A stretch of 64,000 bases of DNA from Salinispira sp. (GCA_965226555.1 CBDDDG010000010.1:160001-224000), one strand, 5' to 3'. Shown: positions 1 to 64,000, numbered from the stretch's first letter. Numbers and translations: made by a program. The notes: a model not told the origin generated them from the letters alone.

Positions 1-88
1 TGAGGGGGAGCAGGGCTATAAAGGCCGCAAGGCTTATGAGAATATACAGCATTGTTCGGTTACTGTTTTTTCTGAATGTATTATTCAT
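1..88 (-). CDS. 5' end of a second carbohydrate ABC permease (runs off the window edge)
   Basis: ATG at 88 overlaps the stop of the upstream permease; translates MNNTFRKNSNRTMLYILISLAAFIALLPL, a typical first TM helix of a MalG-type permease. Confidence 0.65.
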   Translation of the reverse strand, partial: MNNTFRKNSNRTMLYILISLAAFIALLPL

Positions 89-1328
89 TATACGAATTCC
101 TCTGCATAATTCTGTTCTGAAACACCGTAAGCAGGAGTACAATACAGAGAAGAATGAGACTCAGCGCCGATGCGTAGCCGAATCGTGAACGCCCGAAAAA
201 TATGGTAAAAATATAAATGCTCAGGGGATCGGCTGCGTTGGCGATGATATTGTTGCGCAGCACCCAAATGTGCGTGAAATTTTTGAATGTTCCGATAATA
301 CCGAGAAGTGTAAGAAAATAGGTGGTCGGACGAAGGAGCGGAAGAACAACGTGAAAAAACACCGCATGCCGGGGGGCTCCATCAACCTTAGCAACCTCAT
401 ACAGCACTTTGGGAATCTGACTCAGCCCATTGGTGAAGATGAGGGCATAATAGCCGATATATACCCACCAACTGAAAAACAATATGGAAACGAGGGCGAG
501 GCTGGGACCCTCTGCCCAAGTATTCCAATACTCGCCGATAATACCCGCAGGGGAAAGCGCCCCGCCTGCGCCAAAGAGTATTCTGAAAATACCCTCCGAT
601 TCAAAAAGCCATTCCTGAGGCGCCATGCCCAGATCTATGAGCAGCTGGTTGGCAAAGCTCTCATGCCGCGCAGAGAACAGGCGCTCAAAAACTGCCGCCC
701 CCGCGACAACAGGAACAATGTAGGGAAGAAGCAGCGCAGTCCGATAAAACTGTTTTCCGGTAAATTTTCTGTTTAAAAGCCAGGCAATATATACACCGCC
801 AGCAAGCTGCAGGGGAACAGAGCCCATACTGTACCAGATTGTTACCCGAAGACTATCGAGCATATTCTGGTCGCCGGCCCGATACAAAACAGGAAGCGCG
901 AAGATCATCAGCATACCTCCTGCCGTAAGAAAACCAACATGAAGCAGCCAGTGAGTACGGGCATTCTGCCAGATAAAACGAAGGCGATGTTCAGTAATGA
1001 ATCGATTTCGGGTTCTCTTCATAACCTGTTCCCGAAAGAGCAGTGAACATCCAATGAGAAGCACGGCGCCAAGTACAAGTACAAACCCCGCTCCCTCACC
1101 GAATATCTGTCGATAATTTTCCAGACCGATAAAGGCATTTTTCTTTATCCGCCATTTGTGCAGGCTTATAAAGAGGGTGTAGAAAAGAGGATATATACCA
1201 AAAACAGCGATAATAATGAAGGCTGGCAGGATGTACAAGTATCCCTCATATTTTCGAAACTGAGTATTCGTTTTATTGATGGGAATTCCGCTCACTGGCA
1301 ATATCAATATATTCCTGCGATATATCAA
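81..1328 (-). CDS. Carbohydrate ABC transporter permease (MalF/UgpA type)
   Basis: YLYILPA..IYPL, FIGLENY, EAA-like motif LYEVAKVDGA, VVLPLLRP, FGYASALS; true start uncertain (GTG 1295 possible). Confidence 0.9.
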   Translation of the reverse strand: MIYRRNILILPVSGIPINKTNTQFRKYEGYLYILPAFIIIAVFGIYPLFYTLFISLHKWRIKKNAFIGLENYRQIFGEGAGFVLVLGAVLLIGCSLLFREQVMKRTRNRFITEHRLRFIWQNARTHWLLHVGFLTAGGMLMIFALPVLYRAGDQNMLDSLRVTIWYSMGSVPLQLAGGVYIAWLLNRKFTGKQFYRTALLLPYIVPVVAGAAVFERLFSARHESFANQLLIDLGMAPQEWLFESEGIFRILFGAGGALSPAGIIGEYWNTWAEGPSLALVSILFFSWWVYIGYYALIFTNGLSQIPKVLYEVAKVDGAPRHAVFFHVVLPLLRPTTYFLTLLGIIGTFKNFTHIWVLRNNIIANAADPLSIYIFTIFFGRSRFGYASALSLILLCIVLLLTVFQNRIMQRNSYNE

Positions 1329-2079
1329 TTCCGATCCACTGCCGCCCGTTCAGTCTGGCCATCTTGCAGGTCGTTCCGCTTCCGCACATTGGATCAAGTA
1401 CCAGATCGCCCGGATTCGTCCACGACAGAATATGATCGCCGGCCAGTTTTTCGGGGAAAATTGCCGGGTGACGGAAAGCTATTTTGTCGGTGGTGCTGCC
1501 GCCGAGACCCACAGCATACTGCCAGATATTTGTCCGTGTCTTTTCTTTTTTGAGTTCAACAGGCCGTTTGCGGTTCACAGCATCCGGACCCTTGTTCGAT
1601 ACAGCAGTTTCCCATCCGTGGCGCCTCGTCGGAACCTTAAGCGGATGAAATGTTTTTGGTTTGCCCTTTGCAAACACAAGCATTAGTTCATAGCAGTTTG
1701 TATACGCATTTGAGCGCATAAAGGGCGTGTTTTTCTTCTGATATATCATCACATCATGGACAAGAAAACCGCAATCTTTCCCGATGAACGCATGATCAAA
1801 ACTGGACAGGCTCCGGCTTCCGCTGATCCGCTCCCCAACGACCCACACACATACACCGCCCGGCTTCGTGACGCGGTAAACCGCAGACAGCATTTCTGCG
1901 GGGTCAAAGGAGTAGCCCCGGTAATTCCGCAGGTCATCATAAGGCGGGCTTGTTACTGTCAGGTCAATTGATGCTTCCTCACAGCTATGGTTGAGTAGAT
2001 CAACAGCATTCCCTGTGTAGAATGAGTTTACCTGCATGGCGGATTTCTGCATGGTCATCAGACTGCTGTGCTGCTCCAT
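1273..2079 (-). CDS. Site-specific DNA methyltransferase (N4-C/N6-A, beta class)
   Basis: TSPPY precedes HPAIFP and DPMCGSGTT; GAGGAG RBS before ATG 2079. Confidence 0.9.
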   Translation of the reverse strand: MEQHSSLMTMQKSAMQVNSFYTGNAVDLLNHSCEEASIDLTVTSPPYDDLRNYRGYSFDPAEMLSAVYRVTKPGGVCVWVVGERISGSRSLSSFDHAFIGKDCGFLVHDVMIYQKKNTPFMRSNAYTNCYELMLVFAKGKPKTFHPLKVPTRRHGWETAVSNKGPDAVNRKRPVELKKEKTRTNIWQYAVGLGGSTTDKIAFRHPAIFPEKLAGDHILSWTNPGDLVLDPMCGSGTTCKMARLNGRQWIGIDISQEYIDIASERNSHQ

Positions 2080-2187
2080 TCCGAATTCTCTCCTCATTTC
2101 TTTGCGCGCCCGTATCAATAGCAGAAAAATTATCATCAACTTCTTTCTGTTTTTTGATTCTATAATCATCCATAACTAACACTTCTC

Positions 2188-2241
2188 GAAATTTTTGCAT
2201 TGGAAAATTGTGCTTGCACAATTTCCAGTAACAAAACTTTC
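2188..2241. mobile_element. ~55-bp palindromic MITE-like element (module A)
   Basis: GAAATTTTTGCATTGGAAAATTGTGC-TT-GCACAATTTCCAGTAACAAAACTTTC; many related copies in the window. Confidence 0.8.
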
Positions 2242-2248
2242 TGGTAAC

Positions 2249-2278
2249 AATTTAATCAATAATCTTACAAAGCGTCAA
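2249..2278 (-). promoter_or_regulatory. Putative sigma70 promoter (duplicate of the one near 5775-5803)
   Basis: TTGACG-N18-TAAATT on the minus strand, upstream of the MITE and MTase. Confidence 0.45.
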
Positions 2279-2397
2279 CTATGGAGGCCAGAACTTCCCC
2301 AGCAATTTTTTTGACAGGATTTTGACAGAATAGTACGGTGTTCACGCCGGAATCGGAGAAGATATGTATTTTGCATCCGGTATATATGCCAGCGCTG

Positions 2398-2808
2398 TTA
2401 TTCCTGTCCGTTTTGCTGAAATGCTCGAATTTCATCATCGCTCAGCCCGGTAACATCCTGAATGTCATGGGCTGAAAATCCTTTGGAAAACATACTGCGG
2501 GCGTTTTTTCTCCGCTCCTCAATATGCCCCTCAGCGCGACCTGCCTGCTGTATTTCCTGCCGCTTTTCCTGTATTTCCTGCCGCTTTTCCTGTATTTCCT
2601 GCCGCTTTTCCTGTATTTCCTGCTGCGCTTCCTGCCGCTTTTCCTGTATTTCCTGCCGCTTTTCCTGTATTTCCTGCTGCGCTTCCTGCCGCATTTCCTT
2701 CGTTTCCTGACGCATTTCCTTCGTTTCCTGCCTGACCTGGGCTTTGACCTCTTTGTAAATTCTCAGTTGCCACGGGAACAGTATTTCTATTCCTTCTTTT
2801 GTAATCAT
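2398..2808 (-). CDS. Nested in-frame small Rpn C-terminal protein (RpnS-like, 136 aa)
   Basis: AAGGAGG 8 nt upstream of the in-frame ATG at 2808. Confidence 0.6.
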   Translation of the reverse strand: MITKEGIEILFPWQLRIYKEVKAQVRQETKEMRQETKEMRQEAQQEIQEKRQEIQEKRQEAQQEIQEKRQEIQEKRQEIQEKRQEIQQAGRAEGHIEERRKNARSMFSKGFSAHDIQDVTGLSDDEIRAFQQNGQE

Positions 2809-3573
2809 ATCAATTACCTCCTTCATAGTGTAATCGTTAACGTTCGTCTCTGAGATGTGTGTATTATAGAGCACATCGCTCATAATGAGCAAGGATTCCT
2901 TCACCTTTTCGCCAGTGTCATGCTGGAGAATGTTCAAAAGATGCTTCGTGAATTCAGCGCAATTATCCTCATTCTTCAAATCTTTGTTGTAGCGCGCAAG
3001 GTAAAAATAGGCAGCCACACGACCGTGGAACTGCAGTATTTTCTCATGTGGGAGCCTATGCACATCAATAACAGGATACTCAAAGATTTGGCGATATGTA
3101 CTCGGAAGGCTCCCAGCCCGCGTGTCTTCCGTCGCGATCTGCGGCCATTTCCGCATTCCCGTGTACAGAACAATGGGGTATACCCAATGATGTTGGTACG
3201 TTTTCGAATTCCGAATATGCTGTTCGAGCATATCGGTGTATACGAATAGGCGCCTGCGCATGGAATAATCGACAGTCGATTGATGTTCCAGAATGATATA
3301 GACGGTTTTCTCTTCCTTCCCGGAGCGAAAGGAAATTTTTGCAACGATATCCGATATTTTGCGCATAAGCTTCTTCAGCTTTTTGTCTCCGAGCTCCCGA
3401 GCGATGAACTCGTTGCTCACAATCGTAATGTTCTCAGGGCGAACATATTGTATCCAATCATCATCGACAAATTGCAGCAGTTGATATATGGATTCAGCAT
3501 CGCCAAACAAGTATTTGTGAGTTTCATCCCATTGTTTTCGCGGCTTTTGATGAGCCTGACTCCGTTTCTTCAT
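2398..3573 (-). CDS. Rpn family PD-(D/E)XK nuclease/putative transposase (subfamily C, intact)
   Basis: ISDIVAKI..YIILEHQSTVDYSMRRRL..YPIVLYTG; C-terminal repeat region and HTH-like tail. Confidence 0.88.
   Translation of the reverse strand: MKKRSQAHQKPRKQWDETHKYLFGDAESIYQLLQFVDDDWIQYVRPENITIVSNEFIARELGDKKLKKLMRKISDIVAKISFRSGKEEKTVYIILEHQSTVDYSMRRRLFVYTDMLEQHIRNSKTYQHHWVYPIVLYTGMRKWPQIATEDTRAGSLPSTYRQIFEYPVIDVHRLPHEKILQFHGRVAAYFYLARYNKDLKNEDNCAEFTKHLLNILQHDTGEKVKESLLIMSDVLYNTHISETNVNDYTMKEVIDMITKEGIEILFPWQLRIYKEVKAQVRQETKEMRQETKEMRQEAQQEIQEKRQEIQEKRQEAQQEIQEKRQEIQEKRQEIQEKRQEIQQAGRAEGHIEERRKNARSMFSKGFSAHDIQDVTGLSDDEIRAFQQNGQE
2545..2730 (-). repeat. 21-bp tandem repeat encoding QEIQEKR/QETKEMR heptads
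   Basis: Repeated tttcctgtatttcctgccgct units. Confidence 0.95.
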
Positions 3574-3625
3574 ATAAGGATAACGGGGGAAATGTTCGTG
3601 GGGATTGAGTTTTTGCGAAAAAAGT

Positions 3626-3913
3626 TTAAAAAATGTAAAAAATTTCTATTTTTTCAGCCCATGTGCACGTTTTAACCACATATTGGTTAACTTCAACAAC
3701 CGCCGTTGCAGACTTCATTTTAGTTTTTGATTCAGGTATCAGCTCTAAAGAAGAAACCAATTTCTGACTTACGCAGGTTCTTTGCGCGCCCGTATCAATA
3801 AGAGCGGTAAAATGTTCAGGTGCCATCTCTTTATCATACGGTGTGATCGGAGAATGAACATGTACTGAGATAATACATTGGTCATTCTCCACACTGCCTT
3901 TATACGAAGGCAT
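3626..3913 (-). CDS. Retropepsin-like (clan AA) aspartyl protease, possibly C-terminally truncated
   Basis: ALIDTGAQRTCVS motif; the distal ILG/GRD-like motif is not seen. Confidence 0.7.
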   Translation of the reverse strand: MPSYKGSVENDQCIISVHVHSPITPYDKEMAPEHFTALIDTGAQRTCVSQKLVSSLELIPESKTKMKSATAVVEVNQYVVKTCTWAEKIEIFYIF

Positions 3914-4172
3914 GTGAATAGTATCCTAAATCGACTATGTTTGTTGTTACCCGCTGAATAGAGAATAGTTTATCATCGTATTTCAGCGTTCCCGCCTGGT
4001 ACGCATCGCCCCAAGTGCTGTAATATCCTTTTATCTCTTTATTTTTCATTAGGGCATACGTCCCGTATTTTTCGGGAGGGATTTTTTTCTCAGCTATCAA
4101 TATATCAATAGCGGAAAAATTATCATCTACTTCTTTCTGTTTTTTGATTCTATAATCATCCATAACTAACAC
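3900..4172 (-). CDS. Small hypothetical protein (DUF5678-like) coupled to the aspartyl protease
   Basis: YGTYALMKNKEIKGYYSTWGDAYQAG; stop overlaps the protease start. Confidence 0.6.
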   Translation of the reverse strand: MLVMDDYRIKKQKEVDDNFSAIDILIAEKKIPPEKYGTYALMKNKEIKGYYSTWGDAYQAGTLKYDDKLFSIQRVTTNIVDLGYYSHAFV

Positions 4173-4232
4173 TCCCCTATGTAATATAACAGAAACTTTG
4201 CGCGCAAACCCACGAATGCAGCCTGCGGGCGC

Positions 4233-5699
4233 TTATTCCCCCGTGGGCGGACGCGCCCCGGTCGCCAAGTCGTAGGCGTAAATTCTGTCATCTTCATCAC
4301 TCATTACCCACATTGTTGTTCCATCCGACCAAATATCAATGCTTTGATTATTTTCACCACCAATCACGTTAAAATCTTTACTACTATCGTGGGTGTTAGA
4401 GCTCAGGGTGTAGGCATAGATTTTCTTATCTTTATTATCCGCCACCCACATGGTTGTTCCATCCGACCAGAGGCCATAGTAGTCAACATTCGCGCTCGTA
4501 AACGTGATATCACTTGTCGTAACTGCTGTTGCAGAGGTCTTGTCAGTTACATCGTAGGCTCTGAGGGACGTACCGCTGGCAGTAAACGTCAGCCACATTG
4601 TTGTGTCATTCGCCCAGATTCCTTGGGGAAAAACAATAGTCGTGAAATCCTTGCCCGTATCGTATGACTGGTCACTCATCTTGTAGGCATAGAATTTGAG
4701 ATCATTCCAATCTGCCACCCACATCGTTGTTCCATCCGACCAGATACCGCGGGCGGAGTTATTCAAGCTAGTAAGCGCAAAATCTTTGTCTTCATCGCGT
4801 TCCTTAGTAATCATGTTGTAGGCATAGATTTTGTCATCAATATTATCCGACACCCACATTGTTGTTCCATCCGACCATATTCCTCCGGGGTCAGTATTCC
4901 CGGCAGCGGCAAGCGTGGTGAAATCGTCTTTGCTGTAGCCATAGGGGTTATAAAAATTGCCGGTGTCGCGGTGAATTCCTCCAACGTCAAAGCCTGCCGC
5001 GTTGTAGCCGTCTTCATCGTAGCCGTCCAGATCGTAGGGTTCATCGGTGTCGCGGTGAATGCCCGCAAGGTTAAAGCCTGCCGCGTTGTAGCCGTCCTTG
5101 TCGTAACCGTACCGGTCGTAGATATCGTCGGTGTCGCGGTGCATACCCATTTCATCAAAACCGTTTGCGTCATAGCCGGTCGAGTCATAGCCCTCTTTGT
5201 CATACCCGGCCGAGTCAAAGCCGTTTGCGTCATAGCCATTCGAGTCGTATTCTGTGCCGTTGCGGTGAATGCCTGCAAGGTTAAAGCCAGCGGCGTTGTA
5301 GCCGTCATTGCCGTAACCGGATCGGTCATATTCCGTGCCAGTGTCTCGGTGATTGCCATCGGCATTAAAGCCCTCTATGTCATGGCCGGTCGAGTCATAG
5401 CCCTCTTTGTCATACCCGGCAGAGTCAAAGCCGTTTGCGTCATAGCCATTCGGGTCGTATTCCGTGCCGGTATCCCGATGAATACCATCGTCATTAAAGC
5501 CGGACGGGTCGTATTCCGTGCCGGTATCTTGATGAATGCCATCGGCATTGAAGCCGTTTGGACCATACATTTCACAGGCCGTGAGAATTAATATTAGGGT
5601 AAACATGAAAAAGAGCCCTCTCAGCAGCTGCGGGCTGAGAAAACGTTTCCTGCTTTCCTTTTGTTTATTATCAGAAATCTGCATACACATATCCTCCAT
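4233..5699 (-). CDS. Repeat-rich lipoprotein with C-terminal beta-propeller-like repeats
   Basis: Lipobox LILTAC; many YDxxGYDxxGFNxxGIHRDT repeats; GIWSDGTTMWV repeats. Confidence 0.8.
   Translation of the reverse strand: MEDMCMQISDNKQKESRKRFLSPQLLRGLFFMFTLILILTACEMYGPNGFNADGIHQDTGTEYDPSGFNDDGIHRDTGTEYDPNGYDANGFDSAGYDKEGYDSTGHDIEGFNADGNHRDTGTEYDRSGYGNDGYNAAGFNLAGIHRNGTEYDSNGYDANGFDSAGYDKEGYDSTGYDANGFDEMGMHRDTDDIYDRYGYDKDGYNAAGFNLAGIHRDTDEPYDLDGYDEDGYNAAGFDVGGIHRDTGNFYNPYGYSKDDFTTLAAAGNTDPGGIWSDGTTMWVSDNIDDKIYAYNMITKERDEDKDFALTSLNNSARGIWSDGTTMWVADWNDLKFYAYKMSDQSYDTGKDFTTIVFPQGIWANDTTMWLTFTASGTSLRAYDVTDKTSATAVTTSDITFTSANVDYYGLWSDGTTMWVADNKDKKIYAYTLSSNTHDSSKDFNVIGGENNQSIDIWSDGTTMWVMSDEDDRIYAYDLATGARPPTGE
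4930..5560 (-). repeat. Intragenic tandem repeats with near-exact internal duplication
   Basis: 5176-5257 is nearly identical to 5386-5467. Confidence 0.85.
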
Positions 5700-5713
5700 A
5701 CAGAATTATAGTA

Positions 5714-5767
5714 GAAACTTTTGCATTGAAAAATTGCGCGTGCGCAATTTCCAGTAGCAAAACTTTC
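5714..5767. mobile_element. MITE module A in the 5' leader of the lipoprotein gene
   Basis: GAAACTTTTGCATTGAAAAATTGCGC-GT-GCGCAATTTCCAGTAGCAAAACTTTC; compensatory stem changes relative to other copies. Confidence 0.8.
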
Positions 5768-5877
5768 TGGAATAGTTTAATCAATAATTTTACAAAGCGT
5801 CAACTATGTAGGAGAAATTTTTTGGGAGTATGGCGCGTGTATGGGTGAATTGTCGTATATTTATGTCGTATATTACA

Positions 5878-7086
5878 ATGATGAAAATTCCATTAGCAAA
5901 GCTGAGCACGACTGAACGCCGAACATATGTGCTGGACAGCACGCGGGGAGCTGTGGACGGGGTACTCCTCAGCCTTGAACAATCCGTATTTCTCCTTGTT
6001 GCCATACAGTTTTTTGCTGTCGCAGATATTTATACATCACTCATTACATCGTCCAGATTTATCGGGCTTTTTATGACCGTTTTTCTTCCTTCGCTTTTCG
6101 GCAGGCGCGGATGGACAAAATCGTTTCTGGTGGGTACGAACACTCTGTTGGCCGGATGCTTTCTCATACTTTCGGCAACAGATGAAGTATTCTTTGTTCC
6201 GGGCATCGTTCTGCACCTCATACTCATAGCAGTGCGCACGCCTCTGCTCACGGCAATTTATGAAGAAAACTACGCAAAGAACAGGCGGGGGCGCTTATAT
6301 TCTACCGGCGTGATGCTCAGTATTATCTGCGGACTCGCTACCGGTTTCATTTCCGCCAACCTGCTGGAAAAGGACATTACCCTTTACCGCATTCTGTTCA
6401 TATTCATTGGCCTGCTCACCATCATCAGCGGGCTCCTGTTTCTCAAGGTGCCCTCCGACAAGCTTCGGGAAAACAATCATCCTCTCAAGGATCTCAAGCT
6501 TCTGGTCAGGAACAAATTGTTCGGACTCATGAGCCTGAGCTGGTCCATAGTGGGTTTTGCAAACCTCTGGTCACTGCCGCTGAGGGTCGTACACCTTGCC
6601 GATCCTGAACGCGGGCTCAATTTTTCACCGTTTTTAGTTATATTGGTTCTGAGTATTTTCCCCAACCTGATACGGATACTGCTTAATTATTACTGGGCAG
6701 GACATTTCGACAGGCATCATTTTCTCCGCATGCGTATAACGCTCAATGTATTTATTGCCGGCGGTATTTTAATTTTTTTCCTTGGAAAAACCCTCATTGC
6801 CGTCTCCATCGGCTCAATCATCATGAGCATCGGATTTGCCGGAGGAGCGTATCTATGGAATTTGTGGGTAATGAAAATTGCCCCGCCGGGCGAAACACAG
6901 CATTATATGACTGCCCACACCTTCCTCGCCGGATTACGGGGTATGGTTTCTCCCTTTCTGGGTGTTTTCGCAGCGCAGATCGTGAATCTGCAGGGAATCG
7001 GCATTATCTCATTCGGTATAATGTTTGCGGGAAGCCTCGTACTTCTTCCCTCCCTGAAGGCTTTGGAGGCTCTGGAGAAAACCTGA
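5878..7086 (+). CDS. MFS transporter
   Basis: About 12 hydrophobic segments; RRGRLYS loop motif. Confidence 0.8.
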   Translation: MMKIPLAKLSTTERRTYVLDSTRGAVDGVLLSLEQSVFLLVAIQFFAVADIYTSLITSSRFIGLFMTVFLPSLFGRRGWTKSFLVGTNTLLAGCFLILSATDEVFFVPGIVLHLILIAVRTPLLTAIYEENYAKNRRGRLYSTGVMLSIICGLATGFISANLLEKDITLYRILFIFIGLLTIISGLLFLKVPSDKLRENNHPLKDLKLLVRNKLFGLMSLSWSIVGFANLWSLPLRVVHLADPERGLNFSPFLVILVLSIFPNLIRILLNYYWAGHFDRHHFLRMRITLNVFIAGGILIFFLGKTLIAVSIGSIIMSIGFAGGAYLWNLWVMKIAPPGETQHYMTAHTFLAGLRGMVSPFLGVFAAQIVNLQGIGIISFGIMFAGSLVLLPSLKALEALEKT

Positions 7087-7097
7087 GGTTGGGTGAA

Positions 7098-8294
7098 TTA
7101 TAAAACCCCGAAACTGTCGATCATCGGAATGAGGGTGGTACGGTTCAGCCATGTCTCAGGTATGCCCAAGGCTCCCTCTATGCCGTACATGGCTCCCGCA
7201 AGAGCGCCAAGAAATACCGCCCGTCCGCAGGTGTCGCCGCTTGCAAGAATGTTTACCCGCGCCGCCTCCGTGAAACTTCCGGTATTCAGCAGTATGTGGA
7301 GGCAGAGCGGAACAGCCATGTCCACGTGGCAGGCAGCGCCGAAGGTCTTCGTGGCATCGCGGTAATTGAGCGCGGGATAGTCCATGGCCTGCCGTATGAG
7401 TTTCTGAGAGGCTGATGGCAGCGTATCCAGATGCTCAATGACCAATTGCCGCAGACATTCCTGAATTGCCGATCCATCAGCATGCTGATTCTGATTCTGA
7501 TGCTGATTTCGGGCGGCGTCATCATAAAGATCGGCAAGAATACGGGCCATAAATACGGCATGGGCAACACAAAGATCATTGTCGTTGGTAATGCGCACTG
7601 CTTTTTCAAGTTCGGTTTCACGTTCATCGGCATTGTACATGTAGGCAAGGAGCGCCGAGCGGGTCAGACCGGGCATTTGATCATCATCGGTACCGGTGGT
7701 CATTTCGATGTCGGCAACGGCATCGACGAGGCTGTCGACCAGCGCAAGCTCATTTCGGGAAAATTCATGGAGTTTGAGGGCATTTTTTATTGTTGCCTTG
7801 AGATCATCGCTTGTGTGTTCGAAAAAATAGCGGCCGATATATCCTGCAACAATATCTTTCTTATCGTCCGGAAGATCGGAGGATGTTTCCATAACCTTTT
7901 TCTGTATGGATTTGCTGATGGTGGTGATATTGAAAATTGTTTCCCTCATTGGCGTATCGGCATATCCGACATATTCGCCGCCAATGCCATAGTATTCCTG
8001 AAAGGCGCGTATGTAGTTGCCAACTGAAAACTTCCCATCCTCAATCGATTTGAACAATACATAATAATACGAACCGTAGTTAGAACAATCGCCGGCCTTC
8101 TTGAGCGGATGCGCGAAAAATGACGGTACACCCTTATAGTTTTCCCTGTCGGGTTCCAGAAATTCCGGCTCTCCCCCATGTTTTTTCACAACCGCGGCAA
8201 TTTTGCCCTGCGAATATATCCAGTGCAGTCCCATGGCTGCCGCATCTGCTGCCAGCGTTCCATAAATTGCTGCCTTTACTCTTTCCCTGTTCAT
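7098..8294 (-). CDS. ADP-ribosylglycohydrolase family protein
   Basis: GTLAADAAAMGLHWIY and SGDTCGRAVFLGALAGAMYG..GIPETW motifs; GGAGG RBS. Confidence 0.85.
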   Translation of the reverse strand: MNRERVKAAIYGTLAADAAAMGLHWIYSQGKIAAVVKKHGGEPEFLEPDRENYKGVPSFFAHPLKKAGDCSNYGSYYYVLFKSIEDGKFSVGNYIRAFQEYYGIGGEYVGYADTPMRETIFNITTISKSIQKKVMETSSDLPDDKKDIVAGYIGRYFFEHTSDDLKATIKNALKLHEFSRNELALVDSLVDAVADIEMTTGTDDDQMPGLTRSALLAYMYNADERETELEKAVRITNDNDLCVAHAVFMARILADLYDDAARNQHQNQNQHADGSAIQECLRQLVIEHLDTLPSASQKLIRQAMDYPALNYRDATKTFGAACHVDMAVPLCLHILLNTGSFTEAARVNILASGDTCGRAVFLGALAGAMYGIEGALGIPETWLNRTTLIPMIDSFGVL

Positions 8295-8418
8295 ATAACC
8301 TCCGGTGATGTGCATATCCTACACAGATGCACATCTTTCTTCAATATGATACAATACGGTAATATCATTCTGGAGCAATGCCCAGCCATGAGTATCTTTC
8401 AAAGAGGTTTACACACCT

Positions 8419-8868
8419 GTGAATCTGGTTTTAATATCAGCAACAATCAGTTGGTTGGTAACGCAATGTATCAAAACTCTCATACATGCTCTTTTCAGGA
8501 AAACCCCGAGCGGTTTACCTGACATTATTACCGGTCTTTTATGGCAGACCGGAGGCATGCCCTCAAGCCATGGCGCGCTGGTTACCGCGCTCACTGTGAG
8601 TATTGGAATCCTCGAAGGTACAGGAAGCAGTGTATTTGTGTTATCGCTTTTTTTCGGCATCATCGTTATTCGCGACTCTCTCGGCGTTCGCCTGTCCAGC
8701 GGCAGGCAAGCGCATACCTTAAATAAACTGGGAAAGAATCTTAAAAAGAAATTTGCGATTGATTTTACTGGTGTCAAGGAAGTTCATGGGCATACCCCCC
8801 TAGAAGTACTCGTAGGAATGCTGATAGGCGGAACAATTGCTCTCATTGTCAGTACCCTTTCCGCATGA
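8419..8868 (+). CDS. Divergent PAP2 family protein (DUF212)
   Basis: TGGMPSSH, RDSLGVR, GHTPLEV motifs. Confidence 0.9.
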   Translation: MNLVLISATISWLVTQCIKTLIHALFRKTPSGLPDIITGLLWQTGGMPSSHGALVTALTVSIGILEGTGSSVFVLSLFFGIIVIRDSLGVRLSSGRQAHTLNKLGKNLKKKFAIDFTGVKEVHGHTPLEVLVGMLIGGTIALIVSTLSA

Positions 8869-10433
8869 ACGTGAAAACCAGACTGCTCACAGCTTATATT
8901 TTCCTTGTTGGTATTTCCCTCTTTTTCAGTATTCTCCAGTGGAGCCAGCCCCCCCCTGCCCTCCTGCCCTGGCTCATTATTGAGGTATCAGGGGGCAGCA
9001 ATAGTGTAACGGATTTTCTGGAAGATCGGAATTTCACACCGGTTCTCCGGAAAGAGTCGGTGCTTCTTCCCATAAGCCGCTTTGGACTATGGGAATTTCA
9101 GAGGATTACCACGTTGGAATCGCGCATGGGGGAAGAGGATATCCGCATTCTTCCTCAGCTGCCTCTTCTCATAGAACAATTCCGCCTTGATGGGGGGGAG
9201 CTAATTTTTGTTCCCGGTAAGCCCGAAAACATTCTGGCATCTCTGCGCTCCTATGACGGCGATTATATTGTACACTCATACCACCCAATTCCTCCGCTCT
9301 ACAGCGCCGTCATCTGGGGAATAACTGCTCTTATTCTTCTTGTGTTTTTCAAGCGCCGCCGCTGGACAATTCCGGTTATTATTGCCTTCCTTCCGGGCTT
9401 TTTTGTTCAGGCGCCGCTGTATCCCGGTTTACACATTGTTCTGTGCATCTGTGTGCGGGAAATGATTTTTTTCTCGGGATCAGAGTTTGAACGCTCTGTC
9501 AATGTGAACTCCCATATATTTCTGCCGGAACGGTTTACATCGCGCATTTCTTTTACCTTCAAAAAAATACAGACCTATGCTCTCTTTCCCGCAATATGGA
9601 CCTGCGCCCTGCTTCTCATTCTCTGTATATATGCGCTTGCTGTTCGGAAGGCGGAGGGGCTGTATGTTATCGCGGTAATTCCCTTTCTCATGATCATTGC
9701 GAAAGACGAATTCATCAGAATTGTTACTGAGGCGCAGAAGAGGGAGCACCGTCTTTTTTTTGCCGCAGAAATTATGCCTGCATGGAAAAAAGCTTCCCGA
9801 CAGGAACGCTTTGCGGTATTAACCGCGCTCCTTCTGGCGGTCTCCATTCCTCTGACATTGAGAATGAATGTATTCCCCCTTTTGCATGTTCAGGAACTCG
9901 GAGATATACACTCAGCGGAAGATCTCGATTCACTGCGGAACAGGGTATCGGTATTGTTGGATCAACGTGTAAAGGGAGCGACTGAAGATACAGAGCGCGA
10001 ATATACAGAACACAGTGAGGCAGGCAGCTATATTGTTGATATTCTTCTGGCCGACAGGGCATATCAACAGATATTCCCCTATCTCAGTCTCGCGCCGGAA
10101 AGCGGAGCAGGACGATATGAAAACGGAAAGGTATATCTCACACGATATGTGTCATTAGACGATGGTCTCAATTCTTATGAAGAACGGGTCTTTGATCTGA
10201 CGAATACTTGGCTTATCTCGGAACTCAGCGCCGCAAGTTCTACAGATATGCTCCGATTGTATACGGACGGCAGAAAATGGTATGATGTTTCACGGGAATT
10301 TCCTGTACGGAGACCCTCCCGAAGATGGAACTTTTTGCTGGAAATAATAATCCTCGCCATGGCGGGTCTGCCATGGATCGGACGATGGCATTTCACTCCC
10401 GTGAAAAAACTCATGAAAAAAACTTTTGCATAG
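8865..10433 (+). CDS. Hypothetical multi-pass membrane protein
   Basis: 522-aa ORF with ATGA overlap and several TM segments. Confidence 0.7.
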   Translation: MNVKTRLLTAYIFLVGISLFFSILQWSQPPPALLPWLIIEVSGGSNSVTDFLEDRNFTPVLRKESVLLPISRFGLWEFQRITTLESRMGEEDIRILPQLPLLIEQFRLDGGELIFVPGKPENILASLRSYDGDYIVHSYHPIPPLYSAVIWGITALILLVFFKRRRWTIPVIIAFLPGFFVQAPLYPGLHIVLCICVREMIFFSGSEFERSVNVNSHIFLPERFTSRISFTFKKIQTYALFPAIWTCALLLILCIYALAVRKAEGLYVIAVIPFLMIIAKDEFIRIVTEAQKREHRLFFAAEIMPAWKKASRQERFAVLTALLLAVSIPLTLRMNVFPLLHVQELGDIHSAEDLDSLRNRVSVLLDQRVKGATEDTEREYTEHSEAGSYIVDILLADRAYQQIFPYLSLAPESGAGRYENGKVYLTRYVSLDDGLNSYEERVFDLTNTWLISELSAASSTDMLRLYTDGRKWYDVSREFPVRRPSRRWNFLLEIIILAMAGLPWIGRWHFTPVKKLMKKTFA

Positions 10434-10434
10434 A

Positions 10435-10496
10435 TAAAGTTTTTACTTATGAAAAACTTTCTATACCTTGAGAGAATCAAGAATATAGATGAGAGG
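10435..10496. mobile_element. MITE modules B+C at the rnfC 5' end
   Basis: AAAGTTTTT..AAAAACTTTC hairpin then TATACCTTGAGAGAATCAAGAATATAGATGAGAG, as at 27412-27473. Confidence 0.75.
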
Positions 10497-11795
10497 CAAT
10501 TTTTGAACATAAACAGCCGGGGTATTAAACCGTATATGGCAGTGGAACCGGACTTCAAAGCAGATATTGTGCAAACCAGCCTCCCGAATTACGCAATTAT
10601 TCCATTACCGCCCGATTCAGAAGAAGAAATTCTGGTACGGATCGGGGAACGGATCCGTGAAGGGCAGATTATCAGCAAAGGAAAAAATGCAGTTCACGCA
10701 TCCATACCCGGAGTAGTCCGCAAAATTATGTCAATAACTCTACCGGATAAAACAGAGTCTCTCGCAGTACAAATTAAGCTTGGCGGGTTTTTCGATTATA
10801 CCGGAAAGCATGAAAAATACTTTAACTGGTCAAGTCTTCAGCCCTCTTCCATTATCAGGACCATACAGAAAAACGGACTGGTTCAGCTCGATGGTTCAGG
10901 GGAGAATCTTTCAACCCTCCTTGAGAATTGCCGTAAATCCGCAACCAGAACAATCATTGTCAATGCGGCAAACGGTACTCCGTTCCTGTCTAGTGAAATC
11001 AGAATTTTACAGGAGCACCCCGAGAAAATTGCTACCGCCCTTCAGATCCTGCATTACATACTCCCGGTAAAACATACAATTTTTGCCGCCACGAAAATTC
11101 AGTACGCGCAGAAGTTTCTTGAACATGTTCTGAAAATGGGCATACGCATGAAAACGAAGCGGGTTCCCGAAAAATATCCGGCGGGGAGCTCCCACGAGAT
11201 CATACGTTCTCTTCCCCAGAATCACTCCCAGAATCGTTCATCATCTCTTCAGACAGTTGTATTGAATATCTCGACCCTCCTTTCGCTCTATGAGGGTATT
11301 GTGCTGAATAAGTCGCTCATTGAAAAGATAATTACCGTGGGAGGAGGCGCTTTCGGAAAAAGTACGACAGTAAAGGCCCGTATCGGCACCCCACTGCGAA
11401 AAATCTTTCAGGAACTTGGCGGTCTGCAAAAAACGCCAGTGAAAATAGTGGTGGGCATTCCTCTCCGGGGACATGAAGTAACAGATATTGATACGCCGCT
11501 GAGCAAGGAAATAACGTCAATTTTTGCTCTTCAGAGCGATGAAATGGGCGCCGCATCGCAGTCGCCCTGCATTAATTGCGGCGTCTGTGTTGATCACTGC
11601 CCCGCAGATCTGGAGCCCCTGACCCTGCATAAGCTCTTGGACAATAACCGGTATGAGGAAGCCATCTCACGAGGGCTCATGTCCTGCTGGAGCTGCGGTA
11701 TTTGCAGCCATGTGTGCCCTTCATACATACCGCTTACACGAATTATTGAAGACGGCATGCTTACCGTTAAAAAAGAGGGTCTGCTTGAGTCATGA
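10449..11795 (+). CDS. rnfC: RnfC/RsxC-like electron transport subunit
   Basis: VHASIPGVV, VPEKYPAG, SLBB (ARIGTPL), two CxxCxxCxxxCP motifs; true start possibly TTG near 10503. Confidence 0.85.
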   Translation: MKNFLYLERIKNIDERQFLNINSRGIKPYMAVEPDFKADIVQTSLPNYAIIPLPPDSEEEILVRIGERIREGQIISKGKNAVHASIPGVVRKIMSITLPDKTESLAVQIKLGGFFDYTGKHEKYFNWSSLQPSSIIRTIQKNGLVQLDGSGENLSTLLENCRKSATRTIIVNAANGTPFLSSEIRILQEHPEKIATALQILHYILPVKHTIFAATKIQYAQKFLEHVLKMGIRMKTKRVPEKYPAGSSHEIIRSLPQNHSQNRSSSLQTVVLNISTLLSLYEGIVLNKSLIEKIITVGGGAFGKSTTVKARIGTPLRKIFQELGGLQKTPVKIVVGIPLRGHEVTDIDTPLSKEITSIFALQSDEMGAASQSPCINCGVCVDHCPADLEPLTLHKLLDNNRYEEAISRGLMSCWSCGICSHVCPSYIPLTRIIEDGMLTVKKEGLLES

Positions 11796-13002
11796 AGCCG
11801 TACTAAAAAACAGTAATACCAGCCCTCAGTACAGCAGCGCGCTGTCGATACGCCGCAGTATGTGGACCATGAATGGACTGCTCACGATCCTGCTGATCTG
11901 GGGAATTCTCATGTACGGCCCGCGCGCGCTGGGAATTGTCGCATTAAGCGTACTATCGGCCTTTATCGCCGAATTTCTGGTTCTGACACTCAGGCTCGCG
12001 CCCTCGTCCATGCCCGCATCCGCGCCCGCGCCCTCGCCCAAGCCCGCATTCGCATCCCCGCCTGTATCCGCCTCCATGCCCATGCCCGCGCCCGCATCCG
12101 CGGCCAAGAGAACGAGAACAGCGCTCTCAGACGGCAGCGCCGTTCTCTGCGGACTCATGTTCGGACTGACCCTCCCCCCCGCAGTTCACTGGCTTGTCGC
12201 GGTCATCGGACCTGCCTTCGCCATTATTATTGTGAAATGGGGATTAGGCGGACTGGGCATTAACCTGCTGAACCCGGCGCTTGCCGGAAGGCTCTTCGTT
12301 CAGCTCAGTTGGCCGGAAATGTTTCGGGCGTATAATTGGGGAAAGAGCCTGTTACCGGAAACCGGATGGAATGTTGACGCGGTAAGCGCTCCCTCCGCCC
12401 TCACACAAATTAAGAACTTCCTCATTGAAAACAGGAGCGGCTATATCTTCCGCCCATTGGAAATTGTCGATAAAAATTTCAGCATTGTTGATACATTTCT
12501 GACCAACATTCTTAATGAAGGCATTTTAATTCCAAATGGCATTATTCTTTCGGAGGGCTATATCGACTACTTCTTCGGATTCAGATACGGCGCCATTGGT
12601 GAAATTTCAATTGTTCTTATTCTCTTTATTTCGATCTTTCTCTTTGCCCGCGGAATAATATCTTGGCACATTCCGCTTGGCGGCTTTATCGGCATGAGCG
12701 CTCTGAGTTTCATATTTTCAGGAACATTCTGGGGGGCAAATTTTTTCTCGGGAGACATTCTCTTTGCTCTGTTCAGCGGAGGATTCATGTTTACTCTTAT
12801 GTTCATGGCCACCGATCCGGTAACCAGCCCCTATACCCGAAACGGCAAGTTCATCTTCGGATTAGGCTTTGGCGCGCTTGCCTTTGCGCTGCGGGATATC
12901 TCAATTGAAGCCGACGCATCCACAACAGCGCTTCTCATTATGAACATGCTCTGTCCGCTTATAAACATTATCGCGCGGAGAAAACCCCTTACACCGCATT
13001 GA
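11785..13002 (+). CDS. rnfD: RnfD-like membrane subunit
   Basis: LSDGSAVLCGL, GGLGINLLNPALAGR, GAIGEIS, FMATDPVTSP. Confidence 0.88.
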   Translation: MSHEAVLKNSNTSPQYSSALSIRRSMWTMNGLLTILLIWGILMYGPRALGIVALSVLSAFIAEFLVLTLRLAPSSMPASAPAPSPKPAFASPPVSASMPMPAPASAAKRTRTALSDGSAVLCGLMFGLTLPPAVHWLVAVIGPAFAIIIVKWGLGGLGINLLNPALAGRLFVQLSWPEMFRAYNWGKSLLPETGWNVDAVSAPSALTQIKNFLIENRSGYIFRPLEIVDKNFSIVDTFLTNILNEGILIPNGIILSEGYIDYFFGFRYGAIGEISIVLILFISIFLFARGIISWHIPLGGFIGMSALSFIFSGTFWGANFFSGDILFALFSGGFMFTLMFMATDPVTSPYTRNGKFIFGLGFGALAFALRDISIEADASTTALLIMNMLCPLINIIARRKPLTPH

Positions 13003-13015
13003 GAGAGAGTTTGGA

Positions 13016-13489
13016 ATGAATACATCGGGCAAACGGGCCTTTATACAGGTACTTCTCATTACTGCATTATGCGCAATGGTACTCATTGGACTTGGCATTC
13101 TTGCCAGGGGTCAGGCGGCGAGAACGCTGGAGCATTACCATTCTCTTGCACTGGAGGAAATGAGCAATGGTCTGCGGGTGCTGGGATCCCATGATGTCCG
13201 CCATCCGCAGATCAGTACTATTCATCGCATTGAAAACGGCGACAGCGTGTACGAAATATCGGGGAATGTATTGTTTACCGAAATCCGTATCCTCGTGCGC
13301 CTAAACAACTCCGGTATTTTTCAGGACTATAAGATTATCTTCATACATAATCCGCTGCGGGGCTGGGAATTTGGTAATTCTTTTGCCTATTATGAATTAT
13401 CATCAATTGAAAACAGCACGATGAGAATTCGGCGCTGGTCAGAATACATTCAGGCACTCATACAAACTGCCGAGGAATATCATTCATGA
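13016..13489 (+). CDS. Membrane-anchored hypothetical protein in the RnfG position
   Basis: N-terminal TM helix, position between rnfD and rnfE; no SGAT motif. Confidence 0.55.
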   Translation: MNTSGKRAFIQVLLITALCAMVLIGLGILARGQAARTLEHYHSLALEEMSNGLRVLGSHDVRHPQISTIHRIENGDSVYEISGNVLFTEIRILVRLNNSGIFQDYKIIFIHNPLRGWEFGNSFAYYELSSIENSTMRIRRWSEYIQALIQTAEEYHS

Positions 13490-14085
13490 AAAACTTATCC
13501 CGCATAGCACGGTCGGAAAGTATATTTTTCTTTAAACTTGCGGCCATCTGTCCCCTTATTCTCCTTTCAAGCCGAGTCGCATATTCCCTTGCCCTTTCTC
13601 TCATTCTGATTATCCACATTTCCTTCGTACTCTTTGTGCGCTATGTATCGGGAAAATTTCTTGAAAAGGCTGTCCGTTTCAGCATGGAGCTGCTTATGGC
13701 AGCAACATGTATTGCCGTTATTGACATGCTGATGACTGCCTACCTGCCCCTTATACGGGCGGATATGGGAATTCTGCTTCCCTTCGTTTTTTTTCAGGGA
13801 CAATTTTTTCTTTCGGCAATGGTATCATCCAAAAAATCGGGAGAGGCAGCAGCATCGAATCGCATGGGTAAACAGGAAATTACCCGCGCATACGGCGAAC
13901 TGCTTTCCTTCATCGCGATGATTCTCATTCTGTCCCTGTTCAGAGAATTATTGACCTATGGAAAAATTTCACTTGTATTTCAGCCATGGGATGGATTGGA
14001 GCGGCACTATTTCATCAGTATATTCTCTTCGGTAATGGGTATTCTCTTTCTTTTCACTGCAGCCTATCAATGGAGAAAAAAATGA
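13486..14085 (+). CDS. rnfE: RnfE-like membrane subunit (divergent)
   Basis: ICPLI, MGILLP, LFRELLTYG motifs. Confidence 0.7.
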   Translation: MKNLSRIARSESIFFFKLAAICPLILLSSRVAYSLALSLILIIHISFVLFVRYVSGKFLEKAVRFSMELLMAATCIAVIDMLMTAYLPLIRADMGILLPFVFFQGQFFLSAMVSSKKSGEAAASNRMGKQEITRAYGELLSFIAMILILSLFRELLTYGKISLVFQPWDGLERHYFISIFSSVMGILFLFTAAYQWRKK

Positions 14086-14636
14086 ATGTGGAAATTCTCT
14101 TTTTCTTTGCCTTTCATTCAAACATTCTCATTATGTTCCTTGCGGGATTACATGGATATTTTGATTTTCAGAATACCCAGCCCCCCATGCTGCCGACTGT
14201 GTTTGCTCAGTGGTCCACAAAGAGCATACATCTTTTTGTGTGGGGCTTCATTGCTGGTCTTCTGGGTATGATAATCCCGATGAAAACAGTATTACTCCCC
14301 GTTTTCATCTCCGTATTTCTTGTAATTCGGGCAATGAGCTCTGCCGCCACAGGAAAAAAATACAGAAAACAGGCGACTCGTGAAGTTGACAGGATCATTT
14401 CCGATCCTGTACTATCTATTCCGGTTCTGATCGTCGCATATACCGATATGGACCTATTTACAGTGCTTTTCTCCCTCATCAGTATTTCCTTGGGAATTTT
14501 GATCTCTTCCCTGATCCTGTTCGGCATCAAAACGAGGCTTGAACTTGAGAGCGGAAACAGGATTATCGTGCTTCTGCTTTCCATGAGTTTTGTCGCAATG
14601 ATTTTTACTGCTCTTCAGCAATCGTTTCCGGTATGA
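14082..14636 (+). CDS. RnfA-like membrane subunit (highly divergent)
   Basis: Hydrophobic; LFGIKTRLE and LLSMSFVAMIF resemble the RnfA C-terminus; operon position. Confidence 0.55.
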   Translation: MNVEILFFFAFHSNILIMFLAGLHGYFDFQNTQPPMLPTVFAQWSTKSIHLFVWGFIAGLLGMIIPMKTVLLPVFISVFLVIRAMSSAATGKKYRKQATREVDRIISDPVLSIPVLIVAYTDMDLFTVLFSLISISLGILISSLILFGIKTRLELESGNRIIVLLLSMSFVAMIFTALQQSFPV

Positions 14637-14640
14637 GTAT

Positions 14641-16722
14641 ATGAGTAAAAAATTACTTATTTTTGGCAGTGTATATTCTCCTCCCATTGGTATTTTTAAG
14701 GAAGACATTGAAATATCGTATTGGAATTACTACCGGCCGTTGCTGAAAATTCTGTACTCATATCCGAAAATTCCTGTTGTCCTTTTTTTCACCGGCACCC
14801 TGCTCAGTTGGATAGAAGAGAACCATGGGGAATTTCTGGATGTTATGGCCGAAATGGTAAAACGGCGGCAATTGGAGATACTCGGCGGAGCCTATTACGC
14901 ACCGATGCTGAATCTTATCTCGCGGCAAGATTGCATTGGCCAGATAGAACTGCTCACGACCTATATACGGAAACATTTCGGCCGCAGACCGCGCGGCTGC
15001 TGGATAACAGAACAAATATGGGAACCCCCAATGCCGTCAATAATACAATCGGCCGGCATTAATTATATTTTTCTCAATGAATACCATTTCTGGAAAGCCG
15101 GCTTTGAAGAACGCGATTTTCATACCCCCTGCATTACCGAAGATCAGGGGAAAACTCTTGTTGTTTTTCCCATGGCGCACGATGTGTATCAGCATTTCTG
15201 GGATATGAAACCGGATAGTATCAGAAAAAAAATTGAAACTGCGGATCTGGGCAGGGAAAATCAGGTTATCAGCCTCATCCATGGCATCCGTCATGATATC
15301 TCCAATTCCTCACACACGGAATCTCATCTCACGGCGGTTCTCAGCGAGCTCTCTGCCCTCATCAATGATAACAAAATCGAACTCATCCTACCCCATCAGT
15401 ATCTGCGGACACGACGAAAATTATCGCGGGGATATTTTCCTCCAACCTCCTACGATGAAATGCAGGCCTACGATTCAATCAGCGCGCTGGAAAACTATCT
15501 GCACCATAAGGGAACGCTCACCAGCGGCGTCGGCAGAACCGGATATTATTACGGCAGCCTTTTCCGGCAGAACCTCAGCCGGTATCCCGAGGTTAACCTC
15601 ATGTATGCGAAAATGCATTTTGTCCAGCGGCTCACCGCCCACATCCGCGGCGACAAATACCGCAAACAGGCAGCGAGAGAGGAACTATGGCACGGTCAGA
15701 CGCATGCTCCCTTCTGGCACGGAGAACATGGGGGGGTGTATGTCAATAATTATCGCAAAGAAGTCTATGCCGCCCTCATCCGCTCTGAAAAAATTACCCG
15801 CGAACAGGGAATTTTTGCCCCATCGATAATCTCCCTCGATTTCGATATGGATGGACTTGATGAGTTTTTATATCAGGGAAACCAGATTAATGCCTATGTT
15901 CATTCGCTCGGCGGAATACTCTTTGAACTGGACTTCATCCCCTCTCCCTGGAATTTTCTGGACACCATGGGAAGATACCCCGAAGTGTACCACCAGTCGA
16001 ATCAGGAGGCGCAGGGCTACGATACCTATCCGCGCAGGGCCTTTGTCGATCATTTTTTCACCCCGGAGGCGACAATTGAACAGTTTGACAGAATGATCTC
16101 TGAAGATGAGGGAATGTTTTCAACAGCCCGCTATGAAATTGAATCGGAAAACCGATCCATGAGCAAAAAGCTCATTATTCCCTTCATCGTTGAGGGTTCG
16201 CTGAAAACAAAAAACGGAATCCGCGCTATCAGAATACAAAAGACCTATTCATTTACCCGTAAAAGCGCGCGTGTACATTACTGCATAACAAATACCGGCG
16301 ATATGGCGCTCCAAACAATCTTTGCGCCTGAAATTAACTTGAGTTTTATCTCGGATCAGGAAAAATATCTTCGGGTCTCCTCAAATAATAACAAAAAAAG
16401 CATAATTCCCTTCGCTCCCGTTGAACTTGATATGAGTTCGGGAATTGTTTTTGAAGATCGCTTCACCAAGGTGAAAATTGATGTTGCCTTCGCCCCCGAA
16501 ACCGAATGTTGGACATTGCCGCTGAAAACCGAACATCTGGTGAGAAATACTTGGATACATACATACCAAGGTTCCACCATTCTTCCCCGCTGGTTCCTCA
16601 GTTTGAAGCCCAGAGAGTCCCATAACTGTAATGTGAGTATAAATCTGGCATCGCGGAGGGGGATGAGGTGGGATATCGCGCAAGAACATCCAGCACCCAC
16701 TCGAACCAGGGTCTCACAATAA
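14641..16722 (+). CDS. GH57 alpha-amylase/4-alpha-glucanotransferase (DUF1925/DUF1926 domains)
   Basis: EILGGAYYAP, GCWITEQIWEP, WHGEHGGVY, DFDMDGLDE. Confidence 0.88.
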   Translation: MSKKLLIFGSVYSPPIGIFKEDIEISYWNYYRPLLKILYSYPKIPVVLFFTGTLLSWIEENHGEFLDVMAEMVKRRQLEILGGAYYAPMLNLISRQDCIGQIELLTTYIRKHFGRRPRGCWITEQIWEPPMPSIIQSAGINYIFLNEYHFWKAGFEERDFHTPCITEDQGKTLVVFPMAHDVYQHFWDMKPDSIRKKIETADLGRENQVISLIHGIRHDISNSSHTESHLTAVLSELSALINDNKIELILPHQYLRTRRKLSRGYFPPTSYDEMQAYDSISALENYLHHKGTLTSGVGRTGYYYGSLFRQNLSRYPEVNLMYAKMHFVQRLTAHIRGDKYRKQAAREELWHGQTHAPFWHGEHGGVYVNNYRKEVYAALIRSEKITREQGIFAPSIISLDFDMDGLDEFLYQGNQINAYVHSLGGILFELDFIPSPWNFLDTMGRYPEVYHQSNQEAQGYDTYPRRAFVDHFFTPEATIEQFDRMISEDEGMFSTARYEIESENRSMSKKLIIPFIVEGSLKTKNGIRAIRIQKTYSFTRKSARVHYCITNTGDMALQTIFAPEINLSFISDQEKYLRVSSNNNKKSIIPFAPVELDMSSGIVFEDRFTKVKIDVAFAPETECWTLPLKTEHLVRNTWIHTYQGSTILPRWFLSLKPRESHNCNVSINLASRRGMRWDIAQEHPAPTRTRVSQ

Positions 16723-18004
16723 ATGGATTTTCTTTCCGAATAATAAGAAACTGCAGCGCCGCAGCTCGGAGGTTTCCGGCAAAATACAGGCTTTGGGCAT
16801 AATAAAACCGGGCACGGAATTCCACATCGGCGGTGATATTCATATCCAGCAGATTTTCAAGCTGCCGAATGGCGGGTTCATACACAGCGTTCAGAAAATT
16901 TCCGTTGGCAATTTCAATGAGAATTTGTTCCTCAAGCGGTATTTCTGCCACATTGGTTCTGCCTTCGCTTTCGAGAATGACCGGCAGCATGGGCTTCGCC
17001 GATGGTATGGTAAAGCGCTGGATTATGGTTTTTAGATTCTCAGTGGTTTTTGCCTGAAATATCGTTTTGTCGGGAATGACGGTAGACTCATCCGCGAAAC
17101 TAACTCCGCTGCTGAGCGCCTGATCAAGCATGAGGGTGGGCAGGAAATTATCTCTCTGCGAAGCTCGGGCGATAGTGCCGGCCTCTGCATCTGCATCTGC
17201 ATCTCCGGCGCCCGAAACGACCGCTTCCAGAGGTATCGCAATTGCGCGCCGAAGACTATTTTCGCCCGGTTCAATAAACTTCTGCCCGCTTATTTCGGAA
17301 AAAATATAGTACCCGGTTTTGATAATATTGTAATCAAAGGCGGCATAATAATAGGGTATGCCCGCTATCGCAGAATCAACATAACGCTGCACACCCAGCG
17401 CGATGTTGGTAATTTGAGTGGCCGAGAGCAGATCATCAGCCGAGAAAATTGGGTGGGTACTCCTGAACACTGTCGTTCGGATATTCTTTTCCGTATTGAA
17501 ACGGAGTTCAATACCGTTCTCCACAACAGAGGCGCGAAGCGATTTCACCATGACAAAATCGATAAATTCTTCAATGGAAGATATAACAACAGGAATAGTT
17601 ATTTTATTATCGGAAGGAATGAGAACGGGTACCTCAACTCCAACCCGATTTACCGTAACCACCGCATAATAGTATGAGCCGTTATTGCGGATAGTATCCA
17701 CCGCCATCTGCGCTCCGGGCGCAAAATCGCCGATTCGCTGCGCGGACCTAAGATTTTCGGGAAAGAGTTCCCTGAGCGAGCGGTACACGCGGTATTTTAC
17801 CGTTGAAAGATTCTCTATATCTTTCCAGGTAATGGTTACCCGATTATCCGCAGCCTTCACATTGATATTGCTTACGAAGGGGGTGAAGCCGCCATCTGCA
17901 AAAAGGCCGCCGCCGCGCGAAACAGAGGCATCCTGAGCATGCGCCGCCCCAAAGGCGATAAAAAGAAGAAAAATTATAACTATGCAGAAGTTTTCATATT
18001 TCAT
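16598..18004 (-). CDS. Hypothetical secreted protein (FN3-like N-terminus, TPR-like C-terminus)
   Basis: Signal peptide ending AHA-Q; ITW..YRVYRS..YYYAVV; ARFYYAQSLYFAG. Confidence 0.7.
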   Translation of the reverse strand: MKYENFCIVIIFLLFIAFGAAHAQDASVSRGGGLFADGGFTPFVSNINVKAADNRVTITWKDIENLSTVKYRVYRSLRELFPENLRSAQRIGDFAPGAQMAVDTIRNNGSYYYAVVTVNRVGVEVPVLIPSDNKITIPVVISSIEEFIDFVMVKSLRASVVENGIELRFNTEKNIRTTVFRSTHPIFSADDLLSATQITNIALGVQRYVDSAIAGIPYYYAAFDYNIIKTGYYIFSEISGQKFIEPGENSLRRAIAIPLEAVVSGAGDADADAEAGTIARASQRDNFLPTLMLDQALSSGVSFADESTVIPDKTIFQAKTTENLKTIIQRFTIPSAKPMLPVILESEGRTNVAEIPLEEQILIEIANGNFLNAVYEPAIRQLENLLDMNITADVEFRARFYYAQSLYFAGNLRAAALQFLIIRKENPFIVRPWFEWVLDVLARYPTSSPSAMPDLYSHYSYGTLWASN

Positions 18005-18100
18005 TGCTTCTGTTATAATAATCGGCAGTTTTTTTCGTGTCTGTATACTGGAAACGTTTGATATGTCCTCACATGAAGCGAGCAGGCCGAGCAACGTCAA

Positions 18101-18349
18101 TTAATGCGATCCGTTCCGCAATGTCCGCATTTCCTTATCGCTCAGCCCGGTAACATCCTGAATGTCATGGGCTGAAAATCCTTTGGAAAACATACTGCGG
18201 GCCGTTTCTCGAATGCCTTCTTCACGACCTGTTCGCAGTCCTTTCTGCAATCCTTCCTGCCGACCTGTCTGAAGTCCTTCTTCGCGGCCTTCCTGCCGAC
18301 CCATCTCCGCAATGTGAGCTCTGAATGTTTCCGCATTCATTCTGAACAT
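18101..18349 (-). CDS. Intact nested RpnS-like protein (82 aa)
   Basis: AAGGAGG 8 nt before ATG (MFRMNAE..). Confidence 0.6.
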   Translation of the reverse strand: MFRMNAETFRAHIAEMGRQEGREEGLQTGRQEGLQKGLRTGREEGIRETARSMFSKGFSAHDIQDVTGLSDKEMRTLRNGSH

Positions 18350-18957
18350 TTTCGCTACCTCCTTACCTCTCGGTTCTTTTGTTCTTTCTAATTGATTCAT
18401 TAACGTATCGAAGTCTATAACAATTCCGAACATCAAATCTACCACGCCGACAAATTCCTTTATCAGCTCCAGCGATTCTTCATTCAGCATTTCTGCTATC
18501 GCTTTCTCCACCTTCTGAATGTCCCAATCCGTATTCAGCAGATTTTTCGAGTACAGATCAAGGTACATAACAGCCGCAAACATTCTTCCCCGCTGCTGCA
18601 GCTGCTCCGCAGAATAATCGTTCTCACTTATCAGATCGTAGGGAAAAGGAGCAAGATACTGCGGGAATTCCCGCGTGTTCTGCTCTCTGACATTCCCGGG
18701 CACCTTCCATTTTCTCGTACCATTATAGAACACAATGGGCAGAAATACCAATTCACAGTCATCGGGAATTGCTCCAGAGCGGTGAATGTTCCGATAGAGA
18801 AGGTTTGTGTACTCCGACATGCGGAGGGGCATGTCTTTGTCCATGCGCCTCCGACAAAGCGTTGAAGAAATTGGAGCATTATTGCGGGTTGGAACAGCAG
18901 GGAGCGGTATCCTTGGTCGTAGGGAACGGGGGCGGGTTTTTCTTTGAAATCGATCAT
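18101..18957 (-). pseudogene. Rpn family nuclease (subfamily B) inactivated by a 160-bp internal deletion
   Basis: Relative to the 50207-51414 paralog, the segment between two TGGAC pentamers is missing; this removes ADIV..EHQS and shifts the frame. Confidence 0.85.
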
Positions 18958-19254
18958 ATAATTCCTCCTGAAGGTTTCTTATGAACGTTTTTTTCTGAAT
19001 AGGGGAGTTCCCATGGCGATGTGATGCCATGGTGAATTCTCTCCTCCTATATCTATAACGGGTAAACGGTCATTTTTGACTATGTTTTTTGAAAAAATTT
19101 GAAAAAAGTTTGCAAAATGTTGTGAATTTTTTTCGGATTGGGAGGGATTTTCGGGGCTACGGGAGGGGAGGGCTCGGGAACTGTTCCCGTTACGGTAAGA
19201 AGATACAGTGATCCCGAAAAATCGACCCGGTAATTTTCCATGAAAATTCATGTA

Positions 19255-19479
19255 CAAAGTTTTGCTACTGAAAATTGTGCTTGCACAATTTTCCAATGAG
19301 GATTCTCTCATCTATATGTTTGATTCTCTCAAGGTATAGAAAGTTTTGCCACAGGCAAAACTTTATCAATGCAAAACTTTCTATAAAATAGGAGAATGCT
19401 CAGCACATACAAAGCATTTCGAATCTGAAACTTTTGCTACTGGAAATTGTGCTTGCACAATTTCCAATGCAAAAGTTTC
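19255..19479. mobile_element. 225-bp composite MITE containing all modules (A-C-B-b-D-A)
   Basis: Ends CAAAGTTTTGC ... GCAAAAGTTTC; flanking direct repeat ATGTA at 19250-54 and 19480-84. Confidence 0.85.
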
Positions 19480-19579
19480 ATGTAGATAGTTGATATTCCT
19501 GATACTTTGTAGTAGTCTTTAAGAAAGGTTTCAGCGCGTATTCGCACTGAAACATATTTTTAGAAAAAGGAGTATTAAA

Positions 19580-21718
19580 ATGATGTTTAATCTTTTTAAT
19601 CCACTACGAAAGTTATGGGGGGGGACGTCCTCTGTATTGATTATAATGAGCGTGGTTCTCATTGCCGTGCTTGCCGGATGTCCGGGGCCAGATCCTGTTC
19701 CGGGAGGTGATCCTGATCCTGTCACTGTTCCTGCCGCGCCGGCTGCTCCCACCCTCAATGTGGGGAACGCCGCGCTGACTGTTACATGGGCAGCGCCCGA
19801 TAACGGCGGCAGCGCCATTACCGAGTACCATGTGCAGCACAAAGAAAGCACCGCAGACTGGCCAGCGGACGGCACAACCAATACCGCCGCTATCGGCGGT
19901 ACTGTAACAAGCCACACCATTTCCGGGCTGGACAACACAACCAGTTACGATGTGCGGGTGCGCGCGGTCAATGCGCAGGGCGCGGGGAACTGGTCGACAT
20001 CTGCCGCTGCAACACCAAGCGCATCCCATCCTCCAGCGCCGAATACGCCCACCCTTGTTGCGGGGAAAGGGAAGCTAACTGTTACTTGGGAAATGCCGAT
20101 TATTGCCGCCGGTGCCAGCGCCATTACCACGTACCATGTGCAGCACAAACTAAGCACCGCAAGCTGGCCAACGGACGACTCAACGGACACCGCCACTATT
20201 AATGACGGCACTGCTACACGCCACGTCATTTCCGGGCTGATAGGCGGCAGTTCGTACGATGTACGGGTGCGCGCAGAAAATGAGGATACATTGCTTGGCG
20301 CATGGTCGCAGCCTGCCACTGCAACCCCTCTCTCAACTTCCACTGTTCCTGCCGCGCCAACTGCTCCCACTCTCGAAGCGGGGAACGCTTCGCTTAGGGT
20401 TACATGGACAGCGCCCGATGACGGCGGCAGCGCCATTACCGGGTATAACCTTCGCCATAGCGCGGACGGAGGAACCCCATGGACGCCTATTACCTCCGGC
20501 ATCACCGGCACAAGCCACACCATTACTGGGCTGACAAACGGCGCCAGCTACCACGTACAGGTACGCGCCGTTAACGCTGTGGGCGATGGCGGCTGGTCTG
20601 AATCCGCAACGGAAATGCCGGCAATAATAATTTCATCGACCCAGACTCCCGCGGGTACGGCAGCGACGGTAAGCCTTTCGGCTGCCTCTAATGCCATTAT
20701 TACCGCTGAGAGCCCAACCGTTGCTTTGACAGTGGTGGAACCGGGCACTCTCGCGGTTACTGAATCAGCCATTACGGTCACCGCCGCAACTGCGCCCGCA
20801 GGGGTTGCCATTCCGACAGTTGATTCGGGTACCGGCATGGTTACGGTTACCGCGACGACAACGGCAGGAACATATCTGGTATATGGCAGCAAAGCCGGAG
20901 ACATACTCTTTGCCGAATTTTTCTTTGTTACCGTGAGTCCTGCTGATAACGCTGCACTGAAAACAGCGGTAAATAATGGGATAACAACTTGGGGCACAGC
21001 AGTCATTGATCCTGCTGGCGATGGCAACGATACTGGCAAAACCGGTGACGACTACACCTATGCCGATCTCAACTACATTGTTACCACGGCAGTAACGGAT
21101 ATGTCCGAAGTGTTTTTTAGTAGCACATTCAATGGCGATATCTCCGGCTGGGATACTAGCGCGGCAACAACTATGTATAGGATGTTCGCTGGAGCAAGCG
21201 CATTCAATGGCGATATCTCGGGCTGGGATGTCAGCTCGGTAACGAATATGTACCAGATTTTCGCTGTGAGCGCATTCAATGGCGATATCTCGAAATGGGA
21301 TACTACAGCGGTAACAGTTATGTATGGGATGTTCAGTCAAGCAAGCACATTCAATAGCGATATCTCCGCATGGAATGTCAGTGCGGTAACGAATATGTCC
21401 GCTATGTTCAAGGAAGCAAGCGCCTTCAATGGCAATATCTCAAACTGGAAAACTGGTGCGGTAACGACTATGTCCAATATGTTCGATAGAGCAAGCGCAT
21501 TCAATGGCAATATTTCCGGCTGGGATGTCAGTTCGGTAACGAATATGCTCACTATGTTCTATTCTGCAAGCGCATTCAATCAGGATCTTGAAAACTGGGC
21601 GAAGGATGCGAATGGTAACAACTTGACCACTGGCAGCTGGAACGATGGCGCATATACCGGAATCAAAACAAATATGTTTTTGAATTCCGGCGTAACAACG
21701 CCGCCGTCATGGTATTAG
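19580..21718 (+). CDS. Surface lipoprotein with three fibronectin type III domains and BspA/DUF285-type repeats
   Basis: Lipobox LAGC; three VTW..P.DGGSAIT.Y..Y.VRVRA.N units; repeated FNGDISGWDVSSVTNM. Confidence 0.9.
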   Translation: MMFNLFNPLRKLWGGTSSVLIIMSVVLIAVLAGCPGPDPVPGGDPDPVTVPAAPAAPTLNVGNAALTVTWAAPDNGGSAITEYHVQHKESTADWPADGTTNTAAIGGTVTSHTISGLDNTTSYDVRVRAVNAQGAGNWSTSAAATPSASHPPAPNTPTLVAGKGKLTVTWEMPIIAAGASAITTYHVQHKLSTASWPTDDSTDTATINDGTATRHVISGLIGGSSYDVRVRAENEDTLLGAWSQPATATPLSTSTVPAAPTAPTLEAGNASLRVTWTAPDDGGSAITGYNLRHSADGGTPWTPITSGITGTSHTITGLTNGASYHVQVRAVNAVGDGGWSESATEMPAIIISSTQTPAGTAATVSLSAASNAIITAESPTVALTVVEPGTLAVTESAITVTAATAPAGVAIPTVDSGTGMVTVTATTTAGTYLVYGSKAGDILFAEFFFVTVSPADNAALKTAVNNGITTWGTAVIDPAGDGNDTGKTGDDYTYADLNYIVTTAVTDMSEVFFSSTFNGDISGWDTSAATTMYRMFAGASAFNGDISGWDVSSVTNMYQIFAVSAFNGDISKWDTTAVTVMYGMFSQASTFNSDISAWNVSAVTNMSAMFKEASAFNGNISNWKTGAVTTMSNMFDRASAFNGNISGWDVSSVTNMLTMFYSASAFNQDLENWAKDANGNNLTTGSWNDGAYTGIKTNMFLNSGVTTPPSWY

Positions 21719-21774
21719 GAGCAGTTTCATAGCCCGCAGCCCTCAGCGGCTATTGAAACGTTGCAATTCAACTC

Positions 21775-21810
21775 AGGCAGGCGCGGATTGTTCCGTGCCT
21801 GCCTTTTTTT
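21775..21810 (+). terminator. Rho-independent terminator
   Basis: AGGCAGGCGCGGA / TCCGTGCCTGCCT stem followed by a T run. Confidence 0.8.
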
Positions 21811-21897
21811 CGATAAGACGGCTGGTCGCGCTTCCGCGTTGCTCGCCCGGGCCCGGCTCGCCATGCGGCGGGATCAGGTCAATATCTCAAAATAATA

Positions 21898-21952
21898 GAA
21901 ACTTTTGCATTGGAAAATTGTGCAGAGCAAAATTTTCAGTAGCAAAACTCTG
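21898..21952. mobile_element. MITE module A
   Basis: Palindrome flanked by TAATA on both sides (21893-97, 21953-57). Confidence 0.8.
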
Positions 21953-21970
21953 TAATATCTCAAAATAATA

Positions 21971-23310
21971 GAAACCTTTGAATAACTCCATTATATCTGC
22001 CGGTAGTCTTTTTTCCACGCAGAAAAAATTATTCATCGTTTTTCACGTTATTCTCTTCAGCATCCTCCGTCTTTTTTCGGCGCGATACGCGCTATATTCG
22101 TTCTTTTTTTCATCTTTTTTCAGTATTTCCCTCATTTCCGGCAGCAGTACCGCCATAAGGGCACAGCTATCCTGTTGTTATGCCGCAACCGCAGAGTTTT
22201 CCAGCGCCATGTTCCCCATTCGCCGTTTCATGCCGATCATCTGTTTCAGATTATACATAATCGCCATACACATAAACCGACTCTGATTCCTCTGAACTCC
22301 CATATACCGCGCCTTTCTTGCGCCGCAATGGAGTTTGCTCAGACCAAAAAACCGCTCCACCGTATTCCTTACGCGCGACCGCCCGTAATTCGCCTGCTTC
22401 TGTTCATCGGTTAACGGTGTGTTCCGATACGCCCGCTCATGTATCTGATTCTCTATGCCCATCTCCTCAAGCATCGCAGCAATCGCTTTACTCCGGTACG
22501 CGGCATCCGCGTACACCACCGTCTCATTTCCCATAATCAATTCGCCAAATAGTTTGCTGTCATGAATATTGGCCGCAGTCACCAGCAGTTTCTTCGCCCG
22601 TCCCTTCTCATTTACCGTCACGTGTATCTTGAAACCGTAGGTTGTTCGTACCGTTCCATCGCCTCCCCTCTTACTCGCGTAGGCCGCTTCAGGATCCTGT
22701 GTCGATTCTCCTGCGTCATTTTTTTTCTTCCGATGCCGCGAAGCCTGTATGACACTCGCATCAATTATGCTGACTGTGCCCCGGTGCACTTCACAATCCT
22801 GCGTGTCCAACTGCGCATTCACCGTGTCCAAGAGCGCGCTGAGAATATTCTTACGGGTCAGTTGTTCCCGAAACCGCCATATCGTGGAATGATCGGGAGT
22901 ATCATCGAGAACATTGAGCCCCACAAAACGCTTGTATGCCAAGTCGCAGGCAAGCGCATTTTCCATGCCTTCATCGCTGAGATTCTGCCACGATTGCAGC
23001 AACAGCACTTTGAACATCATAACCGGATGATATCCTTTCGCGCCCATCGATTTGTTGTTGATAGCACAGAGCATCTCCCCAATTTCCTTCCAATTGATCA
23101 GTTCATACAGACTATCGAAGCGTTTCAGCGCTTTACTTTCCTGAATACCCTGATTGATCAGCGATCCATGATGTTCTTTCCAATTATTTCCCATTGCGTT
23201 CTCCTGTTTCAGCGCCGGACAGCGCACAATACAACCCGATTGCTCATTCCCAGCTCTCTGTGTGAATTTTCTTCAAAATACCATTATTCCCGATGATGTG
23301 CAAAGGTTTC
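21971..23310 (-). mobile_element. IS5-family insertion sequence (1340 bp)
   Basis: TIRs GAAACCTTTG / CAAAGGTTTC; TAATA duplication, confirmed against the empty site in sister repeat units. Confidence 0.9.
22178..23194 (-). CDS. IS5-family DDE transposase
   Basis: LSDEGME, PDHSTIWRFRE, IIDASVI, YGFKIH, VYADAAY, RNTVERFFG; AGGAG RBS. Confidence 0.93.
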   Translation of the reverse strand: MGNNWKEHHGSLINQGIQESKALKRFDSLYELINWKEIGEMLCAINNKSMGAKGYHPVMMFKVLLLQSWQNLSDEGMENALACDLAYKRFVGLNVLDDTPDHSTIWRFREQLTRKNILSALLDTVNAQLDTQDCEVHRGTVSIIDASVIQASRHRKKKNDAGESTQDPEAAYASKRGGDGTVRTTYGFKIHVTVNEKGRAKKLLVTAANIHDSKLFGELIMGNETVVYADAAYRSKAIAAMLEEMGIENQIHERAYRNTPLTDEQKQANYGRSRVRNTVERFFGLSKLHCGARKARYMGVQRNQSRFMCMAIMYNLKQMIGMKRRMGNMALENSAVAA

Positions 23311-23663
23311 TAATAGAAACTTTTTACAAAAATTTCTCATATTCACCATTCATATTTACCCCGTCTATATAGTATGAGCGGAAAATATATCGGTATGGCG
23401 CCACTCTGACCCACGCAGGATCAATTTTCGGGCTATCTTACGCAGTCAGTCGGATATCGCCATAGACGCGCTATCCCGAGCTCCCTGAGCGCGCCCGCCG
23501 CCGGAAACTGCTGGCTCCGCCTTAATGCCCAAAACACCGAATACTCTCTTACCGGGCAATTCATATCAATTCACCTTTGCAAAACACAACATTCTTTCAA
23601 ATTCTTTCCCAAAACATAGTTAAAAATGACTTTTCTCCCGTTATAGATGTAAGAGGAATATTT

Positions 23664-24701
23664 ATGAAAAAATCATCCCACAGCACAGGCCATATCCACG
23701 ACATAGCCTTCAAGATCGCCTACTACAGAACCCCCCGTATGATTCTCGACCTGCTGCGGCTGTTCTGTGAAGATACAACGCTTACCAAGCTGGATCTGGA
23801 CAAAATCCGCATTGAAACCCCCAGCTACATTGCAGGAAAAAAGAACCTTCACTGCGATCTCGTTGTCAGTGCCCCCTTCCTGTCAGACCCCGACCGGAAA
23901 TCTATTTTTATTATTGAGCATAAAAGCTACCTGAATAAACATGCTCTCACTCAAATCGATAACTATCAGTATGTCATCAGAAACAGCAATGTGTACAATG
24001 AAAATGATGCTATCTATATACTGCTGCTCTACCATGGAAAAAAGGAATGGAACCTCCCACTCACATTTTACAGTTCTCATGGAAATGCTGCTTCCGAATC
24101 CATGACTGAAGGCACGGTAGATGTCAGGGTAAAAGTGTCGTACATTGTGCGCGATCTGAGGCGAATGGACAAAAAGCAGTTGGCATGGCGCTTCAATGGA
24201 AAACGATATACATCGACTGCGTTGTGGTATATAATGCGAGACAATGAAATGAACGATGAGGGGCTGAAAGAAATTGCGCAGCTCCTGAACGATCTGTCTT
24301 CACAAGACTTTACTGATCTGGCAGAGAGTGTGCTAGGCTATCTAAAAGATTTGGGACTGTATGAACAGTTTGAGAAAATTGACAGGAAACTATATCCTGA
24401 AGGAGAAAACAGTATGCGGACATATAATATAACCAACGCCTTCGTCAGGGAAGGCATTGCGAAGGGCCGGATTGAGGGAATGGAGAAGGGCATTCTGAAA
24501 GGCCGGATTGAGGGACTTGAGCAGGGACTTGAGCAGGGTCTTGAGCAGGGTCGTGCTGAGCTCCAGCGTGAACATGATCGAACCCAACGTGAGCAGGTAC
24601 TCAAAATGCTCAGGAAGGGCATATCGATGGACATTATTCATGATATCACCAATCTCAGCGGGGATGAAATTCGAACATTTCAGAAAAACGGTGAAGCGTA
24701 G
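23664..24701 (+). CDS. Rpn family nuclease (subfamily A, unit 1, intact); nested RpnS-like ORF from 24414
   Basis: HDIAFK, LHCDLV, FIIEHKSY, LLLYHG, EGLEQG repeats; internal AAGGAG-ATG. Confidence 0.9.
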   Translation: MKKSSHSTGHIHDIAFKIAYYRTPRMILDLLRLFCEDTTLTKLDLDKIRIETPSYIAGKKNLHCDLVVSAPFLSDPDRKSIFIIEHKSYLNKHALTQIDNYQYVIRNSNVYNENDAIYILLLYHGKKEWNLPLTFYSSHGNAASESMTEGTVDVRVKVSYIVRDLRRMDKKQLAWRFNGKRYTSTALWYIMRDNEMNDEGLKEIAQLLNDLSSQDFTDLAESVLGYLKDLGLYEQFEKIDRKLYPEGENSMRTYNITNAFVREGIAKGRIEGMEKGILKGRIEGLEQGLEQGLEQGRAELQREHDRTQREQVLKMLRKGISMDIIHDITNLSGDEIRTFQKNGEA

Positions 24702-25048
24702 CAGCGCTACTTCAGCGCGCCCCGCGCCGGGGTCAGGTCCAACAGTAATATCTCAAAATAATAAAAACTTTTTGAAAAAATTTCTTATATTCACCATTCA
24801 TATTTACCCCGTCTATATAGTATGAGCGGAAAATATATCGGTATGGCGCCACTCTGACCCACGCAGGATCAATTTTCGGGCTATCTTACGCAGTCAGTCG
24901 GATATCGCCATAGACGCGCTATCCCGAGCTCCCTGAGCGCGCCCGCCGCCGGAAACTGCTGGCTCTGCCTTAATGCCCAAAACACCGAATACTCTCTTAC
25001 CGGGCAATTCATATCAATTCACCTTTGAAAAACACAACATTCTTTTAA

Positions 25049-26760
25049 GAGCCTGTCGGACTTTACCCGGGTTGATAGTGGTATTGCGTTTGATTGGAGA
25101 ATCTGATATAGTTTTTTCATGCAACGATTTAAGTCATGTAGTCAAGATCAACAATTCCTGATGCCTCTTGATATGAGAGATTGGGTTCCCGAAGATCATC
25201 TGGTCAATTTTATTAACGAAGCGGTAAGCACCATAGACAGTACCGTTTTTCATATCAATAGGCGGGGAAGCGGGAGCGAGCAATATCATCCGAAAATGAT
25301 GCTTGCCTTGCTGATATATAGCTACACGGAAGGACGATTTAGCAGTCGCCGGATAGAACGGTCAACGTACGAGAATATCTGTGCGCTCTATCTGACCGGC
25401 AACACGCATCCCGATCACGATACTATTTGTCGCTTTCGCCGAAAAAATACAGAAGCGATACACAAAGCGTTTATCCGTATTCTGCTGCTTGCCAAAGAGA
25501 TAGGCATTCTGAAGGTCGGGACGGTCAGTATAGATGGGACACACATTAAAGCCAATGCGAGTAAATTCGAAAATGTGAGCTATGATCGGGCTGAGGAGCT
25601 GGAGAAACGGCTTGATGAGGACATTCAGAAATTGTTAGTGGAGGCAGAAGCGGCCGATACCGCAGACGATGAGGATGCGAACAGATTACCACAGGAGATT
25701 GCCCGAAGGCAGAAACTCCGCGAAAAGATGATCCATGCGCGAGCTGAAGTGGAAAGACGCGCGCGTGTCCGCGAGGAAAGAGAACAGGAGAAAGCGGAGA
25801 AAAAAGATGGAGCAAATGATACGGAAGATGTTTCCCCCGGCGGGGGAGCGAAGACAGACGCTCAGAGCGAAGGGCCTCCTGATCGGGCGATCCCGCCTGC
25901 GGACGGACAGAAAACACTTTTTGCCGATGATGATCCTGAAGACATTTCAGCGAAGGCGCAGGAGATTCTGCCGAAGGGCGAGCAGGCATGCAACAACACT
26001 GATCCTGACAGCCGTATTATGACAAAGGGATCGGGAACACAGCAGGCCTATAATGCTCAGGCGGTAGTCGATGCCGATGGCACGCAATTAATTGTCGGGA
26101 CGCGTGTTTCCCAGTGTTCATCTGACCGGAATGAACTGGTAAACGATTGTCTCTCTGTTCCCCCAGATGTCGGGAAGCCCGAGCGAGCGCTTGCTGACGC
26201 GGGCTTTGTCAATGGCGATGAAGTGAAAACAGTAGAGGAAGAAATGGGGATAGATGTTCTGGTGTCTGTTCGGGCTGAAGAGACACATAATCCGCGAGAA
26301 TACGACTATCGACCGGAAGAGAAGAAGGCCAACACCACGCCTCCAAAAGAATCCAAGCCATGGATAAAAGATATGAACGCCAAATTTCAGAAGTCCGAGA
26401 ACCGAAAACTCTATGCCCGCAGGAAGCAGACGGTGGAACCGGTATTCGGGATTATTAAGCAGTGCATGGGATTTCGACAATTTCTCCACAGAGGCCTTGC
26501 ACATGTTACGAGTGAATGGGAACTTGTCGCGTTGGCTTATAATTGCAAGAGACTTCATCGACTGAAAATGACCTATGGATAATAGAAAAACTCCCCCCGT
26601 TGCGCCCGCGCATAGTTCCAACTGGCATCATCGAAGCGCGAATGGGTTCACGATGCCACCCCGCGCCTGAAGAAAACAACGCGATAACTGACGGCAATAC
26701 TCATTCCCACATCCATCGACTCACATCAAACAACATGAGGTATTTATGTACGACAGGCTC
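25049..26760 (+). mobile_element. IS1182-family insertion sequence (1712 bp) in the unit 2 leader
   Basis: TIRs GAGCCTGTCG / CGACAGGCTC; TTAA duplication; empty site visible near 29700. Confidence 0.92.
25119..26582 (+). CDS. IS1182-family transposase
   Basis: YHPKMMLALLIYSY, SSRRIE, PDHDTICRFR, IDGTHIKANAS, TDPDSR, RKQTVEPVFG. Confidence 0.93.
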   Translation: MQRFKSCSQDQQFLMPLDMRDWVPEDHLVNFINEAVSTIDSTVFHINRRGSGSEQYHPKMMLALLIYSYTEGRFSSRRIERSTYENICALYLTGNTHPDHDTICRFRRKNTEAIHKAFIRILLLAKEIGILKVGTVSIDGTHIKANASKFENVSYDRAEELEKRLDEDIQKLLVEAEAADTADDEDANRLPQEIARRQKLREKMIHARAEVERRARVREEREQEKAEKKDGANDTEDVSPGGGAKTDAQSEGPPDRAIPPADGQKTLFADDDPEDISAKAQEILPKGEQACNNTDPDSRIMTKGSGTQQAYNAQAVVDADGTQLIVGTRVSQCSSDRNELVNDCLSVPPDVGKPERALADAGFVNGDEVKTVEEEMGIDVLVSVRAEETHNPREYDYRPEEKKANTTPPKESKPWIKDMNAKFQKSENRKLYARRKQTVEPVFGIIKQCMGFRQFLHRGLAHVTSEWELVALAYNCKRLHRLKMTYG

Positions 26761-26827
26761 TTAAATCCCTTCCAAAAACATAGTCAAAAATGACTTTTTA
26801 CCCGTTATAGATGTAGGAGGAATGTTT

Positions 26828-27908
26828 ATGAAAAAATCATCCCAGAGCAAATGCCATATCCACGACATAGCCTTCAAGATCGCCTACTACAGAACCCCCC
26901 GGCTGATTCCCGACCTGCTGCGGCTGTTCTGTGAGGATACAACGCTTGCCAAGCTGGATCTGGACAAAATCCGCATTGAAACCCCCAGCTACATTGCAGG
27001 AAAAAAGAACCTTCACTGCGATCTCGTTGTCAGTGCCCCCTTCCTGTCAGACCCCGATCGGAAAGCTCTTTTTATTATTGAACACAAAAGCTACCTGAAT
27101 AAACATGCTCTCACTCAAATCGATAACTATCAGTATGTCATCAGAAACAGCAATGTGTACAATGAAAGGGATGCTATCTATATACTGCTGCTCTACCACG
27201 GAAAAAATGAATGGAACCTCCAGCGCGAATTTTACAGTTCGCATGGAAATCCAGCTTCCGAATCCCTTACCGAAGGCACGGTAGATGTCAGGGTGAAAGT
27301 GTCGTACATTGTGCGCGATCTTTGTAGAATGACAAAGAAACAGTTGGCATGGCGTTTCGATGGAAAACGATATACATCGACTGCGTTGTGGTATATAATG
27401 CGAGATAATAACAAAGTTTTTCCTAAAGGAAAAACTTTCTATACCTTGAGAGAATCAAGAGTATAGATGAGAGAATCCTCATTTGAAAATTGTGCAGAGC
27501 ACAATTTTCAGTGAGATGGATGCTGAGGGGCTGAAAGAGATTGCGCAGCTCCTGAACGGTCTGTCATCACAAGACTTTACTGATCTGGCAGAGAGTGTGT
27601 TAGGCTATCTAAAAGATTTGGGACTGTATGAGCAGTTTGAGAAAATTGACAGGGAACTGTTCCCTGGAGGAGAAAACAGTATGCGGACATATAACATAAC
27701 CAACGCCTTCGTCAGAGAAGGTATTGCGAAGGGCCGGGTTGAGGGTCTTGAGCAGGGGCGTGCTGAGCTCCAGCGTGAACATGATCGAACCCAACGTGAG
27801 CAGGTACTCAAAATGCTCAGGAAGGGCATATCGATGGACATTATTCATGATATCACCAATCTCAGCGGGGATGAAATTCGAACATTTCAGAAAAACGGTG
27901 AAGCGTAG
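26828..27908 (+). pseudogene. Rpn unit 2, long form disrupted by a 103-bp MITE; RpnS-like ORF 27681-27908 intact
   Basis: Comparison with units 1 and 3. Confidence 0.88.
27410..27512. mobile_element. 103-bp MITE (modules B-C-partial A)
   Basis: Absent from units 1 and 3; adds a stop codon and a frameshift. Confidence 0.85.
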
Positions 27909-28318
27909 CAGCGCTACTTCAGCGCGCCCCGCGCCGGGGTCAGGTCCAACAGTAATATCTCAAAATAATAAAAACTTTTTGAAAAAATTTCTCATATTCA
28001 CCATTCATATTTACCCCGTCTATATGGTATGAGCGGAAAATATATCGGTATGGCGCCACTCTGACCCACGCAGGATCAATTTTCGGGCTATCTTACGCAG
28101 TCAGTCGGATATCGCCATAGACGCGCTATCCCGAGCTCCCTGAGCGCGCCCGCCGCCGGAAACTGCTGGCTCCGCCTTAATGCCCAAAACACCGAATACT
28201 CTCTTACCGGGCAATTCATATCAATTCACCTTTGCAAAACACAACATTCTTTCAAATTATTTCAAAAAACATAGTTAAAAATGACTTTTCTCCCGTTATA
28301 GATGTAAGAGGAATGTTT

Positions 28319-29356
28319 ATGAAAAAATCATCCCAGAGCACAGGCCACATCCACGACATAGCCTTCAAGATCGCCTACTACAGAACCCCCCGGCTGATTC
28401 CCGACCTGCTGCGGCTGTTCTGTGAAGATACAACGCTTACCAAGCTGGATCTGGACAAAATCCGCATTGAAACCCCCAGCTACATTGCAGGAAAAAAGAA
28501 CCTTCACTGCGATCTCGTTGTCAGTGCCCCCTTCCTGTCAGACCCCGACCGGAAATCTATTTTTATTATTGAGCATAAAAGCTACCTGAATAAACATGCT
28601 CTCACTCAAATCGATAACTATCAGTATGTCATCAGAAACAGCAATGTGTACAATGAAAATGATGCTATCTATATACTGCTGCTCTACCATGGAAAAAAGG
28701 AATGGAACCTCCCACTCACATTTTACAGTTCTCATGGAAATGCTGCTTCCGAATCCATGACTGAAGGCACGGTAGATGTCAGGGTAAAAGTGTCGTACAT
28801 TGTGCGCGATCTGAGGCGAATGGACAAAAAGCAGTTGGCATGGCGCTTCAATGGAAAACGATATACATCGACTGCGTTGTGGTATATAATGCGAGACAAT
28901 GAAATGAACGATGAGGGGCTGAAAGAAATTGCGCAGCTCCTGAACGATCTGTCTTCACAAGACTTTACTGATCTGGCAGAGAGTGTGCTAGGCTATCTAA
29001 AAGATTTGGGACTGTATGAACAGTTTGAGAAAATTGACAGGAAACTATATCCTGAAGGAGAAAACAGTATGCGGACATATAATATAACCAACGCCTTCGT
29101 CAGGGAAGGCATTGCGAAGGGCCGGATTGAGGGAATGGAGAAGGGCATTCTGAAAGGCCGGATTGAGGGACTTGAGCAGGGACTTGAGCAGGGTCTTGAG
29201 CAGGGTCGTGCTGAGCTCCAGCGTGAACATGATCGAACCCAACGTGAGCAGGTACTCAAAATGCTCAGGAAGGGCATATCGATGGACATTATTCATGATA
29301 TCACCAATCTCAGCGGGGATGAAATTCGAACATTTCAGAAAAACGGTGAAGCGTAG
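28319..29356 (+). CDS. Rpn unit 3 (intact); nested RpnS-like ORF from 29069
   Basis: Nearly identical to unit 1. Confidence 0.9.
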   Translation: MKKSSQSTGHIHDIAFKIAYYRTPRLIPDLLRLFCEDTTLTKLDLDKIRIETPSYIAGKKNLHCDLVVSAPFLSDPDRKSIFIIEHKSYLNKHALTQIDNYQYVIRNSNVYNENDAIYILLLYHGKKEWNLPLTFYSSHGNAASESMTEGTVDVRVKVSYIVRDLRRMDKKQLAWRFNGKRYTSTALWYIMRDNEMNDEGLKEIAQLLNDLSSQDFTDLAESVLGYLKDLGLYEQFEKIDRKLYPEGENSMRTYNITNAFVREGIAKGRIEGMEKGILKGRIEGLEQGLEQGLEQGRAELQREHDRTQREQVLKMLRKGISMDIIHDITNLSGDEIRTFQKNGEA

Positions 29357-30071
29357 CAGCGCTACTTCAGCGCGCCCCGCGCCGGGGTCAGGTCCAACAG
29401 TAATATCTCAAAATAATAAAAACTTTTTGAAAAAATTTCTCATATTCACCATTCATATTTACCCCGTCTATATAGTATGAGCGGAAAATATATCGGTATG
29501 GCGCCACTCTGACCCACGCAGGATCAATTTTCGGGCTATCTTACGCAGTCAGTCGGATATCGCCATAGACGCGCTATCCCGAGCTCCCTGAGCGCGCCCG
29601 CCGCCGGAAACTGCTGGCTCTGCCTTAATGCCCAAAACACCGAATACTCTCTTACCGGGCAATTCATATCAATTCACCTTTGAAAAACACAACATTCTTT
29701 TAAATCCCTTCCAAAAACATAGTCAAAAATGACTTTTTACCCGTTATAGATGTAAGAGGAATATTTATGAAAAAATCATCCCACAGCACAGGCCATATCC
29801 ACGACATAGCCTTCAAGATCGCCTACTACAGAACCCCCCGGCTGATTCCCGACCTGCTGCGGCTGTTCTGTGAGGATACGACTCTTGCCAAGTTGGACCT
29901 GGACAAAATCCGCATTGAAACCCCCAGCTACATTGCAGGAAAAAAGAACCTTCACTGCGATCTCGTTGTCAGTGCCCCCTTCCTGTCAGACCCCGAGCGG
30001 AAAGCTCTTTTTATTATTGAACACAAAAGCTACCTGAATAAACATGCTCTCACTCAAATCGATGACTATCA

Positions 30072-30202
30072 CAAAGTTTTGCCACAGGCAAAACTTTCTA
30101 TGAAATAGGAGAATGCTAAGCACAAAGAAAGCATTCCGAATTTGAAACTTTTGCTACTGGAAATTGTGCTCTGCACAATTTCCAGTAGCAAAAGTTTCTG
30201 TA
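30072..30202. mobile_element. 131-bp MITE insertion (modules B-D-A)
   Basis: Absent from the other units; matches the reverse complement of 50556-50686. Confidence 0.85.
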
Positions 30203-30479
30203 GCATGCCCTCAGAAACAGCAATGTGTACAATGAAAATGATGCTATCTATATACTGCTGCTCTACCATGGAAAAAATGAATGGAACCTTCCACTCACAT
30301 TTTACAGTTCTCATGGAAATGCTGCTTCCGAATCCATGACTGAAGGCACGGTAGATGTCAGGGTAAAAGTGTCGTACATTGTGCGCGATCTTTGTAGAAT
30401 GAAAAAGGAGCAGTTGGCATGGCGTTTCGATGGAAAACGATATACATCGACTGCGTTGTGGTATATAATGCGAGATAAT

Positions 30480-30582
30480 AACAAAGTTTTTCCTTTAGGA
30501 AAAACTTTCTATACCTTGAGAGAATCAAGAGTATAGATGAGAGAATCCTCATTTGAAAATTGTGCAGAGCACAATTTTCAGT
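30480..30582. mobile_element. 103-bp MITE at the same site as in unit 2
   Basis: Nearly identical to 27410-27512. Confidence 0.85.
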
Positions 30583-31220
30583 GAGATGGATGCTGAGGGG
30601 CTGAAAGAGATTGCGCAGCTCCTAAACGATCTGTCTTCACAAGACTTTACTGATCTGGCAGAGAGTGTGCTGGGTTATCTAAAAGATTTGGGACTGTATA
30701 AACAGTTTGAGGAAATTAACAGGAAACTATATCCTGAAGGAGAAAACAGTATGCGGACATATAATATTACCAACGCCTTCGTCAGGGAAGGCATTGCGAA
30801 GGGCCGGATTGAGGGAATGGAGAAGGGCATTCTGAAAGGCCGGATTGAGGGACTTGAGCAGGGACTTGAGCAGGGGCGTGCTGAGCTCCAGCGTGAACAT
30901 GATCGAACCCAACGTGAGCAGGTACTCAAAATGCTCAGGAAGGGCATATCGATGGACATTATTCATGATATCACCAATCTCAGCGGGGATGAAATTCGAA
31001 CATTTCAGAAAAACGGTGAAGGATAATAGTGCCATATACCGGAATCAAAATAAATATCTTCGTGAATTCCGGTATAATCATATCACCATGAAGAATGACA
31101 TTGATCGGCTTGTCTCAAACATCACATCAATTATATATGTTGAACGAAGGAATCTTGAGTATATTATTGTAGCCATGATCATGGGCGGGCTGCAAAAAAC
31201 TTTGTCAGTGAGGTATTTCT

Positions 31221-32331
31221 ATGCTTGAAGAATTTCAGAACCCTATAAAAGAACTGCATGAGCTCATATTCAATACATGGAGGCATCTTTGACCCCGCTG
31301 GTATTCAGAAACAGGTAAGGGAACTGGAGGAAAAGACTGCGGTGCCCGGCTTTTGGGAATCGTCCAAAAATGCCGAAGCTGTTATGGGACAGATAAAGCG
31401 CCTGCGCGCCGGCATTGAACCCTGGCAGGAACTTGTGCGTGCGATTACCGATCTTGGAGACCTTTTTGAGCTTGCCCATGAAGAACATGATGAATCGGTA
31501 ACTGCCGATATCCGCAATGGTCTTGAGGAAATTCAGAAGAAATATGACAGGCAGAAAATTATTCAGCTCCTCTCCGATACCTACGATGCCAACGGATGTT
31601 ATTTAACCATTCATTCGGGCGCGGGAGGCACCGAGGCCTGCGACTGGGTAAGTATGCTTCTGCGCATGTACAGCCGTTGGATTGATGACCGGAATTTCAC
31701 GGCGCGCACTCTGGATATGCAGGAGGCCGAGGGCGGAATAAAATCGCTTACCCTGCACATTGACGGCGCCTATGCCTATGGATACCTCAAGGGGGAAACC
31801 GGGGTGCACCGCCTCGTGCGTATATCGCCTTTTGACTCATCGGGACGCCGTCATACCTCATTCGCCTCGGTCTATGCCAGCGCAATTATTGATGATACTA
31901 TTGACATTGATATATCGCCGGATCAGATCCGCATCGATACCTACCGGGCAAGCGGAGCCGGAGGCCAGCATGTAAATACAACCGATTCGGCTGTTCGCAT
32001 TACTCATATTGAAAGCGGAATTGTTGTACAATGTCAGAATGAGAGAAGTCAGCACAAAAATAGGGAACAGGCCATGAAAATGTTAAGATCCCGTCTGTAC
32101 GATTTTTATAAGGCGCAGCAGGAGGCTGAAAAGCAGAAGCATGCTTCTGAAAAACGCGACATTTCATGGGGGAGCCAGATCAGATCCTATGTTTTTCAGC
32201 CCTACACCATGGTGAAGGATCTCCGCACCCGAAGGGAAACCGGAAACATTCAGGCTGTTATGAACGGCAACCTTGATATTTTTATTGAGTCCTACCTGCA
32301 GATGCTCTGGAACAAGAGATCGGGGGCATAG
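31221..32331 (+). CDS. prfB: Peptide chain release factor 2 with programmed +1 frameshift
   Basis: ATG 31221; GGAGG-cat-CTT-TGA-C at 31279-31293; SPF and GGQ motifs. Confidence 0.97.
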
Positions 32332-32339
32332 CACTACCT

Positions 32340-33779
32340 ATGGTACGGCATTGGCGCATTATGGCACGCAGAATGAGTTTTATTGTTATAAGTATATGTA
32401 CCCTCGCTGTTCTTCCCGCCCAGGGTTCCATGGAAGATCAGGCAGAGAAAGAGAAGATGATTGCCGAAGAACTGGAACGTGAATGGGTAGCAGTTGTGCT
32501 GCCGTTTATTTCAGATGAACGGGACATTTTGCGGGCATCGCCGATTGTGCAGACCCTCCCCGATGTTATTGAAGAAAGCCTCAAGTTTCTGCGGCTGCGG
32601 TATTTGGAAGACGGTGAACACAGCGGATACCGTATGTATCTTGATGAGCTCTTTGGAGTTGGTGAAATTGCGGCGGAGAATGTTCCGCAGAAACGGCGGC
32701 TCCGTGTTGAAAAAAAGGACATTGCATCGAGCATTCGGAAGCAGTTATATTTTTCCGAGCTTCGATCCTATCTGCAAAGGGATGAAGCATTTTCTCCAGA
32801 ACTTATTTCCCGTCTTCAGGAAGAAACCGGAGCCGATATTTTTATTGCAGGGAATGTGCGGGTAGAAGATCAGTATGTGTTTGTTGAATTTCTGCTTATA
32901 AGTCCATATGTACGGGCAGCGGGCGCTGCCGGGCGGGAGGGGGTATTGCCGCTCACTTATGATCTGTTCAGCCTCCGAAGCATTGAGGCATTGAACGAAG
33001 TGCGGCGTTTAACGGCTCAGAATATGGGACAGAATATCTATAATGCTCCGGCCGGCAGTCTGTTGGTCAGTTCCCGTGAGGGGGCAGCGGATGAAGATGT
33101 TCGGGTATACATTGATGGGGAATATCGGGGAACAGCTCCCCTCTTTGCCGCCCCGCTTGCTGTCGGAGCCCACACCATGAGCCTGTACACGGGGAGGGAA
33201 CTTTTCCTGTCAACCGAAGTGGATATTCTGGAAAATACAACCCTGAATTTCGACATACCTCCGAGGGATGCCACATCTTCACCATTTGCGTTTAACACCT
33301 TCCCATCTGGCTCGAAGGTATATGAAGGAAGCACGTTTCTCGGATACACTCCCCTATTGCTTGAGCGGCCTGAAGAAAGGGGGTATCTTCAACTAACAGG
33401 AGAAAATATCCGGCAAAGCTATGTGAAGATCGATCCCGATACAGCCGATCATCTTTCGGTTGTTCTGCCGGAAAAAGGCATAGATCTGCAGAGCCGCCTT
33501 GTCCTTGACCGTGAACAATTTTACTTCGGTTTGGGTTTTACCATTGTGGCTGCCGTTGTTCCCCTGCTGATGAATGGAATGAGTGAGGATATTATCGGCA
33601 GCGATATATCAGGATTAAATAATACCCAACTGCAGGAGCTTAACAGCAATTTCGCGATCATTCGATCATTAACGCTTGTCGGTTGGGGGGTAGTCATTAT
33701 TTCTCTTGTGAATACACTAGAGGAACTTTTCGATTATCTTGCGAGCGCTGAAGCGTCGCGCTCCATTATCAGACCCTGA
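32340..33779 (+). CDS. PEGA domain-containing protein
   Basis: VYIDGEYRGTAPL..GAH and TFPSGSKVY..FLGYTPL; start uncertain. Confidence 0.75.
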   Translation: MVRHWRIMARRMSFIVISICTLAVLPAQGSMEDQAEKEKMIAEELEREWVAVVLPFISDERDILRASPIVQTLPDVIEESLKFLRLRYLEDGEHSGYRMYLDELFGVGEIAAENVPQKRRLRVEKKDIASSIRKQLYFSELRSYLQRDEAFSPELISRLQEETGADIFIAGNVRVEDQYVFVEFLLISPYVRAAGAAGREGVLPLTYDLFSLRSIEALNEVRRLTAQNMGQNIYNAPAGSLLVSSREGAADEDVRVYIDGEYRGTAPLFAAPLAVGAHTMSLYTGRELFLSTEVDILENTTLNFDIPPRDATSSPFAFNTFPSGSKVYEGSTFLGYTPLLLERPEERGYLQLTGENIRQSYVKIDPDTADHLSVVLPEKGIDLQSRLVLDREQFYFGLGFTIVAAVVPLLMNGMSEDIIGSDISGLNNTQLQELNSNFAIIRSLTLVGWGVVIISLVNTLEELFDYLASAEASRSIIRP

Positions 33780-33787
33780 GAGGCGCT

Positions 33788-34747
33788 ATGATGTTCGGAA
33801 AGAAGGGAAAAATTCGGAAATTATTTCAGAAGAAAACACGCGCGGAAAACTTTTACGAAGAGCTGGAAGATTGCCTCATTGAGGCTGATGTATCTCCACT
33901 GATTGCTTTTCAAATGATTGAAGAATTGAAAGTATCCGCTCCCCGGAATGCGGATGATGTACTGCAGTTCATCCGTACAAAGCTTGAGGGGCTGATTCAC
34001 ACCCGCGAACTAATTCCTCCTTCCCCCGACCCCACCGAGGCAGACCCCGCAGCGCAGGCAAACCCCACAGCGAAAACCGGCTGCTGGCTTTTTCTCGGAG
34101 TAAACGGATCGGGAAAAACAACTTCTCTGGCAAAAACTGCGCATTACCTGAAGAACCGCGGAACAAAAATTATCCTTGCGGCGGGCGATACCTTCAGGGC
34201 AGCAGCGGCAGAACAGCTGGAACGTCACGCCGAAAACCTCAATGTCCGCTGTATCGGGCATGGAGACGGGGCAAATCCCGGAGCTGTTATCTTTGACGCT
34301 ATTGAACACGCTAAGAGCCAATCGAAACAACAGCCAAAACAACAATCGGAAAAGCAGCGCAGCGCGGGAACGATTGTGCTTGCCGACAGCGCGGGACGCA
34401 TGCATACAAAATCGCAGCTCATGCAGGAACTGCAAAAAATTGATCGGATCATCAGCAATAAAATTGATCGGGAACACTACCGAAAACTGCTGGTACTCGA
34501 TGCCACCACCGGGCAGAACGGTATGCAGCAGGCCGAAACATTCCATGAAACGCTCGGAATAGATGGAATTATCCTGAGCAAATACGACTCCGGCGCCGGC
34601 GGCGGACTCGCGCTGAGCATCTCCCAACAATTGAACATTCCCTTTGTTTTTCTGGGAAACGGAGAAAAATATGAGGACATTGCCCCCTTTACCGCAGATG
34701 CCGTCATCGACAGAATTATGATGAATCTGGAAGGAGACGATAGATAA
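33788..34747 (+). CDS. ftsY: Signal recognition particle receptor
   Basis: GVNGSGKTT, DTFRAAA, DSAGR, DATTGQN. Confidence 0.95.
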   Translation: MMFGKKGKIRKLFQKKTRAENFYEELEDCLIEADVSPLIAFQMIEELKVSAPRNADDVLQFIRTKLEGLIHTRELIPPSPDPTEADPAAQANPTAKTGCWLFLGVNGSGKTTSLAKTAHYLKNRGTKIILAAGDTFRAAAAEQLERHAENLNVRCIGHGDGANPGAVIFDAIEHAKSQSKQQPKQQSEKQRSAGTIVLADSAGRMHTKSQLMQELQKIDRIISNKIDREHYRKLLVLDATTGQNGMQQAETFHETLGIDGIILSKYDSGAGGGLALSISQQLNIPFVFLGNGEKYEDIAPFTADAVIDRIMMNLEGDDR

Positions 34748-34749
34748 AC

Positions 34750-36195
34750 ATGAATACCGCCAATTCCCGTAGACCGCAGACAATTCTTATTATCTGCGCA
34801 ATCCTCTCATGTATGTGGGCGCTGTCCGCTCAGGAACTACCCGCGCAGGAACTGCCGGACTCAGAAAGCGGAGCATCCGAAGGACCCAGTGATCTTGAAC
34901 AGCTTATCGGAGAAATCAACACAACTTTACGCCAATCTCCTCAGCAATACTCCCTGAGACTTTTCAGGGGCAACCGACTTTTTATTGGCTCCGATCCTCT
35001 TTCGGAATCGCAATTTCACACCGGAAGCATATATAGTGAGTCGGAAATTCCGGTTTTTCGGGCAGATATTCTCACCCGACTACGCGTAGGAACTGCCCGC
35101 ATTGAATTTTCGCAGCCCCTCTCCCTTGAGGAACCGGAAGTGCTCCTGATGTACCAGACAGACATCATTTTCCCTGAGCTGCCGGAAACATTCAGCCACC
35201 TCGATTCTTCGCTGTTCGCGTATTTTACCGTCCATATACGGATGCTCTACGAATACGAAAACCTGCGCTTCAATTTTTACGGCGCGCAGATCGACGTTAC
35301 GGGAGAGCAACGGCGCGAAGGTTCCGGCAGGCCCGGAAGTTCCGGTGTTCTCCCGGGAAGTCCCCTGCTGATATGGCAGGCGCAGGGCGGGCAATCCGGC
35401 AGAGGTGGGCAAGCTGACATAGGCGGGCAAGCTGACATACAGGAATCCCGAAACCTTGCCCGCATACTGTTTAATCGCAAACAGGAGGAAACAGAAAACT
35501 TCCGTTACCGCTACAATTCCCGCGGGGAATTCTATGAATTACAGCAGGTATCGGCGAATTCCGAAAAACGCTTTGTAACACTCAATGAAAATGAGCAGGG
35601 GCTCCGGGTATTGATATTTGATAAAAACTGGTCAACAATAAGCCTGCGCCGCTTTGATGATAAGGGGCGTCTGCGCTACAGCGATATCAAAGACAATGTA
35701 TCAAATAATCAATCTACGACCCACATTCAATACCTCGACAACGGAAATCGGGAAGAAGTTGAAACTTTTTCCCCGGAGAACAATGAGCGCCGAACGTATG
35801 ATGCGGAGAACAATCTGCTCTCATCTCTCAGAAATTTTCCCGACGGCAGGAGTGAGGAACGGAGTTTCACCTATACCGACGGCGGCGACATTCTGCGTGA
35901 GGAATTTCGGGGAATTCTGAGTAACATAGTAACAACATATCAATATGATGGCGATGGCAATGAGGATAGCGAAGATGAAGTTTCCCGAATTGAAACCACC
36001 GAAGACGGATATATTTCACGAATTGTGGAAATAGATGACGATGAAACCCGTGAAACCCGCTACCTTCGCGGGAAGCCGATACTGAGAATTTATCTGAAAG
36101 ACGGAAAGCGCATAGCGGAAGAAGAACTTTTTGAAGATACCGTCATCAGACGCAGAGAATACGATACTGAACCGACGGAAGAACTAACAGAATAG
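34750..36195 (+). CDS. Hypothetical secreted protein with YD/RHS-like beta repeats
   Basis: Signal peptide; YRYNSRG, RFDDKGR, TYDAENN, YQYDGDGN. Confidence 0.65.
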   Translation: MNTANSRRPQTILIICAILSCMWALSAQELPAQELPDSESGASEGPSDLEQLIGEINTTLRQSPQQYSLRLFRGNRLFIGSDPLSESQFHTGSIYSESEIPVFRADILTRLRVGTARIEFSQPLSLEEPEVLLMYQTDIIFPELPETFSHLDSSLFAYFTVHIRMLYEYENLRFNFYGAQIDVTGEQRREGSGRPGSSGVLPGSPLLIWQAQGGQSGRGGQADIGGQADIQESRNLARILFNRKQEETENFRYRYNSRGEFYELQQVSANSEKRFVTLNENEQGLRVLIFDKNWSTISLRRFDDKGRLRYSDIKDNVSNNQSTTHIQYLDNGNREEVETFSPENNERRTYDAENNLLSSLRNFPDGRSEERSFTYTDGGDILREEFRGILSNIVTTYQYDGDGNEDSEDEVSRIETTEDGYISRIVEIDDDETRETRYLRGKPILRIYLKDGKRIAEEELFEDTVIRRREYDTEPTEELTE

Positions 36196-36321
36196 TCCCG
36201 CAGAATGTGTGGGAGTAATGCCGAACAGCACCGGCAAACCACAGATCGGGAACAAGCCCCAACGGTAATTTGCCGGTCTGTTTCTTATGATGAAGGATAA
36301 ACACCTCCACCTCCGTACGCT

Positions 36322-36915
36322 CTATTGATTAGCCGGTGAATCGATACCTTTTGAACGCGGAGGGTTCTTCTCTACATCAGCCTCTAAGCGTTCAAGTGCC
36401 TGCTGGGCATTAAACTCGGCAAAGGCAGCATTTTCATTTCGCTCAAAAACACTGCCTACCTCATTAAGGAGTGCGTCCTTGGGAAAGTGAACCATAACGT
36501 ACCATGTACCATCCTGAGCAGGATACTGTTCTTGGGTTATAGCTCCCCGCAACTCAATATTGGAGACTTCCTTGGTAACCTGCTCTACAAAGGAAACATA
36601 TTGGGAATCGCCTTCAGCGCCGCCTTCCTGGGCATAGTCCACAAGCATGGTCTCAACAGCTACCGATACCTGCAGGGCAATATCGGCCCGGGCACGGATA
36701 AGCGCCGTACGGCGAGAGAGCGCGGCATCACTAAGTTTGGCTACCCCCAACCCGACAAACTGATCTTCCAGCACAGGCGGGTTCAGGAAAAATTCCGGTA
36801 TATCTGTGAGCTGCGATGATCCCGTCTCAGTCGATTGGGCCGACATACAGGCTGAAAGTAACAGCACTGCAAGCACTGCCAATAGCAGGGATATCTTAAC
36901 GTGTATCTTAATCAT
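36322..36915 (-). CDS. LPP20-like lipoprotein
   Basis: Lipobox LSAC; P.FFLNPP..VGLGVA..A..RARADIA. Confidence 0.7.
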   Translation of the reverse strand: MIKIHVKISLLLAVLAVLLLSACMSAQSTETGSSQLTDIPEFFLNPPVLEDQFVGLGVAKLSDAALSRRTALIRARADIALQVSVAVETMLVDYAQEGGAEGDSQYVSFVEQVTKEVSNIELRGAITQEQYPAQDGTWYVMVHFPKDALLNEVGSVFERNENAAFAEFNAQQALERLEADVEKNPPRSKGIDSPANQ

Positions 36916-36945
36916 ATTCATCCTCCTGATGAAAAAATAATTTTA

Positions 36946-36998
36946 GAAAGTTTTGCATTGGAAAATTACGCTTGCACAATTTCAGTAGCAAAACATTG
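36946..36998. mobile_element. MITE module A in a 5' leader
   Basis: Exact TTTTA duplication at 36941-45 and 36999-37003. Confidence 0.85.
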
Positions 36999-37006
36999 TT
37001 TTAGTT

Positions 37007-37036
37007 ATTGTAGAATAATCAGAATAATTGAGTCAA
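37007..37036 (-). promoter_or_regulatory. Putative sigma70 promoter
   Basis: TTGACT-N18-TACAAT. Confidence 0.5.
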
Positions 37037-37096
37037 GAACAAAAAAATTCAGATTGTCTCTGATCAGTCGTTGCCAAACAGGAATAATTACGGGTA

Positions 37097-37690
37097 TTAA
37101 AATCGCACATCAGCACGTTCAATAATTTTCTTAATTTCCCTGCTCCCGATCCACGCTTTTATGTTAGTCTCAATGTGTATGAGCTCCATATCAACCTGAT
37201 ACAGTATGGCCTTTGTTCCCTCTATTTGATCAGTTACGGAAGATATTGTACCAATTATTATATAATCCGCCCCTGTTTCCTGACCAATGCGCTTCAGGCT
37301 TTCAAGATTTGCCTCCGACTGCTGATCGACACGCTCTCCGCGGATCTCTCCCCGTTCTTCGGCGCTGGCAACAAGGCTGACTAAACCTGAATTGATAAAT
37401 TCACGCTCAATATCTTTTGTAAAAACACGGGTTTCAATATGCTCACTGGAACGGTTACGAATGGAACCCACAATGAGCACCGGAGCCCGGCTTTCTCTCT
37501 CATGAAATTGATCTATCCAAGGGCGAGAAAGACTGTCAGATATCATTTCTTCTGCAACTAATTTTGAATCAGTATCATTCCAGCGTCCCGATAAATCTGT
37601 AACCGTATCGGCATCAGTACGGGTTACCTGTACAGTGCTACAGGAAGCAAGAAAGAAAAAAGCAGAGCAAAGAATAAGTAATTGTTTCAT
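37097..37690 (-). CDS. lpoB: Penicillin-binding protein activator LpoB family lipoprotein
   Basis: LASC lipobox; DLSGRWNDTD, NRSSEHI, GADY..G.ISS. Confidence 0.8.
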   Translation of the reverse strand: MKQLLILCSAFFFLASCSTVQVTRTDADTVTDLSGRWNDTDSKLVAEEMISDSLSRPWIDQFHERESRAPVLIVGSIRNRSSEHIETRVFTKDIEREFINSGLVSLVASAEERGEIRGERVDQQSEANLESLKRIGQETGADYIIIGTISSVTDQIEGTKAILYQVDMELIHIETNIKAWIGSREIKKIIERADVRF

Positions 37691-37744
37691 ATTCACCTCA
37701 CATATTACATATGTTAATTTATTTCTCTAATTTATAACCTGCGG

Positions 37745-38788
37745 TTAACCATCACCCAACACTTCACCTGTTGAATTTAACCGCTGGGCTGTCAAATTTG
37801 CAAATAATTGCGACATAAGATCAGTATCAACAACTGTTTTAACTGTTCTAAGAGCAAGCATTCTGGCCATATTCGCTTCTGCCGCCTGTTCCCTGTTCGT
37901 TTCCTCAACAGTTGCAATAATGCTGCCAGCCTCATTGACAATGTTCAGAACAATGTTCCAGATGACTGTTTCATACCTGCCGGAAGACATAGTGAGTTGC
38001 AGGCTTCCCTGAACAGCCAGAATACCATCATCAGCGGTAGAAAAACCAAGGCGGCTGATTCCCTCGCCGATAAACGCAGCTATTTGACCATCATCATCAC
38101 CTTCTATGTCAACACGGAAAACCATTTCAGACTGCAGGGACTGCCGCTCCCTTTCTATATCTTCCAGACTGGTACCTGATGGACTGATCATTTCGGGAGC
38201 AATAATCTGCAGCTGTCCGCCAAGCCTTTCATTGACAGCGGCAATGACATGGGCGGCATTCAGACGGGCGTAGGCAGTCATAAGACTGTCTGCCGATTCT
38301 GCTGACTCCCTGAAACTTTCAATACGTTTATTGTTTGTGCGAATAAGATCCGCATAAATACTTCCTGTCTCATCCCGATTGAGATAGGCAATAATACTGA
38401 CAAGACCGGATGGATCGCTGACAGGCTCGCTGAAACGGACATTTATGAGTTCCTGCCTGGCCTGCACATGAATGTTATCAACAAGCTCCATTTCCCGCTC
38501 CGTGTACTCAGTATCATCTGCGGTCAGGGAACGGTAGGTATCAGCAATACGTGTATCTACGGCAACTTCGGAACCGAATATTCGAGCAAGGTTCCCTACA
38601 GCATCTTCCTCAGCGGCACGGCGGGTATCGCCGCTGCCCACTGCTGTCAGGTACTCTGCTTCAGGATACATATCTTTAGAGATGAACTCTTCTTCGGGGA
38701 CAATATCTCTCCAAGATTGGTCCGGCTGAGCGGTTGCGCAGGAGAAAAGCAGAGCAAACAGTACTATTACCACAGGCAGTTTCATCAT
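37745..38788 (-). CDS. LPP20-like lipoprotein
   Basis: LFSC lipobox; YLTAVGSG..AEEDA..NLARIF. Confidence 0.7.
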   Translation of the reverse strand: MMKLPVVIVLFALLFSCATAQPDQSWRDIVPEEEFISKDMYPEAEYLTAVGSGDTRRAAEEDAVGNLARIFGSEVAVDTRIADTYRSLTADDTEYTEREMELVDNIHVQARQELINVRFSEPVSDPSGLVSIIAYLNRDETGSIYADLIRTNNKRIESFRESAESADSLMTAYARLNAAHVIAAVNERLGGQLQIIAPEMISPSGTSLEDIERERQSLQSEMVFRVDIEGDDDGQIAAFIGEGISRLGFSTADDGILAVQGSLQLTMSSGRYETVIWNIVLNIVNEAGSIIATVEETNREQAAEANMARMLALRTVKTVVDTDLMSQLFANLTAQRLNSTGEVLGDG

Positions 38789-38794
38789 TTTTTG

Positions 38795-40204
38795 TTATCT
38801 CGGTATATAGGAATATATCAGGTTAAGATTATCTTTCTGATATTCTTTTTCCGCATAATCCTCAGAGAAAAGAATACTGTCAGATTCGTCATAATACTCA
38901 AGAACTATTCTGTGAGATCCCGGGTCAATACGAAATTCACCGCCATAGGCAAAACCGGGGTAGTAGCGCGCAGAGCGTAGGTCGGCCACCTCGCTCGCAT
39001 CTGTCGCTACATCAGTAAATACGCCGAGTACAGTTCCCAAGAGAGGATCTGCTGCGGATGCGGCATCTTTTACTCCTTTATTCAGGAGTCCCTTAATAAT
39101 AGTGCGCGTAATGGTTTTAGCATAAATAAGAGGTTCTTTCAGTTTATACATTTCAGCTCCGACATTCTCCAAACTTTCAACAAGTTCAAGATCTCCCTGC
39201 GGTTCTCCATCAACAACAACCTGTATACGCTTTACATCCGAACCGTGACTGTGCAGAACAGGCAGTTCAAACGTAAATTGGTAGCCCTCAGACATGGCTG
39301 GCCAGAACAGACTTTCAACATCTTCGGTTTCGAGTACTCCATCTTCATTTTCTTTTTGAAGAACAATTAATACCTGATTCGTAAAGGTTTTAATGAATAG
39401 GGTATTTGCCCGTTTTTCCGGCATTCGTCCGGTAAAGGCAAGGACATTGAGCCTTACCTTATCGGTTTCTTCCAGCAGGGGGCTGATATCCGGCTCGGGA
39501 AAGTCATACACGGCAGGCTGCGCCGCGAAGGCTCTGCGAAAGGCATCAGCATCAATACTTGCCCCATCCCAATTTCCATCGGCACGATATACCAGCAGGC
39601 TCAGATAACGCCCAAGAGCTGAATTGTGGAACTCGGTACTGCCCGCCTTTACTTCAACTTCATTGTCTTCAAACTGATTAAGTCCCTCAGCAAGTTCCCC
39701 ATACTTATCTTCAAGGAGATTGAGCTTGTCATTGAGTCGGTTAATTTCCACAAAAGCAGAGTCCAAGTTATTTTCGGCAAGGAAGGATAGTGCTTTGAAA
39801 ACATTTACGTATAGTTCCTCATATGGTTCGCCGGGGTAGTCGATAACAGTATCGTTCAGAAGGAAACTGCCAATTGCCTGCGTTACACTCGCGGTGAATA
39901 GTTCCTCCATGAGGCGCTCGGCCTCGCTGAGATACTCCTGCGCACGGGGATAGTTCCCTGCATAAAAATGCAGCATGCCGATGTCGAGAGACTTCAGTAC
40001 CTGATCGGTCTCAAGATATATTTCATCCTGCTGTTCTGGATCCTCCAGAATATTGAGGGCTTCCTCATATTGGCGATTGTTCGCAAATTCATCTACTTCA
40101 ACGAATTTCTCATTGAGGGTCACGCAACCCATGATAAATGGAACAAGCATTAATAACAACGGAAAGAGGGATCCCGTAGTTTGTATTTTAGTTTTGGTTT
40201 TCAC
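38795..40204 (-). CDS. COG3014-like TPR lipoprotein
   Basis: IMGC lipobox; LLND..DYPGEPYE, ADLRS..P motifs; GGAGG RBS before GTG 40204. Confidence 0.75.
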   Translation of the reverse strand: MKTKTKIQTTGSLFPLLLMLVPFIMGCVTLNEKFVEVDEFANNRQYEEALNILEDPEQQDEIYLETDQVLKSLDIGMLHFYAGNYPRAQEYLSEAERLMEELFTASVTQAIGSFLLNDTVIDYPGEPYEELYVNVFKALSFLAENNLDSAFVEINRLNDKLNLLEDKYGELAEGLNQFEDNEVEVKAGSTEFHNSALGRYLSLLVYRADGNWDGASIDADAFRRAFAAQPAVYDFPEPDISPLLEETDKVRLNVLAFTGRMPEKRANTLFIKTFTNQVLIVLQKENEDGVLETEDVESLFWPAMSEGYQFTFELPVLHSHGSDVKRIQVVVDGEPQGDLELVESLENVGAEMYKLKEPLIYAKTITRTIIKGLLNKGVKDAASAADPLLGTVLGVFTDVATDASEVADLRSARYYPGFAYGGEFRIDPGSHRIVLEYYDESDSILFSEDYAEKEYQKDNLNLIYSYIPR

Positions 40205-40238
40205 AGTATTTTGCCTCCCGCAAACTATAAAACAATAA

Positions 40239-40307
40239 GAAAGTTTTCCAATGCAAAACTTTCTATACCTTGAGGAAATCAAACATATAGATAAGAGAAT
40301 CCTCATT
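40239..40307. mobile_element. MITE modules b+C in a 5' leader
   Basis: GAAAGTTTTCCAATGCAAAACTTTC then TATACCTTGAG..GAGAATCCTCATT. Confidence 0.8.
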
Positions 40308-40356
40308 ATTTTCAACAAATAATTTATTCAGCCCTGAAATTATAGGCTGTTTTTTT

Positions 40357-40386
40357 ACTATATCAGTTACAATAAAAGTAGGTCAA
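40357..40386 (-). promoter_or_regulatory. Putative sigma70 promoter of the lipoprotein operon
   Basis: TTGACC ... TGaTATAGT (extended -10). Confidence 0.5.
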
Positions 40387-40434
40387 CCCTTTTTCACCGA
40401 TTTTTTGGGAAATAAACATTTGGGAAGCTCTGGA

Positions 40435-40482
40435 AAAAGCCCGCCCGTTCCCGTATGGGCACACAAGAACGAAGGGCGGGGC
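40435..40482 (-). terminator. Possible terminator
   Basis: GC-rich imperfect stem followed by a T run on the minus strand, after the small lipoprotein gene. Confidence 0.45.
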
Positions 40483-40516
40483 ATTAATTGCCACAGTGTT
40501 GGCGACAAGTCAACTA

Positions 40517-40849
40517 TTACTGCCGGGTAAACACAACTGAGCCCAATGTTAGCTTATCTCCCTCAATGGAATACTCAACTGTACCCTCCCAGAGGAGTAC
40601 TCCCACTCTGTTTCCTATACAATTCGAGAACGTAAACGATGTCTCCCCGTTTTTATTTGCAGCCGAGTAAATACACGTCACATCATAAAAATGGTCTGTG
40701 AAGGTACCCAAAAGGGTGAATTCAATAGTCCAGTCGTCACCTGATGTATAGACACCAGTTTCTTCTGTCCAACGTCCTATGAATTCACATCCTATCAACA
40801 TAGTCATCATTACAACAACTATAAATAATGGCATTAACTTTTTTTTCAT
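40517..40849 (-). CDS. Small lipoprotein, unknown function
   Basis: MKKK + hydrophobic stretch + LIGC; AGGAGG RBS. Confidence 0.7.
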   Translation of the reverse strand: MKKKLMPLFIVVVMMTMLIGCEFIGRWTEETGVYTSGDDWTIEFTLLGTFTDHFYDVTCIYSAANKNGETSFTFSNCIGNRVGVLLWEGTVEYSIEGDKLTLGSVVFTRQ

Positions 40850-41106
40850 AAAGTTAGCCTCCTAAGAGTTAGTATAGAAATTCCCCAAGGGAACCTCTGG
40901 AAACTCAATATTCGGCAGTGTGAAATACTACGTTTCCAGATATTCCCAATGTTTTCTTACACATAACACATTCAGAAAAACACTGTCAACCCCAAAAATG
41001 TGCTGGTGGGTATACATGAGGAGAGAGAAAACGTACAAGGGGAGCATGCCAACATGCATGGATGATGTTCACCTACTAGGTGAACACGTTACTCTTATTC
41101 AAAGAA

Positions 41107-41454
41107 TCAATCTTTTCGAAATTGCGTCCATTGGACAGCAACACCTTCTGCAACTGTTTTAGTATCTTGGAAAAGAACAAAACTTGTCTGAACCACTGAA
41201 ACAGTAATGTCAATTACATCATCTACTCGCGAGCCATACAGCTCCTGAGCTTTTTCATTAATGAGGTTTCTTAACCCCACTTCACCAAGCGATACAATAT
41301 TATCCAGTTTTACTACTACTCTCCCGAGTATCTCAAACTCATCACGAACTATTGTCGCACTTGTTTCATTAGCAAAAACTGGAGTAACTGTTGTACATCC
41401 ATACATTGTTAGAAATCCAACTAACAATAAAATAACGATAGAAACTTTTTTCAT
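41107..41454 (-). CDS. Small lipoprotein, unknown function
   Basis: MKKVSIV..MYGC; C-terminal AEGVAV. Confidence 0.7.
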   Translation of the reverse strand: MKKVSIVILLLVGFLTMYGCTTVTPVFANETSATIVRDEFEILGRVVVKLDNIVSLGEVGLRNLINEKAQELYGSRVDDVIDITVSVVQTSFVLFQDTKTVAEGVAVQWTQFRKD

Positions 41455-41526
41455 ACTTCCATCCTCCTTATCTTTCGATCTTGAATAAGTGTTTTCCACA
41501 GCAAGTACAGCTTCCGCTCCATCTCG

Positions 41527-41974
41527 CTATTTTCTCCCCCCCCTATTTTTTAAAGTACAAATCGGAAAACAATCAGTCCCCGCCATGGAAACGGCAACAG
41601 GGGTTCCCGCGCTCGCTGCCGACCATGCGCCATTGCCCTGTGTTAGTTCTGTAATGGTATGGTTTGCGGCCGGCACAGGAACTGTAATAGTCTCCGACCA
41701 GTTGGTATTGCTGTCAGCGCTATGGAGAAGGTGATACTCGGTAATTTCGCTGCTGCCCGTATCTTCCGACACGGCCAATGGAGCAATTAGTTGCCCATTC
41801 CCCGCTTTAAGGGTTGGGCACGCATTGCACCCGGTGAGATTTGTGTGTGTGTGTGGGGGGGGGGGGGGGGGGGGGTGATATCATCCGCTCACGGTGTTGG
41901 ACACCCGGCAGGTAGTGTAAATGAAAATTGAGCAGGATATGAAATGCTTTCCTTACATAATTTGTGCGACTCAT
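41527..41974 (-). pseudogene. Decayed FN3 lipoprotein paralog
   Basis: AGGAG RBS/ATG 41974, AGCP lipobox remnant, PTLKAG and GSSEITEYHL.HSAD..HTITEL..G.GAWS fragments in different frames. Confidence 0.6.
41842..41875 (+). repeat. (TG)n microsatellite joined to a G21 homopolymer
   Basis: Read directly from the sequence. Confidence 0.95.
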
Positions 41975-42195
41975 AGTGTTACTCCTAACTGCCGACACGC
42001 CTATCGTATAGAGATTGTTGCACGGCAACAGTCTCATCGGTGATATTATAGTACCGTTCATGTATCTGGAGTGTCAACATTCCATATGAACTTTTTTGAA
42101 TTTTTCTTTCGATTTTTTGCTTTCTGGCTGTAATCGGTCAACTTTTTCTATGGGGAGTTGATACAATGCCGGAAAATTTTATACAATGGCAATAT

Positions 42196-43449
42196 ATGAA
42201 CAAACACTGGATATTCCTCACGGCGCGGCGCTTCATACATTCCCGCAAGCGGTCACGGAGCTCGGTTACCGCCCTGCTCTCCATCTTCGGACTCGCTGCA
42301 GGCATTACAACCCTCACAACGGTCATTTCCGTTACAAACGGATTACAGCAAAGTACCATTGAAGATCTCATTGAGATCAATAGCTTTCATCTCCGCCTCC
42401 GCCCCCCCTTTCCCGATACAGCAGAGAACATTGAAACAATTCCGGGCATCAGCGAGGCATTCCCCATTATTGAAACCCAGGCGCTTTTCAGGGGAGAACG
42501 GGGGAGAACGCAGGCTGTCATTCTCAAGGCCCTCGATTCCCGCTTCCTTCAGGAAAACACCGAATTTTCCTACCGCCTCGGTCTTTTCTCCCGACCTCCT
42601 CTGGATGACAGAACAGTCATAGTCGGGCGTGAACTCGCGCGCTTTCTCGGCATAGAGCGGGGAGACCGTATTTACGCCATTGGGCTCGGGGGCGATGGAA
42701 TTTCCCTGAACAATCCCATAGACATTGAATTAACCGTGAGCGAACTCTTCGCAAGCGGATATTACGATTTTGACCGCAACTGGGCCTTCATCAACCTGAA
42801 TACCGCAGAACATGATTTTCAGTCGGCATACCGTACGGAACTCGCCATCAACATTGATGATCGGCTGAATGACCTCAGTATTGTTCAGAAATTGCGTAGC
42901 CGGTATCCCGATCTGAGGGGGGGGAATGTGCAATCGTGGCGGGAATTTAACCGCAGTATTTTCGGCGCCCTCCGGCTGGAAAAAACAATACTCGCCTTCC
43001 TTATCGGCCTCATATTCCTCGTTGTCGGGGTAAATATCTTTCAGGGGCTCAAGCGGACAGTGCATGATCATTATGAAGACATCGCCATTCTCAAAACTCT
43101 CGGAGCATCGGAAAGGAATGTGCGGATGGTCTTCCTCTGCGAGGGACTTCTCATTGCGCTTGGCGGAATACTTATTGGTCTGCCGGGGGGGATATGGATT
43201 TCAACGGGGATCAATGAGATTTTCCGTTTTGCGGAGAATGTTGTCCAATTCTTCATACAGGACAAAAGTCTGGAAGGTCTGGATCAGGTGTCCAGCTACT
43301 TTTATTTGCAGAATGTGCCCGTCCACATTATTCCTGCCGAACTTGCAGCCATTGCCCTTGTTGCCGCCGCCTCCGCAATTTTTTCCGCCTACGCCGCGTC
43401 GCGGCAGGTACTTACTCTCAGACCCCGTGAGGTATTCAACAATGAATAA
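42196..43449 (+). CDS. LolC/E-type ABC permease
   Basis: LSIFGLAAG..SVTNG, SGYYDFD, IAILKTLGAS. Confidence 0.85.
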   Translation: MNKHWIFLTARRFIHSRKRSRSSVTALLSIFGLAAGITTLTTVISVTNGLQQSTIEDLIEINSFHLRLRPPFPDTAENIETIPGISEAFPIIETQALFRGERGRTQAVILKALDSRFLQENTEFSYRLGLFSRPPLDDRTVIVGRELARFLGIERGDRIYAIGLGGDGISLNNPIDIELTVSELFASGYYDFDRNWAFINLNTAEHDFQSAYRTELAINIDDRLNDLSIVQKLRSRYPDLRGGNVQSWREFNRSIFGALRLEKTILAFLIGLIFLVVGVNIFQGLKRTVHDHYEDIAILKTLGASERNVRMVFLCEGLLIALGGILIGLPGGIWISTGINEIFRFAENVVQFFIQDKSLEGLDQVSSYFYLQNVPVHIIPAELAAIALVAAASAIFSAYAASRQVLTLRPREVFNNE

Positions 43450-44177
43450 AAGCCCCGCAACCGTTTCCGTCAATCAGCCGGAAACGCCCCGATAACAGCT
43501 ATATCGAACTCAGCCGCATCAGCAAGGCCTACCGCAACCCGGGCAGCCGGAACAATCAGCTTGTTATTAATGACCTTAGCCTCAACCTCAGGAAGGGGGA
43601 AGTGCTCATTATTACCGGCGAGAGCGGTTCAGGAAAAACGACCCTCCTCAATCTGCTCGGCGGACTCGACACAGTCGACTCCGGTACCATTCGGGTCGAT
43701 GACCTGCAAGTCAGCGATCTGAAGGAACATCAGCTGTTCATGTATCGGCAGCACAAACTCGGCTTCATTTTTCAGTTTCATCATTTGCTCAGAGATTTTA
43801 CCGCCCTTGAAAACACCATGCTCCCCGCTCTCATTGCGGGAAAGAAAGATGTTGAAGAGCAGGCAGCCGAACTGCTGAAGAGGGTCGGACTCGAAAAACA
43901 ACTCAACAACTATCCTCATCAGCTCTCGGGAGGAGAATGTCAGCGGGTTGCCATTACCCGAGCGCTCATAAACAGTCCTGCGCTCATCCTCGCAGATGAA
44001 CCGACAGGCAGCCTCGATGAAAAGCGCAGCCGTGAAATTGAGGGGATGCTCTTTGAACTTGTGCGTGAAGAAGGCCGCACCATGGTAATTGTTACCCATA
44101 ATGCCCGCCTGAAAAAATTCGGCAGCCGCAATCTTCACCTCACGCAGGGACGGCTCACGCAGGAGAAGATCACATGA
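43442..44177 (+). CDS. lolD: LolD-type ABC ATPase with a frame discontinuity near the 5' end
   Basis: GESGSGKT, GFIFQFHHL, LSGGECQR, ADEPTG; homology extends upstream of GTG 43602. Confidence 0.8.
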
Positions 44178-45532
44178 ATACGGGGCTTGTTCTGAAACTC
44201 GTACGGAATTTTATCTTCGGACGGCACGGAAACTTCAGCCTCCGGCGCATCCGCGGGGGAGTTATCGGCATTGCCTGCAGCCTCGTTCCGCTTGTGCTTG
44301 TTTTTGTGGTAGCAAACGGCATGATAAGCGGTATAACCATGCGCTTCATTGAAACGGGAACATATCATCTTCAGCTTATTCCCCGCGACAGGAGCAATGC
44401 GGAAACAATTCCTTCAGAGGAAACCCCCGCCCTTCTGGAGGAGCTTCGGAGCATTGAGGGCATTCGGCAGGCCTTTGTTGAGGTGCAGGGAGTCGGACTC
44501 ATTGCCGGCGGCATTGGACACAGCGGGGGGCAGATAAGAGGTGTGGATCCGCAAATATATGACAGCGATCCGAATTTTTCCCGCTACATCGAAATTGTTG
44601 CGGGGAGCTTTGATCTGACGGGAAGGCGGAAAATTCTTCTGGGAGAAAATCTTGCATCCACATTGCAGATAGGGGTGGGCGATGATGTTCGTCTCATCAC
44701 GGCTCGGACCAGTGAGCGGATCATTCCGCGGGTGAGCCATTTCACGGTCAGCGGTATTGTTTCCAGCGGATATCGGGATCTCGATTCTCTCTGGATATTC
44801 ATTAATGCGACAGATGCGCGCCGCGTTATACCACGCGATGAGGCGCGGGAAATAATCGGTATAAAGGTGGACAATCCCTTTAGCCTCACGAGTGAATCGC
44901 GGGAACTGGAATTTATTCAGGCCCGCGCAGGCGCCGAAAATGCTGTTTCAGATGCCATTCGCGCGCTCACATACGAACAGTGGCGTCTGCGCACATGGTT
45001 TGATCTTGAGAAAAATCAATACCGCAGTTTCATAACCACCCGCAACGTGCTCCTCTTCATTACTGTTCTTATTGTCCTCATTGCTGCGGTGAACATCAGC
45101 TCGGCCATGATCATGCTGGTGCTGGAAAAACAGGAGGAAATTGCCATGTTAAAGGCGCTGGGCATACAAAACCGGCACATTTTTACCGTTTTTCTCATTG
45201 GCGGAGGAATTACCGGCGGAATCGGCGCAGTTATCGGCTTATCATTGGGGGCGCTGGCCACATATTATGTAAACGAAATTGTGAAATTTATGGAGCGTGT
45301 TATTAACGGCATCGGCTATATCGGGACGGTGCTGAGCTCACCGGGTGAATTATATGTTCCCTTTGAATTGTTTAATCCCGATTTTTATCTGACGAGAATA
45401 CCCGTCAATCTGCATGTTGCCGATCTCGCTGTTATGGGACTCATTACCCTTTTTCTCAGCATTCTGATGAGCTGTCTTCCCGCGCGAAGGGCTGTACGGT
45501 TGAAACCGGTTGCCCTTATGCATCATTATTAA
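44174..45532 (+). CDS. LolC/E-type ABC permease
   Basis: AAVNISS..V.EKQEEIAMLKALG, PARRAVRLKP. Confidence 0.85.
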   Translation: MNTGLVLKLVRNFIFGRHGNFSLRRIRGGVIGIACSLVPLVLVFVVANGMISGITMRFIETGTYHLQLIPRDRSNAETIPSEETPALLEELRSIEGIRQAFVEVQGVGLIAGGIGHSGGQIRGVDPQIYDSDPNFSRYIEIVAGSFDLTGRRKILLGENLASTLQIGVGDDVRLITARTSERIIPRVSHFTVSGIVSSGYRDLDSLWIFINATDARRVIPRDEAREIIGIKVDNPFSLTSESRELEFIQARAGAENAVSDAIRALTYEQWRLRTWFDLEKNQYRSFITTRNVLLFITVLIVLIAAVNISSAMIMLVLEKQEEIAMLKALGIQNRHIFTVFLIGGGITGGIGAVIGLSLGALATYYVNEIVKFMERVINGIGYIGTVLSSPGELYVPFELFNPDFYLTRIPVNLHVADLAVMGLITLFLSILMSCLPARRAVRLKPVALMHHY

Positions 45533-45595
45533 ACGGGAACGAGGGAAATCCGGCGGCGGCCGTCAGCGAAGGCGCCGCCGAAGAAGGAGCCAGAG

Positions 45596-46123
45596 ATGAC
45601 AAGGCCGACTACATCCGGTACCCCCGATTCATGCGCAATGTGTTCCGCAACAACGCGCATTCTTGTGCTTCAGCAGGTAATTGGGAAACAGACGCATACC
45701 GTCCGCATATGTACGCAATGCGCGGAAATGTTGGGAATTGAGCGGAGCAGTGCCCATGCCGCGTTGAGAATTGGAGATTTGTTTGCTGCCGTTCTTGACC
45801 CCGAGGGCGCAGATGAAAAAGACGGAAAATTCTGCGGGCACTGCGGGTGCACCTATCTTGACTTGCGGCACAGCGGCATGGTCGGCTGCAGCAATTGTTA
45901 CGAGGTATTCAAGGATGAAATTGCCTTTCATCTCCGCAGAATCAACATACGGAAAAAACATCGGGGAAAACTCCCCCGCAGCCTTCACATAGTCAGCAAT
46001 CTCCTCATTAAAAAACCCGCCCTTAATTATCGGCTCGAACAGGCCCTCCAGCGCGAGGACTACGAAGACGCAGTCCGCATACAGGCACAAATAAAACAGA
46101 TGGAAGAGGAGGGAAAACCGTGA
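45596..46123 (+). CDS. mcsA: McsA-like protein (CxxC motifs + UVR domain)
   Basis: Four CxxC motifs, HRGKLP, EDYEDAVRI. Confidence 0.85.
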   Translation: MTRPTTSGTPDSCAMCSATTRILVLQQVIGKQTHTVRICTQCAEMLGIERSSAHAALRIGDLFAAVLDPEGADEKDGKFCGHCGCTYLDLRHSGMVGCSNCYEVFKDEIAFHLRRINIRKKHRGKLPRSLHIVSNLLIKKPALNYRLEQALQREDYEDAVRIQAQIKQMEEEGKP

Positions 46124-47214
46124 AAACAATTCAGCAGATTCTTCCGGCATGGATGTCGGCAGAGGGTGAGTGCCAAGATGTTGTTTTGTTCACTAGGTTA
46201 TCGCTTAATCGGAATGTGGAGAATTTCCCCTTTCCGCATTTCCTTGATCAGGCATATCTTCCCGAACTGCTGGCGCTCGGAGAACAGGCGGCGGCAACAT
46301 TGTATCCGAATGCTTCGAGCTTTGATCTTGGCGGAGACAGCACGGGAATTCTGACCGAGCAGTTTTATGTTGACCGCAATATGCTTGGAATGGGCAGGCG
46401 CATCAATATTTCCGAAAACAAAAACAGTGCTCTTCTGGTAAATGGGGAAGATCATCTCTCAATAATGGAGTTTGCTGCGGGTTTTTCTCCGGGCAAACAG
46501 CTGGATATACTGGGACAATATGATGCGGTATTGGAAGATATCTTTCAATATGCGGTTTCCGTGGATATGGGATATTTGCTCTCACGGATAGATCGGGCAG
46601 GCAGCGGTCTCCACATTGATGTCTGCCTTCATCTTCCCGCTCTCAGCGAATGTGAACTTTTCAGCGGCCTTGTCGCGCGCGCCCGGAGAAATGGTCTGGA
46701 TATTATGAGCTTCGGAGATTCGGAACGCCCAATTGCTCACCTATTTCTTCTCAGTACCGATGCGGCGCTCGGAAATAGCGAAGAGGAAATTCTCGAACTC
46801 ATTGATACGATCATACAGGAGTTTGTTCATCTGGAACGGGAACAGAGGGAAAAATTCAGGAAGATAACACAGACGGTAGACAGAATGTGGCGGGATTTTG
46901 CCATTCTCCGGCACTGCCGCCTGCTGTCTCTCAGGGAATCGCTGAACCGTTTCAGTAATGTGCGCATCGGCTCTGCCCTCGGCATACTCCCACTTCCTCC
47001 CCTGTCGCTGCCCTTCTTTGCCTCCCAGTCGGCGCATCTCCGGGCAATTTCCTCCCTGCCCGCCTTCAAAAAATACGGCAACCCCAATTCCACTGCCCCC
47101 ACTGCGAAAAACGCCGCGGAAAGCGCCGCAGAAAGCAGCGGCGACGGGTATAACGAACTGCGGGCAGCAGTGTTCAGAACGCTCATGGAAGGGTATGCGC
47201 CATGTATTGCATGA
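46120..47214 (+). CDS. mcsB: McsB-like ATP:guanido phosphotransferase
   Basis: TRLSLNRN..FPFP, VNGEDHL, GSGL..LHLPAL; follows mcsA. Confidence 0.78.
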   Translation: MKTIQQILPAWMSAEGECQDVVLFTRLSLNRNVENFPFPHFLDQAYLPELLALGEQAAATLYPNASSFDLGGDSTGILTEQFYVDRNMLGMGRRINISENKNSALLVNGEDHLSIMEFAAGFSPGKQLDILGQYDAVLEDIFQYAVSVDMGYLLSRIDRAGSGLHIDVCLHLPALSECELFSGLVARARRNGLDIMSFGDSERPIAHLFLLSTDAALGNSEEEILELIDTIIQEFVHLEREQREKFRKITQTVDRMWRDFAILRHCRLLSLRESLNRFSNVRIGSALGILPLPPLSLPFFASQSAHLRAISSLPAFKKYGNPNSTAPTAKNAAESAAESSGDGYNELRAAVFRTLMEGYAPCIA

Positions 47215-48332
47215 ATTTCTACCGCGATTTTTTTACTGTCCCCGATAATGAAATACGCATTTTTATTCTCATCGATGGATTCGGCATGAACCTCTTTGAG
47301 AAACTGGAAAGCGAGTATGGAGATGCGAGCTGGTTTGCGCGGCATTTTACCCGGGAAATGCAGTCGGTATACCCATCCACAACGGCTGTCGCCCTCACCT
47401 GCCTCGCGAGCCTCAGGGGGCCGGGAGAACTCGGCGTGAGCGGCTGGACAACCTGGCTTCCCGAGCACAAAAAACTGGTCAATGTACTTATTTCCCGAAA
47501 CCCTCTGGCAAAGTACCCCAAGGGCACCTGGGACAGGGAAATTGTTTCCCAGACTATTCAGGTTGAATCGGCCATTGGACATCGGGGAGTGTACCTTGTG
47601 CAGCCATTTCCCTACATTCCCCAGGAGTATGCAGCCTGGGCATCCGGCGGACGTCAGGCGCAGCTTCTGGGCTACAATGCCGGAAAAGACTGGAATAATA
47701 AAAAAAATCCGCGGCATTGGAGACGGGTCGTCTCAAAGCTGTGTACCGAAATGGAATTAGGATCACTCATGTACCTCTATCTTCCAATGGTCGATTCACA
47801 GAGCCACATATCGGGCTGGGACTCAGCTGAAACCTTCGAAAGGTTACGGAACATTGAGGATGACCTTCAGAAATGTATCGAAAATCTTGAAAAACAGAAC
47901 AAACACTGTACCATCGGCATTACTGCCGATCACGGGCTCATTAACATTCCCCGCGAACAGCAATTTCCTGTTGAGGACGCAACCCCGTGGATGCAGTATC
48001 TGGAATCGTCCATGAGCTGTGAAAGCCGAAATCCTGTGTTCCATGTTATTCCCGGGCAGGAAGATAGCTTCCGCAAACATTTTTCCGCCAGCAGGGAAGG
48101 CGCGCACTTTGAGCTTCATAGTCCGGAGGAACTGGCGGCGCGGGGCTATTTTGGTCCCGAGGGCATAAGCGAATGTGCCCGCCCCCGCTGGGGCACCTTC
48201 ATCGGACTCGCTGGAACAGGTGCCTGCCTCAAGGATTTCTGCAAGGGGCATAAGGTTCCGCAGTTTGTTGCGTATCATGGAGGAGATGATCCCGGCGAGC
48301 GCCGTGTGCCCTTATTTTCCTTTACGGTGTAA
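47202..48332 (+). CDS. Alkaline phosphatase superfamily / nucleotide pyrophosphatase
   Basis: LIDGFG, SVYPSTT, DSQSH..G, TADHG, HGG..E..VP. Confidence 0.85.
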
Positions 48333-49106
48333 TATCTGCGGAACAGAGCGTACCGGAAGGCCTGCTTCGGAAAGGCAGCGCTTTATATCCGTAATGGTAT
48401 AGTCTCCGTTGTGGACCATGCCCGCAACGAGGGCTGCGTCTGCCCGTCCACGCCTGAAAACCTCATTCAGATGCTCGGGTCTGCCTGCTCCTCCCGATGC
48501 CACTACCGGAATACGCAACTCCGCGCTCATCATACTGGTAAGCTCAAGATCATAGCCATTTTTCATGCCGTCTCTGTCAATCGAATTCAGCACGATCTCG
48601 CCGGCGCCCCGATCCTGCGCCTCAAGCGCCCAGCGCAGCGCATCTTTTTCGGTAGCCACGCGCCCGCCCTTAACAACTACCCGATATGAGGAGGGCATAC
48701 CCTCATCTCTCAGAGCATCCATGCCGAGCACAATACATTGCTGCCCGAAAACTGCCGCCCCCTGCCCAATAATGCCGGGGTCGCGGACTGCCTGCGAATT
48801 CAGGCTCACTTTTTCAGCTCCCGCGCCAATTACACGGCGTATATCTTCCAGACTGCCAATACCCCCGCCGACACAGAAGGGAATGAATATCTTCTCTGCC
48901 ACCCGTTCAACAATTGAGATAAATATGCCTCTATCTTCATGGGATGCGGTAATATCGTAGAATACCAGTTCATCGCAGCCCTGCTCATAATACTCTCCTG
49001 CCATATCCACAGGATTGCCGATATCAACATTATTCTTAAACCGCACCCCCTTGGTCGTTCTGCCGTTGCGGACATCAAGACACACAATAACGCGCTTTTC
49101 CAGCAT
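48312..49106 (-). CDS. hisF: Imidazole glycerol phosphate synthase cyclase subunit
   Basis: [35 protein letters not shown]. Confidence 0.97.
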
Positions 49107-49199
49107 TCCATCTCCTTCACATGCCGTTCCGCTTGCATCTGCCCGAGCTCCGTTTGCCGCTGCCCGAGCTCCGCTCCGCAGGGCGTCTCAGAAAGCAGC

Positions 49200-49886
49200 T
49201 CAGAAATATTTCAGAAAATTTTCCAGAAGTTTCAGACCAGCCGGCCCCGATTTCTCCGGATGAAACTGACATGCCGCCAAGCCCTCCCGCCCATACACAG
49301 AAGGAAAGCTCAGCCCATAATCTGTTCTCCCCAATATGAGCGCCTCGTCAGGCTGCGGATAGAAACTATGTACAAAGTAAAAACTTGAATTCTGCGGAAT
49401 GCCCTCAAAAAGACGAGCTGCCACGGGGCATTCCTCCGGTACAACCTGATTCCAACCGATATGCGGAACCTTATACTGCCTCTGATCCTCGCCGGCAGCC
49501 GTGCCGATAGCCTTCACGGCATCCTCGCCGGCAGCCGAGCCGGCAAGCTTCCCGAGCTCAGCGCTCAGCGAAGCAACACTTCCCGATTCCAGAGCGAGAC
49601 AGGGGGTATTATCCTCGGCGGAATGTTCCAGAAGAATGTGGCAGCCTATACATATACCGAGAATGGGGCGGCCCTTTTGGTGAGCCGCTGCGATGGCCTG
49701 ATCCAGTCCCCGTTCCCTGAGCGCCTGCATGGCATGGGAGGCCTGACCAACTCCGGGAAAAATAATTTTATCGGCCATGAACAGACGATCGGGATCGCTG
49801 CTTATCTCAATATCTGCTTCAAGATAATTCAGGGCTGTCTCCACCGAACGCACATTACCGGCATCGTAGTCAACAACAAGAACCAT
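49200..49886 (-). CDS. hisH: Imidazole glycerol phosphate synthase glutaminase subunit
   Basis: DYDAGNVRSV, PGVG, LGICIG, VPHIGWN, QFHPEKSG. Confidence 0.96.
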   Translation of the reverse strand: MVLVVDYDAGNVRSVETALNYLEADIEISSDPDRLFMADKIIFPGVGQASHAMQALRERGLDQAIAAAHQKGRPILGICIGCHILLEHSAEDNTPCLALESGSVASLSAELGKLAGSAAGEDAVKAIGTAAGEDQRQYKVPHIGWNQVVPEECPVAARLFEGIPQNSSFYFVHSFYPQPDEALILGRTDYGLSFPSVYGREGLAACQFHPEKSGPAGLKLLENFLKYF

Positions 49887-50206
49887 TTTTCATGCCGCCG
49901 CTGCCCATGTCGCAGGCAGACGGGAGAAGCATGACAATCATACAGAAAGAAACACATCGTAACATCATGCTCATTCATCCTTCATATTATGTAAGATATG
50001 GCATTATATACACATTACCTTTTGCGGTCAATATTTTTGTAAGATGTTATGGGAAATAAACATTTGATCTGCCGGATCATGCAAAAACTTGGTATGAATA
50101 ATGTCCATTGACAGACCCTCCCTGAGCATTCCTGACGGAACTGGTATGTGAGGTTGATCCGGATGTTGATATTATCCGATATGCGCGCAGGCCGAGCGGT
50201 TCCAAC

Positions 50207-51414
50207 TTAATGCGATCCGTTCCGCAATGTCCGCATTTCCTCATCGCTCAGCCCGGTAACATCCTGAATGTCATGGGCTGAAAATCCTTTGGAAAACATA
50301 CTGCGGGCGTTTTTTCTCCGCTCTTCAATATGCCCCTCAGCGCGGCCTGCCTGTAGCCCCTTTTGAAGTCCTTCTTCACGACCTGTCTGAAGTCCTTCCT
50401 GCCGACCTGTCTGCAATCCTGTCTGAAGTCCTTCTTCGCGACCTGTTCGCAGTCCTTCCTGCCGACCCATTTCCGCAATGCGCGCTCTGAATGTTTCCGC
50501 ATTCATTCTGAACATTTTTGCTACCTCCTTACCTCTCGGTTCTTTTGTTCTTTCTGAAACTTTTGCATTGGAAAATTGTGCAAGCACAATTTCCAGTAGC
50601 AAAAGTTTCAAATTTGGAATGCTTTCTTTGTGCTTAGCATTCTCCAATTTTATAGAAAGTTTTGCCTCTGGCAAAACTTTGCTTCTAATTGATTCATTAA
50701 CGTGTCTAAATCTATAACAATTCCAAACATAGAATCTACCACGCCGACAAATTCCTTTATCAGCTCCAGCGATTCCTCATTCAGCATTTCTGCTATCGCG
50801 TTCTCCACCTTCCGAATGTCCCAATCCGTATTCAGCAGATTTTTCGAGTACAGATCAAGGTACATAACAGCCGCAAACATTCTTCCCCGCTGCTGCAGCT
50901 GCTCCGCAGAATAATCGCTCTCACTTATCAGAGCATAAGGAAAGGGGGCAAGATACTGCGGGAATTCCCGCTTCCGTTGCTCTCTGACGTTCCCGGGCAC
51001 CTTCCATTTTCGCGTACCATTATAGAACACAATGGGAAGAAATACCAACTCGCAGTCATCGGGAATTGCACCGGAGCGGTGAATGTTCCGATAGAGAAGG
51101 TTTGTGTACTCTGACATGCGGAGGGGCATGTCGTTGTCCACTCCAGACTGATGCTCAAGGAGCACATAGATAGCAACATCTCCCGTATGATCCCGACTTC
51201 TGATTTTGCAGACGATGTCGGCCATTCGTGTTTTCGCATGGTCAATGAAAAAGGTACCGTTTTCGATGGTGATGTCTTCACGGCGCAATTTTTTCGTCCA
51301 TGCGCCTCCGACAAAGCGTTGAAGAAATTGGAGCATTATTGCGGGTTGGAACAGCAGGGAGCGGTAGCCTTGGTCGTAGGGAACGGGGGCGGGTTTTTCT
51401 TTGAAATCGATCAT
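50207..51414 (-). pseudogene. Rpn subfamily B, long form disrupted by a 131-bp MITE; RpnS-like ORF 50515-50207 intact
   Basis: RMADIV..LLEHQS..MPLRM; insertion absent from the 18.1-kb paralog. Confidence 0.88.
50556..50686. mobile_element. MITE (B-D-A on the coding strand), 126-bp core plus 5-bp duplication
   Basis: Flanks TTTCT/CTTCT; empty site near 18385. Confidence 0.85.
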
Positions 51415-51576
51415 ATAATCCTCCTGAAGGTTTTTTTTGAACCTTTCTTTCTGAATAGGGGAGCTCCCATGGCGACATGGTCCCATGGTGAATTCTCTCC
51501 TCTATATCTGTGACGGGTAAACTGTCATTTTTGATTGTGTTTTTGGAAATAATTTGCAAAAAGTTTTGCTACTGAA

Positions 51577-51819
51577 TATAGCTTTTCGGTCGGGGTCTGA
51601 CAGGAAGGGGGCGCTGACAACGAGAGCGCAGAGAAGGTTCTTTTTTCCTGCAATGTAGCTGGGGGTTTCAATGCGGATTTTGTCCATGTCCAGCTTGGCA
51701 AGCGTTGTATCCTCACAGAACAGCCGCAGCAGGTCGAGAATCATCCGGGGGGTTCTGTAGTAGGCGATCTTGAAGGCTATGTCGTGGATGTGGCCTGTGC
51801 TGTGGGATGATTTTTTCAT
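51577..51819 (-). pseudogene. 5' fragment of an Rpn subfamily A gene, truncated at a MITE end
   Basis: MKKSSHSTGH..DPDRKA, then AAAGTTTTGCTACTGAA near 51560-51576. Confidence 0.8.
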
Positions 51820-52206
51820 AAATATTCCTCTTATATCTATGACGGGTAAAATGTCATTCTTGACTATGTATTTTGAAAGAATTTGAAAAGAAATTGAAAG
51901 AATGTTGTGAATTTTTTTCGGGGATGGGGGAAGGAGGGATGAGTGGGCAAGAATGGGATGAGCGTATGGTTGAATTCGCCCTGTATTATAGGGTGTATTG
52001 ACGCGCGCTCCCCGGGACAATGCTCCGCGCGAGGTCTTTGTTGAAGTATGAATATATGAAATTCCGGAATATCTGAGCATTCCCGAAAACATATTTCCAG
52101 CGTGTACCATACCGATATATTTTTTGCTCATACCATATAGACGGGTAAAATATAAACGGTGAAAATGAGAAAGTTTTTGAAAAAGTTTTATTATTTTGGG
52201 ATATTA

Positions 52207-52260
52207 CAAAGTTTTGCTACTGAAAATTGTGCTTGCACAATTTTCCAATGCAAAAGTTTC
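52207..52260. mobile_element. MITE module A
   Basis: Flanks TATTA/TATTG; same leader position as the 21898 copy. Confidence 0.8.
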
Positions 52261-52307
52261 TATTGACCTGATCCAGACGCATGAGCGAGCAGGCCGAGCA
52301 GCGCCAA

Positions 52308-53390
52308 TTACTGCGATCCGTTCCGCACTGTCCGCATTTCCTCATCGCTCAGCCCCGTAATTCTCTGAACAGCCTTGGTCGACAACCCTTCCAAAAACAT
52401 ACTGCGGGCGTTTTTTCTCCGCTCCTCAATATGCCCCTCAGCACGACCTGTTCGCAGTCCTTTCAGAATGCCCTCAGCCCGGCCCTTTGTGATACCCTGC
52501 TCAAGACCCTCAATCCGGCCCTTCGCAATGCCTTTCTGACATACGTTGGTAATATTATATTCCCATACTGTTTTCTCCTACTGAAACTTTTGCATTGGAA
52601 AATTGTGCAGAGCCTTCCCTCACGAAGGCGTTGGTTATGTTATATGTCCGCATACTGTTTTCTCCTTCAGGATATAGTTCCCTGTCAATTTTCTCAAACT
52701 GTTCATACAGTCCCAAGTCCTTCAGGTAACCTAGCACACTCTCTGCCAGATCAGTAAAGTCTTGTGAAGACAAACCGTTCAGGAGCTGCGCAATCTCTTT
52801 CAGCCCCTCAGCATCCATTTCATTGTCTCGCATTATATACCACAACGCAGTCGATGTATATCGTTTTCCATCGAAACGCCATGCCAACTGCCTCTTGTCC
52901 ATTCGCCTCAGATCGCGCACAATGTACGATACTCTCGCCCTGACATCTACCGTGCCTTCGGTAAGGGATTCGGAAGCAGCATTTCCATGCGAACTATAAA
53001 ATGTGAGTGGGAGGTTCCATTCCTTTTTTCCATGGTAGAGCAGCAGTATATAGATAGCATCATTTTCATTGTACACATTGCTGTTTCTGAGGGCATGCTG
53101 ATAATTATCGATCTGTGCGAGAGCCTGTTTGTGCTGGTAGCTTTTATGTTCAATAATAAAAAGAGCTTTCCGCTCGGGGTCAGACAGGAAGGGGGCGCTG
53201 ACAACGAGATCGCAGTGAAGGTGCAATGTAGCTGGGGATATCAATGCGGATTTTATCCATGTCCAGCTTGGACAGCGTTGTATCCTCTCAGAACAGCCGC
53301 CAGGTCGGGAATCATCCGGGGGGTTCTGTAGTAGGCGATCTTGAAGGTTATGTCGTGGATGTGGTCTGTGCACTGGGATGATTTTGTCAT
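52308..53390 (-). pseudogene. Decayed Rpn subfamily A gene with a hybrid tail
   Basis: 5' frameshifts; half-MITE at 52583-52613; duplicated internal start; B/C-type tail. Confidence 0.8.
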
Positions 53391-53563
53391 AAACATTCCT
53401 CCTATATCTATAACGGGTAAAAAGGGAAACTATGTTTTTGAAAAGAAGTGAAAGAATGTTGTGTTTTTTTCGGGGAGTCGGGAATGGGGGTGAGCGTATG
53501 GTATTCGCTCAGTATCATCTCAAGCTCTCGGAACAGTGCTCAGCGCGAGGTCTTTGTTGAAGT

Positions 53564-54520
53564 ATGAATATATATCCCGGAATATCTGAGCATTCCCGAA
53601 AACATATTTCCAGCGTGGATGGTTCGGTATGCCCAGGAGCATTCGATCAAGGCGGCTGCTCGGGAGTTCGAGGTGTCGCGCAACACGGTGCGGCGGTGGG
53701 TTCGGCGCTTTGAATCCGGCGAGGGGCTTGAAGACAAAAAGCGGGGCACGACCAATCATCCGATGAAGATGAAATTCGGGGATCACACCGGTGTCATCTC
53801 GAGAGTCTTGTCCAGACCAAGAATCGGAATCACAACAAAATCATTGGAACTCAGGTGCAAAAGCAGTTGCAGACGGAAGTTGGCGGGAAGTACAGCCTGC
53901 CGACGATTATCAAGACGCTAAAGCAGATAGGGGCGCAGAAAACAAAGAAGCCGAAGGCGCTACCCAAGAGAGATTTGCGGGACTCGCGGTAACCGACAGG
54001 ATGAAGTTTGGCGAGTGCATTCAGATTGATATCAAGTATCTGACGGACATTCCCGCTATGCGGTTTTCTCAGAAGTGTTTAGACGTTCCGAAGTACCAGA
54101 TAACTGCCCGGGATCGGGCGACAGGGGCTCTGTGGTACGCCTTTGCCAATGAGAAGAGCAGCCGGCGCGTATGGTAACAACCTTGTTCGCCGAGTACCTG
54201 CTGGAGCACCTGCGGAATCATGACGGAGACCTTGCCAAGGACATAACGGTTCAGACCGATAACGGGGCAGAGTTCACCGTTCGACATCTGAGCAAAACCC
54301 GAACATCGGGGTTTGAGCAGGCGCTCATACAGGCGGGTGTCGAGTATCGGCGTATTCCGCCCGGGCATTGCACATGGAACAGTTCTGTAACGAGTCCTCG
54401 CACCGGCTCATTGAGGATGAGTTCTACAGTCAGGTGATGAATCCAAAGCTCAATGAGTTTCTTAAGGAAGCCGAGGAGTATCAGATAGATTTCGATGTGG
54501 GAGGGCGAATTCAACCATAA
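53564..54520 (+). pseudogene. Decayed IS481-like transposase
   Basis: HTH AAAREFEVSRNTVRRWVRRF, IQIDIKYL and VQTDNGAEF split across frames. Confidence 0.8.
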
Positions 54521-54574
54521 GTGTAGCACATCTATTCCCTCGCCGATTCAAAATTCGTACAAAATTCACTTCCA

Positions 54575-54628
54575 GAAACCTTTGCATTGGAAAATTGTGC
54601 TCTGCAAAATTTCCAGTAGCACAATTTA
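54575..54628. mobile_element. MITE module A starting with the exact IS5 TIR sequence
   Basis: GAAACCTTTGCA equals the reverse complement of 23299-23310. Confidence 0.75.
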
Positions 54629-54865
54629 TATGCGATTTCTCTGGAAATTCTCTATAGACTTCATGAGGGATTGAATGTCTTTGCTCTGCTCCTGTATAAC
54701 TTTTTTCAATTCCTGAATGTCGATTTGCAGGGATGTGACATCGTGCTTCATTACCGGTTCTTCGTCGCACTGGGCAATGACATTTACCAGCGCTTCCGAT
54801 TGTTGGGAAGAAAAGCCGTTTTCAAGCAGTTTTTTTGATGCTTTTAAGGTATCAATCATAATCAT
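54626..54865 (-). CDS. DUF1640/CCDC90-like coiled-coil protein, probably truncated
   Basis: IDTL..KKL.ENGFSSQQSEAL; stop codon abuts the MITE. Confidence 0.55.
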   Translation of the reverse strand: MIMIDTLKASKKLLENGFSSQQSEALVNVIAQCDEEPVMKHDVTSLQIDIQELKKVIQEQSKDIQSLMKSIENFQRNRI

Positions 54866-54951
54866 AATTTATGTATACAAAATTCGGGAATGATTATCAA
54901 TAGGAATCGTGTCATTTGTGAACTGCGCTGAAATACGGTATATTTCAGGCA

Positions 54952-56835
54952 ATGAATAGCCCGAAACTCAACCGCCGCATGTACTATGTTATCATCTTTC
55001 TTGGTATTTTTGCCGCCGGCATTATCCTGCATTTCGGAAACATCATGCTCAGCGCCGATCCGCCGCAGCCGGCAACCATAACGGCAGAGGTTGAGCGCGG
55101 CCCCATACTCGACAGAAACGGACGCCTGCTTGCCATACAGTCCGAACTCCCGACCGTTACCGTCTGGAATCCCGATGTGGAGGACAGAGAAAAACTTGCC
55201 GGAACACTTGCCCAAATACTGGACATTCCTGTTGAGGAAATTCTCCCGCGGCTCAGCATCCCCGACAGGGATATCATAATAAAACGTACCATAAGCCCCG
55301 AAGAGGCAGGAATAATTGAACTGCTCAAACAACAGGGGGAACTGCGGGGGGTAACTCTGCGCCGCGGTTTCGGGAGAATTTATCCTGAAAGCACGACCGC
55401 TTCCCACGTAATTGGTTTTACCGGTGTCGATAACATTGGACTTGAAGGCATTGAATTTACAATGGAAAACATTCTGAACCCGCCGCCTGAGCCCGATGCC
55501 GATAGCGGGGGGCGCAGGCGAAATTACGGGAATCAGGTATTTTTGACCATTGATATTGTTCTGCAGCACGCCGTGGAGGATATTGCGGAAAAACTCATGG
55601 AAGAACACAATCCGGATTCGGTCATGGTGCTTATATCGGAGGCAAAAACCGGTGAAATTCTGACCTTTGCGGTTAAGCCCGATTTTGATCCTAACAATTT
55701 TGCCGATTATGACGATAACAGCCGCCGCAACCGGCCTGTTCAAATGACCTATGAGCCCGGCTCGGTCTTTAAGGCCTTCTCCCTTGCGGCGATCATGCAG
55801 CTTGGGGGTATTAGCGACAGTTCGCGTTTTAACACATCGGGCGGCTATACGAATCCGCAGATCGGTATACCCATAAATGAGCTGGGGGGCGCCAATTACG
55901 GAATTATCGGGGCTCGGGGAACTATCAGGTTCAGTTCAAACGTTGGGGCAGCATTCGCATCGGATACGGTGAATGAACGGGATTTCTACCAGATGCTCCG
56001 CCAGTTCGGCTTCGGCCAGATCACCGGCATCACCCTGAACGGAGAGGAGCGGGGGCTCCTTGCCCCCCTGACCCGCTGGTCGCGGCGCAGCAAGCCGACC
56101 ATCGCAATTGGTCAGGAAATTGGGGTAACTGCCATTCAGATAATGCAGGCAGCGAGCGCCCTCACAAACGGGGGAATCATGCTCAAACCACGGATCATCA
56201 AGCGTATTGTCCGGTCTTCCGGTGAACTCATTGAAGAATACGGAGCGGAGGAGGTCCGCAGGGTGCTCCGCACCGATGTTGCCGCTCAGATGCTGGACTA
56301 CATGCGGAGCGCGAGTATTGACGGCGGCACCGGCCGCAGGGTGTTTATTGACGGAACAGATATTTCAGTAAAAACCGGTACAGGGGAAGTATTCGACCCT
56401 GAACTGAGAGCCTACTCCAGAGAACTTTTTATTGCATCCACCCTGGCCATACTCCCGACTGACGATCCTGAAATAATTATATACCTCGTTATTCAACATC
56501 CCCGCGGAGCGAGTAATCTCGGCGGGGTAATTGCCACTCCGGCTGTCAGGGAAATTGCATCCTTTCTCATTCCCTATCTGCAAATTGGCACTCAGGCTGA
56601 TATTTTCGGTCTCCCGAAGACACTTGAAATTGATGAGCCGATGGTACCCGAAATTACATCGGCAGTTCCCGACTTCAGCGGCCTGCCCCTCTCCACCCTC
56701 ATTTCCCTCTACGCCCGCGAAGACATTGCCGTGCAAATTTACGGAAGCGGCTGGGTTCGCAGGCAGACCCCTCCCCCCGGAAGCCCCTACCGCGAAGGTA
56801 TGCTCATAGAACTCTTCCTTGAGAGCGGGCCATGA
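54952..56835 (+). CDS. Class B penicillin-binding protein (FtsI-like) with PASTA-like tail
   Basis: RGPILDRNG, YEPGSVFK (SxxK), SSN, KTGT, VPDFSG. Confidence 0.92.
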   Translation: MNSPKLNRRMYYVIIFLGIFAAGIILHFGNIMLSADPPQPATITAEVERGPILDRNGRLLAIQSELPTVTVWNPDVEDREKLAGTLAQILDIPVEEILPRLSIPDRDIIIKRTISPEEAGIIELLKQQGELRGVTLRRGFGRIYPESTTASHVIGFTGVDNIGLEGIEFTMENILNPPPEPDADSGGRRRNYGNQVFLTIDIVLQHAVEDIAEKLMEEHNPDSVMVLISEAKTGEILTFAVKPDFDPNNFADYDDNSRRNRPVQMTYEPGSVFKAFSLAAIMQLGGISDSSRFNTSGGYTNPQIGIPINELGGANYGIIGARGTIRFSSNVGAAFASDTVNERDFYQMLRQFGFGQITGITLNGEERGLLAPLTRWSRRSKPTIAIGQEIGVTAIQIMQAASALTNGGIMLKPRIIKRIVRSSGELIEEYGAEEVRRVLRTDVAAQMLDYMRSASIDGGTGRRVFIDGTDISVKTGTGEVFDPELRAYSRELFIASTLAILPTDDPEIIIYLVIQHPRGASNLGGVIATPAVREIASFLIPYLQIGTQADIFGLPKTLEIDEPMVPEITSAVPDFSGLPLSTLISLYAREDIAVQIYGSGWVRRQTPPPGSPYREGMLIELFLESGP

Positions 56836-58751
56836 ACACCGGAAAGCAGCCGGATGCGCGGGAGCAGCCGGAGACAAGCGAGCAGCCGGAGACAGGCGAG
56901 CAGCCGGAGGCGCGGATATTCAGAACGGAACGTGGTATTCCGGCAGCAGAGATCGGGGGCATGACCATCCACAGCCTCCGCAATCCCCGGAGGGAGGCTG
57001 AAAAGCTCATGAACGGCATGGTCGACCCTGCGGCGCCCGGGCTGCTGGTATTCGGTATGGGACTTGTCTATCATCTGGATGCTCTGAAGCGCCTGTTCCC
57101 GCAGAAGGAATGCGTTTGCTTTGAACCCAATTCCAACTGGCCTGCGCGCCTTGCGGAATGTGGTCTGATGGAGCCTGCGCGGCAGATCATCACCCCCGAG
57201 ACGCCGGACTGGCAGGAGCTGCTCAAAGATTTTTTTCAGAACTCCTATCAGCTTGTTGCGCTTAGCTCCTATCGCCGAGCCTACCCCCAGCTCTTCGATG
57301 AGGTTCAGACACTTCAGAAAGCCTACGGTTCACGGAAGAATATGAACCGTAATACGCTCAAGCGCTTCGGCTCCCGCTGGGTGGAAAATCTTCTCAGCAA
57401 CTTCATCTTCTTGGAGGAACAGCGGAGTATAAATGAAATGCGGGGAATGTTTTCCGGATTTCCCGCGCTACTGCTCGCCGGGGGGCCGACCCTCGAAGCG
57501 GTTCTGCCGCTTCTGCCGGAGCTTCGTGTGCGGATGATTATTCTGGCAGTAGACACGGCGCTGCCGCGCTGCCGTGAAAGCGGGGTTGAGCCGGATTTTC
57601 TCATGGTCGTCGATCCGCAGTACTGGAATACGAAACATTTTGAGCGCATTTTTCAGGAATTACCCCCGCCGCCCAGCCGAAGCATCCTCATATCGGAATC
57701 ATCGGCACATCCGAGAACCTTCCGCCTGAACAACACAGTGCCGTATTTCTGCGGTTCACCCTTTCCCTTGGGCGCCCTCTTTGAACAGGCACTGCCGCCG
57801 CGCGACAGGCTTGGTTCTGGAGGATCGGTGAGCACTACTGCCTGGGATTTTCTGAAATACATCGGCGCATCCACTATCTACATCGCAGGAATGGACATGG
57901 GCTTCCCCGGACAGAGAACACATTTTCACGGTTCTTATTTCGAAGAGATGATAGCCATGTCCGGCACCGCCCTCTGCCCCGCCGAAACTGCTGCGGTCAA
58001 TTATCTGTACTCCGGCAATCCCGAATACCGGAAGGCATTCTCTGGTGAAACCCTCCTGAGCGACAGCCGCATGGATCTCTTCTGTCAATGGTTCGAAAAA
58101 CGCCTGAAGGACGAAAGCCTGAAGGACGAAAGGCTGAATAAGGAAATTGATAAAACAGACAGCGCAAGAACCTTCGCCCTTAGCAGCAAAAGCCGCAGGA
58201 TTCCCGGCATGCTGCAAACCACAGCGGAAAAACTGCTGTCCCTGCCCGATATCCGGATGAAAATCACCTCCCTCATGCGCAAGCTGAAAGACAGCCATCA
58301 AAAAAACGGGCAGCAGGAAATCTTCATCGCAACCTTCCGCGCACTGGAAAATTCCATGCGGGAAATGTCCGAGCACTGCCAAACCGCCCTGAATGTTCTC
58401 ACCGCTTACCGGGAAGATGCTCCCCACCCCGCCGGGCGGGACGAACATCCAGCCGCTGGCAAAGCAGACCATCAACACGTACTCGACCGCCTCAATGAAA
58501 TAGACAAACATCTCCTCTCCGACAAGAACCGGAACCTCGCCGGCTTCCTCATTCAGGACATTATGAACACACTCGCAGCCCTTCCCGCGCCTGAAAACCT
58601 CGATGAAGCTCTGGAGCGCAGCCGGAAACTCTACGCGGAGCTCAAAGAAAGCATGGAAACCCATCTGCGAATATTCAGAAAAATTGATGCACGGATCAAG
58701 AAATCGGGACGCCTGACCGACAATGTAAGCAGGAACAAAACATCCTACTAA
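56832..58751 (+). CDS. Maf/DUF115 (MptE-like) motility-associated factor family protein
   Basis: HSLRNPRREA, AGGPTL, PDF.MVVDPQ, GGSVST, GMDMGF. Confidence 0.8.
   Translation: MNTGKQPDAREQPETSEQPETGEQPEARIFRTERGIPAAEIGGMTIHSLRNPRREAEKLMNGMVDPAAPGLLVFGMGLVYHLDALKRLFPQKECVCFEPNSNWPARLAECGLMEPARQIITPETPDWQELLKDFFQNSYQLVALSSYRRAYPQLFDEVQTLQKAYGSRKNMNRNTLKRFGSRWVENLLSNFIFLEEQRSINEMRGMFSGFPALLLAGGPTLEAVLPLLPELRVRMIILAVDTALPRCRESGVEPDFLMVVDPQYWNTKHFERIFQELPPPPSRSILISESSAHPRTFRLNNTVPYFCGSPFPLGALFEQALPPRDRLGSGGSVSTTAWDFLKYIGASTIYIAGMDMGFPGQRTHFHGSYFEEMIAMSGTALCPAETAAVNYLYSGNPEYRKAFSGETLLSDSRMDLFCQWFEKRLKDESLKDERLNKEIDKTDSARTFALSSKSRRIPGMLQTTAEKLLSLPDIRMKITSLMRKLKDSHQKNGQQEIFIATFRALENSMREMSEHCQTALNVLTAYREDAPHPAGRDEHPAAGKADHQHVLDRLNEIDKHLLSDKNRNLAGFLIQDIMNTLAALPAPENLDEALERSRKLYAELKESMETHLRIFRKIDARIKKSGRLTDNVSRNKTSY
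56846..56914 (+). repeat. 18-bp tandem repeat (QPExxE)
   Basis: Four gcagccgga-anchored units. Confidence 0.85.
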
Positions 58752-58789
58752 ACGGTATGCGCGAGACATCCAGGCATACCGTTTTTTTT
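58750..58789 (+). terminator. Rho-independent terminator
   Basis: AAACGGTATGC / GCATACCGTTT stem plus T run. Confidence 0.75.
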
Positions 58790-58828
58790 ATGCGCGAGCG
58801 GGTTGCTCAGGATCAGCCGGATCCATTA

Positions 58829-58853
58829 GAAACTTTATCAATTCAAAACTTTG
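58829..58853. mobile_element. 25-bp micro-element (module b)
   Basis: GAAACTTTATCAATTCAAAACTTTG flanked by exact CATTA repeats; similar sequence inside the 225-bp element. Confidence 0.6.
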
Positions 58854-58871
58854 CATTAGTATTACAACACC

Positions 58872-59888
58872 ATGGCAAACACGGTAAAAGCCTCTGCCCC
58901 AATTCCAATGTTCACAGTATCTGCCGCGGCAGTGTCCATGATCGCGGAAATTTCCGCGCTGCTGGAACGTTTCGCCATGTATGTTGAGGGAGATGATGCC
59001 CTGCGCTTACGTCGGGTGAATAAGATCAAGACAATTCATTCATCATTGGCCATTGAGGGAAATACTCTGAGCGAGAATCAGGTGTCCGACATTCTCGAGG
59101 GCAAGCGGGTGGTGGCGCCAATTCGTCAGATTCAGGAAGTCAAAAATGCCATTGCCGCCTACGATATAGCGGCGGCATTGAATCCTTTTTCGAGCAAGGA
59201 TCTTCTGAAAGCCCATAAAATTCTCATGTCCGCGCTGGTGGACGAGCCCGGGAAATTCAGGCGCATAGGCGTCGGTGTTTTCGCCGGTAAAAAGCTCATT
59301 CATCGGGCTCCCCCCGCTCATCGCGTTCCAATGCTCATCGCCGATCTCTTTCAGTGGCTGAACACAGCCGAGGATCATTTACTCATACGCGCCTGTGTTT
59401 TTCACTATGAGTTTGAATTCATTCATCCTTTTGACGATGGCAATGGACGGATGGGACGGCTCTGGCAATCGCTCATTCTCGGTCGGCTCCATGATGCCTT
59501 CCTGTCTTTGCCCGTTGAAACGATGATTCACCACAATCAGCAAAATTATTACCATGCCATCAATGAAAGTACCTCCATGAAAGACTGCGGAACCTTCATC
59601 GACTTTATGCTGACCGAAATTACACAGACGCTGAGAATTCATCGGCAGAAAGTTGAATCTTCACTTGGCGGTGTAAATGGCGGTGTAAATGGCGGTGTAA
59701 GTGGCGGTGTAAGTGAGGTGCTGGCATATGTGGGAAGTCATCCTGGAGAGAGGGCAAAAACCATTGCAGGCGCATTGGATATACCGTTCCGGTCTGCGCA
59801 GCGTTATTTGGCGCATTTGAAGGATGCCGGAAAAATTGAGTTTCGCGGCGCTCCGCGAAATGGCGGATACTTTCTCAGATCTGCCTGA
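58872..59888 (+). CDS. Fic family protein with C-terminal HTH
   Basis: HPFDDGNGRMGR; inhibitory-type SLAIEGN motif; four 12-bp GGVN/S repeats at 59667-59714. Confidence 0.92.
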   Translation: MANTVKASAPIPMFTVSAAAVSMIAEISALLERFAMYVEGDDALRLRRVNKIKTIHSSLAIEGNTLSENQVSDILEGKRVVAPIRQIQEVKNAIAAYDIAAALNPFSSKDLLKAHKILMSALVDEPGKFRRIGVGVFAGKKLIHRAPPAHRVPMLIADLFQWLNTAEDHLLIRACVFHYEFEFIHPFDDGNGRMGRLWQSLILGRLHDAFLSLPVETMIHHNQQNYYHAINESTSMKDCGTFIDFMLTEITQTLRIHRQKVESSLGGVNGGVNGGVSGGVSEVLAYVGSHPGERAKTIAGALDIPFRSAQRYLAHLKDAGKIEFRGAPRNGGYFLRSA

Positions 59889-59932
59889 CAGATATGTTGT
59901 GCCTACATACGCGGTCGAATCGGAATCAGTTT

Positions 59933-62011
59933 TTACTGGTGCATCCTTCGGTGAGATTGATCCGTTGAAGGAAATCCAAGTTTGTCAAAGAAAGCTCTAT
60001 TTCTCTCCTCAGACATTTTAACAATTTGATCGAACGAGATAACCTGAACATGCGCCTTATAGTTCTTGTTATAAAAGAAGTACCCCATTTGATCTTGGGT
60101 CAATGTAGCATCATACTTGAGGCATCTCTCACGCATCTTTGGAGTGAGATCACACAAAATGTAACAATAACCAGGTATCTGGTCCGATTTAGGTATTGGT
60201 CTTCCAGATACAGTAGTAATTTCACCTTCCCGTATACGATTCAAATACCCCAACGTTTGCTCAATGGGGTCCTTATCTTCTCCAGCCGCAGCATCATTTC
60301 TCATTGGTCTCTTTATTTCAACGACTACAATCGATGCCAAGGGAGCGCTCGCGGTTTCGGATACCAAATGAGGATTATCATAGATGTTTAAAGCGAATAT
60401 ATCGGGCTTTTTAGTACTGTCAGATCCAGTAATAAGATTCGATTTCAGCGTTACATTGGAAGCAAGATAATGATGAAAAGCAAGGCGTTCATCTATAAGC
60501 CATAGATTTGCCTCATCCTGAAAGATATTATTTGTTTCTTTGCCCATTGGCATAATGAGCTCGTGGATAATTTCCTCTTTCGCATACTTCCCCTGCGCAT
60601 CGGCTTCAAGAGCCTTTCGAAACATGTTAATAATTACCCGACGATGTGAGACGTACCCCGCGAGATCCGATTTTTTCACATCAGATACTTTATCAAGGTA
60701 ATCCTGCACTCGCGATCTGTACTGTTCCTGATCTTCATCATCCTTTGGGCCTAAAACATCATGTCCTTCTGAGAGAAGCCTAGTTTCCAGCTGATAGAGA
60801 TGGTTGTGCAAAATGATGTCTAGGTCCTTGTCAGATATAGTGGGATCAATGGATGATATATCTTCCTCTGGTATATGCCCGATGATAGGCCGATATCGTG
60901 GCGCCGTATCTGCGACAAACGAATCAAGCCTCGCCTTGGATTTTGCTTTATTTTCTTCAAGATACTCTTTCAAATAAGATTGAACATCAGCAAGAATCGC
61001 TGACTGAACTTCGCTTATGCGCGGACTATCGGGGTCAAAAAGGTCTCCATTTTCATCACCAAAATCAAAGTCAATTCGCTCCACTCGAACGCGTTCATCA
61101 AGATATTTCGAGTTAATGTAGCAGGTATATACGAAATCGTTTTCACCATCATCAATCCTCCCAAAGAGTCCCGGAACCTTGTTGTTAATGTTTTCTTCCC
61201 GCACTAATCTGCTTGCCGCGCAGTAAGCCAAGTTGTGTGTCGAAGATATTGTATTGAGAAGTTTCACATGTGTTAGCTCAAACTTGTAATTCCTGACCTT
61301 TATGGTCTTCTTTTCTGTAGATGCAATCATATGGGCATCGTAAATAGTATCCAAGTTTATTATCTCGTCATGATCTGTCACTATAATGTGAGGCGCTCCG
61401 CCATCGCGAATAAAGTACCATAGACAGTGTTCGAACAAGGCCTTGGCAATAGCCTCAGTAGTCCTTTTCGAAGACTTGCGGTAATCATCCTTGAAATCCT
61501 TCAAGTGGACAATAGTAGAATTCGGATGGGTGCCATTATGATTTTCTGTCTCTATGGCAGTCACTCCACCTACACTATCAAAAATAAATTTTCTGGTGCT
61601 GCTCCTGCCACCATCAGAATAGGTGCTCTGAATTTCAATTGAGTCAAATGCTTTCAGCCAAAGCAGGCGGCCAACACCTTTGCAGCCTTTTTCAATTTTA
61701 TAATCCGAATCGAGAATCTGGAATGATTCCATGTTGCTGTCTGTGAATCCCACTCCGTTGTCATGAACCTTAAAGCCAATTATATTACCAACAGCTTCAG
61801 GTCCTCGCCGGTTATCATGATCCGCAAGTCGCAGCAATTCCTGATGATCGCGGAGAATTTCAACTTTTATTGAACCCTCTGACACATCATTAGCCAGTTC
61901 TTCTATTGAGTGAATGGAGTTGACGACAGCCTCGAACAATGGGAAAAGACCACGGCTTTGAGGTAACGTGGTGTTCCTCACTCTGCCTTTCAGGTTAGTA
62001 ATCATAGCCAT
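59933..62011 (-). CDS. GHKL (HATPase/MORC-like) ATPase fused to a putative PD-(D/E)XK nuclease
   Basis: EAVVNS, DNGVGF, KGVGR; C-terminal KPDI..VVVEIKRP. Confidence 0.75.
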   Translation of the reverse strand: MAMITNLKGRVRNTTLPQSRGLFPLFEAVVNSIHSIEELANDVSEGSIKVEILRDHQELLRLADHDNRRGPEAVGNIIGFKVHDNGVGFTDSNMESFQILDSDYKIEKGCKGVGRLLWLKAFDSIEIQSTYSDGGRSSTRKFIFDSVGGVTAIETENHNGTHPNSTIVHLKDFKDDYRKSSKRTTEAIAKALFEHCLWYFIRDGGAPHIIVTDHDEIINLDTIYDAHMIASTEKKTIKVRNYKFELTHVKLLNTISSTHNLAYCAASRLVREENINNKVPGLFGRIDDGENDFVYTCYINSKYLDERVRVERIDFDFGDENGDLFDPDSPRISEVQSAILADVQSYLKEYLEENKAKSKARLDSFVADTAPRYRPIIGHIPEEDISSIDPTISDKDLDIILHNHLYQLETRLLSEGHDVLGPKDDEDQEQYRSRVQDYLDKVSDVKKSDLAGYVSHRRVIINMFRKALEADAQGKYAKEEIIHELIMPMGKETNNIFQDEANLWLIDERLAFHHYLASNVTLKSNLITGSDSTKKPDIFALNIYDNPHLVSETASAPLASIVVVEIKRPMRNDAAAGEDKDPIEQTLGYLNRIREGEITTVSGRPIPKSDQIPGYCYILCDLTPKMRERCLKYDATLTQDQMGYFFYNKNYKAHVQVISFDQIVKMSEERNRAFFDKLGFPSTDQSHRRMHQ

Positions 62012-62135
62012 AGTTCACTCCTCCACACAGAAAGATTAAGTATACGAATATGTATAAATTCTCTCAAGCATATTTTGGGAATATTTTCAAAATTTTGCAT
62101 TTTGTAAAACTTTATAATTGTATATACTTTGCGCT

Positions 62136-63718
<1,583 letters not shown>

Positions 63719-63722
<4 letters not shown>

Positions 63723-64000
63723 GCGGAATGAGTGGAATGAGCGGAGTTAATTACAGCAAACTGGAAAAATCGCTTGCGGAGTTGAAAGAGCAATATGAAA
63801 ACTATCGAACATTGGACACACAAAACCTGTCCGATGTGAACCAACGAGCCGTAAAAAATTCAGTTATCAAATGTTTTGAATTTGTCTATGACACATTGTG
63901 GAAAACAGTAAAGAAATACCTACAAGACCATGGAATTATTAATATGCCTCATTCTCCTGTCGGCATTTTCAGAGAGGCGCATAAAAATTTGTTAATTGAA
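63719..64000 (+). CDS. HI0074-like nucleotidyltransferase substrate-binding (HEPN) protein, partial
   Basis: Absent from the ORF track; translates MSGMSGMSGVNYSKLEKSL..VIKCFEFVYDTLWK..YL..SP..IFREA; ATGA overlap with hsdM. Confidence 0.8.

Follow-up and report, generated by a model that had tools for sequence, protein, structure and literature searches.

Rpn nuclease genes with an internal start codon, expanded in a Salinispira genome and often placed behind DUF285 genes

Results

The rpn loci of the window

The window, the whole stretch of DNA analyzed, comprises 64,000 nt from Salinispira sp. (GCA_965226555.1, CBDDDG010000010.1:160001-224000). It contains nine rpn loci (PF04754; Table 1), of which three encode a whole nuclease (2398-3573, 23664-24701, and 28319-29356) and three are interrupted by hairpin inserts of 103-131 nt (26828-27908, 29767-31026, and 50207-51411). 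Four units of ~1.45 kb form an array that is probably a doublet that was later duplicated; between units 1 and 3 there are 5 differences in 1038 nt, and the 103-nt insert of unit 2 recurs in unit 4. The sequence-only reading had counted nine rpn loci and called them a toxin-antitoxin array. The count and the tandem arrangement hold, but the label is overstated, as two of the four array units and six of the nine loci are without a whole nuclease.

Table 1. Features of the window, with positions counted from its first letter
Feature	Position	Strand	Basis or remark
Intact rpn, subfamily B, 391 aa; RpnS 2808->2398 (136 aa, 7-residue repeats)	2398..3573	-	
Subfamily C rpn, 160-nt frameshifting deletion; RpnS 18349->18101 (82 aa) open	18101..19030	-	
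DUF285 and fibronectin-III surface protein gene, lipoprotein-like N-terminus	19580..21718	+	Pfam PF03382, PF00041
DUF285 3' trailer (conserved), terminator-like hairpin, GC-rich short repeats	21719..21880	+	common to most rpn-bearing DUF285 loci
rpn leader start, duplicated around 61-nt hairpin element 21896-21956	21881..21983	+	
DDE transposase (IS5-like), inserted in rpn leader	22178..23227	-	
Unit 1, intact rpn, subfamily A, 345 aa (RpnL)	23664..24701	+	D13, D65, E85; K87/Q97
Candidate internal promoter TATACA-17-TATAAT, 178 nt before internal ATG	24207..24235	+	motif score
Unit 1 nested RpnS frame, 95 aa; SD AAGGAG 24400-24405	24414..24701	+	
IS with terminal inverted repeats and TTAA target duplication, in unit 1/2 spacer	25049..26760	+	Pfam content
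Unit 2, nuclease frame hairpin-broken; RpnS 27681-27908 (75 aa) open	26828..27908	+	
Unit 2 four-hairpin insert, 103 nt, ~10 nt after internal -10 box	27410..27512	+	z -10.2
Unit 3, intact rpn, 5 nt off unit 1; RpnS 29069-29356 same as unit 1 RpnS	28319..29356	+	
Unit 4, two hairpin inserts 30071-30201 and 30480-30582; RpnS 30751-31026 (91 aa) open	29767..31026	+	
Subfamily C rpn; RpnS 50515->50207 (102 aa) open	50207..51411	-	131-nt hairpin insert 50552-50682
Subfamily A stub, 82 codons, ends at recurrent hairpin-insert site	51574..51819	-	
Subfamily A copy, frameshifted; hairpin insert inside RpnS frame	52310..53390	-	sole such copy genome-wide

The nested frame of unit 1 joins a subfamily A head to a subfamily E end, and the candidate promoter ahead of it recurs in the array at 27371, 28862, and 30441; the subfamily B copy has a candidate internal -10 box, TATAAT, at 2868-2863. 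The site of the 27410..27512 insert is filled in 18 subfamily A copies, and the 160-nt deletion of 18101..19030 is common to 7 copies. The insert at 50552-50682 sits 40 nt before the internal ATG at 50515.

The array lies behind the DUF285 gene at 19580..21718, on the same strand, with this surface-protein gene on one side and a release-factor gene on the other; a scan of its neighbors in the window found no defense genes beside it. Elsewhere in the window, an orphan methyltransferase adjoins the subfamily B copy, and a Fic gene and a type I methyltransferase gene lie 5-9 kb from the cluster at 50-53 kb. We take the insertion sequence at 25049..26760 to be IS1182-like. In contigs from public runs, a joint skips 21957-23317, the region of the IS5-like insertion. 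The window has no Rfam match.

Nuclease and tail domains

The proteins belong to PF04754 (Transposase_31), with scores of 41.7, 50.1, and 64.4 bits for subfamilies A, B, and C against a cut-off of 21; scores for TIGR01784 (32.7 and 34.3 bits) lie below its cut-off of 52.1. Residues D13, D65, and E85 of unit 1 are the equivalents of RpnA D11, D63, and E82, as aligned through a Pantoea plasmid Rpn and not RpnA itself. D65 and E85 are invariant in 138 sequences, and D65 is lost in 3 of 28 intact subfamily A copies. The Q84/R94 pair (Q..R) is kept in all 42 copies of subfamilies B, C, E, F, and G, and K..Q (K87/Q97) replaces it in all 32 copies of A and D; among 126 database relatives, 14 have K..Q and 104 have Q..R. 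The RpnA-Q84K variant is inactive (PMC5350276). Judging from the alignment, K87 in the array's subfamily would be offset only by the covarying second change.

The predicted model of unit 1 (mean pLDDT 82) has a nuclease-like domain, a low-confidence linker, and then helices at residues 251-317 (67 residues), 322-329, and 333-342, the first of which begins exactly at the internal Met251. The best structural match to the N-terminal domain is a Pyrococcus repair endonuclease (2vld; Z 6.5, rmsd 2.9, 101 residues aligned), and McrBC (6hz4; Z 6.1) also matches; both scores are middling, and a wide structural search returned middling scores only, mostly to coiled coils. A search of solved structures with a single sequence gave no match, and a profile was needed; the family profile matches RpnA-S (PDB 7TH0) with an E value of 3.6e-6. 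Most subfamily A proteins carry PF27070 (HTH_Rpn_C), and the tail resembles the DNA-binding HTH domains of resolvases. Four-residue repeats begin ~14 residues after the internal Met in A and ~17 in C, within the 8-20 expected for RpnL/RpnS, and the lengths of the small protein, S, are congruent modulo 4 in 59 of 68 A copies and 49 of 50 C copies.

Internal start and promoter

The seven in-frame ATGs singled out by the sequence-only reading (2808, 18349, 24414, 27681, 29069, 30751, and 50515) are all present at those positions, and each has, as claimed, a Shine-Dalgarno (SD) sequence 7-8 nt upstream. This sequence is AAGGAGGT at 2808(-) and TAAGGAGGT at 18349(-) and 50515(-), with a spacing of 7, and AAGGAG at 24414, 29069, and 30751 and GGAG/AGGAG at 27681, with a spacing of 8. 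An eighth internal ATG, at 52653(-), opens a small frame that is broken.

Across the genome, all seven subfamilies have the internal SD and ATG; the start codon is ATG in 163 of 163 copies, and an SD match of at least 5 nt is present in 160 of them. The background frequency of such a match, taken over 9061 internal ATGs from 1149 other long ORFs, is 3.7%, and among 47 other in-frame upstream ATGs in seven subfamily representatives, two have an SD of 5 nt and none has one of 6 nt. The genome's 16S tail carries the standard anti-SD. Synonymous recoding attains the observed SD with a P of 0.05-0.29 per subfamily, the product being 6e-7 if the seven subfamilies are taken as independent. An SD with ATG or GTG is found at the tail start in 14 of 15 full-length relatives. 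The four copies without GGAG all have a broken nuclease part (P 0.09).

The candidate promoter of unit 1 scores 10 of 12, the best in 23200-31300. Among intact A copies, 24 of 28 have its motif at a level that 1.4% of background windows attain, and a homologous motif is present in 4 of 4 D copies, at a score attained by 0.3%; by these matches, subfamilies A and D carry a strong putative internal promoter. The motif is moderate in B, and the 51 copies of subfamily C show no convincing internal promoter motif. The spacers before the four main starts contain no + strand promoter sites of 9 of 12. Taken together, the SD statistics, the internal promoter motif, the domain boundary at the internal Met, the profile match to the RpnA-S structure, and the SD and start of the full-length relatives support well the gene-within-gene architecture proposed from the sequence alone.

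An expanded and recombining family

The 2.98-Mb genome has 173 internal starts in seven subfamilies, with 16-35% identity between them, and the family takes up ~6% of its DNA; three low-scoring tail matches were left out. The 98 other genomes of the same order have 0-9 matches each, and a scan of metagenome contigs found no subfamily A relatives. Nuclease parts are broken in 89 of 163 copies, mostly by hairpin inserts. Small frames are open in 160 of 173, and 153 of 156 are unlike one another; the 73 intact copies have 72 distinct tails. Inhibitor-only loci number ~87. Only 1 of 83 orphan S is identical to the S of an intact gene, so that open orphans are not accounted for if specificity is strict. 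There are also ~30 nuclease fragments without S, and truncation thus does not favor retention of S; orphan small frames do decay, and several tail remnants are without a head. Stand-alone S copies start just before the internal SD, and extra stand-alone E-type heads are found just downstream of other rpn genes (three intact, four broken).

Judging by their sequences, the rpn copies recombine freely: the four-gamete test fails for 50% of informative site pairs less than 30 nt apart and for 65-82% of those farther apart, five insert sites occur in 12 combinations, and as many as three subfamilies have an identical end module. The genome encodes RecA and MutS domains.

An rpn start lies downstream on the same strand of 50 of 94 DUF285 genes, compared with 35 of 1063 other long ORFs (odds ratio 33), and 57 of 123 rpn clusters are behind DUF285 genes on the same strand; association with fn3, IS5-like, and IS1182-like loci is near the random range. 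The trailer motif is present at 39 of 50 filled and 10 of 39 empty DUF285 loci. The 3' DNA of rpn-bearing DUF285 genes is 61% identical (median; maximum 83%), compared with 86-99% for the rpn copies. This gap fits an old co-duplication with DUF285 genes and subsequent gene conversion as well as it fits later colonization. Both families are expanded here and rare in relatives. DUF285 genes reach at least 300 aa in 41 of 44 cases without rpn, 19 of 20 with intact rpn, and 28 of 30 with broken rpn. A shared repeat flanks only 32 of 122 clusters on both sides. A composite transposon bounded by hairpin elements was rejected, these elements being on both sides of only 6 of 122 clusters. Unit ends vary and merge into shared repeats, and no defined ends, inverted repeats, or target duplication of rpn units were seen by eye in sampled flanks.

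Hairpin inserts and selection

The hairpin elements are gene-less, multi-hairpin sequences of 60-230 nt without clear target duplication, found in ~500 patches in the genome; 101 of the 213 long ones are in rpn loci. Nuclease parts have 17 insert sites (97 inserts) and S has one (P 0.013 by length), a 17:1 count that is confounded because the insert itself favors certain targets, often beside AGGAG and once on the antisense strand. Of the nuclease lesions, 21 of 49 are common to 2-18 copies, and all 13 S lesions are single (Fisher P 0.003); significance is lost when the S lesions are restricted to the 5 that are tail-first (P 0.14). One aligner-split B copy and one E linker-length variant are left out of the lesion count. 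Carriers of the 17 insert sites are no closer kin than non-carriers. The 97 inserts at these sites fit spread by conversion, and repeated insertion at hot spots may be an alternative. Read-through of the inserts was rejected, as most shift the frame (103, 130, and 131 nt) and copies with inserts of in-frame length (102, 129, 132, and 156 nt) are still without an open nuclease frame. A search of the 93.5%-complete assembly for a Y1 transposase, reverse transcriptase, or PDDEXK_2 gave no match.

Intact nuclease parts are under purifying selection, with a dN/dS of 0.17-0.36. The private-variant ratio is 0.3 in intact and 0.5-0.6 in broken nuclease parts, and it is 0.06-0.07 in the first 14 codons of A-type S, in intact and broken copies alike.

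Discussion

It seems reasonably probable that these are Rpn nuclease genes whose internal RBS and ATG likely give a separate inhibitor of 60-140 residues and that the ~170 recombining copies represent a self-neutralizing cassette spreading behind DUF285 genes. By analogy with E. coli, S would be translated separately, L alone would be toxic, and the tail protein would bind and silence the full-length nuclease. The strong internal promoter and SD would keep S in excess, such that a new copy would be harmless on arrival and expansion would be permitted. Homologous recombination, and not IS-type transposition, would move the units and mix them, acting through the flanks that they share (DUF285 trailer, GC repeats, rpn leader, and hairpin elements). 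With many copies, the nuclease part could become dispensable at each locus, and disabling inserts could spread by gene conversion while small-frame lesions would not. As repeat numbers change and end helices are swapped, nearly every copy would acquire its own S, which would limit cross-neutralization.

A more speculative proposal, to which we give limited credence, is a homing-like selfish element, in which recombination promoted by an inhibitor-checked nuclease places copies of the unit in the DUF285 trailer and reshuffles inhibitor parts into ~150 private keys. The parts so reshuffled would be inhibitor heads, repeats, and HTH ends, across subfamilies. The hairpin repeats, for which the assembly yielded no transposase, may also be mobilized by this nuclease activity. 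If a homing-like element is at work, the genome, in having both filled and empty sites, would show the target and route of Rpn mobility that eluded earlier work.

Rival readings of the units must be weighed against the self-neutralizing cassette. We think it unlikely that they form a selected antiphage arsenal of ~70 active nuclease-inhibitor pairs, with tails tuned to different phage triggers and broken copies reflecting turnover. RpnP2 does protect E. coli from T-even phages (PMC10400941), Koonin suggests that separate rpn copies target separate phages (PMC10400984), and the distinct tails of the intact copies and the purifying selection on nuclease parts speak for such an arsenal. However, over half of the nuclease parts are broken, single disabling inserts have reached 13-18 copies, the array is not among defense genes, PADLOC matches the Rpn proteins to no nuclease model, and defense does not predict placement behind DUF285 genes. 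That placement would agree with local recombination promoters that diversify DUF285 proteins, the small protein regulating cutting and the swapped end helices choosing DNA sites; so would the joint expansion of both families, the resolvase-like HTH of the tail, and findings that Rpn proteins promote RecA-independent recombination and that the variable tail has been proposed to set DNA preference (PMC5350276). Such a role is nevertheless improbable, as a diffusible enzyme need not adjoin its target, 30 of 50 adjacent DUF285 loci are without an intact nuclease, and the DUF285 3' ends are far apart in sequence. The tight linkage could also point to addiction modules, each pair with its private inhibitor killing cells that delete the neighboring DUF285 locus and so stabilizing a repeat-rich genome, and the near-uniqueness of the tails is what addiction in a multi-copy family needs. 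We find addiction very improbable, however, given that DUF285 genes without rpn are as long and intact as those with it and that most linked units cannot make toxin.

Two further readings bear on the observations themselves. That the internal SD and ATG are an unused by-product of a conserved Gly/Glu-x-x-Met linker, in degenerating selfish repeats with one product, would suit the modest A-type SD (5-6 nt), which synonymous recoding attains 20% of the time, and the lack of a clear internal promoter in subfamily C. It is quite improbable in view of the seven subfamilies and the relatives that keep SD and start despite different linker residues, the choice of GAG though GAA is twice as common, the stand-alone copies that begin just before this SD, and the same start proven in E. 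coli and C. difficile genes (PMC10400941). An artefact of mixed-strain metagenome assembly as the source of the copy number and mosaics could be suspected from the 26 contigs and 6.67% estimated contamination but is scarcely credible. The 110 clusters of copies differ in their flanks and lie on long contigs, close variants of the proteins occur on short contigs of other assemblies (protein collection), and contigs of three public runs, from one sample that is perhaps this assembly's source, cover the array at no less than 97%. In those contigs the 103-nt insert site is filled in some cases and empty in others, and many variants are present; their depth is not usable as copy number.

Three Rpn questions are open in print: the route of mobility (PMC5350276, PMC10400941), the driver of repeat variation, and insulation by repeat number (PMC10400984). 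With its intact pairs, inhibitor-only loci, natural active-site variant, and repeated preferred site in filled and empty form, this genome offers natural sequences with which insulation and site preference could be put to a direct test. The genome further suggests that a system classed as phage defense can behave as a selfish repeat family, and it extends the internal-start design to spirochaetes.

Comparison with known systems

The hairpin inserts are, we presume, akin to small palindromic mobile repeats such as REP/BIME, PATE, and Rickettsia RPE. Unlike those, they break the frame and are not read through, and neither a Y1 HUH transposase nor a reverse transcriptase was found in the assembly.

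The equivalents of D11, D63, and E82 are shared with the RpnA-D/YhgA-like proteins (Kingston et al. 2017, PMC5350276), whereas the PDDE motif is not kept here. The preferred location recalls the independent rpnC insertions at one locus described there, but the preferred site here is the trailer, met ~90 times in one genome, both filled and empty.

The closest counterpart is RpnL/RpnS (E. coli rpnA-E and rpnP2, and C. difficile; Zhong et al. 2023, PMC10400941). Both systems have a PF04754 nuclease with a variable tail, an internal SD and ATG at the start of a long helix, an internal promoter (here a candidate motif in subfamilies A, B, and D), variable-number four-residue repeats, a three-helix end (here predicted), stand-alone downstream S copies, and tandem arrays without evident IS ends. 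In contrast to that system, subfamilies A and D have the K..Q pair and not Q..R, one B copy has seven-residue repeats, over half of the copies are disarmed in the nuclease part, end modules cross subfamilies that are only ~21-35% identical, and many of the genes lie behind DUF285 genes, with no defense island evident beside the array in the window. Against the ~170 copies here, E. coli K-12 has 5, and the highest count that we found in print is 26, for the richest genome named in that work (PMC10400941). The gene-within-gene design of RpnL/RpnS was thus already published; the scale and layout seen here are new.

The internal start

The host assembly (2.98 Mb, 93.5% complete) was searched tail-first, the tail being the nested product read from the internal ATG of an rpn (PF04754 nuclease) gene. 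This census returned 163 internal starts in seven subfamilies (A, 70; C, 51; B, 15; D, 12; E, 12; G, 2; F, 1), ATG in every case, and a head-first search added 10 more together with one duplicate restart in the window. The seven internal ATGs and ribosome-binding sites that the sequence-only reading had placed in the window are all where it put them, and its assignment of these genes to Rpn is borne out by PF04754 matches above the cut-off. Of the nine loci in 64 kb to which it had the design amplified, seven have an open small frame, and the nuclease is whole in only three.

An SD match of at least 5 nt accompanies 160 of the 163 internal starts, compared with 3.7% of 9061 background internal ATGs. 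The SD is kept despite linker residues that differ between subfamilies (EGENS-M, KEVID-M, KEVAK-M, and EEVKR-M); under random synonymous recoding the observed SD has a P of 0.05–0.29 per subfamily. Of 15 full-length homologues elsewhere in the order, 14 carry an SD and a start codon (ATG or GTG) at the corresponding boundary; this count excludes three truncated loci and a locus of the host genome itself, and one was not matched. By motif, the top promoter-like site of the whole array region falls within the unit each time, 178 nt 5′ of the internal ATG. It is retained in 58 of 70 subfamily-A copies, with a score reached by 1.4% of background windows, and TTGACA-17-TATTAT occupies the equivalent position in subfamily D (0.3% of background windows); the same motif scan found no internal promoter motif in subfamily C. 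An AlphaFold model built from 138 sequences (pLDDT 82) places, in order, an α/β domain, a helical domain, a low-confidence linker, a 67-residue helix predicted to begin exactly at Met251, and two short helices. The family profile also reaches the crystal structure of the Escherichia coli RpnA small protein (7TH0) via the tail (E 3.6e-6).

The nuclease active site

Residues Asp13, Asp65, and Glu85 align to the catalytic residues of an enterobacterial Rpn, and dN/dS for intact nuclease parts is 0.25 in A, 0.17 in C, and 0.36 in B. Caution is due for subfamilies A and D, in which RpnA Gln84 is replaced by Lys, since RpnA-Q84K lost all phenotypes (PMC5350276); Arg94 is replaced there by Gln. Each of the 74 open copies, like 118 of 126 database relatives, has either K..Q or Q..R, and neither K..R nor Q..Q occurs in the 74 genome copies or in the 122 of 126 database proteins in which the motif was read. 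This near-exclusivity would be explained by an active site in A and D that is swapped yet working.

Lopsided decay and recombination

The nuclease part is open in 74 of 163 copies and broken in 89, whereas the small frame is open in 160 of 173 (156 by script, one in-frame deletion by eye, and three from the head-first set). Hairpin inserts occupy 17 sites in nuclease parts (97 inserts) versus one in a small frame. Nuclease lesions are common to 2–18 copies in 21 of 49 cases, and all 13 small-frame lesions are single (Fisher P 0.003; P 0.14 with only the five tail-first small-frame lesions). The higher private-variant ratio of broken nuclease parts (0.5–0.6, versus 0.3 in intact ones) indicates relaxed selection there; that of the A-type small-protein head is about 0.07. 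The SD is lost in no intact copy and in four broken ones. Against this bias toward decay of the nuclease part stand the stand-alone E-type small genes, which are often broken, some 30 nuclease fragments that lack a tail, and the hairpin element's own target bias; the test is only moderately strong.

The rpn copies are one recombining pool. Identity within A and within C is 86–99%, and in these two subfamilies the four-gamete test is failed by 65–82% of informative pairs of sites separated by more than 30 nt and by 50% of those at shorter distances. Twelve combinations of five insert sites are present, and copies that carry an insert are no more closely related than those that do not. Each small protein opens with a head specific to its subfamily, continues in four-residue repeats that vary in number, and closes with an exchangeable end; identical 26-residue ends are found in up to three subfamilies, and in the window array, an A head is joined to an E end. 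Small proteins are distinct in 153 of 156 cases, and a single orphan of the 83 is the same as an intact gene's tail. The array comprises four units of ~1.45 kb, with the first spacer interrupted by an IS; units 1 and 3 are identical except at 5 nt, and units 2 and 4 have a 103-nt hairpin insert in common. Its IS elements are IS5-like and IS1182-like.

In a separate observation, one rpn gene sits within what is left of another: upstream of most A and C units lie the decayed leader and first ~45 codons of an E-type gene, often with an E-type tail downstream.

Scale and placement

Together, rpn DNA amounts to 179 kb, or 6.0% of the genome, spread over 110 clusters, of which 80 consist of one gene. 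The host has 161 candidate PF04754 matches compared with 0–9 in 98 other genomes of the order, most of which are fragmented assemblies whose repeats may be collapsed; the five single-contig genomes among the 98 have 0–4. Database proteins at 85–86% identity are assigned to Salinispira sp.

The clusters have a preferred site. In 57 of 123 stranded ones, a same-strand DUF285 surface-protein gene lies no more than 3 kb upstream (8, 2, and 1 in the other three orientations), and an rpn start follows within 2.6 kb of 50 of 94 DUF285 genes versus 35 of 1063 other long ORFs. The layout runs from the DUF285 stop through a conserved trailer with a terminator-like hairpin, GC-rich repeats, and an E-type rpn leader to an A, C, D, or E gene, and recurs at the window array with an IS5-like element added in the leader. 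The trailer motif is found at 39 of 50 filled and 10 of 39 empty loci, and DUF285 genes without rpn are equally intact. Because the 3′ ends of filled DUF285 genes are 61% identical (maximum 83%), far below the rpn copies, the units either colonized older sites or were homogenized there.

The DUF285/fibronectin-III genes number ~94–109 loci with a conserved 3′ trailer (190 Pfam matches versus 0–14 in 20 relatives); a host-associated lifestyle would be our guess from this expansion. Four subfamily-D copies stop at the same point of a DUF285 repeat motif, and the repeat that comes next differs in all four, a pattern suggesting that rpn trailers may recombine with DUF285 repeats.

Two hairpin repeats accompany these loci. 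The modular AT-rich family has 517 patches (45.7 kb), 115 in rpn loci and 12 inside other long ORFs, and in 13 of 47 subfamily-C copies lies 15–17 nt 5′ of the main start codon. It compares with small palindromic mobile repeats such as REP, BIME, and RPE. The GC-rich repeat, with 125 of its 228 patches close to rpn and in the same orientation, forms tandem runs; single copies also lie within hairpin elements and within another repeated element, and the repeat may therefore be mobile in its own right.

Locations of repeats and loci (G000, host assembly; C10, C14, C19, its contigs)
Feature	Location	Remark
AT-rich hairpin patches	window 21896-21956; 19252-19485; 52203-52262; 54573-54627; 2183-2243	
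GC-rich hairpin repeat	window 21820-21880; G000:C10:539527-539566; G000:C19:23830-23869	~40 nt
Subfamily-D copies ending in DUF285 repeat motif	G000:C14:144475, 146602, 204047; G000:C10:308563	
DUF285/fibronectin-III gene	window 19580-21718	
E-type rpn remnant	window 52140-51960 (-)	also ~50 places in G000
Unit 1 residues 87 and 97	window 23922-23954	covary, K..Q or Q..R
Second, weaker promoter-like site	window 24370-24398	9/12; ends 15 nt before internal ATG; its end abuts insert site filled in 17 A copies
Release-factor-2-like ORF	window 31258-32331	directly after array; label by eye; start suggests usual frameshifted prfB layout
Repeat-rich lipoprotein-like gene	window 4233-5699 (-)	488 aa; no Pfam match above cut-off; 45 related loci in genome
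Possible small defence cluster	window 58872-63722	Fic gene; 692-aa gene without Pfam or PADLOC match; type I methyltransferase gene

Possible mechanism and comparison with known systems

The likeliest account, which we find reasonably probable, is that each rpn gene makes its small tail protein in excess from its own promoter and SD. This protein would form a dimer with the corresponding helix of the full-length nuclease, silencing it, so that extra copies would cost little, and the flanks that units share would let them spread and intermix through homologous recombination. Domains of RecA and MutS are present in the assembly (93.5% complete), in which neither a Y1 transposase nor a reverse transcriptase was found.

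Other explanations are less probable. A selected anti-phage arsenal seems unlikely. We doubt still more that the units serve as a diversity generator for DUF285 proteins. That the internal start goes unused is quite improbable, and addiction modules appear slightly less credible again. An assembly artefact is scarcely believable.

The sequence-only reading had correctly recognized a known system. The published E. coli gene-within-gene design agrees with the SD, promoter, homologue, and model evidence on the internal start here, from which we infer separate translation. The nested design and its repeats are already known, as are small genes that stand alone and tandem arrays (PMC10400941, Zhong et al.); the richest genome named there has 26 copies, and PMC3196728 counts two such genes. 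Our literature search, covering few subscription journals, found no published expansion of comparable size and no DUF285 link. The rpn set of this genome is new in form: an extreme family that recombines, is disarmed in about half of its copies, and favours one kind of site.
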